This document shows positions 1 through 64,000 of a stretch of 64,000 nt of DNA, piece after piece (the first letter of the stretch is position 1; each line of letters opens with the position of its first letter). The notes under the pieces are model-generated. The model made no database searches and had not been told where the DNA came from. It saw nothing but the letters and a program-made list of their open reading frames with translations. The stretch is from positions 45,880,001 through 45,944,000 of the forward strand of contig OX597825.1 in NCBI GenBank assembly GCA_951406725.2. The letters run 5' to 3'. The position numbers were made by a program, and so were the translations under genes. The DNA is from Octopus vulgaris. Lineage: Eukaryota.

Positions 1-245
1 CTCTCAACACATGGCTATGATGCTTCCCAACTACTTCTGCTTGTGATCAGAGATGCACATATTATCAGCCACTAAGGGACATGCTCAACTGGTTAAGTTC
101 CAGCAACTGACAAGCAAATTTGTGGTATTGAGCAGAATATTTGCTGTAGCCCATCTTTTATACCAAGACAAAACAATGTACATTATCTTACAATCAGTTA
201 AGATCAGAAACCATGAGAGCCACTGCTTGGTACTGCGTCAGGGCA

Positions 246-290
<45 letters not shown>
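1..290 (+). repeat. Probable 3' end of an unclassified retroposon ending in an (ATT)n tail, followed by (TA)n
   Basis: Non-coding segment running into (ATT)n at ~246-290, the same tail type as the CR1 copies in this window. Family not identifiable. Confidence 0.3.
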
Positions 291-337
<47 letters not shown>

Positions 338-528
338 CCCTCATTGTTTGTTTTCTTGTTTGTTTTTATTTCTTGTACTATATTTTTTTGTAATTGTATT
401 TTTATTTTGTATTTTATTTAGTAATTTTATTTGCATCGTTTTTACGTCCTGTTTTTGTCCCATTTTTTTTCTTTCCTTGTTTTTACCCCTCTGCGAAGGA
501 ATTTTATTTAATTCTTTCGCAGGAAGGG

Positions 529-604
529 CTAGTTCGACGAGTTGTGTTCTGTCCTCACCTTCGAAACACGCATGGAGTCGTACTAGGGACAGCTGATGAA
601 GGGG
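529..604 (+). ncRNA. Putative non-circularly permuted hammerhead ribozyme, copy 1
   Basis: Stem III' TGTGT 543-547, H17 T548, stem I' CTGTCC 549-554. Stem II' CCTTC 558-562, GAA 563-565, stem III ACACG 566-570. Stem I GGACAG 587-592, CTGATGA 593-599, AGGGG 600-604. Confidence 0.7.
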
Positions 605-1312
605 AATTTTCCTTGTGTTGTTTGTCTTGTACTCTGTTTTTTCGTTGTTAAAATTAAGGTCCGTTTCCTCGTTTGTTTTTACGTTTTCGTTTCTCGTTGA
701 GTTCTACGTCTATTTGTGGTGTCCTGTACTCACGTATATATATTTAAATATGCATGTATATATACATGTAGATGTAGGTAGTACATATATGTATGTATGT
801 ATGCATATATTTTATTTATTACACTATTGTATGACTGAGCGCCCTCGCGTCGTTTCGTTTCGTTTCCTCCAAGTAAGTTTTTATATATAATTATGACGCG
901 AAACTCTATAACCCTTTGCTTGACCTTCCTTTCCTTCCTTGTCTTCCTCTCTCTCTCTCTCTCTCTCTCACTCCTCCTCATCTCTCTCACAGCCGCTTGT
1001 CTTCCTCTATTTCTCTCTCTCTCACAGCCGGGCGACTACTTCCTTTTGCTTGCGGCCTCCTAACAGTGAACACACTTTCTTCCTGCGCTCTTAAGAATCT
1101 TTTCTCGTCTAGGCCTAAAAGCCCTCATTGTTTGTTTTCTTGTTTGTTTTTATTTCTTGTACTGTATTTTTTTGTAATTGTGTTTTTATTTTTTATTTTA
1201 TTTTGTAATTTTATTTGTATCGTTTTTACGTCCTGTTTTTGTCACATTTTTTTTCTTTCCTTGTTTTTACCCCTCTGCGAAGGAATTTTATTTAATTCTT
1301 TCGCAGGAAGGG

Positions 1313-1388
1313 CTAGTTCGACGAGTCGTGTTCTGTCCTCACCTTCGAAATACGCATGGAGTCGTACTAGGGACAGCTGATGAAGGGG
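1313..1388 (+). ncRNA. Putative non-circularly permuted hammerhead ribozyme, copy 2
   Basis: CGTGT 1327-1331 pairs ATACG 1350-1354; T1332; CTGTCC 1333-1338 pairs GGACAG 1371-1376; CCTTC-GAA 1342-1349; CTGATGA-AGGGG 1377-1388. Confidence 0.7.
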
Positions 1389-1994
1389 AATTTTCCTTGT
1401 GTTGTTTGTCTTGTACTCTGTTTTTTCGTTGTTAAAATTAAGGTCCATTTCCATGTTTGCTTTTACGTTTTCGTTTCTCGTTAAGTTCTACGTCTATTTG
1501 TGGTGTCCTGTACTCACGTATATATATTTATATATGCATGTATATATACATGTAGATGTAGGTACGTACATATATGTATGTATGTATGCATATATTTTAT
1601 TTATTACACTATATATATATATATATGTAAAGTTTTTTCATGTAAACATATGATAAAATTCCTTTTTATTAATCTTAAATAATACTTTTCTCCGCACTTA
1701 TTTGGATTTTTAATAACATTTCCTTTTATTCTAATATCTTTTTTAAAATATCTCTATATATTAACCTATATATTTCTATGGAATTCGATTGCTCATCAAA
1801 TGCTCTGCACATCACTTTAGCTTACACTCTGTTGATATATATTTATTATTATGGTGTTCTTTCCTTCATGTACACCATCCAATAAAACAACTTGAAAAAA
1901 CAATTATGTATACTATTTTGCAGATATGTTCTCTACTAACGTATTAGTATACACTAAAGCTTTTTTTGCCAAATAAGATTTTTTTTATATGACA

Positions 1995-2875
1995 CTAGCT
2001 TAAGGTGACCCGCTCTACGCGTGGGTAAGAGTGGGGTTGTTACTTTCTGTTGCTTCCTTTCTGTTTTTTATCACCACATTCTCCCTCTTTGTTTCTCTCA
2101 CCTTTCTCTTTCACTTTCCCACTCTCTTACTCTTCCTTTCTCTCGGACTCTCCCTTGCTTTCTATTACTCTCTATCTCTCTCTCCCATTTGTAAACAACA
2201 AAAGATCTTGAGTAAGTCGAGAAAGTAAAATATTTTGAAAGATCACTCATAAATATCAGGCAGTGATAACGGAAAGGTCTGCTTCAAGGCAGACAGCAAA
2301 ACACTAACATTTAAAAGGGACAGACAAACTTGCGAGCTGAATAAAAATAAAAAAGTATTGGAAACCAAAGTTTGAAGGGATAGAACCTGAGGATAGTAGA
2401 GTCACCATGGCTGGCATTTCTTAACGACGGACAGCAACGTAGTGACAGTTAGACGGCTAGCGTAAAATTTTGAACTTGATCTAAAAGAAAATTCCTAAAC
2501 ACCAAGTTTTGACTTGATTCTTTCTCACGACAGTAGACTCACCATGACGAGCATTCAAAACTTCATCATGGACGGCAAGACATTAACGATTTAAAGGTTA
2601 GCGCAAATTTTTTAGCTTGATGTAACAGAAAATTCCTAAACACCTGCTCCTGTAAATTTTAATCCCCTTCCAGTCCCATTTAGACCCCTTTTCACATTTT
2701 AGTTAATATAACCCGATTTCATTCGGGTCTACTCAGGCCACATTTCATGAGATGAGGAATTTTGTCCTAGAGGTCACGCCTTTCAGTTGAGGAAAAAAAT
2801 AGTTGCCATGCAAACTCGCCAGCACTTTTTACATAGGTGTGCATATTTTCAGCTCAACCGACCAAATAATGCACA

Positions 2876-2930
<55 letters not shown>

Positions 2931-3038
2931 TATATACGCATTATATATATATGTGTGTGTGTGTTGTGTTATATATACAAATGTATACAAATAACACATC
3001 ACACACACAGTGTATATATATATGCTTTAAATATACAT

Positions 3039-3102
<64 letters not shown>

Positions 3103-3632
3103 GTATACACTTTGTATATATACATTATATATACATATTTATATATAGAACACACACACACATAAATTAACCCAATAAATATCTGATTCATAATATTTGT
3201 TCTCATGATTGTGTGATGATTGTGGCGATGATAATTCTCTCTATGAATGCAGATAGACGTAGAGATAGAGAGAGGATGTGAAAGAAAGAGTGACCGCGCT
3301 GGCGAATGCGGCGGGGGAAAGATAGTAGACGCTGTCAAACGACGTTATAGAGAGAATGTGAAAGGAAGGGAGGAAAGAGAGAGAGAGAGAGACGGAGGAA
3401 GAAAAGGTCATATATGAAAGAGAGAAAACTTGTCAAAGTGTGCGTTTTTTGGCCTAGTAACCACACCTTTTAAGATAGGGATTTCTAATCTAGTCCACTT
3501 CCATCCTCACCTCATTTTATATGTCCCTGTAAATTCTGGAGTCAATCCGACGGGATCTAGTGCCCTTTAACCCGTTCCAATGCCAAAACCAGACAAACAA
3601 ACTTTTTGCATTTCAGAATTATAATATAGAGA
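1995..3632 (-). mobile_element. Non-autonomous Helitron, array unit 1
   Basis: On the minus strand it starts TC (TCTCTATATTATAATTCTG) and ends in a GC hairpin ~10 nt before CTAG. Left flank is A1994; no TSD. Confidence 0.8.
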
Positions 3633-5753
3633 CTAGCTTAAGGTGACCCGCTCTACGCTCGGTTGTTTTGGTTGTTGGACCAATGTATTAATGTAGCATT
3701 GCTTTATTGTTTTAAAACGAAAGAGGCAATGCGTTTTTTTTTCTAAAAAAAAAAGACAAACGTCCGCCAATGGGAAGACAGTTCGTATTCGATTAGAGCA
3801 CTCTGGGTATAATCATAAAATTGAAAAATGGAATTTCGGAGGCGAATATTGTCGAGGACTCTAAAAAACAAATGTTTTTTAACCTGCAAGAAGATAGTTT
3901 AAACCAAAAAAGGCAGACTGTAAACTCACATCTGCAATAGTGTATGAAATTAGAATTCACACCCAGCTCAGTTTTGTAGAAAGAGTATCGCGACGTGAAC
4001 GCATGAGTTGAGAGTTTGACTGACAGACGTTATATGGTGACACATGCCAGTCCTTTCGACACCACCTAAACAATGGAACAGTGTATAAAATGTAATTAAC
4101 AACTCATTCACTTTATGAATGTCTTATGTTGGCGAAGAAACAATAACTTGACAAAACCGTTCAATGGAGACGTAGAAGGAATCGGAAAATGAGGAATAAA
4201 GAAACGAATGAGTTGGATCAAATGTTTGCAAACATTTTAACCCAATCTTCTTTATGAACCATGTTCTTTATAATGTCTTTATTTTCAAGAATGAAGAGAT
4301 AATCAAGACGTGCAGAAGAAACGACAATCATACAGTGAGAGGGGTGGTGGAAGAAAAAGCAACAGACTCTATCAAACGACGTTATAGAGAGAACGTGAAA
4401 GGAAGGGAGGAAAGAGAGAGAGACGGAGGAAGAAAAGGTCATATATGAAAGAGAGAAGACTTGTCAAAGTGTGCGTTTTTTTGCCCTAGTAACCACACCT
4501 TTTAAGATAGAGATTTCTAACCTAGCCCACTCACATCCTCACCTCATTTTACATGTCCCTGTAAATTTTGGAAGAAAGAGTAAGAGACGGCGAAGCTGTC
4601 AAACGTAGTTATAGAAAGAAATTGGAGGGAAGGAGGAAAAGAGAGAGATCGAGGAAGAAAAGGTGATATATGAAAGAGAGGACTGAAAAATAAAATATTT
4701 TGAAACCTAAAGATGATTTGGTTTACAATGAGAAAACGAATGAAATAATTAAGAAGTAAATATTTCAAAACTGGAAAATTTTTCAAATTTACCGACAAAT
4801 TTTTGTTAACGATGGTCGCCTTGAACATACAAATAAATTCTTTAAAAGGGTATAATGTTTCTTAGCACAGAAAATTTTTTATCCACGCAAAATAATAACA
4901 TATCTTCTGATAAATAATATCTGTTATAATTATGCGGTGGTGGTGGGAGATAATAATTCACCTTTTTGAAAGACCTGTGGTGGGAATATTTAAACTTTTG
5001 TGGTTGTCACGTTTCGTCGGTATAGATTCAAACAGAAATACATTGAGAGACGTGTTGGAGAAGAAAGAGAGACGGCAGAGGTGTCAAACGTCGTTATATA
5101 GAGAGAAATTGGAGGGAAGGGGGAAGAGATCGAGAGAGATCGAGGAAGAAAAGGTGATATATGAAAGAGAGAACTGAAAAATGAAATATTTTGAAACCTA
5201 AAGATAATTTGTTTTAAGAGAAAGATTCTTATGATTGTGTGGTGGTAGTGGTGGCGGTGGTTGTGGCGAGGATAATTCTCTCTATGAATGCAGACAGACG
5301 TAGAGAGAGAGAGAGAGTGACAGCGCTGGTGAAGGTGGCGGAGGAAAGATAGTAGACGCTATCAATCGACGTTATAGAGAGAATGTGAAAGGAAGGGTGG
5401 AAAGAGAGAGAGAGATGGAGGAAGACAGGCAGATAATAGAATGCGATAGCGGCGGGGGAAAGATAATAGACGCTGTGAAACGACGTTATAGAGAGAAGGT
5501 GAAAGGAAGGGAGGAAAGAGAATGAGAGATGGAGAAAGACAGATACATAAAAGAATGAGAGTAGACTTGTCAAAGTGTGCGTTTTTGACCCTAGCAACAC
5601 CTTTTAAGATGGGGATTTCTAACCTAGCCCACTCGCATCCTCACCTCATATAAATTTTGGAGTCAATCCGATGGGATCTAGTGCCCTGTAACCCGTTCTA
5701 ATGCCAAAACAAGACAAGCAAACTTTTTGAATTTCAGAATTATAATATAGAGA
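3633..5753 (-). mobile_element. Non-autonomous Helitron, array unit 2 (different interior)
   Basis: Same termini as unit 1. Interior from ~3665 is replaced by other sequence plus partial duplications of the element's own 5' region. Confidence 0.75.
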
Positions 5754-6647
5754 CTAGCTTAAGGTGACCCGCTCTACGCTCGGGTTGTGGTTACTTTCTG
5801 TTGCATCCTTTCTGATTTTTATCACCACATTCTCCCTCTTTGTTTCTCTCTCCTTTCTCTCTCACTTTCCCACTCTCTTACTCTTCCTTTCTCTCGGACT
5901 CTCCCTTGCTTTCTCTAACTCTCTATCTTTCTCTATCTATCTCTCTCCCATTTATAAACAAGAAAAGATCTTGAGTAAGTTGAGAAAGTAAAATATTTTG
6001 AAAGGTCACTCATAAATATCAGGCAGTGACAACGGAAAGGTCTGCTTCAAGGCAGACAGCAAAACACTAACATTTAAAAGGGACAGACGAACTTGCGAGC
6101 TGAATAAAAATTAAAAAAAATATTGGAAACCAAAGTTTGAAGGGATAGAATCTGAGGATAGTAGAGTCACCATGGCTGGCATTTCTTAACGACGGACAGT
6201 AACGTAGTGGCAGTTTAACGGCTGGCGTAAAATTTTGAACTTGATGTAAAAGAAAATTCCTAAACACCAAGTTTTGAAGTGATTCTTTCTCACGACAGTA
6301 GATCCACCATAGCAAGCATTCAAAACTTGTTCATCATGGACGGTAACATACTGACGATTTAAAGGCTGGCGCAAATTATTTAGCTTGATGTAACAGAGAA
6401 TTCCTAAACACCTGCTCCTGTAAATTTGAATCCCCTTCCAGCCCCATTTAGACCCCTTTTCACATTTTGGTTAATATAGCCCGATTTCATTCGGGTCAAC
6501 TCGGGTCACATTTTATAAGATGAGGAATTTTGTCCTAGAGGTCACGCCTTTCATTTGAGGAAAAAAATAATTGCCATGCAAACTCACCAGCACTTTTGAC
6601 ATAGGTGTGCATATTTTCAGCTCAACCGACCACATAATGCACACATA

Positions 6648-6714
<67 letters not shown>

Positions 6715-6806
6715 TGTGTGTGTGTGTGTTTGTGTATGTGTGTGAGTGTGTGTGTGCGTGTGTGTACGCATTATATATATAAATGTATACAAATTATATA
6801 CATATA

Positions 6807-6878
<72 letters not shown>

Positions 6879-7595
6879 CAGATATATACACTTTGTATAT
6901 ATACATTATATATACATATTTACATATAGAACACGCACACACACAAATTAACCCAATGAATATCTGATTCATAATATTTGTTCTCATGATTGTGTGATGA
7001 TGGTGGCAATGATAATTCTCTCTATGAATGCTGACAGGCACAGAGAGAGGGAGTGACAGCGCTATCGAAGGCGACGGGGGAAGATAGTAGAATTTCCCTC
7101 GCTTTCTCTTCCTCTCTATCTTTCTCTATCTATCTCTCTCCCATTTATAAACAACAAAAGTTCTTGAGTAAGTTGAGAAAGAAAATATTTTTACGCTTTT
7201 TAAACCCTTCGTCGTTATTCTCATTCACTCATTATTACTTTCTCCCATCCTTTCACTTTCTCTCTATAACGTTATAGAGAGAAAGTGAAGGGAAGGGATG
7301 TAGACGCTGTGAAACGACGTTATAAATAGAAAGTGAAAGGAAGGGAGGAAAGAGAGTGAGAGATGGAAGAAGACAGACACATAAAAGAATGAGAGTAGAC
7401 TGGTCAAAGTGTGCGTTTTTGGCCCTAGCAACGTCACCTTTTAAGATGGGGAATTCTAACCTGGCCCACTCGCATCCTCACTTCATTTTACATGTCCCTG
7501 TAAATTATGGAGTCAATCCGACGGGATCTAGTGGCCTTTAACCCGTTCTCAATGCCAAAAACCAGACAAAAAACATTTTGCATTTCAGAATTATA
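5754..7595 (-). mobile_element. Non-autonomous Helitron, array unit 3 (its terminal 9 bp displaced to 9715-9723)
   Basis: Same 3' hairpin/CTAG end. The other end stops at ...gaattata and lacks atatagaga. Confidence 0.75.
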
Positions 7596-8780
7596 CTAGC
7601 TTAAGGTGACCCGCTCTACGCACGGGTAAGAGTGTGGTTGTTACTTTCTGTTGCTTCCTTTCGGCACGTAAAAAGCACCATCCGAACGTGGCCGATGGCA
7701 GCGCCGCCTTGACTTGCTTCTGTGTCGGTGGCACATAAAGAGCACCAACTGATCGTGGCCGCTGCCAGCCTCTCTGATCCCTGTGCCAATGGCACGTAAA
7801 AAGCACCCACTACACTCACGGAGTGGTTGGCGTTAGGAAGGGCATCCAGCTGTAGAAAGACTGCAAGATCAGACTGGAGCCTGGTGCAGCCTCCTGGCTT
7901 CCCAGACCCCGGTCAAACCGTCCAACGCGTGTTAGCACGGAAAACGGACGTTAAACGATGATGATGATGATGATTCTCCCTCTTTGTTTCTATCTCCTGT
8001 CTCTCTCACTTTCCCACTCTCTTACTCTTCTTTCTCTCGGAGTCTCCCTCGCTTTCTCTTACTCTCTATCTTTATCTATCTCTCTCCCATTTATGAACAA
8101 CAAAAGATCTTGAGTAAGTTGAGAAAGTAAAATATTTTGAAAGATCACTCATAAATATCAGGCAGTGACAACGGAAAGGTCTGCTTCAAGGCAGACAGCT
8201 AAACACTAACATTTAAAAGGGACAGACGAACTTGCGAGCTGAATAAAAATAAAAAAGTATTGGAAACCAAAGTTTGAAGGGATAGAATCTGAGGATAGTA
8301 GAGTCACCATGGCTGGCATTTCTTAACGACGGACAGCAACGTAGTGACAGTTTAACGGCTGGCGTAAAATTTTGAACTTGATGTAAAAGAAAATTCCTAA
8401 AAATTAAGTTTTGAAGTGATTCTTTCTCACGACAGTAGACTCACCATGACAAGCATTCAAAACTTGTTCATCATGGACGGCAACACTTTGACGATTTAAA
8501 GGCTGGCGCAAATTATTTAGCTTGATGTAACAGAGAATTCCTAAACACCTGCTCCTGTAAATTTTAATCCCCTTCCAACCCCATTTAGACCCCTTTTCAC
8601 ATTTTGGTTAATATAACCCGATTTCATTCGGGTCTACTCGGGCCACATTTTATAAGATGAGCAATTTTGTCCAAGAGGTCACGCTATCATTTGAGGAAAA
8701 AAATAGTTGCCATGCAAACTCGCCAGCACTTTTAACATAGGTGTGCATATTTTCAGCTCAACCGACCACATAAGGCACAC

Positions 8781-8855
<75 letters not shown>

Positions 8856-9714
8856 GCATTATATATATATGTGTATGTGTGTGTACGCATTATATATATA
8901 CAAATGTATACAAATTATATATATATATAAATTAGAGATAAAACCATTGGGCAAATCAAACAGTGAAAAACATAAACCAAAACATAAAAATAAAAATATA
9001 ATATACGAAATATATAAAATATAAAATTTTAAAATTTAAATTATTTAAATTTAAAATTAAAATTATTAATATATATTTATAATTTAAAAAAATATATATA
9101 TAACTATCAAAAAGTATTAAAAAGTTTAATATACATAAATACAGATGTATTCACTTTGTATATATACATTATATATACGTTTATATATGTAGAACGCACA
9201 TACACACACACATATAAATTAACCCAATAAATATCTGATTCATAATATTTGTTCTCATGATTGTGTGGTTGTGGTGGCGATGATAATTCTCTCTATGAAT
9301 GCAGACAGACGTAGAGAGAGTGTGAAAGCGCTGTCGAAGGTGGGTAGGGGGAGATATAGGATGCTGTGAAACGACGTTATAAAGACAAAGTTGAGGGAAG
9401 GGAGGTAGACGCTGTGAAACGATGTTATAGATAGAAATTGATGGGAAGGGAGGAAAGAGAGTGAGTGATGGAGGAAGACAGATACATAAAAGAATGCGAG
9501 TATACTTGTCAAAGTGCGTTTTTTGCGCTAGTAACGACACCTTTTAAGATAGGGATTTCTAACCTAGCCTACTCGCATCATCACCTCATTTTACATGTCC
9601 CTGTAAATTTTGGAGTCAATCCGACGTGATCTAGTGGCCTTTAACCCGTTCTCAATGCCAAAACCAGACAAACAAACAAAAAACTTTTCGCATTTCAGAA
9701 TTATAATATAGAGA
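7596..9714 (-). mobile_element. Non-autonomous Helitron, array unit 4
   Basis: Both termini present; carries a retroposon insertion at 7663-7973. Confidence 0.8.
7663..7973 (+). mobile_element. RTE-related 3'-end retroposon/SINE with (GAT)n tail inserted in Helitron unit 4
   Basis: Absent from the sister units and replaces ~17 bp of target. Ends ggacgttaaacgatgatgatga, like the RTE 3' ends at ~51855 and ~58529. Confidence 0.7.
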
Positions 9715-9723
9715 ATACAGAGA

Positions 9724-10604
9724 CTAGCTTAAGGTGACCCGCTCTACGCGCGGGTAAGAGTGGGGTTGTTACTTTCTGTTGCATCCTTTCTGTTTTTTAT
9801 CACCACATTCTCCCTCTTTGTTTCTCTCTCCTTTCTCTCTCACTTTCCCACTCTCTTATTCTTCCTTTCTCTCGGACTCTCCCTTGCTTTCTCTAACTCT
9901 CTATCTTTCTCTATTTCTCTCTCTCCCATTTATAAACAACAAAAGATCTTGAGTAAGTTGAGAAAGTAAAATATTTTGAAAGATCAATCATAAATATCAG
10001 GCAGTGACAACGGAAAGGTCTGCAAGACAGACAGCAAAACACTAACATTTAAAAGGGACAAACGAACTTGCGAGCTGAATAAAAAAAAATATTGGAAACC
10101 AAAGTTTGAAGGGATAGAATCTGAGGATAGTAGTGTTACCATGGCTAGCATTTCTTAACGACGGACAGTAACGTAATGACAGTTAAACGGCTGGCGTAAA
10201 ATTTTGAACTTGATGTAAAAGAAAATTCCTAAACACCAAGTTTTGAAGTGATTCTTTCTCACGACAGTAGACTCACCATGACAAGCATTCAAAACTTGTT
10301 CATAATGGACGGCAACACATTGACGATTTCTGGCGCAAATCTTTTAGCTTGATGTAACAGAGAATTCCTAAAAACCTGCTCCTGTAAATTTTAATCTCCT
10401 TCCAACCCCATTTAGACCCCTTTTCACATTTTGGTTAATATAACCAGATTTCGTTCGGGTCTACTCGGGCCACATTTTATAAGATGAGCAATTTTGTCCT
10501 ACAGGTCACGCCTTTCATTTGAAGAAAAAGTTGGCATGCAAACTCACCAGCACTTTTAACATAGGTGTGCATATTTTCAGCTAAACCGACCAAATAATAC
10601 ACAC

Positions 10605-10654
<50 letters not shown>

Positions 10655-11048
10655 TATATACACTTTGTATATATACATATATATATGTAGAACACACACA
10701 TATATGAATTAACCCAATAAATATCTGATTCATATTTGTTCTCATGATTGTGTGGTGATGATAATTCTCTCTACGAATGCAGACAGACGTAGAGAGAGTG
10801 TGAAAGCACTGTTGAAGGCGGTGGGGTAGGACGCTGTGAAACGATGTTATGGAGAGAAAGTGAAGGGAAGGGAGGTAGAGGCTGTGAAACGATGTTATAG
10901 AGAGAATGTGAAGGGAAGGGAGGAAAGAGAGTGAGAGATATGTCCCTGTAAATTTTGGAGTCAATCCGACGGGATCTAGTGGCCTTTAACCCGTTCTCAA
11001 TGCCAAAACCAGACAAACTTTTTGCATTTCAGAATTATAATATAGAGA
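9724..11048 (-). mobile_element. Non-autonomous Helitron, array unit 5
   Basis: Both termini present. Right flank is T11049, so the whole array sits in an A|T target. Confidence 0.8.
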
Positions 11049-11206
11049 TTATATATGAATTAGTTTGTATATTTTTTACACTTATGTGCCTCCACTACTC
11101 CTAATTTTTTTCTTATATTCATAATGCACAATATCTTTCTATTAATTGAATACTTTATGCCAAGGTAGCTTCTTAACTCATACTTTTATTTATACCTATA
11201 CCTAGT

Positions 11207-11261
<55 letters not shown>

Positions 11262-12094
11262 TATATTGATACTTATAATTTAAAATTTTTTCTACCTTTC
11301 TTTACCAGCTATATTATCTCTCCAACATTGTTATTTTCAGTTTACTGCATCTAATTAAACCTCTGAACATTCTTTTTAATATTTATAATCACAGCAAGTA
11401 CTTACTATCTAAATCTGTAATATTATTTTTTATTTTTTTACCTTGTATTTAATACATACAAATGAATATTAGTTCTTACACTTATACAACTCCATTTTAT
11501 GTACTCTTTAAGCATTTCTACTCCTTAATACTTGTTTTTGTTGCATCCTAGCAGCCACCTATATACTTCATTCACTAGTTTAATTTCATTCCCACAATTT
11601 TTTAAAATACACACCATACCTAATATTGTTTATAACTGTTAATTCATATCCTAATTCAAACATAACTATGCTTTTACATTGGACATTTCTATTAAACTTC
11701 CTTACATCCATGACTTATTTGGAGTTTGAATTACTTATCTACTTATGCTTCTATAGAGGGAACATCTCATAAAACCTTTTGCACTTATATTTTCAAATAA
11801 CCATTAGTTGCCTTAGTTTTATTTTATACACAACTAGACTCACATTCTTTATTATGATGCTCATATTTTTCACAAAGATAAATATGAATATCCCAAATTA
11901 TTCTCTGCTATTTTCTTTATCAAGTCCACTGTAATAATAATTTTGTGTTTACACTTCTTGCACTGAAGAGAACAGTGATATATAATTAATTTAATTTAAT
12001 CAAATGAATTTAATTATTCTATCATGAATTTGCATGTCTTAATATCGCTGTTTGAAATGATCGTATGCATGAATTAAAATTCTATAAAATTATA

Positions 12095-14125
12095 AGTGGG
12101 TGCTTTTACATGCTACCGGCATGAGGGTCAGTCAGGCGGTTCTGGCAAAGACCACACTCAAAAGATGTTTTTTTACATGCTACATGCGCGGGAGCCAGTC
12201 CAGTGGCACTGGCAATGAGCACGCTTTAAAGTTGTTTTTCACGTTCCACACTGGCACATGTGCCGGAGAGGTGACGCTGGCAATGATCATACTTGAATGG
12301 TGCTTTTCACTTGTCACTGGCATGGGAACCAATCTGTGGTCCTGGCAACGATCATGCTCAGATGTGCTTTTAATATTCCACTGGCATGAGTGCCAATCAG
12401 GTGGTACTGTCATCGGCCACGTTAGTGATTTTGATTAGTTTACACTTGCTTCGATAGGTCCTCGCAAGCAAAGTTCATTGGCCAACGAATGAGGGGTACA
12501 CATAAGTGGACTGGTTACACCCACTGGCATAGGCCATGGGCTATGGTCTCACTTGGTCTCGGTCACTAGTCATTGTCTCATTAAGGCCCAATGTTCGAAG
12601 GTTGTGCTTCACCACCTCATCCCAGGTTTTCCTGGATCTACCTCTTCCACAGGTTCCCTCAACTGCTAGGGTGTGACACTTTTTCACACAGCTGTCCTCA
12701 TCCATTCACAACACATGACCATACCAGAGCAGCCGTCTCTCTTGCACACCACATCTAATGCTTCTTAAATCCAACTTTTCTCTCAGGGTGCTTACACTCT
12801 GTTGTGTATGCACACTGACATTACACATCTATCGGAGCATACTGGCTTCATTCCTTGCGAGTTTATGCATGTCCTCAGCAGTCATGGCCCATGTTTCACT
12901 GCCATGTAGTATGGCTGTTCGTGCATGTGTCATACAGTCTACCTTTTACTCTGAGCGAGAGGCCCTTTGTCACTAGCAGAGGTAGGAGCTATTCTTATTC
13001 TAGCTTTCAGAGCATCTACCCCTGCTACTGACTTGATTTCCTAGGTAATGGAAGTTATCAACTACTTGTAGTTTTTCTCCCTGGAATATGACAGAAGTTG
13101 TTCTCTGCACATTTTCAGTGTTTATAGCACCTGTGCATTTGCCACATGCAAAAACTATCTTTCCAGTTAGCCTCCCTTTGATATTGCTGCACCTCTTATG
13201 TGTCCATAGCTTACACTGGGTACATCTTATAGGGATTCTACCTATGCCTTTTCTACAGATCGAGCAGGGCCATCTACCTGAAGGGATTTGTGGTTTGTTT
13301 GCCTTCCTACTTACTAAGACTTTGGTTTTAGCTAGCTTGACTCTAAGGCTCTTCGATTCTAATTCTTACTTCCACACCTGAAACTTTTCCTCTAGTTCTG
13401 ATAGTGACTCAGCAATTAGAGCAAGGTTCTTGGCATAGAGGAGCTCCCAGGAGCATCCTGTCTTGAATTCCTCTGTTATTGCCCGGAGGACTATAATGAA
13501 TAAGAGGGGGCTGAGGACTGATCCTTGGTGGACCCCTACCCCTACTTGGAATTCTTCACTGTACTCATTGCCAACCCTCACCTTACTAATAGCATCCCTA
13601 TACATGACTTGCACAACTCTCACTAACCATTCATCTATCCCTAATTTCCTCATTGACCACTAGATAAGGGATCAGGGAACCCTGTCAAATGCTTTCTCCA
13701 TTTCAACAAAAGCCAGGTACAGAGGTTTAACTTTGGCTAGGTATTTCTCTTGCAGCTCTCTCACCGGAAATATAGCATCAGTGGTGCTTTTCCCTGGCAC
13801 GAACCCAAACTGCATCTCATCTAGACTGACTGTCTCCCTAATTAATTGGGCTATGACCCTCTCCATGACCTTCATTACCTGATCCAACAACTTGATACCT
13901 CTGTAATTATTTGTATCTAAAGCGTCATCTTCACCTTTGTAGCAGTTGACTATTATGCTGCTACACCAGTCATTGGGTATGACTCCTTCATGTATCACCT
14001 GGTTAACTATACGGGAGACTAAGCTATAGCTGACACTGCCAGATATTTTGAGCATCTCTGCGGTGATTCCTGATGGGCCGGGGGCTTTCTCTGTCTTCAT
14101 ACCCTTAATTGCTTTATCTACCAAA
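12095..14125 (-). mobile_element. RTE-clade LINE, 5'-truncated and decayed (RT domain + 3' region)
   Basis: ORFs 13672-14130 (KAPGPSG, NYRGIKLL, QFGFVPGKST, EMEKAFDRVP) and 13366-13653 (GVHQGSVLSPLLF, decayed YADD). Confidence 0.9.
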
Positions 14126-16060
14126 TACATTATGAAGCGTTTTGTTCCATTGTTGGGGAGAATAGGTTCTGTGCCACTCTTTCATGGACCAAATACACCC
14201 TTCAGATTGTCATACAGTGTTCTCAAGTTGTGAGAGATAGCAGTCTGTTCTAATTCTTTTTTGCCCACCAAGAATTTTTCATCTCACACAGTGTTGTCTG
14301 TGTAGTTTTTCTAGAGGAAATGTATAAGGATCTGAGTGTTGGTAAGTTTATGTCAGATCCATGCCATGTGTCTTTTGTACAAAGCTTCTAGAAGATGTTT
14401 AATTTGAAAATAGTTCTCATTGAATCAATCTTGGTGTTTGTATTTTATGAATCCTAGAGGTACTTCAGCTGATGATTCAAGGTCGTTGCATTCTTCTCTT
14501 TCCACAAGCTTTGAGTTTAAATGCAAATTTTTTTTGTTGTTTATGTATTTTTTAAAGAAGCAGCGTTTATTCTTGGATGTATACTGAATCTCAGTGGCCT
14601 TTTTGCATTTGGTTCAACAAATATTTTGCTGCAAACCATTCTGTGATCTGAATAACACTCAAGTTTTGTGAATTTTGGTTAATCGCTACAATCCTTATTC
14701 TTAGCATGTGCCAGTTATCATATCAGGGACACTACTAGTGTTTTTTGTATTTGTCTGCCTGCTGAAACACTGTATTTGTGACTGTTAGACCAAACTGTTG
14801 AGAAAAGGACAGCAGTTGTAAACTGCTTTCATTCATTGTTTCTGTCCCATGCTTTCCTATTACTCTTGACCACACTGTATGTTTGTTGCCTATTCTGACA
14901 TTAAAATCACCCACCAATATGATTTTGTCATGGTATGGAATTTTACTGACTACTGTCCGTAGTTTTGTGTAGAAGATGTCATGTTCCTGTTTGCATGCTG
15001 ATAAGGTAGGCACATATGCACTGACAATGTGCATAGAAGAGGACTAACCTATCAAGATACAGAATGTTAGAATGTCAAGAGACACTCTTCAACAGCTTGA
15101 GGTGATGGGTGGTGATTTGCAAAATACTGTTGTTTTAATGGTGAAGCCAACACTATGAATCCTTGGTTCATCTGTCAACCTTCTACTCCCCCAAAAAGTA
15201 TAACCACTTCCTACTTCCTGTAATTCACTGGTGTTTGCAAGCCTGGATTCATTTAGGACCACAATATTGATGTTATAGGGGCTGATTACCTTTGCAATTA
15301 GTGCTGTTTTTCATTCTATGCTATCTTTGCTGTCTTGTAACGTTCTAACATTCCAACAACCAAAGATTAGCATGTTTCTTTTATTCATCTTATCTTTATC
15401 TTGACTGCAATAGACTGGATGACTAGACATCTGCAGTTAATGCCAAGCTTATTGAAGGCAACACTTTTTTTAGGGTTCCTTTTCTCATCCTACATGCAAT
15501 ATCAGAGAAGCAGTGTTACACATAGATAGAGCTGCTTGCCACACAAAGGAGGACATGAATCCTGCAGGTGCCTTTGGATTCTGCAGAGAGACAGCCATCA
15601 CCCTCTGTGCCACTTATGTGTGGGACTCTGGATAGGAACTTCCAGCAACACCTTTTGCCTGTTCCTGTCACCATATCCCATAGCCATAGAACTTTCAACC
15701 CACCTTCAAACTACCTCCATAATGAATTTATTTTAAGTGGTATGGGATTGTGTCATCCATCACACTCTCTCATCTAGATAGCCCAGACTCCAGTGCATAT
15801 TGATGCCACTTGGAGAAAAGGCCATTTAGATGCATAGACACTGACAGGTTGTCACCAGATGACTAAGGAGCCCTATCTATCCCAGTTTTTGAATCGGAGT
15901 GTTCCTTTTCCTAGACAGACTGCTGACCAATGTTAATGAGTTCTGTCCACCCGTTTTTAGATGGCCATTGACTCTTCTAAGTTCCTCTGCCCTTTGCTGG
16001 GTTTTGTTTTCCATCCTGCTGGGTGTCCAAAAATCAATATTTTACCCTCTTCACCAAACA
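14126..16060 (-). mobile_element. Decayed non-LTR retrotransposon 5' part (APE endonuclease, RTE-like) with probable 5' UTR
   Basis: ORF 14735-15034 SAYVPT...GDFNVRIG...TNTVFQ and upstream GCWNVRTL motif near 15350. Outer limit approximate. Confidence 0.7.
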
Positions 16061-17204
16061 AGTGGTTGCTGGTTTAGTCACTAATAGCCCAACCATGTTA
16101 CAGTTGCACTGCATCACATGTCAATGTTGATTATTGCCTATTTTGGCAAGCTGTCATTGTATTGCTACTTTAACAATAAGTATAAATTGCAGTTTAAGGT
16201 CTGATATATTATGTCCTCTGTTAAATGAAATCAGGATGGATACTAATAAGCAAATTCAAAGACAAGTTCCAATATTTATTACTATTGCTAAAATTAGATA
16301 CAACACACTGGTAGGACATTAATAATTGTCAATACATTGTACAGTTTCAAATGCTCATTATAATGAAAATAAAAAGTTAGAAAAACCTAAAACGTAACAT
16401 CACAAAAATTCTGGCTACAATTCTATTTAAATGTTGGTAAGATGTGAAGCATAATGTCAAGGATTCTGGTTTGAATTCTGTTCAAGCTGAAAACTGCACA
16501 GTGAAATCAAACTGTTCTCACATCAGAGATCCAAGGGCACTCGTAGCAAAACTCACTTCCTTACTCTCTTTAACTTTAAATCTTTTATTTAATTTATCTA
16601 AGATTAGTCACAGCTTAACATATCACATATTCTGACTACTTCAATTACCTCATCTACCCATTTTCTGCCAAAAGTATGCCTACACCATCCACATCATCGT
16701 TCCTACCTACACAGAAGAATTTAAACATGTTTCTCATTCATGAGGAATCTAGCAGAGGCTTCCCTCCATCTTCTTGCACACTGCACACATCTTCATACCA
16801 TTGCTCCAGCCTTTCAATAATCTCACCATCCTTCCTTTCATTGTAGTGACATTGATGGTGGTGGCCTTGAAATTGTAAACTTGGGAGGAAGAGTACAAAG
16901 ACAGTCATTATGCAAAGAAGATTTGCACAAACACTTACCAGTTGGTACGTAGTTAATTTAATCAATGAATTACAATTTCCTCAGTCCTGTATACCATCTA
17001 GAGTGAATGTCAAAAAGTAGAAAGAAATGTGGCTAGGACTTCAGGCTGACAAGAAGAGAGGATAGGATGGCTACATAGAAAGGGTTAAATATTATAAATT
17101 TAAATATTTATATATGTAGTTCTTGTATGTTATGTCTTACACATATATGTGTACACATGTGTACAGTTAGATGTATACATCTCTCATACACATGCATGCA
17201 AACT

Positions 17205-18762
17205 AGTATATAGTAGCAGGATTTTATGCAACAAGGTACATCTTTTTGACTCTTATATCAAAAGTATCGACCCAGATTTCATCACAGTCATGGAAACATG
17301 GGCACATTCTGCACTCTGTGATGGGGTTTTCAGCATAGCTGGCTACAACCTGTTCTGCAAAGACTGCATTAATTGCTGTGGTGGTGGTGTGATGGTCTAT
17401 GTTCGTTCAAATCTATTGGCAATTCCTTGTGATGATTTGAACCAATCTTAGCAGGAAGTATTTTTCTGCAATATACACATGACCAAATTATCATCAAGAT
17501 ACACAACTTTTTGATATCTTCAGAGTTGCTGCCATGAAAACAGCCACTTATGTTTATATTGCAGGGGACTTCATTTTCCCTGAGATTGACTGGGAGACCT
17601 TCCGTTGGCCGCAATGTGAAGACGATTTCCTTAAACTGGTGCTGAATTCAAATTGGTCCCAAGTCGTTACCTCTCCCACAAGGGGTAACAACACTTTGAA
17701 TCTGCTATTTACCACTTCTCCTGAAACAATTATTAGTGTTACTACTGAAGAACCTTTAGGTGACTCTGATCAGTCCATGATCATGGCCAACTTGTCTCTG
17801 ATTGGTTGTAACAAAAACCACAACCATCTTCAAACTGCCCTCTTTGACTGGAATAAAGCAGACTGGAACTCTTATTGTACTGAGCTGCGATGCCCAAACT
17901 GACTCGAATTTTATGCCTCTGGAGATGTGAACACTATACTTCAGAACATTCTGAATTCAATATGGACGGCATTGGTACCACACAAGCACAAAAAACCACC
18001 CAATAGTGCAATTTGGGAGACTTGCCAGGAAAGAACACTGTAATGCTGAACAGGAATACAAAATGCACAAATCAGAGATCAACAAGAAAAAGCGAATAGA
18101 TCATTCAACCATCTCAAGCAGGTGACAAAAAAGGCAGTGCTTGAATTCGAACAGTGCATAGCAACCAACCCTGACAGCAAAGTGTTCTGGAAGTATGTAC
18201 ACTCAAAGCAGAGACCTCACTCTCGAGTTGGTTCCTTTCGCAATTCCCACACAGGGCAGATTACTGGCAATCCCAAAGGATGTGCAGAAATCATTGCTGG
18301 ATGCTTGCAGGCATCTTTACTGTTGAAGATCAAAATGTTCCATCTCCATCACCTCTGACACTGGAATCTATAACTACTATGAAGTTTACACCAGCAATGC
18401 TACAACGCCACCTTAAGAATAAACGTAACCATGCCTCTCCTGGTCTCGATAGTGTTACATACCTACTTCTCAAATGCAGAGGGTACTTTCTTCTAAACCA
18501 ACTTTCACTATTCTTTCAATTCTGTCTTGACAATGGTGTTACTCCAGAGCAGTAGAAAAATGCCAGTGTTATCCCTCTGTTCAAAAAAGGTGACCGCACA
18601 TTGCCTGTCAACTATCGCCCTGTCAGTCTTACTAGCTGCATCGCCAAACTGATGGAATCCTGTGTCAGAGAAACCCTCTGGAACTTCTGGAAGTCTCACA
18701 GCCTCATCCAGCTGTCATAATTTGGATTTATTCCTAACTCCAGCTGCTGTAATCAACTCGTC
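17205..18762 (+). mobile_element. CR1/L2-group LINE ORF2, 5' part (APE endonuclease to start of RT)
   Basis: Motifs ETWAH, GGGVMVYV, AGDF, PTRGNNTLNL, SPGLD, VIPLFKKG, NYRPVSLTS, FGF..SCCNQLV; several stops and frameshifts. Confidence 0.85.
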
Positions 18763-19283
18763 AAAGAGAATACCCTCCATCAGGCATTTGCCATATTCTG
18801 AACGCCTTACTTCCTTGGGCATGGATACATTGAAACTCCAATGTCTGGCAGCTGACTTGGCAGACACCCATACAATTATTAACCATCTTACTAACAATAA
18901 CTCTGAGCACTTTTTCAAACTCCACCTGTCTAACACTTGTGGACATGTTTACAAAGTCAGAAAACAGCACAGCTCCCATGACTTTCGGAAACATTTTTTC
19001 ACGCTAAGAGTTACTGAAACATGGAACAGACTGCCAGCATCAGTTGTTAGTTGTCGGAGCACTGCATCCTTCAAAACTTCCATGCTTCTTGAGATTCGCC
19101 AACACTACACCTGATTTTCTGCCCTCCATACACACGCAAGAATGTATCTGACTCATACACAACAGTGTATGAGTCTTCCAAGACATTTGTACATTACTGC
19201 ATATGCTTTATATGCACTTTTAAGCACTTTATATGCACCTGAGTACTATACTATAATTTCATTATTATTATTATTATTATTAT
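18763..19283 (+). mobile_element. CR1-like LINE 3' end with (ATT)n tail
   Basis: KRIPSIRHLPYSERL...FFTLRV.ETWNRLP, then 3' UTR and (ATT)n. Homologous to 22972-23009, 27023-27178 and 29282-29585. Confidence 0.85.
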
Positions 19284-19609
19284 TGGAGTAAAGTCATCAA
19301 AATATATTCATATAACTAAGGACAGATGGAGTACATAATGAGTTGCCAGGGGAGCAATTCATGTACATTTAAATAAAAATTGTGGTGGGTGGAGGAGAAG
19401 GAAGGTGGGAGAAGGAAGGGGCTTACAAAGTTGAGAACCTATTGTAGTACCCACCATTATTATATGGACTTAATATTTAATTATTATTAATACTATTAGA
19501 AGCATATACTAACAAATTTAGTTATGATATCTATCTATCTCTCTGTCTGTCCGTCTATCTGTCCGGCTGTCTGTCTGCCTGTCTGTCTGTCTGTCTGTCT
19601 GTCTAATCA

Positions 19610-21595
<1,986 letters not shown>

Positions 21596-22235
21596 GACTA
21601 ATGCTTGCAAATACAATGCTGTTATAATATACCGGAAGATATGAAATATAAAACCGTAAATTCATAAACTACATTATATGAGTACCATATTTAAATTATA
21701 TTTTCTTTCAGATCAGCTGTATACTTGTATATGAATTTTGGTCAAGAGAATTGCAATACAGGATGTAAAGCTTGTATTTATCACTGTAATATTTTATGTA
21801 ATCATAATTGGCCACCACTGTAGATTTTTTCCATCTACTGATTGCATATAGCTGACAGGCTGATGGAAGTTTATTAATATTCCTTTCATCTTTTAAAAAT
21901 GTTCACTTAGATCTTCAAAAATTGTTTCTTAAAGGTAAATAATGTCAGTAAATAATGTAAGATATATATCAGGTGTAGGTTATGAATGCTGGGGAAGGAG
22001 GTAAAATGAGATGATGTAACCTCTCCACATAGCTGCCAAAGTACAATTATCCATAAGTCTACGCTAACAGACTGCGATAATTTGGCTTGTTTACCATATT
22101 TCATTATTAGTAACAATTATTGTGTTTATTGGGAAAATTGCTTATCCTACAACATTCAGATGTCTCATCTGTAATACGGCCACATGAGCACAGGGTAATT
22201 TTTTGAAGCATTTAAAAATATAAAAAGTATGTTTC

Positions 22236-23009
22236 GAGTTTCTTGAGGACGTTACCCAAATCACTGATCGCAGATCCTGGGTGGATGTTGTTTACCTGGA
22301 CTTTGCTAAGGCTTTTAACTCTGTGCCACACAAAAGACTTATGGTGAAACTCTCTGCATTGGGTGTAAGAGACGATCTCTATAACTGGTTGAAGTCCTTT
22401 ATTATTGGCCGAAAAGAGGTTGTCACAGTTCTAGGACAGCACTCTTCACCCTATGAGATGACATCTGGTGTACCACAGGGATCTGTTCTTGGCCCCCTTT
22501 TATTTGTTGCATATGTTAATGACATAGACTCCAACTTAAAGAATTCCACAGTGCTGAAATATGCAGATGACATCAAGCTGTACCTCGAAATAAAGAGGTC
22601 AGATCCTGTACACTATAGATCTCTGTTGCAATCAGACTTGGACATAATGCAGCAGTGGATCATGGACTGGCAACTCAAGATGGCTGTGGACAAATGTACC
22701 ACCGTCTACTTACTCCCTCCACAACACTAATCTCAAAAAGTCTTTGTGTGAACGTGACCTGGGCGTTATTGTTGACAGCGATTTGCGTTGGACAAAACAC
22801 ATCGCTAAAATTGCCATCACTCACCAAGTCCTTTGTGAGCCGCTCTCCAGTTATCTATATGTGGCTTTATATAGCTATGGTGAGACCTCACCTGGAATTT
22901 GTATCACCGGTCTGGAACCCCTATCTTGCCCAGGATATTAATCGTCTGGAAGCCGTTCAGCGACGTGCAACGAAGAGAATACCCTCCATCAGGCATTTGC
23001 CATATTCTG
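22236..23009 (+). mobile_element. CR1-like LINE RT core
   Basis: VDVVYLDFAKAFNSVPH, SGVPQGSVLGPLLF, YADD, VRPHLEF..PVWNP. Confidence 0.9.
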
Positions 23010-23289
23010 TGTGGGATGACGTCAGCGGCTGGGTGCGTTGACCGGAAGTTGGGGCAATCGGAAGGGGCAGCCGTGAGGCGTGTGCAGGGAGAGGGGATAT
23101 CGGCCTTTCCAACGAGGGTCGCCGAGGTGTTAAGACGTGTGAAGACGTTGCTAAGGTTGGGTGAAGCAGCTGCTATCTTTAGCGTTCGGGTCGGGGCTGT
23201 GACGAAGGATCCGTTACCACTGAAGGGTCTCTATCAGAGCGAAGAGAAGGTAGGTGCCTTTATATATCGACTATCTCGCACACACCACA
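23010..23289 (+). repeat. 5' LTR (280 bp) of Ty3/Gypsy element
   Basis: TGTGG...CCACA termini, preceded by TSD TTCTG (23005-23009). Matches 26863-26963 plus the reverse complement of 27179-27357. Confidence 0.9.
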
Positions 23290-23324
23290 AGCTATTTCGG
23301 CGTTCCACGTAAGTCGTCACTACG

Positions 23325-24071
23325 ATGTCTGCGAAAATCAGGATCGCCAGCGACATCATCAGACCCTTTAATGGCGAAGGCGATGTAGTGGCCTGGATGC
23401 GTAAAATCCGGCTGGTGGCAAGACTGCAAGGTATAAGCGATGTAGCAAGTCTTATGGCGCTGTATTTAGAAGGGAGCGCGTTAACGTTATACCTTGAGAT
23501 AGACGAGGAAGAACGTCTGAGCGAGGAAAAGATAGAGCAACGATTGCGGGATGCCTACACGGAATGTGAATACACAGCTTTTGCTAAGCTGGGTACGATT
23601 CAGTGGACGGGAGGTCAAGTGGACGAGTATGCGGCAGAAGTTAGAAGGTTAGCGACGCTGGCTGGGTTTACGGGAGAAGGGCTGGAGAGAGCGGCGCGGC
23701 TGGCGTTCGTAAATGGGTTCCCCGACGATGTAGGGATTCACCTACAACGATTGCCCAGGATTAAAAGGATGGCGCTGAGCGAACTGGTGACTCAAGCCCG
23801 CGTGTTGACGCGACACTCTGGGCGGAAGGCGATAGCGATGGCGGTGACGGAGATGCGTAAAGACGGACGACGACCGGAGAAAGACGTACAGAAGCGGCCG
23901 TTCACAGGTCAGTGTTTTAGATGCCAGGGATCGTACATGGCGCGGGACTGTACGCAACCGGAGCCAGTTTGCTATCGATGCAGGCAAACAGGGCACGTCG
24001 CCCGTGATTGCGACCAGGGAAACGACCACGGGGAAGTTGCTGCCTCTCGAACTTTCCCCGCAAACGAGTAG
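23325..24071 (+). CDS. gag: Gag protein with two zinc knuckles
   Basis: Intact 248-aa ORF; CFRCQGSYMARDC (His replaced by Tyr) and CYRCRQTGHVARDC. Confidence 0.85.
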   Translation: MSAKIRIASDIIRPFNGEGDVVAWMRKIRLVARLQGISDVASLMALYLEGSALTLYLEIDEEERLSEEKIEQRLRDAYTECEYTAFAKLGTIQWTGGQVDEYAAEVRRLATLAGFTGEGLERAARLAFVNGFPDDVGIHLQRLPRIKRMALSELVTQARVLTRHSGRKAIAMAVTEMRKDGRRPEKDVQKRPFTGQCFRCQGSYMARDCTQPEPVCYRCRQTGHVARDCDQGNDHGEVAASRTFPANE

Positions 24072-26842
24072 AGGCGCTATTGGAGACGCTGCCATTAATT
24101 GACGTGGAGGCCGAGGGGAAGACATTCAAGGCCCTCGTGGACACGGACTGTACGACCACCCTTGTGACTTCAAGGGTGACGAAGGAATGGAACGGGGCAA
24201 GTAGCGTCCGGGCGGTCGACGGCAGCGAAATCCGTTGCAGAGGCAGCAGCAAGGTAGAGATAGTGGTGCGCGGCGCGACGCTAAGGCTGCAGGTAATTGT
24301 GGATGAACGCGTGATAGATAGTGTTGATGTGGTGATGGAGATGGACGCCATCAACTGCCTTGGTGGCGTCGGTGTTGTGGGAAATGAGGTCACGTTCGGA
24401 AGCGTGGGGGCGTCGTGCACTGCGAGCCAGGATCGCCAGAGAGAGCAGAGCCCCGCGAGGGACTGCGCCGCTTACACCATCGAGGACAAAGACTTTCAGG
24501 CGGCGTTCGATGGTTAGCGGTGGACGATAGAGTGGCGATGGAAGGACGAGCCCTCGACGCTGGAAAACAGGGTGAGCAGTTTACCAGCATACCCTGAAAG
24601 GCCACGCCAGGGTCGAGTTTGAAGACGAGGTGGAGAGGTGGATCGAGGAAGGGGTCCTTGTCCCTTGGAAGGAGGAGGTAACGGGCGGAGTGCTACCCCT
24701 GATGGCGGTGGTGCAGCCTACGAAGGGAAAAGTCAGACCGGTGCTGGACTTCAGGGAGCTAAACCAGCATATATCGCGTCACACGGGAGGTGAAGCGACA
24801 GACGTTTGTGGCGAGACGTTACGTGCGTGGAGACAGTCGACCGAGGCAGCGACGATTGTCGACTTGAAATCGGCATACTTGCAGCTCCATGTGAGCGACA
24901 AACTGTGGCGATATCAGCTGGTGCGGTACAAAGGCCGGACGTACTGTTTAACCAGGCTGGGTTTCCGTTCCGAAGATCATGGCGGCAGTACTTAACTCCG
25001 TCCTAGGGAAAGAGGGCAAGATTAGAAAGGCCACCAGCTCCTACATTGACGACATTTTGGTGGACGAAACAGTAGTGCCAGCCAATGAGGTAGTTAGACA
25101 TCTGGAGAAGTTCGGACTGATTGCGAAGCTACCGGAGTCGATGGAAGGGGGAGCCACGCTGGGGCTGAAGCTGCAAAGAGATAGATCGGGTGAATTGGTG
25201 TTCCGGAGAGGGAATGAAATCCCAGAGCTGAGTTCCAGCGTCAGCAGGAGAGAGCTGTTCTCGGTGTGTGGGAAGTTGGTCGGTCACTACCCAATCGCCG
25301 GATGGCTGCGCACGGCGTGTAGTTACACCAAGAGACGAGCAGAGGGGGAGAGTTGGGGCGACAAGGTGGGAGAAGGGACGGTGGCGATGATGCAGGAAAT
25401 CCTAGAGAGGACGAGAGTGGAAGACCCGGTCAGGGGGAACTGGTACGTGCCCAAGACGGAATGCGGGACCGTCTGGTGTGATGCTAGCAGTATAGCGATA
25501 GGGGTTGTGTTGGCAATCGAAGGTGCTGCGGTGGAGGACGCGGCCTGGCTTCGGAAAGCAGATGATTTCAACCACATCAATGTCGCCGAATTAGACGCGG
25601 TGCTGAAAGGGGTGAACTTGGCCCTGAAATGGGGGCTGCGCACAATTGAAATCCGGACGGATTCGGCCACTGTGCTTGGCTGGGTAGGATCGGTGATCAC
25701 CGGTGAAAGGAGAGTGCGGACGAAAGGTGCCGCGGAGATGTTAGTGAAGCGCCGTCTATGAGTTCTAGGTGAATTGATCGCCGAGTTCGGACTGAAGCTG
25801 AATGTGGTTTTCGTGCCTTCGGAGAAAAACAGGGCGGACGCACTGACCAGGGTGAAAAGAGCGTGGTTGGAAGAACCGGAGGAGGCCTGGAAATGGATAG
25901 GTGCAGCGTGTCGGTTGGATGACTCCGAACTGAAGAGATTGCACGCTATGCATCACCTGGGTGTGGACAGGACCCTGTATCTGGCGAAGAAAATTGATGC
26001 TGACGTCAGTAGGAGAAGCATCCGGAAGGTGGTCGGGAGCTGCGCCATGGTGTCAGTCCATCGACCCTGCTCCGTGTGGGCATGAAAAGGAAAAGCCTTT
26101 CGGTGGAGCAGAACTGGAAAAGGCTAGCTGTGGATGTGACACACTACCGTCAGGGAATGTACCTTTCCATGGTCGATTGTGGGCCAGGCCGGCTGGCCAT
26201 TTGGAGGGAGTTAAGAACGGGCATTGCTGACGAGATCGTGCAGATCCTGAACGGGATATTTTTAGAGAGAGGTCCCGTGGAAGAACTACTGATGGACAAC
26301 GGGGCGGCGTTTCGTTCGGAAGCATTGAGGGTTATGCTTGATCGGTGGAATGTGCGTCGCTTGTTCAGAGCAGCGTATAGGCCGAGCGGTAACGGGATCG
26401 TGGAGAGGCACCATCGGACAGTCAAGGCCATAGCGGAAAGAGGGCAAATTTCGCCGCTTGAAGCAGTTTTTTGGTACAACTTGTCTCTCCGATCCGGACA
26501 AGCTGAGGAATCTGTGCCGCAGAGAGCTGTGTTCAAATGTGAATGGAGGCACCCGAGCAAAGCGCCGGAGGGTCACGAGGAAGAGAAGGGACCCGTTCGC
26601 GTGAAAATAGGGAAGTCTGGGTTAAGCCACCAAAGGCGCGCTGTACGTCTCAATGGAGCAGAGGAACGGTGACGGCGGTCAATTCCAGAAACAACGTATC
26701 TGTTGATGGAATGCCGCGACACGTCTTGGACCATCGCAGGATTGTCGCTTCGACGGACGACGATTCTGGAGAGGGAGAGAACGAGGTGCCCAGCTTGAGA
26801 AGATCTCGACGCGCAAGGCGCCCTCCCGGTCGGAGATTGTGA
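24008..26842 (+). pseudogene. pol: Pol polyprotein (protease, RT, RNase H, integrase), disrupted
   Basis: ALVDTDC (decayed DTG), VDLKSAYLQ, YIDD, WCDAS, MDNGAAF, GNGIVER; broken by stops (e.g. 24515, 25759) and frameshifts. Confidence 0.9.
24017..24075 (+). other. -1 programmed ribosomal frameshift signal (slippery heptamer + pseudoknot)
   Basis: G GGA AAC 24017-24023 in the gag frame; pol is in the -1 frame. Stem 24029-24038/24050-24060; loop GCCTCT 24042-24047 pairs AGAGGC 24070-24075. Confidence 0.75.
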
Positions 26843-26963
26843 TCTTTAAGATCAGGGTGGCGTGTGGGATGACGTCAGCAGCTGGGTGCGTTGACCGGAA
26901 GTTAGGGCAACCGGAAGGGGCAGCCGTGAGGCGTGTGCAGGGAGAGGGGATATCGGCCTTTCC

Positions 26964-27022
26964 GGTTAATATAGGGCGTAACAAATATTTGTTACAGATA
27001 TTTGTTACGCCCTATATTAACC
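26964..27022. repeat. 59-bp palindrome made of two terminal ~25-bp ends of the foldback element
   Basis: GGTTAATATAGGGCGTAACAAATAT ... ATATTTGTTACGCCCTATATTAACC, identical to the termini of 27360-29281. Confidence 0.9.
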
Positions 27023-27357
27023 CTGTTTTCTGACTTTGTAAACATGTCCACGGGTGTTAGACTAGTGGAGTTTGAAAAGGTGCTCAGATGGTTAATAATT
27101 TTATGGGTGTCTGCCAAGTCAGCTGCCAGACGTCGGAGTTTCAATGTATCCATGCCCAAGGAAATAAGGCGTTCAGAATGTCGTGTGTGGGAGATAGTCG
27201 ATATATAAAGGCACCTACCTTCTCTTCGCTCTGATAAAGACCCTTCAGTGGTAACGGATCCTTCGTCACAGCCCCAACCCGAATGCTAAAGATAGCAGCT
27301 GCTTCACCCAACCTTAGCAACGCCTTCACACGTCTTAACACCTCGGCGACCCTCGTT
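27023..27357 (-). other. 335-bp inverted segment (CR1 piece 27023-27178 + distal 3' LTR 27179-27357)
   Basis: The reverse complement reads LTR distal 179 bp, TSD TTCTG, then CR1 sequence ending GAAAACAG. Confidence 0.9.
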
Positions 27358-27359
27358 AC

Positions 27360-29281
27360 GGTTAATATAGGGCGTAACAAATATCAGAAAATCAAAAAAA
27401 AAATGTGTGTAATAGGTGTAAAACAACTTCCTATGAACGAATATGAAAAAAAAATTCGCGCACGCGAAAGGGGGTGGGGGAGAGGCCTCGGAAAATTCAC
27501 ATCGGGAAGTTCCGAAAGCGTCTGAGGAGCTGACCCGGGCACCAAAACAAAAAAAAAATAGTGTAATATGTGTAAAACAACTTGCTCTAAACGAATATGA
27601 CCAAAAAAAATGCGCTCTCGCGAAAGAGGGGTGGGGGAGAGGCCTCGGAATATTTATATCGGGAATTTCCGAAAGCGTCTGAACCGGGCACAAAAACAAA
27701 AACAAAAACAGCGTAATAGGTGTAAAACAACTTGCTCTAAACGACTATCATGAAAAAAATGCGCGCTCGCGAAGGGGGGTGGGGGAGAGGCTTCGGAAAT
27801 TTCACATCTTCAGTCCACGGCCTTTAAACTAAGAAAAAATAGTGTAATTGGTGTAAAACTACTTGTTCTAAACGAGTATCAAGAACACACACTCACACAT
27901 GAATCATAAACTCCGTATTTCGCAAAAAAAAAATAAAGAGAAGAAATTCTGGAAAAAGTGAAGAAATGTTGGATCTCATTCCTTGGTTAAAGCTATTTTA
28001 AACATTAAATTTATGCTTTTCTTTGAAATAGTTCAGATATATGCAATTCTTCTCACTTATTAAGATGCATTTATCAGAAAAAAAGAGACAGAAAAAATAA
28101 TTATTTTGTGTCAATCCTTCCCTAATTATCCTTTATTAATTAGTTTTGGCGTGTATTTTTTTCCCAAATTTATTTTTTCACCTTTACAACACTGTTTAGT
28201 AAAGCAATTAATTATCTTTATAATTTGCATATTTGACTTATTAATCAAAATTCTCTAGATGTAATATATACTAAGTAATGCATCCTTCATTTATGTGTTC
28301 CGTTCTGTATTATGCATGCGTGACTGTTTGTATGTAAGTGTGTTTAACTGTGCACATGAATGTGAATATTAAAGAACATATTTATTTACTATGATTGTTA
28401 TTTTCAGAACAAATAAATCTTTTGGCTGTTATGTTATTGATGTTATTATTATTGCTAGTTAAAGGGTGGTGACTTGGCTGAATATTTTGAGTCTTGTAGT
28501 ATGTAGTTGTGTTAGTCAATATTCTGAGTTCAAATCCAACTCATTTCTTTATCATCATTATCGATGGACCACTCAAAGAGGTATGTATACATTATCATTT
28601 TCGTAACATAATTTCTGTAGTATTTCAAGATGTTTCTGACACGTATTTTGATTCACATGGCGGAGATCCAACATTTCTTCACTTTTTCCAGAATTTCTTC
28701 TCTTTATTTTTTTTTTGCGAAATACGGAGTTTATGATTCATGTGTGAGTGTGTGTTCTTGATACTCGTTTAGAACAAGTAGTTTTACACCAATTACACTA
28801 TTTTTTCTTAGTTTAAAGGCCGTGGACTGAAGATGTGAAATTTCCGAAGCCTCTCCCCTACCCCCCTTTCGCGAGTGCACATTTTTTTCATGATAGTCGT
28901 TTAGAGCAAGTTGTTTTACACCTATTACGCTGTTTTTGTTTTTGTTTTTGTGCCCGGTTCAGACGCTTTCGGAAATTCCCGATATAAATATTCCGAGGCC
29001 TCTCCCCCACCCCTCTTTCTTGAGAGCGCATTTTTTTTTGTCATATTCGTTTAGAGCAAGTTGTTTTACACATATTACACTATTTTTTTTTTGTTTTGGT
29101 GCCCGGGTCAGCCCCTCAGACGCTTTCGGAACTTCCCGATGTGAATTTTCCGAGGCCTCTCCCCACCCTCCTTTCGCCAGCGCGAATTTTTTTTTCATAT
29201 TCGTTCATAGGAAGTTGTTTTACACCTATTACACACATTTTTTTTTTGATTTTCTGATATTTGTTACGCCCTATATTAACC
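27360..29281. mobile_element. Non-autonomous foldback DNA transposon, ~618-bp modular TIRs, 8-bp TSD (Merlin-like by termini)
   Basis: Arms 27360-27977 and 28663-29281 are inverted copies built from ~155-bp subrepeats, around a 685-bp AT-rich spacer. GG...CC termini. GAAAACAG at 29282-29289 and its reverse complement at 27023-27030. Superfamily is inferred. Confidence 0.85.
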
Positions 29282-29585
29282 GAAAACAGCACAGCTCCCA
29301 TGACTTTCGGAAACATTTTTTCACGCTAAGAGTTGCTGAAACATGGAGCAGACTGCATCAGTTGTTAGTTGTCGGAGCACTGCATCCTTCAAAACTTCCA
29401 TGCTTCCTGAGATTCACCAACACTACACCTGACTTTCTGCCCTCCATACACACGCAAGCATGTATCTGACTCATACACTGTTCACTTTCCAGACATTTGT
29501 ACATTACTGCATATACTTTATAAGCACTTTTTGACAAGTTGTGGTGCACCTGAGCACTGTATGCAATAATTTCATTATTATTATA
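29282..29585 (+). mobile_element. CR1-like LINE 3' end (continuation) with short (ATT)n tail
   Basis: Homologous to ~18960-19283. Confidence 0.85.
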
Positions 29586-29834
29586 TTATGGCTTATACAA
29601 CGGCAAACATGGTATGTTGTGTTTTCTTTGTTGACGGCGTTCTTTCAAAATAAACTACTCTAAAATTTAGAAATGTAGAATTTATAGTTTTCATTTGAAA
29701 CGACACTATTGTTCATAATTGAAGGGCGGCAACTCATCATTTTAAGGGAGGTAATCATTCCTAATCTGTGGAAGAGAGAAAATGTGAATAAACAAGGACG
29801 AATGAGTTCGATGAGTTTATAGTTTTATTAATAA

Positions 29835-30845
29835 CTAGCAGTATCGCCCGGCGTTGCTCGGGTTTGTAAGGGAAATAACTATATAAGCATTTTTAGAGAG
29901 TTACTTCCCTTATAAATTCGGGCTTTCTTAGCCATTTTTGTTTTGGTGTCTTCAAGCCATGAAGTCGTTGTTCTAAAAGAACGCTGGTCTCCTTCACAAC
30001 GCATTACGACGTTGATTTCTTTACACTCCCTTCCCCACAGCTTCACGAGGGAGGGAAGGGGAGAAGCAAACAGGTGCAGCTGTGAGCGTGGACGCCAACT
30101 CCGCCGCCATCGACACACGATGCATTTTATGCATTAAAATGGAATAAAAAATGATGTTAAATTATTTTTAAAATCGTAGACTCATCGTTGACGCGCGCTA
30201 ATAGTCAGACGGGCTCGATATGAATCACGACTATAAGATACCCGAATTTGGTTAAACTGCACCGCAAAATGTGGGAGGAGTTAGGAATCTAAATCGAAGG
30301 GGACAGACACTCACACAACTAGAGTTTTATATATATAGACTAGCAGTATCGCCCGGCGTTGCTCGGGTTTGTAAGGGAAATAACTATATAAGCATTTTTA
30401 GAGAGTTACTTCCCTTATAAATTCGGGCTTTCTTAGCCATTTTTGTTTTGGTGTCTTCAAGCCATGAAGTCGTTGTTCTAAAAGAACGCTGGTTTCCTTC
30501 ACAATGCATTACGACGTTGATTTCTTTACACTCCCTTCTCCACAGCTTCACGAGGGAGGGAAGGGGGAGAAGCAAACAGGTGCAGCTGTGAGCGTGGACG
30601 CCAACTCCGCCGCCATCGACATACGATGCATTTTATGCATTAAAATGGAATAAAAAATTATGTTAAATTATTTTTAAAATCGTAGACTCATCGTTGACGC
30701 GCGCTAATAGTCAGACGGGCTCGATATGAATCACGACTATAAGATACCTGAATTTGGTTAAACTGCACTGCAAAATGTGGGAGGAGTTAGGAATCTAAAT
30801 CGAAGGGGACAGACACTCACACAACTAGAGTTTTATATATATAGA
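29835..30845 (-). mobile_element. Head-to-tail dimer of a second non-autonomous Helitron (29835-30339, 30340-30845)
   Basis: Minus strand TCTATAT... to hairpin CCCGAGCAACGCCGGG + 8 nt + CTAG. A|T flanks; near-identical ~505-bp units. Confidence 0.85.
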
Positions 30846-30899
30846 TATATCTCAAATGTGTTTATATCATTTATTTCTTACAACAATATTCATTACTTT

Positions 30900-31045
30900 T
30901 TTGAGTTCAAATTCCACCGAGGTCGACTTTACTTTTCATCCTTTCGGGGTCGATAAATTAAGTACCAGTTGCATACTGGAGTCGATCTAATCGACTGCCC
31001 CCTTCCCCAAAATTTCGGGCCTTGTAGCTAGAATAGAAAAGAAGA
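30900..31045 (+). mobile_element. tRNA-derived SINE fragment
   Basis: B-box-like GAGTTCAAATTCC followed by GAGGTCGACTTT..CATCCTTTCGGGGTCGAT. Related copies at ~38600-38780, ~55500-55770 and ~62655-62770 (minus). Confidence 0.6.
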
Positions 31046-31789
31046 GATAAAAAGCATTACTTTTGATTGTATTGATAAGTAAAGGCATATCACATAATAG
31101 ATCATAATGGCAGCAAGAGATCAGTGGCATAATGGCATAATAGATCAGTGAGCAGTAAGGCTGCATCGAACTTCAATAACAGTTTTGGCATGGTTTCTAT
31201 AAGTAGATAGCCATCGTAACATCAACTATTTTACAGTGTGTACTGGGTACTTTTTCATAATACCAGCATTAGTGAAGTTGCCAAGTTACCTGCAAGACAG
31301 GATAAGAACAAGAAAAGAAAAAAAGAAAAACCTCATGAGGGGAAGGTAACCAATGGTTAGAGATGTGAGGGGGGGAGTCAAGGTGAATGTAGTGGGTAAT
31401 GAATAGGAGTGGAGGTGCAACTTGATGAGAAGTATCAGTATTGGGAATGAAGTGGGTAAGGTGAAAGAAATGTAGGATGATGAGCAAAGTAAGCAGAGGG
31501 ATAGGAGATGTAGAGATATATAAGGATGGCTATTTGAGTGGGCATGGTTGTGAATACAAGAGGGCATTGAGAATGATGGCAGATATGAGAGGTATTGAGA
31601 TAAAGTATGGCAGAGGAGATGGGGAGATAAGAGGAGGTACAGAAAGGTGATCAGTGAAAATAGTGTAGGGAAAGGATGATAATGAGAATGACGTGGGATG
31701 AAAGTAGATACTGGCAGTGCAAAGAAATGGGGGGGGTAATATATACCAAAAAGGGAGGGACGTTGGGGAGGTCATGGGTTAGGGAGATG

Positions 31790-32590
31790 AGATCTAGGGA
31801 ATTCTTCCTAGCCTTCTTCCACAAGTTGCATTCACTTTAAGCAACTGGTACTTCTTTATGCAGCTGTCCATATGCATCACGTGACCAAACCTGTGCAATC
31901 TTGCACAATACATTGGATTCCATTTTTGCTTAATATTTCATACATGCACACTAACATTGCATGGAACACACTAACTTCATTACTCTTTAGTCTTTGCACT
32001 ATCATGTAGCATTGCTGTGCATAAACAAGTATCATGCAATCTGCTCTTTACTTTGAGAGAGAGACCTTTTGTTGTCAGCAAAAGTAACAGCTCTCTGAAC
32101 TTGCTCCATCCTGCTCTAATTCCAGCAACTACACTTTCAGAACATTCTCTTCCATTGCTGCTTATTGTTCCTATGCATCTTATGCATATAAACACTACTT
32201 TCTCCATTAACATTCCTGTAATTCCACTACATCTCTTGTGTGTCCATAGCTTGTACTGGGTACATGATATGGAATTCCTACTTACACCTTTCCTACATGT
32301 CAAGCAGAGCCTTTATCTGAAGGTAGTAGATTCCTGTCTGTTTCCCTGTTTACTTGAACTTTGGTCTTGGTTAATTTTAACTTTAAGACCCTTTGATTCC
32401 AGGTTTTGCTTTTGTATCTGGAATTTCTTTTCTAATTCTCTGCCAAATAATATGATTTACTCTAAGCTAAATGTGTCTGCTGCAGTTATCTGAAGAAGTT
32501 GTCTGAAGAAAGGTTTCAGTTGTATTTCTCACAAATCAAACTACATGTAATCTAGTCTAATTCTGTTCCTAATTAACTGAGCTATAACTC
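31790..32590 (-). mobile_element. Old RTE LINE fragment (continues at ~38120-38590 beyond a ~5.5-kb nested insertion)
   Basis: ORF 31980-32303 homologous to the other RTE C-termini. 38077-38340 encodes the immediately upstream NDWCSS..CYKGKGGALD region. Confidence 0.7.
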
Positions 32591-32592
32591 TC

Positions 32593-32720
<128 letters not shown>

Positions 32721-32916
32721 TAATACAAATAAGAGAATGGAGAAAGAATTTAGTTTGTTCATCAACTTTCGGATATTAGAAAGTTGAATTATTTATTCAT
32801 TTAACAAAATGAAAACCTTAATAGCATACATATATACCTTATAATTCAATACATATAAGATAAGAATACAAATTATAAAAATCATAATATAAATTATTGA
32901 AATCATTAAAATCACT

Positions 32917-33043
32917 CCTTACAGCTATTTCAGCCTATGGTTAAAAGTAGTATTTTTTATTGCCTATAGTTGTCAATTATATTGAGGTTGTAGGCATTTA
33001 AAAATAGGGTACTTATATATATAACCATAGGCCTTGTCAGAGA
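32917..33043 (-). ncRNA. Decayed canonical type I (Penelope-type) hammerhead ribozyme motif
   Basis: Minus strand: TCT-CTGACAA-GGCCTATGGTT-[~80 nt]-AACCATAGGCT-GAAATAGCTGTA-AGG. 11-bp stem II, near-palindromic stem III, G8 changed to A. Confidence 0.6.
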
Positions 33044-33347
33044 TTATAAAGAACTCCAAAATATTAATACATGAAACAGGATACATGTATAATTTAATAT
33101 ATATAAAAAATATGAACAAATATCCATATAGACTTATACATATACATATATACACATATACATACATAAGCAGAGTATATATACTTTTACATGTGTAAAA
33201 ATACATAAATAAATACAATTAAACAGTTGGTCCAAGTAAATAGACCATTCGTCATATACATAGATATACATATACTGGAACATATAAACATGTCTATGCT
33301 CATGACTACATAAACAATAATCAATTATTAATATTATTATTATTATT

Positions 33348-36300
33348 CAGTAGTTTTATTTTTATAGCGTGCTTTCACTTCACTACCGAGCGCAGCTCTG
33401 TGTGCCTTGGGTATGTGCTGTGATTTGTTGTGATGCTCTGATGGTTATTGTATGGAAAGTGTTCTGCATAGGATGTGTGCAGTGCCTAGTAGTGCAATTT
33501 TCTGTATGTTATATGTGTTTGTAAGTCCTGGTGTTTTTGTTATGTATTTGTCTGAATATTTTTTTATCATGCCTAATGCACCTACTATGATAGGAATTGT
33601 TTCTGTTTTCAGATTCCACATTCTAGTTACCTCTATTTCCAGGTCTTTGTATTTTGAGAGTTTCTCCATTTCTTTTAGAGACACGTTGTCATCAGCCGGT
33701 ATTGATACATCAATTAGAAAGCATTTTTTTCTTCATGATCTCTGACAACTATATCTGGTCTGTTGGCCTTAATTTCTCTATCTGTGTGTATTGGCATATC
33801 CCAGAGTATGGTTGCTTTCTCGTTTTCTGTGACCTTTTCTGGTGTGTGCCTATACCATCTTTTTTCTGTTGTTATTCCATAATGTTGGCATAGCTTCCAA
33901 TGTATGTAGGTTCCAACTCTGTCATGTCTGTGAATATATTCCTTCTTAGCCAGGACTGGGCAGCTAGAGATAATATGATTTATTGTTTCTTGTCCATCTC
34001 CACATATTCTGCAGTTACTTGTAATATTTCTTTTCATTACATGTTTTTGGTAATTTCTGGTGGGGAGGCTTTGGTCTTGTGCTGCAATTAAAAATTCCTC
34101 TGTTTCTGCTTTGAGTCCTGAGCTTCTCAACCATTGCTGGGATTTTTCTTTGTCTATTTCTTTTGTGTTTAGTTTAGTCCAGTATTTACCATGAAGGGGC
34201 TTTTCTTGCCATCGTTTTATCATGGTTCGTTGCTGTTCTATTTTTAGTTTGGATTTCATTTGTTTTATCGCTTTTGTTGTTTCTTCATCTTCTTCTTCTT
34301 CTTCGTGTTTATTAGGTGGTATGATTTCTTGTTTGTATTTGTCAGCTTCCTTAAATACTGAGAACAGTTTTTTGTTTTGCTCGTGTTTTGCCGCTATCTG
34401 GATCAGTTTTCCTTCCTTCTGAAGTAGATATTTTTGCAGTCCTATGATGGTTATTTTATAGTAGTTTTCCAGCTGTATAAGGCCTCTACCACCTTCTATA
34501 CATTGTATATATAGTCTTTCTATGTCAGATTTTGGGATGCATCCTAGATCCTGTCATTATTTTTCTTGTTTTCCTATCTATTTTGGTCAGTTCATTTAGT
34601 GTCCAGTTAAGGATATTGTAGCTGTAACTTATAACTGGGACAGCTAAAGTGTTGATACCTATTATCTTGTTTTTAGCATTGAGCTCTGTGTTTAGTATTG
34701 ATCTAACTCGTCTATAATATTCTTTTTTTATTTTCTCTTTCATTTGTGTGTGTTGTGTCTTATCTAGTTCATGGATTCCTAAGTATTTGTAAATTTGGCT
34801 TTGGTCTAATTCTTTTATTTCATTGGTTTTACCTAGTGTGATGTTGTTGCTCTTAACTAGTTTTCCTCTTTTCATGGTTACTTTGGCGCATTTTTCTAAT
34901 CCAAATTTCATATCTATTTCTTTGGTAAATCCATGAACTGTCTTTAATAGTGTTTCCAGCTGTTTGTCATTTGCAGCGTATAGTTTTAGGTCATCCATAT
35001 ATAAAAGGTGGCTGATCGTTTTGCCGTAACATTTATATCCGCATCCAGTTCTATTTAGCATATCAGATAGAGGTGACAGTGCCAAGCAGAAAAGGAGTGG
35101 AGAGAGCGTGTCTCCCTGGAATATTCCTCTTCTAATGGGGATGTCTTTGGTTTTCATGAGTCCCTCTTTTGTTTGGAGGTGTAGGGCTGTTTGCCATTTA
35201 TTCATAGAGTGCTCTATGAATTTTATGATTGTTGGTGCTACTTTGTTAATGGCTAGTGTTTCGAGGATCCATGTGTGGGGGATGCTATCAAACACCTTTT
35301 TGTAGTCATTCCAGGCCATACTGAGGCCTTTCTTCTTTCTGTGGCTTTCTTCAGTTATGGCTTTATTAATCATTAGTTGATCTTTACAGCCATATGAGCC
35401 TTTGCGGCATCCTTTCTGCTCTTCTGGGAACAGTTTGTTTTCGTCCAGGTGCTTGTTCAGCCTTTGTGATATCACTGCAGTAAATACCTTGAACATAGTA
35501 GGGAGGCAGGTTATTGGTCTGTAGTTTTCTGGTTTTTCTGTTTCATTTGATTTGGGAATTAAGATGGTTTTCCCCTTCGTGAGCCATTCAGGCATTGTCT
35601 CTGGCTCTGCTAGTACGTTGTTAAAGTTTTCAGCCAGCTTTTTGTGCATTCCTGTTAGATATTTCAACCAGAAGTTGGGGGATCTTGTCATGCCCAGGTG
35701 CCTTCCAGTTGCTTAGTCTTTGCAGTGCCTGGGTGACCTCTTCAGTTGTTATGGGGGTCCAAAGTTGTTCAGATGCCGAGTTTGTTATTTTGATACTCCT
35801 TTTTTTGGTGGTTCATTCGCCGACCATATTTCTCTCCAGAATTCTTCCAATTCTTCTGCCGTTGGTGCTGCAGTGACTTCTATTTTATTTTTGCCCAGTT
35901 CTTGGTAGAACTTTTGGGGTTGGAGTTGAACTTATTGTTTTCTTCAAAGAAGCGTTGGCGTTTCTTGTACCGGCGGATCCTTTGTGCTTTAGCAAGGATA
36001 TCTTGCTTCAGCTTTTCTTTTATTTCAGGCAAATCTTTCTCTGTGATGTTATATTTGCGGAGTATTTTCGTTCCCTTTTTTGTTGCTCAGTAGCATTGAT
36101 TGTTTGCTGATTTCATTAAGAATCGACAGGTCTTTTCTAATTTTTTTTATTTTGCTTTGGATGTTATTTATCCACAGGGTTTGTTTGGGTGGTGGTACTC
36201 CTGTTTGGGCGGGTTTGGGTGAGTATCCAGCTTCTTTTGTGGCTGCAGTGGCTGCTGCGTATATTAGGTTATTTAGCTCAGTGATATCACTTTTTTTTGA

Positions 36301-37302
36301 TTCAGTGGCTATCAGTTCAGTGACGGCTAGGTTTATGCTGTTTATAATAGGTGTTGTTATTTCGTTTATTTTGATTCTTGGGAGGTATGGTCGGTGGTCC
36401 ATTTTGAGCTCTGTGGTTTTCAGTTCTTTGATTATTTTATTTTTTATATTATCATAATCATTAGGCTCCCCTTCGTTGTTTACATCGTGTTTGTTGGGAA
36501 TGTTGCGTTTGTCTTCATGTTTTACAGTTTCAGTGTTTATATTATTGGGCATTGTTGTGTGGCTTCTATCTACATTTTCCTGGTGTATGTTTTCTTTTAG
36601 GTGTTCTATTTCTATTTCTGATATTTTTTTTGTGTTGAGAATGTATCTTCGTACGTTAGCTAATTTATTAGGGTTCATTGCTGTATCCAAGTCTATATCT
36701 CTATTATTTTCCTTCCATATTTTATATGTATGTGTTGTTGTATTTTCATTTTTTGGGTAGAGTACTGCTGTGAAGTATGCGTGTAAGATAGAAATGTATT
36801 CCTCACGTGTCCATTTACGTCTTTTGGGTTTTATTTGCGGGACATGAGGTACAACGTCCGGCCCATTATTTTGACAGTCGTCATTTTCGTAGGGTACTGG
36901 TCCGTTTATTTCTGTTGTCACATTATTTCGCACGTGTAGTTTTTCGTACATTTTTTGTTGTAAGTTTAATGTACGTACTGCTCGATTGTTATTCTTGGGT
37001 TGAATAGTATCGGTGGCATTTAATTTCTTCATAGTTCCTTTGTACATGGTGTTTGGGGTCGGGGATGATCGTGATGTTCCACGCATGTTTACATGTGTTG
37101 CGTTAGAGGTGGAGATGATATCGAGTCAAAAACATCATTTCGTTTCGAAAATAGTAATAAATTTCAATTAGTATTACTTACTTGGATACAGTCCAATTCT
37201 TTGTTAGTAAAACTTTGGCTCCATAGGATGTCCTTGTTTTCGATGTTTGTGGATAGATTTCGGAGCTCTGAATTTTCCTTCTTACATCCCCCGGTGTTAT
37301 TC
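33348..37302 (-). mobile_element. Near-full-length R4/Dong-like non-LTR retrotransposon (RT + restriction-like endonuclease) inserted in (TAA)n
   Basis: Single fragmented ORF with RT, CCHC finger and REL endonuclease motifs; (ATT)n runs on both sides (33332-33347 and ~37303-37417). Confidence 0.9.
33445..37086 (-). pseudogene. R4/Dong ORF, frameshifted
   Basis: RRKWTREE (N-term), NYRPITCL, GIFQGDTLSPLLF, YMDD, CRICGDGQETINHIISSC, RHD, NRPDIVV, EKLSKYKDL. Confidence 0.9.
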
Positions 37303-37303
37303 A

Positions 37304-37417
<114 letters not shown>

Positions 37418-38789
37418 CAATAATAACAATATTATTAGATTTATAGTAATTTTCACTTGACAATACATATAATAGATTCTAATATATCAAATATTACGAT
37501 ACAAGATAAACAATCCCCAATCCATACAAACAAATATAAATATATATATATACATATATATATATATACATATATATATACATATATATATATATATATG
37601 TATATAAATATATAAAAAACATACAGTTAGACCATGGCTTTTAGTATATAGTTCTTCTTAATACATACAAGTTCATGCATGTGGGTAACAAATAGAAGCA
37701 ACATGTACATGTATTTATATACTCACGAATATACACCAATATCAATATGAGGATTTTTTTCTTTTCGTCAAAGTTGAAGTTAAAATTATATTTATATTTG
37801 TATTTTTATCCAACGAATTAATATAGTATCATAGAATAATTCCACAAAAATTTATTAAATAATAAAACATTTGATTATGTATGATAGATAAGCTATAATA
37901 GCTATGTTATATGTTATATATTAATATTTTAGAGCTTCAAAATTATTGGAGGTTAGGGAGCGATTATTTTAAATCACAAGCTATTTCTAATTGGTTAACA
38001 CATTTGAATTTCTACACTTCATTTACTGTTAGTTAATAGAAGAAGCATATTAAAAGGGTTCTGTGGGAAAACTCATTTAAGTTAAAGGGGTCTTTGGTAG
38101 TGAAAAGGTTGGGAACCATTGATCTAAGGCACCTCCTTTACCCTTGTAACAGCTGATTAGAATGCTGCTACACCAGTCATTGAATATGACTCTTGGTATA
38201 ACTTGATTTACCATGCAGATGACTATGCAGTATCCCACTCCACCAAATATTTTAAACATCTTAACAGTAATTCCTGATAGACCAGTATCTTTCCCTGTTT
38301 TTGTATTCTTAATTTGCTTTATTTTAAAAACTGTTAACAACTAGAATAATTAGCCCCTCTGTTAGATCATTAGTTGGGAGAATCCTACACATTTTCCATA
38401 TTTAACAGCCTTTCATAGCAGCACTTCCATAACTCTTTCTTTTCAGAATCACTAAGTAAAAACATACCATTATCCTTTTGTACATCTTGATTCTCTCTTA
38501 TGCATTGTCTTGCAATTTGGAATACCTCATGCCTTTCTACTTCTATCCTTGCAAAATATGTCATCTAGCTTCCCTTTTAGCTAAATTTTGACATAGAGCC
38601 AGCAATTGTAGGGAAGGGTGCAAGTCAATTACATCAAACCCAGTGTCCAGCTGGTGCTTATTTTATTGATCTTGGAAGGATAGAGAGCAAAGTTAACTCC
38701 AGCAACATCTGCATTCAGAAGAAATTCCACCAAGCATTTTTTCCTTGGATGGTAACAATTCTGCCAGCTCATCACCCTGCCCCTTTTAG

Positions 38790-39740
38790 CTAATTGATAA
38801 AGTTTTTGCTGCCTCTATTATTCCACTCTTTCCAAGTCTGTTTCTTCAGGTATTTGGCTGTGTCTACCACTATGGCACCCTTGGCCTGGTTGAAACTTTG
38901 CCCCAGCCACAGATTTGGTCTGTCACCCTCAGTATGTTGTCCTGTAAGAACTACCAGTTGTCCCCTGTGTTATTGCCTCAATCTCCTCCTTCTCGTGAAA
39001 TGCTTCTATTCACCTTTGATTCTTTAACAGATCAAAAGATCCTTAAGCTTCCATGATTTCTTTCTAATATTCACAGGCTCATATTTCACTACTATGCAGC
39101 ATAGCACTTTGCACAGAAGCATCATATTAATCTTCCTTTCATTCTGAGGGAGAAGCCTTTATTACCAGTGAAAGTAACAGCCCCTTGAACTTTTTCCAAC
39201 CTGTTCTTACTCCAGTTACTATACTTTCTGAGCACTTGGCTCCATTGGTACTTAAGTCACCTAAGTAACACAAGCTACTAGATATTTCTAAAGAGCTGTC
39301 TGGGAATTTGAAAGAATCTATTTACCAGGTGATACTAGTGTTTATTACCCCAGTGCATGTATTGCATATGAAATCTGCCTTCACTATTAGATTGCCTGTG
39401 ATCCTACTTCACTTCTTGTGTATACATCACTTACACTGAGCATACTGCATAGAACTTCTACTTCCTCCTTTTTTCCTTGATGGTAGCCAAGTCTTGTCTT
39501 CTTTCCAATTTACTTTGCTAAGTTTACTTTAAGGCCCCTCAATTCCAAATTGTATTTCCATGTTCAGAATTTCTTCTCTAAATATTCTAAGATACTGCAA
39601 TAAGATCTAAGTTATTAGCCTACAGGTATTCCCAAGGATGGCTTAGAGAATTCTGATGAATGGGAAGCGGCTAAGGACTGAGCCTTGATGCATTCCTAGT
39701 TGCACACTAAATTAATTGCTAACCCTCATCCTGCTAACCT
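38790..39740 (-). mobile_element. Old RTE LINE fragment
   Basis: Decayed GMHQGSVL, CYLGD and RT C-terminal similarity to the other RTE copies. Confidence 0.6.
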
Positions 39741-39969
39741 TCAACTCTATTTGTGGCTTATACAAACCATTTGCCTATAGGAGATGTGTATTCTGGGACT
39801 CTGAAGCAGACCCAGGAGAGAACAACTGTTAAGGGTTGGATATGAAAAGTTTAATGATGGTTGCTTCTGATAGAACTCTATGGAATAGGTGCCTAAGGAC
39901 TCTAGCTTCCCATGACCCTTCCAGGTATAGTGGGTGGAGAAGCTGGATGGGCGGATAGACCATCCTTCA

Positions 39970-40391
39970 TGACAACGGTCTGTTTCAAGGCGGACAGCAA
40001 AATGCTAACATTTAAAAGGGACAGATGAACTTGCGAGCTGAATAAAAATTTTTAAATATTGGAAACCAAAGTTTGAAGGGATAGAATCTGAGGATAGTAG
40101 ACTCCCCATGGCTGGCATTTCTTAATGACAGATAGCAACATAGTGGCAGTTTAACGGTTGGCTGAACTTATGTAAAAGAAAATTCCTAAACACCAAGTTT
40201 TGAAGTGATTCTTTCTCACAACAGTAGACTCACCATAGCAGGCATCGAAAACGTCTTCATGACGGACGGCAAGACACTGACGATTTAAAGGCTGGTGCAA
40301 ATTTTTTAGCTTGATGTAACAGAGAATTCCTAAACACCTGCTCCTATAAATTTTAATCCCCTTCCAGCCCCATTTAGACCCCTTTTCACAT
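39970..40391. repeat. Free-standing copy of the segment found inside Helitron units 1, 3, 4 and 5
   Basis: Aligns by eye with ~2265-2697 (ggtctg.ttcaaggc.gacagcaaaa...cccatttagacccc.ttttcacat), without Helitron termini. Confidence 0.8.
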
Positions 40392-40545
40392 CCCAAAAAG
40401 ATGATTGTGGGTGTCTCAAATTTAGATTAAATCAGTGTTTCTCAAAGGGGAAGCCTATGGGATGGTCGGACAAGATGTTTTGAGAAAATTTGGTTTAAAT
40501 GTTTTACAACTCAGCACTGTCCATTGGACAGGGGTCGTTTTGCTC

Positions 40546-40605
<60 letters not shown>

Positions 40606-40959
40606 CATGAGAAAAAGGAGGTTACCAGAATTTTGGAAAAAATTTTTTTATTTTCGAACTTGTCAAATAAAATTTTGTGATTATGCAAACAGGTTGTTCA
40701 TTTATGTAAAACAGATGTATTTTTGTTTCGTTTAGAAGAGAACATTGTTTTTTTGTTGTTTCTGTGAGGTTCCAGGACAATGGAGATAGATAGATAGAGA
40801 GGTAGAGAGAGGGAGGAGGGATGAGATAGGAGGGAGGGACCCCCTCTTCAGTTTGACATGTTTTCACATTTATTTATTTAATCATTTACCATTGTATTGA
40901 TATAAGTTTAAGGACTGTGACCTCTCCAAGATGTCAGTTCTAGGATGGTGAAAATAATG

Positions 40960-43900
40960 AAAAAACAAAAAGAAAAAATTTTAAACCAATTAAAAATAAT
41001 TAATAAAATAAAAAATTAATAGACCCACAACTCTGGATCAAAATTCTTAATCAATGTAAACATGCATATTGGAAAAGCATTCAATGTTACAATATAGCCA
41101 ACACCTACCAGAATTGGTAAAGCAAAGAAAACCCAATCCTTCCCAGAAAATTTCTTATTAAAAAGATAAGAAGTGAATCACTGGAAGAGACAATGATACA
41201 TGCAAACTTAGCTTTATGCTGACTAGAAGCAGAAATTTCTCTTCTCCAATCGTGAAAAAATACGACACGAAGAAAAAATAAAAACAATTGCTGAAATTGC
41301 CGAACAAAGTGACAATCAATGTCATGAAAAATTGCAACAACTATGGAAAGAAGACACAAAGTGGAAAGAAGAAAATCCATAAAAATGTGGGAAAAACAAC
41401 AAGAGTGGTTCACTAACTATGAAAAAAACTATGGAGAAAAATCCATTATGAAAACGAAACCACAATAACAAGAAAAGTATGAGGAAATCGAAAACAAATG
41501 TAGATACCAACCCCAGAGGAACTGGACTATGGTATCAAACCTCTAGTTACCCAAGGACATATGCAGAAATGATTTCCATCTCATCCCAAGTACAGACTAG
41601 AAACCCATATTCTGCAATACGTAACACTGCAATAATCCAATACATGAAATATAGAAGACAACCATCAACCCATAATATCAAACACCCTAGATGGATAAAT
41701 ACATGTGAAAAAAGACATGAAAGATAACATACAAACAACGACCAACCCGTAATACCATGTACCCTAGATGGATGAATACATGGGAAGAAAAAAATAAAAT
41801 ATGGACAACACAGAAACCATAATATGAATAATCACCATAGCAACTCAAGAAACACATGATTTATGACCAAAAATCCCATACATACTGAATGGCCCCAAAA
41901 AAACATGTAAGATAGGAAGAAAAAGCCTATAGCCAATGGAATTCGTATAAAGAACACGAACCATTCCCCACTGCCTACATGGGAACCAGAACTCCGAAAT
42001 CAGAAAATGGAGACAAGGTAACACAATTCCTTTTTTAGGTAGTAAATACCACAATCATTTACCAGACCTGACACAACACAAAATTTTTAGGAACACACAG
42101 AACATATAAACCTGATGATCATAAATTTGTCAAATAGAAACCTCAACAAGAATGAGATGAACCTCCTATTAAAAGGTTTCAAGTTTACTCCAACACTCAC
42201 CCACTAATCTCATTGAAGTGAAATCTGATATTGAACATTTTAACCGCCACCTCCAATTTATAGAATTCTTCAGCAATAAGGACATAAATGATGAATCATT
42301 AGTCAGAAATAAATCCCACTTCACCCCCTACAAGGGAAATGACAAATATTTAGACACGTATATAGACACAATCTCAAAAATTTCCCCTAAATACCTACAG
42401 ATGCAAACAAGACCTTCGTGAAGAAGAAAAGAAAGCCTTACTAACACTGAAAAATGACAACTCAATCATCCTAAAAGAAGCTGATAATGGAGGGGTGATA
42501 GTAATCACGGACAAGGACTACTAATTTCCAATATTTTATCTTTATGATAAAATACTGGAAATTTTAACAAACCAAACCTACTACAAGGAAGAACCAAGAC
42601 ACCCAGAAAAAACAATAATGAATAAAATCAGAACACTAATCAATGAATACCAAGATTCCTTCACAGACAAAGAGAAAGATTTTATATGAAACTCTGTAAT
42701 CAAAGAGAGCAATTTCTACTGATTGCCCAAAATCCACAAAAGCTCTGAAATACCATAAATAAGCAGAAGAACCAATACATATAAATACTAAGGCCTGCTG
42801 ACCTCAAACTAAGACCAATAGTTGCTGGACCTCAAGCACCAACACAACAACTAAGCCATTTTTTAGATATACTCCTAAAAACTTTGTGCTCTTTAATACC
42901 CAGTTACATACGGGATGGCATAGATTTCATCCAACACATCCCACCCATTGTCCCAGAAGGTACTATACTTACAAGTTTTGATGTCACCAATCTTTATACC
43001 AATGCATCTCACACTTTAGGCCTAGAAACAGTCAAACACTGGGTAGAGAAACATAGATCACAGATAAATGAAGCTTCAAAACTGACTTCATCACCAAGGC
43101 CACACATCTAGTACTGGAAGAAAATACCTTTAGATTTGATAATGAAACCTATCGACAAATAAAGGACACAGCTATGGGGAAGCAGTTTGCACCCTCATAT
43201 GCAAATTTAGTCATGGGATACTTGGAAGAAAATCTTTATGAGGAAGTAGAGGAAACTTTTGATCATGAGTACAAGAAATATATCATTAAAAAGTGGAAAC
43301 ACTTCCTTGATGATTGCTTCATCTTTTGGGACAGATCAAATGAGGACTTAAGCATATTTAACAATATACCGAACACACTTCATCCATCAAATTCACGACA
43401 GACTCCAGTTGCAATGAATTACCATTTCTGAATATCCACATATTTTACCAAAAAAACTGACACACCAATATTTAAATTTCTATTCTTGCCATCCATCACA
43501 CATCAAAAGAAACATCCCATACAGTATGGCAAGATGCATTAGTGCTATACTGACTGACCCCAAAATACATGAAATCCGACTCAATGAGCTCAAAGGCTTC
43601 CTCACAATGCAGAAATATCCCATAGGATTAATCAATGAGGGAATTAAAAAGGTGATGAAACTGAGCATCACCCAAACTATGGACACCTAAGGAAAAAATT
43701 AATGAACACACGATTCCATTTGTTAACACACACAGTCTTGGGATAACCAACATCTTTCATGCTGTAAAATTAAACTTACCTATACTCCTACAAAGCCCCA
43801 AAAGGAAAAATCTGATTGAAAAAGGCCCTTATGGAATAGAAGACACCAACCAAAAAATCTTAAAAACTCCTCACAAAAGCAGAGTTCACATCAGAGAATG

Positions 43901-44035
43901 AATCAGAATTCTTAGTAAAAGAATGCAACAACAACCACTTTAAATACTTAGAAAGTGGTTCCCATGTGAAATTCAAGAGTGGATTTTCATTCAAAATAGA
44001 TGCAGATGTGAACTGCAAAATGCAGAACCTCCTTT
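40960..44035 (+). mobile_element. Decayed Penelope-like element (RT region)
   Basis: NLSNRNL, LPKIHK, LRPIVAGPQAPT, SFDVTNLYTN, TAMGKQFAPSYANL, FLDDCF, HPSHIKRNIPYS; many stops; 3' part truncated. Confidence 0.85.
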
Positions 44036-44114
44036 CCAATCCCACCAAACATAAAGCAAGACTTTTTTAGGGTGAAGACCTGCTTTTGGGGTGGCCAAGG
44101 GTGGCTCATGTCAC

Positions 44115-44745
44115 TTACTCTAGGATTGCATTCTCATCACCTGTCACAATTTGCTTTAGAAAAGGTGTGTTTTCTTTCTCTTTATAAAGCGAATCACAGA
44201 TGGAAATGTGATCCAAAAGGTTCTTCTCACTCAACTCATGTGGTACCCAAATATCATAGCGATTTGTATACCCAAGCTTTACCAGGTGCTCATGAATGAT
44301 GGATTTTGATAGGTTGAGACTTTCTGCCAATTCTTGGGTTGTGCAATGTTGGTTATTCTCAATTAATAACTTGATTTGGTCATCATCTGTAGTGGATGGT
44401 CTGCCTGATCGCTCTTTATCAATAAGGCTGTAATCTCCAGCTTGGAACCTTGCAAGCTACTTCTGTACAGTTCTTTCGGATAAAGAAACATCACCTTAAA
44501 CTGCGCATACTTCTTTGGTTGCTTGTGAGGCATTTTTCCCTTGACGGAAAAAGAAAAGCATCAAGTGCCGAAAACTTTCTTATCTTCCATTTTAAAGGGT
44601 TACAGAATTAACACAGATTATAGGAACATAAACTGTGCTCTAAATGGAGGTGTAGTCAAATCTTATTTTATGGACTCAACCATGTTCTAAAATAAGTCCA
44701 AAGGTAAGCTACTATAAATCGACACAAACTTTCCGGACAACCCAA
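44115..44745 (-). mobile_element. Mariner fragment (5' TIR + transposase N-terminal half)
   Basis: WVPHEL and IVTGDE motifs; TIR TTGGGTTGTCCGGAAAGTTTGTGTCGA next to TA. Confidence 0.88.
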
Positions 44746-44957
44746 TATATGTATATATATATATATGTATATGTATATGAGATGCAGCACGGATTTTTGT
44801 CAGTGAACAGGTCGCGGATTTTAGCGACGAAAATATTTTGACAAATTAAACTTAAATGTTGAAGTGAATCAAACGGCTTTTGTGTGTTTCTTAAATGGCT
44901 TACAAACACCTTCCACGCTGCAATTGTATATATATGTATATATATATATACAATTCA

Positions 44958-45007
<50 letters not shown>

Positions 45008-45341
45008 GAAATATTAAAATTACTAAGTCTCTATAAGAATGCCATATTAATATGGCGATAACAATTAATTTATATATATATATATATACACTTCACTTTT
45101 TCTGTCTTTGGACTATACCCATGCTGGAGCATTGCAGTAGTAAGTTACGGGGTCGTCAACAAACCAACAAGCGTTGGTGGGAGGGCAAACACAACTGCAA
45201 AGAAACAGACAGACATATATACATATGTAGAGAGTTTTTGAAGTGACGTACAGATATTATATATTGAGAATAACATACATTCTGACTACCTCAATATATA
45301 TACGATGGGCTTCTTTTAGTTTCCATCTATCAAATCCACTT

Positions 45342-45524
45342 TTAATCCATCATGCTGAATAACTGATTTTGGGGTACCCCTTGGTTTATTTTCAAGGCTA
45401 TCATCTCCTGAACAAGAGCTTTGGAACCATCTCTGAACAGTTCTGATGTCAACAAAACCATTACCAGAGGCCCACTTGATATTCTATAGAGCTTCTGCGG
45501 CAGAGTGGCCCAGTGTGTACTCAT
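45342..45524 (-). mobile_element. Internal mariner fragment embedded in a SINE-like repeat
   Basis: Reverse complement of ~47448-47631, nearly identical. Confidence 0.8.
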
Positions 45525-45865
45525 ATGGCCCAGGCAGTGGACTGAAACCAGAAACATGTGGTTGGGAAGCAAATTTCTTATTACACAGCCACACTGCGCA
45601 TGTGTGTGTGCGTGTGTGTGTGTGTGTGTTTGTGTATGTGGGTGTGTCTGTATAATATATATATTTATATACATAAATCTACATACATATATATATACAT
45701 TTACATACTGTATGTATATAGCCATACATTTATATATTTGTATACATTCATGCATTTTTATTTAAGTGTGTTTATATGTGCCTTATGGATGTTGACATGA
45801 TTTATGTTCTTTTTTTTTGGTAAGGAGAGAATTTTGTCTCCAGATTTTATCACCTAAGGAGATTA

Positions 45866-46388
45866 CCATAAATCCTCGAGTATAGTCTGCCCTTGAGTAT
45901 AATACGCAGGGGATTTTTAGGGGGCTGTACCTCTGAAAAACCTAAACCTTGTATATAATACACACTCTTTCTCTAACTTGAGTCGTGCATAATTAAGCCA
46001 GCAGCACCTAGTCAAACAAACACTTTCACGCATGCATAATACAATAATGGTAATGTTCTTAACTGTTATATGGGAATGTAAATATGTTTGTAAATTGTTT
46101 TTGTTACATGTTATTCTGTGTTCTGAATACTTTTATTTTGATAAATGTTGCTTACTGCAAGTTATGGATGATTCTTTTATGACTTCATTGCTTTCAGGCT
46201 TCGCTTAAGGTATTTTTGCGCCTGACATCACAAAATGTGTCTGAATAAACATTGCCAGACAGCAAATAGAGACTCAGACATTGCTTAGAAAATATTTTTC
46301 ATTTTTAACCTCGTATATAGTACGCACTAGGGATTTTGACCTTTAAATTTGGGGGAAAAAAATGTGGATTATACTCGATGATTTACGG
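45866..46388. mobile_element. MITE of the Tc1/mariner group (Tc2/pogo-like CCGTA termini)
   Basis: TA|CCATAAATCCTCGAGTATA ... TATACTCGATGATTTACGG|TA with subterminal repeats. Confidence 0.75.
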
Positions 46389-46625
46389 TAAATACTGACC
46401 AGCTTTTTGACCTCATCAATCACCAACACTGGTCTGTGTGTGTGTGTGTGTGTGTGTGTTTATGTGTGTATGTATGTCATTATTCAGTTTATTTCAAGAT
46501 TTCTTGCCAATAGAGAAAAAACTGGTTTCTAACCTAGATCCAATGCTCCTTTGTTGGAATTTCAACATCAATGACAGGGCATATATTTGTTTGTATGTAT
46601 GTATGTATGCATCTATGCATGTGTG

Positions 46626-46683
<58 letters not shown>

Positions 46684-47259
46684 TGTGTATCTGTGTTTAC
46701 AAATGGACTCTTCCCAACTGAACTATCTTCAAAACAACTTTTTCTCAAAAAGAATATTTGTTAAGATTTAACTCTACAACAAATCTTTAAAATTGCGATG
46801 TTTGTTTTATATTATGAAGATAATATTTATATTCTTAAAATGTCCTAAATGTAAATTAATCTCAAGAAAAATTAATAAGATATATATTGCATGTGCATGT
46901 GCAGAAAAAGCTCAGTTGGAAAAGGTGATGGTTTTTATGTGTTGTGATCTGAAAATTTTGACTGAGACGTTAACAATTGAAGATATTATATACTATGAAA
47001 AAACAGAATCAGCTGAAATTCAAGAGTAGAAGATAAAATTATTTGCATTTCCATGTATTGTTTATTTATCTATATTCACTTAGACAAATACATATAAAAA
47101 TGTTATGCAATTCTCATTCAAATTATTGATGAGTTGATCTTTAATTTTTAGCAAATGGATGTAAGTATCAAACAAACAAAATTCAATACCGATTGAAAAC
47201 TTAGGGTTTATATATATTCATGTAATATATGCACATAAATAAAGATGTAAAAATATATA

Positions 47260-48435
47260 TTAGGTTGTTTCACATGAAATGTATTTTTACTTACTCGTTA
47301 TTTCAGTCATTTAAAAACTCAATTATGTATAATTTGCATTTAATCTTTACTCTTTTTTTTCTTCCCCAATAATATTGGTGTACAAAATTCGTACCAACAG
47401 ACCTTATAAAAATGATAACAACCAAACTATGTTGAGTGACTTTCTCATATGAGTACACACTGGGCCACTCTGCCGCAGAAGCTCTATAGAATATCAAGTG
47501 GGCCTTTGGTAATGGTTTTGTTGACATCAGAACTGTTCAGAGATGGTGCCAAAGCTCTTGTTCAGGAGATGATAGCCTTGAAAATAAACCAAGGGGTACC
47601 CCAAAATCAGTTATTCAGCATGATGGATTAAATGCTTTGGTTGAACAAAATTCGAGAACAAAGGTTCGAAAACTTTCATCAGAACTCCAAACATCTCGCA
47701 CAACTATTTTTGGACTCTTGTAAAAAATTGGAAAAGTCAAGAAAACGGATATGTTTGTTCCACATCAGCTGAATGAGACTAATAAAAACAGACGCCTTGA
47801 AGTGTGCTCCTTATTGCTTTCTTGGCTGGAAAAAGACCATTTTTGCATCAAATCATTACTCATAATGAGAAATAGATACTCTTTGGCAACAGCACTACCC
47901 AAACCCACCATTGCATCCTTAAAAGTTAGTGGTCACTGTATGGTGATCTGCAAAGGGAATTATTCAATAGTCATTTTTGCAACAAAGAAAAACGGTAACA
48001 GCAACATCGTATTACCAGGATATTGATTGTATGCACGAGAATTTGAAAAATAAGCAACCCAGACTAGTGAATAGAGATTGCCCAATTTTACTCCATGACA
48101 ATGCACGTTCTCACACTCTTCAAGCTATGGTCCAAAAGTTGCAAAGCCTGAATTATGAGATTTTGCAACATCCTCCCTATTCCCCTGATATCTCTCCTAT
48201 TGATCATGAGCTTTTCATAAGCAATAAAACATTCTTAAATAGAGAAGACGTAAGTGAAGCATTTCGACAGTTTATCACAGCAAAAGATGAATCTTTTTTT
48301 AAAGATGGAATATATGACAGAGAAACGTTGGGATGAACATGGATCATACTTTGATTAAACAAATCAGTTCTCTAACACTTCTGAAACATTTTATTATTAC
48401 CTTTCAAATACGACATTTCATGTGAAACAACCTAA
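47260..48435 (+). mobile_element. Full-length decayed mariner transposon
   Basis: TIRs TTAGGTTGTTTCACATGAAATGT / ACATTTCATGTGAAACAACCTAA, TA TSD; FVPHQL, LLHDNARSH, HPPYSPDISPID. Confidence 0.92.
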
Positions 48436-48939
48436 TATTATACATATGTATGGCATGTTAGCAGGATTTTCTTTGTTTTTTTAATTGGGAAATAGTAGTG
48501 GAGACAAAAGATCGTTTGTCCCCCATTCCTGGAAAAGTGTGTGTGTGTGTGTGGGGGGGTACTTGTCCCCTGATGCCCACTTAAAACAAGGCCTCACATA
48601 CACATAGGATGTTCAGCAAGCAGATGCAATCAGAACACCTGCTATGTCCCTTCATAGTCTCTGTTGCAGCTGTCCATGTTACATCTTACAGCCTTCATGG
48701 TATTCACAGAGCATTGAGCAGCAGTCATGATGTCAGTATTTTGATACCAAACATGAATTATCATGATATAAGTAACTCTTTTTCAATATTTTGATGGCTT
48801 CCATTGCTCCATGTCAGATAATTTTTTTATCAACTGCAATTTTACTCTTTATGCTTTCCAATGCCATTAAATGATCACTAATACATCAAGCTCTTCTTGA
48901 AAGAAGGAGATATAAAAAAATCATCAAATTAGCCTGAAG

Positions 48940-49500
48940 AAGTTTTCATCCCGACCACAAGGTTCAGGGTTCAGTATGGTACCTTGAACAAGTGTCTTCT
49001 TCTATAGCCTTGGGCTCACCAAAACCTTGTGAGTGGATTTGCTAGATGGAAACTGAAAGATGCCAAATGCATGTCAGCATGGAAGATGGATGTTAAATGA
49101 TGATGATGACAATGATGATTGATTTATATGTGGTTGTCTTTGTGTCTGTGTTTGTCCCTCATCGCTGCTTGACAGTTGGTGTTGTTGTGCTTATGTCCCT
49201 GTAACTTAGTGGTCCAGCAAAAAGAGACCAATACAATAAATACCAAACTTTAAAAGAAATAAGTACTGCAGTTAATTCATTTGACTAAATTTCTTCAAGG
49301 TGGTGCCCCAACATGGCTGCAGTCTAATGACTGAAATAATAAAAATTAGAAAGTAAAAGGTGTGTGTGTATGATAAGCTTTTTCTGGTTTCCATCTAACA
49401 AATCCACTCACAAGGTTTTGGTTGGCTTGAGGTACTGCACAGAAAGACTGAACTTGAGATCACATGGTTTGGAAGCAAGCTTCTTAACTACACAGTCATA
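48940..49500. repeat. Cluster of SINE-like fragments
   Basis: Similar to the other SINE/RTE-tail repeats here, e.g. gttaaatgatgatgatga at ~49092. Confidence 0.45.
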
Positions 49501-51854
49501 CCTATGTCTATTGTGTGTATTTATGTATGGATGCATGCATGAATGTATGTTTATATAATTATGCATTGTTCTCACCACCAATATCTTCGACAATATTTTT
49601 ATTACATGAATATTTTAATGTTTAAACTACACACCAAAAAATAATTGATTCTATGTTATTGTATTAGTTTGTATGGAAGTTTGTCCTTCATTATCAATTT
49701 TCATGCAAAAGTAAGTAAGTAATAGTAATTTGTTGGGCTGGATGGATTTTTAGATTATTAAATTTTATAATACTTTAGGTTTGACTTATATGCTAGAAGA
49801 TTAATTTTTATCCCAGTGATTATCAGTCAGATAGATTTAGAGAAGGGTGTGTGCTACTTAAATCCTTCACTCAGATTCAAGTATTATTCTAATGAGTAAG
49901 TGTATACTTACATATTTACATGCACTTAAAATTTAAAGAAAGCATTAGAACTTAGATGTTAGACAAATGGAGCTCTATAAAATAAGTTTTAGACTGAAAC
50001 AAATACTGAGATTGATATGATTGAAGGCTGTACTACAATATGAAAAGCAAAAGAGGAAAATTTTACAAATATCTATGTACATATATGTATGAATATGACA
50101 TCTTGAAGTAAGAGTTAACAGAAAATCTAACAGTTAAAAACGTTTCAAATTTCAATACTTGACATGAATGTAAGATTGGAAAAACAGTGTTATAAACAAA
50201 AAACAAAAAAAACTTGGTCCTTAAATGTAAAAAAAAATTGGTCTAATAGCTTTTAACAACTTTTTTAAAACTGTTGACAACTGATTGATTAGGTCTTTGT
50301 GATTTTAGTAATTTGAATTTTTTAGGTTTGAAATTCACCAAAACTCATTAATATTGGATTTGCAGCAAAGTTTCTAAAGAAGAGCACTACCTTTCACTAC
50401 TTTCTCTCTTCTCAATCTCCATTTTTAGATAACAATTAAATTAAATATCTGTTTTCAATCGCTAACATGTTATTCAAAATACTTCCATAAAAAACAGACA
50501 AAAAGTTATATTTTATCAATAAAAACATCAAATAGTGTTTTCTTTTTTCTTCATGCAATTTCAGTTCTTGTTTACTGAACAAAATCTTGCACATACCTAA
50601 ATCTATGACATACAATTCATATAAAATTAAAAAACTATCATCACAGCATTGAGAACTATACTAAAACTGATGTAGTCAAGTGATAGTTTTGAGTATTAAA
50701 TGCACCTTGTTGTTTTGAATTTACTTTGCAGCTTTAAACTTGTATTATAGCAAACATAGTGTTCATACTGACACTGCAAGAGCATTGGATCTCAATATAA
50801 TTTAAGGCTGTTTAGAGACTACTTTGTGATGCCCGCAACAAAGAACATGGATATATTCTTGTAGTTATCTCTTAGTTTGCAACAATCTATGTTGATTGAA
50901 CACATGTGATGCAGATGACATCAAAACACTGTGGCATAATTTCTTATACCTTTCATAAGTTGTTGCCATTGAGTAGCATTAATCAAGTGTATTTCAACAA
51001 AAGTATGCTAATGAATTTTAAACCACAACTTACGGATGTAATACACTGTATATGTTATGTTTCTCTTCTGGATAATAGATGTTGAAAAAGTTTATCACAA
51101 AGCTTTGATTTATATTTTGTTACTTCAACTACCACGCAAAAAAAGATTTCCATTTTTAGAATTTGGTTTGTTATCTAGATTTATCTAGATATATCTCTTA
51201 ATGATAAATGATTTAAGATTCTCTAGGAGTTTTTCATGTTTATTACTGAATATTGATACATTATTATCCACACAAATATGCTATTGTTTCATCAAATTTA
51301 TTGTCTGAATTTATTTCATAGGCATCATGATACCTTGTTTGCATGCTGTCCAGGGAACAGTCATAATAACGTCAATTCAACATTATTGTACTTATTTTAT
51401 GCATATCCAGTATTTTCTAGCATATAAGGAAGTTAAGTCTCTGAAAAAGAATTTTCCACCAAGTGTGAGGTAATTTGTATTTTCAATATTCAAAAGCTTT
51501 CTTTCACTTTGTGACTGCTGATATTGTAGCCATATTTTCTAATATATAAGGATGTACATTAGTTAAAATAGCAATTCATTCATGGAATATCTTCAAAACA
51601 GACTAAATCACTTCAGCACTCTTGATGCCAAATCTGCTTATCAAATATATCATTTCCAATTTATTAGCTATTTTCAACCTTTTTTAAACCTTTATTATTT
51701 CCAATTGTTTGTTCATTGCTACTAAAAGCCACTATTCCTGTCTTTTTCTTTTTCTTAGAAAATAAGACCACTAGTGATGATGTACTAGACTAAATTGTTC
51801 ATAGCAATGTCACTTCATCAAAACAGAATGAGTTTATTATTAGGATTAAAATGA

Positions 51855-52645
51855 CAATCGTCATCATCATCATCATCATCATCATCACCACCATCATCAT
51901 CATCGTCGTCATCGTTTAATGTCTGCTTTCCATGCTGGCACAGGTTAGATGGTTTGGCTGAGGAGTAGCAATCCAGGAGGCTGCACCAAGCTCCAGTTTG
52001 ATCTGGCAAGATTTCTACAGCTGGATGCTTTCCTAATGTCAACCACTCCAAGAGTGTAGTGGGTGCTTTTTATGTGCCACCGGCATGGAGGCCAGACAGG
52101 TGGCATTAGCATCGACCATGCTCATATGGTGCTTTTTATGTTCCATTGACATATGGTACTGGCATTGGCCATGGCAAATGATTTTACTTGACTCAACAGG
52201 TCTTCTCAAGCACAGGACATTGCCTGATGATTGAAGGGAAGTCTTAAATGGGCTGGTTATGTGACACTGGCATAGGTCACAGCTACAATCTCAGCTTGCC
52301 AGGTCATCTGAAACATTGCATATCTCCAAAGGTCTTAGTTTCTTGTCATTGCCTCGATGAGGCCCAACGTTTGAAGGTTATGCTTCAACACCTCATCCCA
52401 GGTCTTCCTGGGTCTACCTCTTCCACCAGGTTCCTTCCACTGGTTAGAGATCAGCACTTCTTTATACAGCTGTCCTCATCCATACATGACACATGACCAT
52501 ACCAGCACAGTCTCTCTTGCATACCACATCTGATACCTCTTATATCAAACTTTTCTCTCAGGGTGCTTACAATCTGTTGTGTATGCACTCTGACATTACA
52601 CATCCAGTGGAGCATACTAGCTTCATTTCTTTCTAGCCTAGGCAT
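51855..52645 (-). mobile_element. RTE LINE 3' fragment with (GAT)n tail
   Basis: RLERNEASMLHWMCNV...WYGHV; 3' UTR shared with the other RTE copies. Confidence 0.8.
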
Positions 52646-52786
52646 GTTTAATAAATTAAACTTATACAGAGCAGTCTTATTTGTGTTGAAATTATTGTTT
52701 TAATGACAAGGCTTCTTGAATAGACATTGCTGCTGATGCTGCTGTTCCTTCTCTCCCTCCTCCTCTTCCTGCTGCTGCTGCTGCTG

Positions 52787-52845
<59 letters not shown>

Positions 52846-52849
<4 letters not shown>

Positions 52850-55200
52850 TATTGGCAACAAGGGCTGAATACAAAAACATATAGAGATAATACAAAATAA
52901 CAAAAAACAAAAATAAAAAACAAGGGGCAAGTGGGATTTCACCCACCTTTTAACAAACTTATTGCGGGGCAGTACTTCCCTCTCTACCCTCACTTTCCTT
53001 TTCAATTGGAACTTGAAAAAGTTGATGAGTGATCAGCTGAAGAGGAAAGTGTCTATCTTCTGTCCTTTCAGTCTTGTCCACCACACTACCTCTTTCACTA
53101 TAGCAACCAGGCAGAGGAAAACTGCCTTTCCCTTCCAGCCAAAAGAAGGTGGTGGGGCAATCTTCAGAATGGACTCTTCTTATAACCTAACTTGTCCTAC
53201 ATGTGACAACAGCTGTTCAACAAAGCTCCACAGGTCAGTAATGCATGGACACTGGATGACTGCATGCAGGATGATTTCATCGCTCTGTGCACACCTTGAG
53301 GCTTTTGGCATCATGTGGGAAGTCCCTCTGAATTTCTTTGTATACTTTGAGGGGTAACCGTATTAACATTAAATGTGTTTGTGAGTGCATTTGTGGATTT
53401 GGTTGGGGTGGTGGTGGTTGTGGTGGTTGTGGTTCTGGTGTTGTTGCTGTCTATGTTTGTTGTGCTGGGGGTTTCTGTGTTTTCGGGTGTTCGTGTAGGT
53501 TTGTTTTTGTTTTTTTTGTTTGTGTGATTTTTCGTTGTCTTCACTATGGGATGAGTAGCAGCTAGTGTCTGTATGGTCTGTCTCAGGAAGCATGAGTGCA
53601 TCTGTGATAATGTGAGCATGTTTGTGTGAGTGTATGCTTGAGAGAGGGGGAAAGGGGGGGAGCTGGTTTGACAGATACCCTGGATGGTTTTCTTCATTGT
53701 ATGGGGTTCACGTACCTCTGTTGTTGTTGTTGGGGATGAAGCTGCAGTTCTATTACAAGGTCTCTGTTGTTGGGGGTGCGCTGTAGGCTGCAAATGTGGC
53801 CATGCAATTCCCGAATTTTGAGGCTCTCAGGTGGCTTGTGGACCCACATTTGTTACATCTGGCCTTCCTGCCTTCTATGACAACACAGTTCTACACTGTT
53901 GGGGAGCTGGATCAGGTCTGGTATCTTCTTGATATTCTCTGGTTTCACATGGATTAATATCTCCAATTTGATCCTGCACCAGTCTGCTGCTCCATTTTAC
54001 CCCCAGGAGTGCTTCTGGATCCTGCACAGCACAGGCAATGATCCACTAGACGTTTACACCTGGTGGCACGCCATTTACCCTAATTCTTGTCATTCTCTTC
54101 GAGAGGTAGGTGGAATACAAGATCCACTCAGTTCACAGGGGTGACACTGTGTGCCTTTGCGTGAAGCCCTCACTTTTAAAGAGAATCTCAATGCTGACAG
54201 ACTGCCTCTTTCTCTGTATGTGAGCCACATTTATTAAAATTTTGCTGAGGGCCTTCTCGATGTCACTGATGGAAGCTATTTTGGATCTACTTTTCCGAGA
54301 TACACATTTAAAATGCACTGTCTTTCTTTCTTTTGCTTCTATCATTTCAGGAGGTACAAGCACTGATGTCCTACCACCAGTAACTTTGATGATGCCTTTT
54401 GCTTTTGAAAGTTCTCGAATTTTGTCCTCAAGAGGAAGTGTAAACATTTCCTTCTTTGTGTTTGCTACATCAGCAAACCCCTTGTTTTTGCTATTGTTTT
54501 TGTTGTTGCTGTCGTCGACGTTGCTGCTGTTACTGCTGCTGCTGTTGGTGATGATGGTGGTGGTGTTGTGACCACTTCCACTGTTGTCACCCTCCACACT
54601 GCCATCACTGCCTTCAGTTGCAATACTATTTTCTCTGCTAAAATCCATTGTGTCCTGAATTGTGTTGCTGTTACTACTACTACTTCTGCTGCCGCTGTCA
54701 CCACCACTGCTGCTGCTCTCACCGCTGTTGATCTTGCTGTCATCGCTGCTGCTGCTGTCGTCACTGCTGTTGATGCTATTGCTACTGTCACCAACACTGT
54801 TGTTGCCACCACCGCTGCTGCTGCCACTGTCATTGCCATCACTACTGTTGCCAATGCTTTTACTACTGGACTTTGAACTTTGGTGTCCTTTTTCTCTCCG
54901 GTGATGTTATCAGTAGCTGAGGGAAGAGGAGGGGAATCTTCAGTATTCAAAAAAAGTTTTTGTAGCGGGGCAGTTTTTTCTTAAATTTTCCAAGATGCAT
55001 TCTGCCATCTTGTTTATTTATATTGTATTAAAACGCCCACCAAATTTATTGGGCTGAACATAGCCCCACTAGGAGCTAAACAAACACAGGAACTCAGTGC
55101 CAGGTACCTAGTGTTTCTATTAACAAACTGGAGCAATGTTTAAAGGAAAAAAACTGTAACAAATGGTTGTAAACTAATGTTTTAAACAAGACTTACTTTG
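52846..55200 (-). mobile_element. L1/Tx1-like element with large internal deletion (ORF1 remnants + ORF2 C-terminus)
   Basis: AATAAA then (GTA)n tail. ORF2 finger RCAQSDEIILHAVIQCP near 53250-53300. ORF1 knuckle IEGRKARCNKCGSTSHL near 53830-53880. 5' limit approximate. Confidence 0.65.
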
Positions 55201-55951
55201 CGCCTTCAAAAATGCATCTGTTGTGTTCAGTAGTAACTAATAATAATAATAATAATAATGATAATAGAAGAAGAAGAAGAAGAAGAAGAAGAAGAAGAAT
55301 ATTCTAACTGGGCCCCACTTGCAAGGTCATGTGATATTTATCTTGATATGAGATCACCACGTTGCACACATATGGTTGTGATGCATGTGCCTGGTGTACC
55401 TTTATCAGACAAGTAGACATGATGGGTATATTGGACTTCATATGTTTGCACCACAGTGTCACTTTGATGGCATGCATTACTCTCACAATAATAATAATCA
55501 TCTTTTCTACTAAAAGTACAAGGCCTGAAATTTTTGGGGAAGGGACGAGTCAATTACATTGACCCCAGTATTTGGATGAAAGGCAAAATCAACCTTGGCA
55601 GAAATAATGATTTGTTGCATAGGTACAAGGCATTAAACTTGAAGGAAGTGATGTAAGTACAGATATCAACCTCAGTACTCAGCTGATTGTTTTAGCAACA
55701 CTGGAAAGATGAAAGGCACAAACATTTGAACTTGAATTTTGTTCACCACTCTAACTATTCTGCTTCTGTCAGTGCCAAAGGCAATACCTCACTCAGAAAA
55801 ATGAATCTAACCTACATAAATAAGTCTAACCTGAATGACGCAGCAAAAGCAATATCTATAATTCTTATAATTGAATAATAATTTACTATAAGATGTATTT
55901 TCTAAAACAATATACCATATTGTTGAAATCAAATTCTGAGAAAACATTTAT

Positions 55952-57058
55952 AGTTAGTTAGTTAGTTCCTCTTATTCCATATGGAACATTGGGCAGCAAG
56001 AAAAGATCTCCATCCCACAGGGGATGGAGATTCAGCATCCTCCCAACTTATCTCCTCTTCATACAGATCCTTCTGTACAGTCCTCTCCCATGTTATTAAT
56101 GGCTTTCAATCAAGGGAGAACTTTAGGTGTCTTGTTGATGGCATTCTAAAGACATATCCAAGAAACCTCAGACAATGATCTTTCACTGTGATGCTTAGTA
56201 GTTTCTACTTGATTCTCTCAAAAACTTCATTTGTTATTCTATTTTGCCAAGAGATGTTAAGAACTTTTGGAGGCACTTCTGGTGGGATACATCTAGCTTG
56301 TGAACAAATCCTGCTGTCATTTTCCACATTTCACCAGCATAGATGGCAACTGGGACAATCAAAAAATTGTACAAAGCTATCTTGCTTCTTAGAGTTATCT
56401 AATTAGATTGTCAGGTGTTTCCGGTTCTGCTCAGCACATCTTGTTCTGTGTCACCCCTGTTGGAAATGCTACTCTCCAAACCTCGCAACCTAATCTGCAC
56501 GTGTGTCATGTACTTGTATGTTAATAGGGTTTTCTTCCTTCACTGATATGAACTTTTATGAGCTGATTGTTAGCCAAACTTTAGCTGCGTTATTTGCCAA
56601 GTTGTCAGTCAACATCTGCAGTGACTGTTCTGATTTGCCGAGAAGCGCAATGTTATCTACAAAATCTAGGTCAGTCAAACAAGAAGTATTCCACCTGATT
56701 CCAAGATGTGAGTCATTTGTGACTTTTTGCAGCACAAAATCAATTGTGAGTAGGAACAGTAGAGGAAATAATATGCAACCTTAGCGCACTATGTCAAAGA
56801 ACGCTGTATAGCCACCACCAGTTCTGATGCAGCAAGCATGAGACCTTGTATAGGCTCTTGAGGATGCTGATAAACTTCTGAGGAATTCTATAGATCTCAG
56901 CTATTCTCCAAACAGTTTTCTTGTGTATACTATCAAAAGCCTTCTTGAAATCTATGAAGTTGATGTACAGTTTTTGTTGAATTCCATACTCTGTTCAATA
57001 ATTCCATACTCTGTTCAACACATAATCTTCTCTTCCTAAAACTAGCCTGCTCTTCACA
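55952..57058 (-). mobile_element. RTE-like LINE 3' portion (decayed RT) with (TAAC)n tail
   Basis: EEQASFRK, INFIDFKKAFDSI, GCILFPLLF, DLDFVDNIALL read on the minus strand. Confidence 0.75.
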
Positions 57059-57059
57059 G

Positions 57060-58110
57060 ATTTCAATGCTCAGATAGGAAGAGATAGGAAGGGTTTGGAG
57101 CAAACAGTTGGTCTAAATGGTATGGCAACTGATCATAGTAACAACAGAGTATGTTTCATCTCCTTCTGTAACATCAATGGACTTAGTATCAGGAACACAT
57201 TCTTCCAACATAAATTCATTCATAAGAAGACATGGTGGGCTCTAGCTGAGAGGGAGGAACTGTAACAAGATCAATTACATCTGTCTCATTAACAGATGGA
57301 AGTCTTCACTGTATGACATAAAAGCTAGGAGAGGGGCAGAATTTGGATCATACTACTACCTACTCATGGGCAAACTGCAACCGAAATTGAAAAGGCAGAA
57401 AAAAGGAGGGTATTATATGCCTAATCACTATAGAAAAAGTGAAGAAGAATGCTGAAATCTTGAAAGAAATCTATCTTGAGCTGAAAAATCATTTTGCAGT
57501 ATTAGAACATTCCACCAACATTGAGAAAATGGGACAGTCTCAAAAAGTGTGAATCAAGCTGCAGAAAAGATCATTGGCAAGTGCAGAGGATCTCTATGCA
57601 AGCAATGGATCAGCCAAGAAACCTGGCAGCTTATTGATGATAGAAAGTGTAGAACTAATGAGACCAAGCTAGAACAGAGCAGGACAAGACTAATCAAGAT
57701 AAGAGATACTCCAACCTGGACAAGGAAGTTAAGAAGCTATGCAAGAAAGACAAAGTAAATAGTTGAAATGAAAAAAAGAGGCACAAAATGCAGTAACCAG
57801 AAATGATGTAAAAATCCTCTACAGACTTGTAAAAAGCTGAGTGGTTTTAGTACCCCCAGCAAGTGCCAATAAAGGATAAATATGAGTTAGAAGAAGACTA
57901 GGATGCAAGATGAGTGGAACACTTCAAGGAGATACTAAACCAACCAGATCCACCATTGCTCTTTAATACACAGATCCAAAATACTGTGGATCTTCTGGAT
58001 ATAGAGACTGGTAAGATAATGGTATCAGAAATCCTTTGAGCCATTACACACCCAAGAATGGCAAGGCACTGGAACTAGAACATATTTCATCAAAACTACT
58101 GAAGAAAATA
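57060..58110 (+). mobile_element. Inverted 5' portion of an RTE-like LINE (endonuclease C-half and linker)
   Basis: IHKKTW, RWKSSLYDIKARRGA, WISQETWQLI..RK, EHFKEILN, KNGKA...KLLK on the plus strand. Confidence 0.7.
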
Positions 58111-58528
58111 TATCCATAGTAGAAAAACGGCTTTTAATATACACAACATTTAGTTTCAGTTATTTCACAAAAATTCTATGATAGTCTGTCTGTCTTTAAA
58201 ATTGAAATTGCAAAACTTCTATTCTATGAATATAGTCAGGCCATCACATATTACACAGTTAGCTTGACATCCCTTTGTATGACAAAAATGACAATATCTG
58301 TGTATAATAATAGCAGATAGTTGGTTGATTCTCCAACCAGAGAGGGAGAAAGTAAAAGAGAGCTACCTTGGTAGCATAAAAAGTACAGGATGAATGCACA
58401 CACTAGGCTTGGTGGTAGGCAATAAAGAGTCCTACACATAAACACACAAGCAGTAAGAGAAAAAAATCATAGAGACAGAGGAGGAAGTGCAGAAGGAGTA
58501 AATGAAAGAGCAGTTATGGAAGGAGACC

Positions 58529-59525
58529 ATCATCATCATCATTTAACGTGTTTTCCTTACTGGCATGGGTTGGATGGTTTGACTGAAAACTGGTAAGCTG
58601 GGGAGTTGCACCAGGTTCCAATCTGATTTGGCAAGGTTTCTATGGCTGGATGCCCTTCCTAACGCTAACCACTCCAAGAGTGTAGTGGGTACTTTTTACG
58701 TGCCAGTTATGAAGCATCGGCATCAGCCATGAGTATCATCTCACTTGGATTGACAGGTCTTCTCAAGCATGGTATATTGTCAAAGGTCTCAGTCAAAGCC
58801 ATTGTCTCTTTGAGGCCCAAAGTTTGAAGAGTGCTTTTTACATACCACTGGCACAAGTGCCAGGTATGCAACACTGGCATCAGCTATGACTATGATTTAC
58901 TTGGCTTGATAGGTCTTCTCAAGCATAACATATTGCCAAAGGTCCTGGTCACTTGTCATTGTCTCCATAAAGCCCAACTGTTGAAGATAATGCTTCATCA
59001 CCTCATCCCATATCTTCCTGGGTCTACCTCTTCCACAGGTTCCCTCCACAGTTAGAGATTGGCACTTCTTCACACAACTGTCTTTGTCTATACACATCAC
59101 ATGACAATACCAGTGCAGTCATCTTTCTTGCACACCATACCTGATGCCTCTAATGCCCAACTTTTATTTCAAGATGCTTACACTCTGTCACACATGCACA
59201 CTGACATTGCACATCCAGTGAAGCATACTAGCTTCATTTCTTTCAAGCCTTTGCATGTCCTCAGCAGTCACAGCCCATGTTTCACTGCCATGTAGCATGG
59301 CTGTTTGCACACAGGTATCATACAATCTGCCTTTCACTCTGAGGGAGAGGCCTTTTGTTACCAACAAAAGTAGGAGCTCTCTGAACTTTGCCCAGCCCAT
59401 TCTTATTCTAGCAGCTACACTCTCAGAGCATCCACCTCCACTACTGACTTGGTCACCTAGGTAATAGAAGCCATCAACTACTAGTTTTCCCCACTGGCAT
59501 TTGATGGAGTCTATTTTCTGTACAA
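58529..59525 (-). mobile_element. RTE LINE 3' fragment
   Basis: FYYLGD, GWAKFREL, MLHGSETW, GRGRPRKIW; (GAT)n tail. Confidence 0.85.
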
Positions 59526-60005
59526 ATATACAAGATATACAAATGAGAAATTTGTTTAAATTTATTTTACTTAAAGGTTATAATTATTTTAGTTTGAAAA
59601 TTAGTTTGCATTTCATAATTTTGTGTAAGCACCAAGAAATTTGATAAAGGTTAAATTATAATTATTGTATGTATGCCATATTTCCTGATATAACCCATGG
59701 TGACAAAAGTATTCTTCCAGAGTTACCTGATATGGCAAGTAACACTTATTTTAATATTTGACATAGCATTACTGAAGAACTATAACACTATGCAAAAATT
59801 AGCTGAAATGCTCATCAAATAAAGCATTTAAGAAATGAAGCTGTCATCGTATTTATAATTGATTAGAACTGGAGTTTAGAATGATACACAATCACTTCTT
59901 TAAAGATATAGACAAGTTACACAAAAGGATTATCAAAGACACTTTCCAAAAAATAATCACACTAGGTTTTGTAATCATTAGAATATTGTCACAATATATA
60001 TTATA

Positions 60006-61319
60006 CTAGGAGAGATACCCGGCGTTGCCTGGTTACATTCAATTGAAGAATTAGACTTTTCTGTTATATTTTCTGTAATGAACTGGAATATCTATGTTTC
60101 GAATTTCATCAAAATTGCAGATGAGGGTTATTTCCCTCTTTACACACCCTAAAAAAATTGTAATCGTGCCACATGTATCCCATACTACTGATTTTTATGT
60201 GCATATTCCAAAATTCCAGTCTTATTGAACCTGTTAAAAAGATTTTGCTACCGAAAAATGAAGGTCATGGAGCTCTAACATGTGAGAGTTAAGGCCCCTG
60301 TTGGGGGTGGGCATCTTAATGTCGAGAGAAGTTGAATTGTTGAGAATCTTTTTAACTTGGGTCTTATATCTATTGTTTGAATTTCTTTGAAATGGGAAAT
60401 ATATGTTCACTGGGTTTGTAAAAGAGAGCAAAGCTACAGGAAACCAAAATACAAATGATCATAATGAGCAGTCAGTTACCCTACCCTAGTTGGTACCACT
60501 CCCAATGTAGGATTCCTCACCATCCAGGTGACAGGCACAGCTGTAAGATTCATTATGAATCTATAGCAATTGGAAGGGTGTGACCCAACTGAAATCAGCA
60601 TTAACAACTGTGTGACGTGAGGGCTAAGGAGAAATTAAAGTGTCACCTCTGGAGTTTGCAAATGACCACTATGCTGATACGTAACTGGACAGAATAAATT
60701 TACAATCTATAAATGTCTTTGAATAACCAGTCAGTCATCTGGGAAGGCCTTGAAATCAACGTTACCATCTGGGAACTATGTGTGACCCAGTGATAATAAA
60801 AAGACTGAAAGGAGGTCTGCAATCAAATAACTTTACTCAACACTTTGCAACTGAATCAGTGGAGGCAAAGATGCCTCTCATTTTCTTGACAATTTATGCA
60901 CCACATTGCAGAAATCACAATGTAAATGTATGTCAAAGCAAACTGTTACACTGTTGTACCATTGAATTACAAATAATGCTCAACTTTTATGCTTGGGTAA
61001 CCCTACAGCTTCCAAGAACACAACTGTATTCGTTTTTGCTTAGATAAAATGACAAAATTGTGGGTGTTAAGTCTCCATGGAGGGGATCTTTCTAACTTGT
61101 AAGAAGATAAAATTTTATAAATATTACTTCATTTGTGTCTAATATCTATGGTTAAAATTTCATCAACAGCAAAAATATATGAATTGTCATGGGGGATATG
61201 ACCCTTATGCATAGAATATAATTTCCAAATTTCATAAAGATCCATTCAGTACTTTTGACTTAGTTTTGGATCATAAAAGAAATTACTAAAATTTGGGAGT
61301 TAAGGCTCCCATTAGGGCG

Positions 61320-61368
<49 letters not shown>

Positions 61369-61370
61369 GA
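60006..61370 (-). mobile_element. Older Helitron-derived element
   Basis: A|CTAG then hairpin CCCGGCGTTGCCTGG, like the 29835 family; the other end probably lies in the TA/TAGA run near 61370. Confidence 0.55.
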
Positions 61371-61728
61371 TATAGATATATATATACACACACACATACA
61401 AAGATAAATTGATAGATACAACTTAGTGGGCAAACAAAAATATGAGACACAGCCTAGTGCTTTTTTTATGTTGATAAGCCTGGTACTTATTCTATTTGTT
61501 CTTGTGAAATCAGTAAGTTATGTGGATGTAAATAAATGAACAGCAGTTGTGAAGCAGTGATGAGGGAGAAACACAAAACACACACATAGACTTACATATA
61601 TACATATATATATATTATTGATTTGTTTCAGTTCCTGTCTACGAAATCCATATATATTGTTGTTGGCATCCTTTTTGTCTCGGGAGACAATGGAGTTGCG
61701 CATAAAATAAACTAGTCAGGCTTTTACA

Positions 61729-62324
61729 TATGTTTGTTCCACATCAACTGAATGAGACTAATAAAAACAGACGCCTTGAAGTGTGCTCCTTATTGCTTTC
61801 TTGGCTGGAAAAAGACCATTTTTGCATCAAATCATTACTTGTAATGAGAAATAGATACTCTTTGACAACAGCACTACCCAAACCCACCACTGCATCCTTA
61901 AAAGTTAGTGGTCACTGTATGGTGATCTGCAAAGGGAATTATTCAATAGTCATTTTTGCAACAAGGAAATTGATTGTATGCATGAGAATTTGAAAAATAA
62001 GCAACCCAGACTAGTGAATAGAGATTGCCCAATTTTACTCCATGATAATGCACGTACTCACACTCCTCAAGCTATGGTCTAAAAGTTGCAAAGCCTGAAT
62101 TATGAGATTTTGCAACATCCTCCCTATTCCCCTGATATCTCTCCTACTGATCACCACTTATTTAAGTATTTTGAGCTTTTCATAAGCAACAAAACATTCT
62201 TAAGAGGTAAATGAAGCATTCGGACAGTTTATCACAATAAAAGATGAATTTTTTTAAAAGATGGAATATATGACATAGAGAAACATTGGGTAAATGTCAT
62301 AAATGAGCATGGATCATACTTTGA
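61729..62324 (+). mobile_element. Internal mariner fragment, same family as 47260-48435
   Basis: Matches ~47750-48354; HPPYSPDISPTDHHLF retained. Confidence 0.85.
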
Positions 62325-63064
62325 ATAGAGATTGACCAGGTAGAGGCTCTTTCGTTGGTTTGATTGTGTGATGAGATTTTTTTACACATATATGTATAAT
62401 ATGCATATATATCATTGGTAGAAGTTAGAGAGTAAGTCAAAGCATGAGAGTTTTGTGTATTGGCACATATCAAACATGAATTTGTCCATTGTCACTCTGT
62501 AACTTGTGATGAAATAACTTCTAAAATACAAAATTATGTCGAAAACATTAAGAGTAAACCATGTACCAGTATTGTACCAGTATTGGAAGTTTCAAAGTGT
62601 TTAGTTAAAAAAAATTAATTAAATAATCTGTCCGTCAAATTGAATAGATCCTAAATGGATAAAAAGCAAAGTCGACCGTGGCAGAATTTGAACTCAAAAC
62701 ATGAACAGAGGCAAAATACCACTTATCATTTCACCCGCCATGCTAACGTTTCTGCCAGCTCTCCACCTTAGAACATAAGCATTTATTTTAGCAATATATT
62801 CTTTAATAAATATTCTTATTGATAAGCTTTACTTCCCCCACATGACCACTGGCTATTCTCCTAACTTGTGTTTCTTCCTTTCTTCCTCGTCAAGGAAGAC
62901 GTATTGTTCTCTGTGTCTTGTCCAGGCTTGTTTATTCGTGTTCACCACCACAACCTCATTTAGGCTTAGCAGCTGTTCCTGTTTGTTTTCACTGTCTTGT
63001 TTTTGCCGCCATCTTGACCCTCTGCAAGATTGCAAATTTTATTTAATTTGCTTTGCACGAGCAA

Positions 63065-63140
63065 CTGTTTTATTGAAGGCGTATCTTGATGTGAATTACT
63101 TGAAATACAGATTAGAAAAACAGCCGACAACTGATGAAGG
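63065..63140 (+). ncRNA. Diverged relative of the permuted hammerhead motif, in a related repeat (~62830-63330)
   Basis: GTAT 63081-84 pairs ATAC 63105-08; C63085; TTGaTG 63086-91 pairs CGaCAA 63125-30; CTT-GAA 63099-63104; CTGATGA-AGG 63131-40. Confidence 0.6.
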
Positions 63141-63349
63141 GTCGTTCCTTGTGTTACTTGTCTTGTTTTCCATTTGTTTCTTTCATTGCTTGCTAAAAAA
63201 GCCCTTATTCCATGTCCTCGTACTTTGTATTATTTGTTGTGTATGTTTTGTAACATTCTGTGCCCACATATGCATATGTATACATGTATGTACGTATATG
63301 TATGTGTTTTTTTTTCTCTCTAGTTTCAGCTCAGAGCTGCAGCCATGCT

Positions 63350-63370
63350 GATGCATATATACATATATAT

Positions 63371-63443
<73 letters not shown>

Positions 63444-63810
63444 TACATTATTACATGATTGAATACCACGCATTCTTTTCCAAGTAAGTTTTATCTATAC
63501 ATACATACATATATACTTACATACATACATACACACATACATACATACATACAAATATATATGTGTGTGTGTACGTACGTGCCTATGTATATACAAGTAT
63601 ATGAGTGTGTGTATGTATATATATTTATAAGTATGTACCTGTATGCGTGCGTGTGACTGTGTAAATGCATGTGTGCCTGCATGTATGTGTGTGCATGTAT
63701 ATATATATGTGTGTGTATGTATATATATGTATATATATATGTATGTGTATTTGTATGTATGCATATAAGCACATGTATATGTATGTGTGTGTGCACGTAT
63801 GTATGTTATT
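63350..63810. repeat. Compound (TA)/(TG)/(TACA) microsatellite field, one of many in the window
   Basis: Directly visible low-complexity runs. Confidence 0.9.
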
Positions 63811-64000
63811 ATACCATCTTTCCTCCTCTCTGATTTCTACCTATCACACTAACCTACATAATTACATCTATTTATAGAAATTTGACATCCTTGTATTCTT
63901 CCTTTCCCTTTAAATTTTACTGCTAAAACTACTACTCACTTTGGTATCACCCCACCCATACCTTTTCTCTATCCATCCCTTGATGCAGCTCTATAATATC

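Follow-up and report, generated by a model that had tools for sequence, protein, structure and literature searches.

Two permuted forms of the hammerhead ribozyme provide the closest precedents for the motif described here. Type-SGC hammerheads (HRIMA-1 and variants) have validated cleavage and contain a fourth helix that ties stems I and II (Eckert et al. 2023, PMC10085705). They are reported from metatranscriptomes only and from no genome of a known organism (PMC10085705), and the term 'type-SGC' occurred in Eckert et al. only in our search of the open-access literature. Type-CSG is represented by five sequences from soil DNA in the accessible portion of the supplement to PMC10085705. The six permutations of Eckert et al. 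assume that CUGAnGA is inseparable from the adjacent stem strands, and known alignments show at most 1–2 inserted nucleotides between A9 and G10.1 (PMC10085705); the available part of Perreault et al. 2011 lists core insertions of only 1–2 nt. In minizymes, a linker from A9 to G12 replaces helix II (PMC544870, in excerpt), and hammerheads of Penelope-like elements (PLEs) often have an extra base after A9. No active hammerhead lacking the A9–G10.1 bond came to light as a precedent, and the open-access search, with the subscription literature outside its reach, returned no SGC, CSG or split-core hammerheads in PLEs.

The Naiad PLEs form the second point of comparison. In the accessible sections of Craig et al. 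2021 (PMC8557442), Naiads are described as having (TA)n targets and no canonical hammerhead, with core halves sometimes located 'on either side', and they are flagged only as 'HHR_core' or 'HHR_half_core'.

The locus analyzed here lies near the end of a 64,000-nt stretch of the Octopus vulgaris genome (contig OX597825.1), referred to as the window. Its features are listed in Table 1, together with those of a related repeat near the start of the window; we refer to the two as subfamilies 2 and 1, respectively. A first-pass annotation had proposed a hammerhead with A-C-B block order at the subfamily-2 locus, consisting of stem III GTAT (63081–63084)/ATAC (63105–63108), an AUC triplet ending at 63085, GAAA (63102–63105), stem I TTGATG (63086–63091)/CGACAA (63125–63130) with one mismatch, and CTGATGAAGG (63131–63140) followed by a downstream tract in common with subfamily 1. 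All of these elements were found as described, the block order is real and corresponds to S-G-C, and the proposed cut 3′ of 63085 stands as a prediction by analogy. The motif is larger than was recognized, however: it starts at 63016, 5 nt before the start given earlier, and beyond stems I and III it includes helices that had been missed, namely PA, P0, the interaction helix and a stem II (none had been named) whose 5′ strand lies upstream. The earlier account also lacked the host element, for which we propose Naiad-type PLEs and their non-autonomous relatives, and the published S-G-C precedent.

Table 1. Positions of the motif strands and of the repeats that carry them, numbered from the first nucleotide of the window.
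Feature	Position	Strand	Remarks
Subfamily-1 partial tandem repeat	335..1612	+	About 1.6 units, non-coding, TA microsatellites on both sides
Subfamily-1 motif copy 1	486..604	+	All helices intact; CTGATGA at 593; predicted cut 3′ of 548
Subfamily-1 motif copy 2	1270..1388	+	784 nt period; CTGATGA at 1377; predicted cut 3′ of 1332
Subfamily-2 repeat with motif	62835..63495	+	Non-coding, 5′-truncated; bounds approximate, by eye
PA 5′ strand GACCCT	63016..63021	+	Partner is the strand after CUGAUGA; 95.1% of cells paired (27 copies); in MFE fold
P0 hairpin	63022..63058	+	Directly adjoined by PA (5′) and by the stem II strand (3′); window copy has lost the outermost pair
Stem II 5′ strand (X)	63059..63064	+	Starts at G10.1; displaced 5′ of the cleavage site; 92.0% paired
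Interaction-helix 5′ strand CTGTTTT	63065..63071	+	92.6% paired; equivalent to type-SGC stem I/II interaction helix by analogy
Stem III 3′ strand and AUC triplet	63080..63085	+	Predicted cut 3′ of 63085, by hammerhead analogy
Stem I 3′ strand	63086..63091	+	One private mismatch
Stem II 3′ strand	63096..63101	+	Decayed in window copy, with U at position 11.1 plus one mismatch
GAAA core and stem III 5′ strand	63102..63109	+	From sequence and subfamily-2 alignment
Interaction-helix 3′ strand AAAACAG	63117..63123	+	From subfamily-2 alignment
Stem I 5′ strand and CUGAUGA core	63125..63137	+	From sequence and subfamily-2 alignment
PA 3′ strand AGGGTC	63138..63143	+	Immediately 3′ of A9; in MFE fold

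The window copy carries a G-U pair at 10.1–11.1, and stem I, stem II and P0 all contain mismatches. In the subfamily-2 alignment these mismatches are private decay, that in stem I among them, and stem I has six pairs in most copies. The window copy is a decayed family member and likely impaired. Intact natural copies exist, among them 1270–1388 in the window, L004:1507–1635, L102:180–316 and an L204 unit. Its repeat ends in CCAAGTAAGTTTT, followed by a TA-rich microsatellite. Both subfamilies share this terminus (63480–63493 and 868–880), which resembles a splice donor; an intron near the pLTR has been described for PLEs. An Rfam scan of the window gave 83 matches at E≤1, nearly all to microsatellite-like miRNA models and none to a hammerhead. 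The window also contains 2–4 kb imperfect tandem duplications (2000–11000), broken gag/protease/RT/integrase-like frames of an LTR retrotransposon recognized by eye (23313–26669), nested long inverted repeats (27356–29285 and 23111–27357) and broken non-LTR RT frames on the minus strand (33717–37125).

The two subfamilies are closer than the first-pass annotation implied in crediting them with little primary identity: 103/164 aligned columns over the motif are identical, one pair differs in stem III and two differ in stem I. Its view that the two repeats are related is supported. Both are abundant, with 2,767 first-look candidates for subfamily 2 and 2,491 for subfamily 1 in the 2.8-Gb genome. 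In the 40 candidates scored for each, non-self matches of subfamily 2 are 88–93% identical and those of subfamily 1 96–99%; subfamily 1 is young and subfamily 2 older. When the window copy was aligned to 26 of 29 further subfamily-2 loci, 92.1% of 1,158 cells in the seven helices (43 pairs) were paired, compared with 33–45% when partners were slid by 1–3 columns, a contrast that is partly built in because the structure was read from the same sequences. This pairing and the candidate count uphold the earlier statement that the motif is not a chance occurrence. The related statement that RNA structure is under selection holds between families, where stems I, II and III all show compensatory change (stems I and III had been named originally), but not within subfamily 2, where covariation in the 27-copy alignment equals the shuffled value. 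Core positions in subfamily 2 are conserved only slightly more than unpaired ones (96.9% versus 94.5%).

Further families surfaced by chance in a descriptor run on fetched loci. From 5′ to 3′, the strands of the fold are PA-5′, the P0 hairpin, stem II 5′, an interaction strand, stem III 3′, NUH and stem I 3′, then, after 1–4 nt, stem II 3′, GAAA, stem III 5′, the second interaction strand, stem I 5′, CUGANGA and, after 0–2 nt, PA-3′. The strand preceding GAAA finds its best partner in X, which lies upstream of the cleavage block and begins with G10.1, and the strand following CUGAUGA pairs with the 5′ flank to form PA. With the stem II strand upstream and the PA strand after CUGAUGA, A9 and G10.1 are therefore not joined. 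The gap between PA and X is filled by P0, with zero spacer or a 1–2 nt symmetric loop. Block C is accordingly not intact in the 14 representatives, and CUGANGA is not followed by stem II either directly or within the 1–2 inserted nt of known hammerheads.

Genome-wide counts of CTGANGA alone are uninformative. The two-part core CGAAA-N20–28-CTGAWGA occurs 31,553 times compared with 3,331 for a reversed control, a 9.5-fold excess. About 90 of the first 100 matches listed for this pattern, combined with earlier loci, gave 219 distinct matches in 38 clusters, of which 158, those with both stem I and stem III, allowed joint scoring of stem II, PA and P0. With their own strands, 115/158 copies reach the passing score of 27 (mean 31.1). 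With a stem II 3′ strand and tail borrowed from another family, and under the same optimizing search, 54/474 did so (mean 21.1). In a place-ordered sample 35/49 pass, and many of the failing copies are 5′-truncated. Sixteen representatives passed, two of which were left out for doubtful registers, leaving the 14 used here. In these, 372/392 helix cells are paired with varied pair types; since registers were chosen by maximizing pairing and the families are related, so that cells are not independent, it is the swap control that carries weight rather than the raw percentage. The minus-strand repeat at L224:1501–1540 and L227:1501–1540 is a separate one, with GAAA then CUGAUGA at similar spacing, and misfits the split-core descriptor.

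Several details of the alignment are those of a hammerhead core. Position II.1 is G-C and III.1 is A-U in 14/14 representatives, matching the hammerhead core requirement, and II.1–II.5 are paired in 70/70 cells, with 3–4 pair types at II.2–II.5. An NUH triplet is present in 14/14; the parser had demanded U16.1 and H but not G10.1–C11.1. The CUGANGA and GAAA core is also present in copies gathered by similarity and not by the core pattern. The first PA pair takes three forms (A-U, G-C or U-A), the linker from stem I 3′ to the stem II 3′ strand is 1–4 nt, and the interaction helix has 7 bp with 92.6% pairing in subfamily 2 and was followed by eye in other families. Unconstrained MFE folds recovered PA and P0 in 4/4 sequences, with modest z-scores of −1.4 to −2.4. 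Locating P0 without regard to the other helices produced no sharp register peak, a test that was blurred because the greedy hairpin overran its ends. Overall, we are highly confident that this fold exists and is under selection. The predicted motif conforms to a hammerhead in all the sequence criteria examined save A9–G10.1 continuity, and on that feature it is outside type-SGC.

The repeats consist of non-coding units of about 780–900 nt, arranged as partial or full tandems. Their 3′ end is fixed and lies in (TA)n, and the extent of 5′ truncation varies. Their connection to Naiads comes from a further family (family 4), which occurs mostly as single, 5′-truncated copies and whose 3′ end matches by eye those of Naiad_Ovul and Naiad_Obim in the published extracts. 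At one locus (L183), an RT C-terminus, recognized by eye from motifs, runs straight into a 3′ UTR carrying the family-4 motif. Among 29 other Naiad-type RT loci, nine have a long family-4 motif match 1.3–1.7 kb downstream and one more has a 25-nt match. The 144 Naiad-type RT matches represent decayed RT ends, without exception short or broken, and the longest open frame is 292 aa. For subfamilies 1 and 2, no adjoining ORF or RT was found in 60 loci with 1.5-kb flanks, nor was either subfamily seen joined to an RT in 74 RT loci; a Naiad origin is suggested by the shared fold, P0 loop and target, and the non-coding repeats would then be non-autonomous relatives of Naiad-type elements. Two non-coding families (L111–L135 and L191–L215) are very young, with about 99% identity and, in one, 24/25 copies identical over 165 nt, while every Naiad-type ORF found is broken. 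A young family (L204:1300–2200) is present in runs under five organism codes and is therefore shared among related species.

Other candidate parents were rejected. An ORF 7 kb upstream of the window (L063) gave no match in a Pfam search and reads as a C-terminal-endonuclease PLE with a canonical type I hammerhead, not as a Naiad parent of the motif. As judged by eye, this decayed element occupies L063:2242–3250, its hammerhead follows at about 4005–4075, and near L063:4200 there is another minimal, hammerhead-like core that has an additional A following A9. Intact PLE ORFs of 800–1,090 aa, with RT and then a GIY-YIG-like C-terminus, are present at L097–L100, L105, L106, L109 and L110, some near-identical; the fetched flanks downstream of L097, L098 and L100 contained no type I hammerhead core. 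As donors, these C-terminal-endonuclease elements were discarded, as four repeat units match their loci only as separate insertions. The motif near the intact ORF of L102 is likewise a separate insertion in (TA)n, and L033 and L034, considered as LTRs 11 kb apart, have flanks that are also duplicated and no element ORF between them.

For the Naiads of other animals, we read by eye, without a computed control, extracts of file S5 of PMC8557442 that cover part of the 54 Naiad consensi; the Euprymna, Darwinula and Mnemiopsis ends lay outside the assigned set. In this subset, split forms with PA, P0, X, the interaction helix, stems I and III and NUH were seen in consensi from corals (Naiad_Amil, Aacu and Anas), an acanthocephalan (Plae), a clam shrimp (EuTe) and octopuses (Obim and Ovul), and a ctenophore consensus (Naiad_Bfor) shows the split form with a two-pair stem I. 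As read by eye from these extracts, the split form thus spans five phyla. In the coral, acanthocephalan and clam-shrimp extracts, the post-core strand matches by eye the 5′ flank, and the counterpart of the pre-GAAA strand is the upstream strand. The nematode extracts (Naiad-1, -2 and -3_Nbra, Hcon, Hpol and Asuum) differ in having, by eye, an intact block C, C-S-G order and an interaction helix, i.e. type-CSG, and a spider extract (Naiad_Smim) tentatively looks S-G-C with block C intact. All resolved forms have one common circular strand order, and the window form is this circle opened between A9 and G10.1. Type-CSG is thus seen in nematode Naiads, and the type-CSG sequences in the accessible supplement of PMC10085705 came from soil DNA; one may speculate that retroelements of soil nematodes were their source. 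No hammerhead core was seen by eye in the 300-nt windows of the bivalve Naiad 3′ ends extracted. The oyster, ark-shell and pearl-oyster extracts have another conserved GC-rich 3′ motif in common, which may be a different structured RNA.

An indirect sign of cutting in vivo comes from the 5′ ends of 100 copies of the largest family, picked only by a 3′-end 20-mer with 6,487 genomic matches. Among the 71 copies that were still extending, 17 start ≤15 nt 3′ of the predicted cut (background 5%; binomial p 3e-8), in a family other than the window's and in a bin that a previous, overlapping sample had pointed to; the other bins from −90 to +104 contain 0–8% each. Four copies start at +0 itself, including one at an inversion junction that is ambiguous. 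The cluster could also result from RT stalling at helices or from TA microhomology at +5 to +10; in subfamilies 1 and 2 the sequence around the cut lacks such microhomology. In addition, 43 of the 100 copies reach beyond the whole motif, and uncut RNA must therefore also be a template, as reported for another PLE in the accessible text of PMC11167929. A depth step near the cut in sequencing contigs was considered as RNA evidence and dropped; sister families align only from there.

The reading that these observations favor, and that we consider likely, is a conserved hammerhead-core fold in S-G-C order, with the core opened at A9/G10.1 and clamped by two extra helices, which would serve Naiad-type PLEs and their non-coding relatives as a self-cleaving ribozyme. 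The reading closest to it employs identical helices, put together either from two tandem units or within a circular monomer, with block C contributed by one unit and X and blocks S and G by the next. PA would then close the element body as a loop, equivalent to a type-CSG hammerhead with a very large A9/G10.1 insertion. The partial or full tandems of about 780–900 nt, the true CSG order seen by eye in the nematode Naiad extracts and a head-to-tail joint in contigs of probable RNA runs, where circle and tandem, and RNA and DNA, are indistinguishable, all fit this arrangement, and both assemblies may coexist. Nevertheless, every strand is available within about 130 nt of one unit, the local fold with PA and P0 is the MFE structure, and family 4 consists mostly of single, 5′-truncated copies, and we regard a two-unit or circular fold as unlikely. 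Just as unlikely in our estimation is a fold kept for a function other than catalysis, for instance as a signal for binding or priming by the Naiad RT, with a core that is vestigial or protein-dependent. A location near the 3′ end, the site of PLE RT binding and priming, would suit such a role, as would the absence of a core from the bivalve 300-nt windows that were extracted and the finding, in the accessible part of PMC11167929, that the hammerhead of an anole PLE needed protein for cleavage and was dispensable for insertion in vitro. It would not account for the retention of CUGANGA, GAAA, G10.1–C11.1, A15.1–U16.1 and NUH while flanking helices vary freely, also across phyla (the search pattern itself had fixed CGAAA and CTGAWGA in the in-genome sample), nor for 5′ ends that cluster at the predicted cut.

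More doubtful still is a plain type-SGC hammerhead whose stem II is made by the post-CUGAUGA strand, one base being bulged, and whose PA, P0 and upstream strand belong to an inactive regulatory conformer. The first-pass annotation had stressed the unchanged CTGATGAAGG, which is indeed present, and in subfamilies 1 and 2 four pairs are possible between the post-core and pre-GAAA strands; single-base bulges are common at the post-A9 site in the available sources, and the spider extract tentatively offers an S-G-C form with intact block C. Across the 14 representatives, however, this pairing reaches four pairs in only five with a bulge and in none without one, six have just 0–1 pairs, and the post-core strand of the coral, acanthocephalan and clam-shrimp extracts matches the 5′ flank instead, again by eye. 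The remaining explanation, that short motifs fell into this layout by chance in an AT-rich repeat, could draw on the lack of an Rfam hammerhead in the window and on the bare enrichment there of CTGANGA alone (46 versus 32.5 expected). It is refuted by the 9.5-fold excess of the two-part core, the swap control and the like architecture seen by eye in the published consensi of five phyla, as far as these were extracted, and retains next to no probability.

In the split-core ribozyme that we favor, PA and P0 would stack into one nicked helix, which A9 would enter at one side of the nick and G10.1 would leave at the other. The clamp would substitute for the missing A9–G10.1 bond, allowing the usual active site to form and to cut 3′ of NUH. 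Change on the A9 side is tolerated, as minizymes replace helix II and PLE hammerheads often carry an extra base there. Cleavage after NUH would split tandem or read-through transcripts and would define the 5′ ends of some of the RNA molecules used for reverse transcription into (TA)n targets. The split form may have originated from a ribozyme of CSG or SGC order by tandem duplication and trimming, because all forms have one circular order.

That the split core is an active ribozyme is, from sequence, nearly as likely as the favored reading as a whole. A little less firmly, we propose that it constitutes a seventh natural topology, i.e. an active hammerhead without the A9–G10.1 bond, closed by a nicked coaxial PA/P0 helix. 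It would be the Naiad ribozyme from ctenophores to octopus, with type-CSG in nematodes, and non-circular permutations, far from being rarities of metatranscriptomes, would number tens of thousands of copies in animal genomes. If this is true, the assumed rule that CUGANGA and the first stem II strand cannot be separated falls, and non-circularly permuted hammerheads move from anonymous metatranscriptomes to named animal genomes at high copy number. The puzzle of Naiads that have no canonical hammerhead and yet contain unexplained core fragments would be solved, CSG, SGC and split-core forms would make an evolutionary series in one retroelement clade, and descriptor- and Rfam-based censuses would be overlooking a large ribozyme class.

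The octopus elements are similar to Naiads in their (TA)n targets, partial tandems, fixed 3′ end and variable 5′ truncation, but the window subfamilies are non-coding and none was seen joined to an ORF. With canonical PLEs and non-LTR retrozymes they share the placement of the hammerhead, here a candidate, within a repeat that belongs to a PLE or to a non-autonomous tandem derivative (PMC4209133, PMC7229834 and bioRxiv 10.64898/2026.07.22.740005, in their accessible parts). In those same sources, the type I or minimal hammerheads have C-G-S order and often a tiny stem III and act as dimers, whereas the octopus motif has full stems and a pseudoknotted order. The octopus units, being tandem and non-coding, resemble non-LTR retrozymes except that their ribozyme candidate is not type I. 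Compared with type-CSG, the circular strand order is the same and the octopus circle is opened at A9/G10.1 rather than after stem III. With type-SGC the motif has in common the S-G-C order, the short linker between the 3′ strands of stems I and II, the I/II interaction helix, the unchanged core and the mutual crossing of the three core helices. It departs from type-SGC in its split block C, with the 5′ strand of stem II and its interaction strand located 5′ of block S, in the added PA and P0, and in its presence at high copy number in an animal genome.
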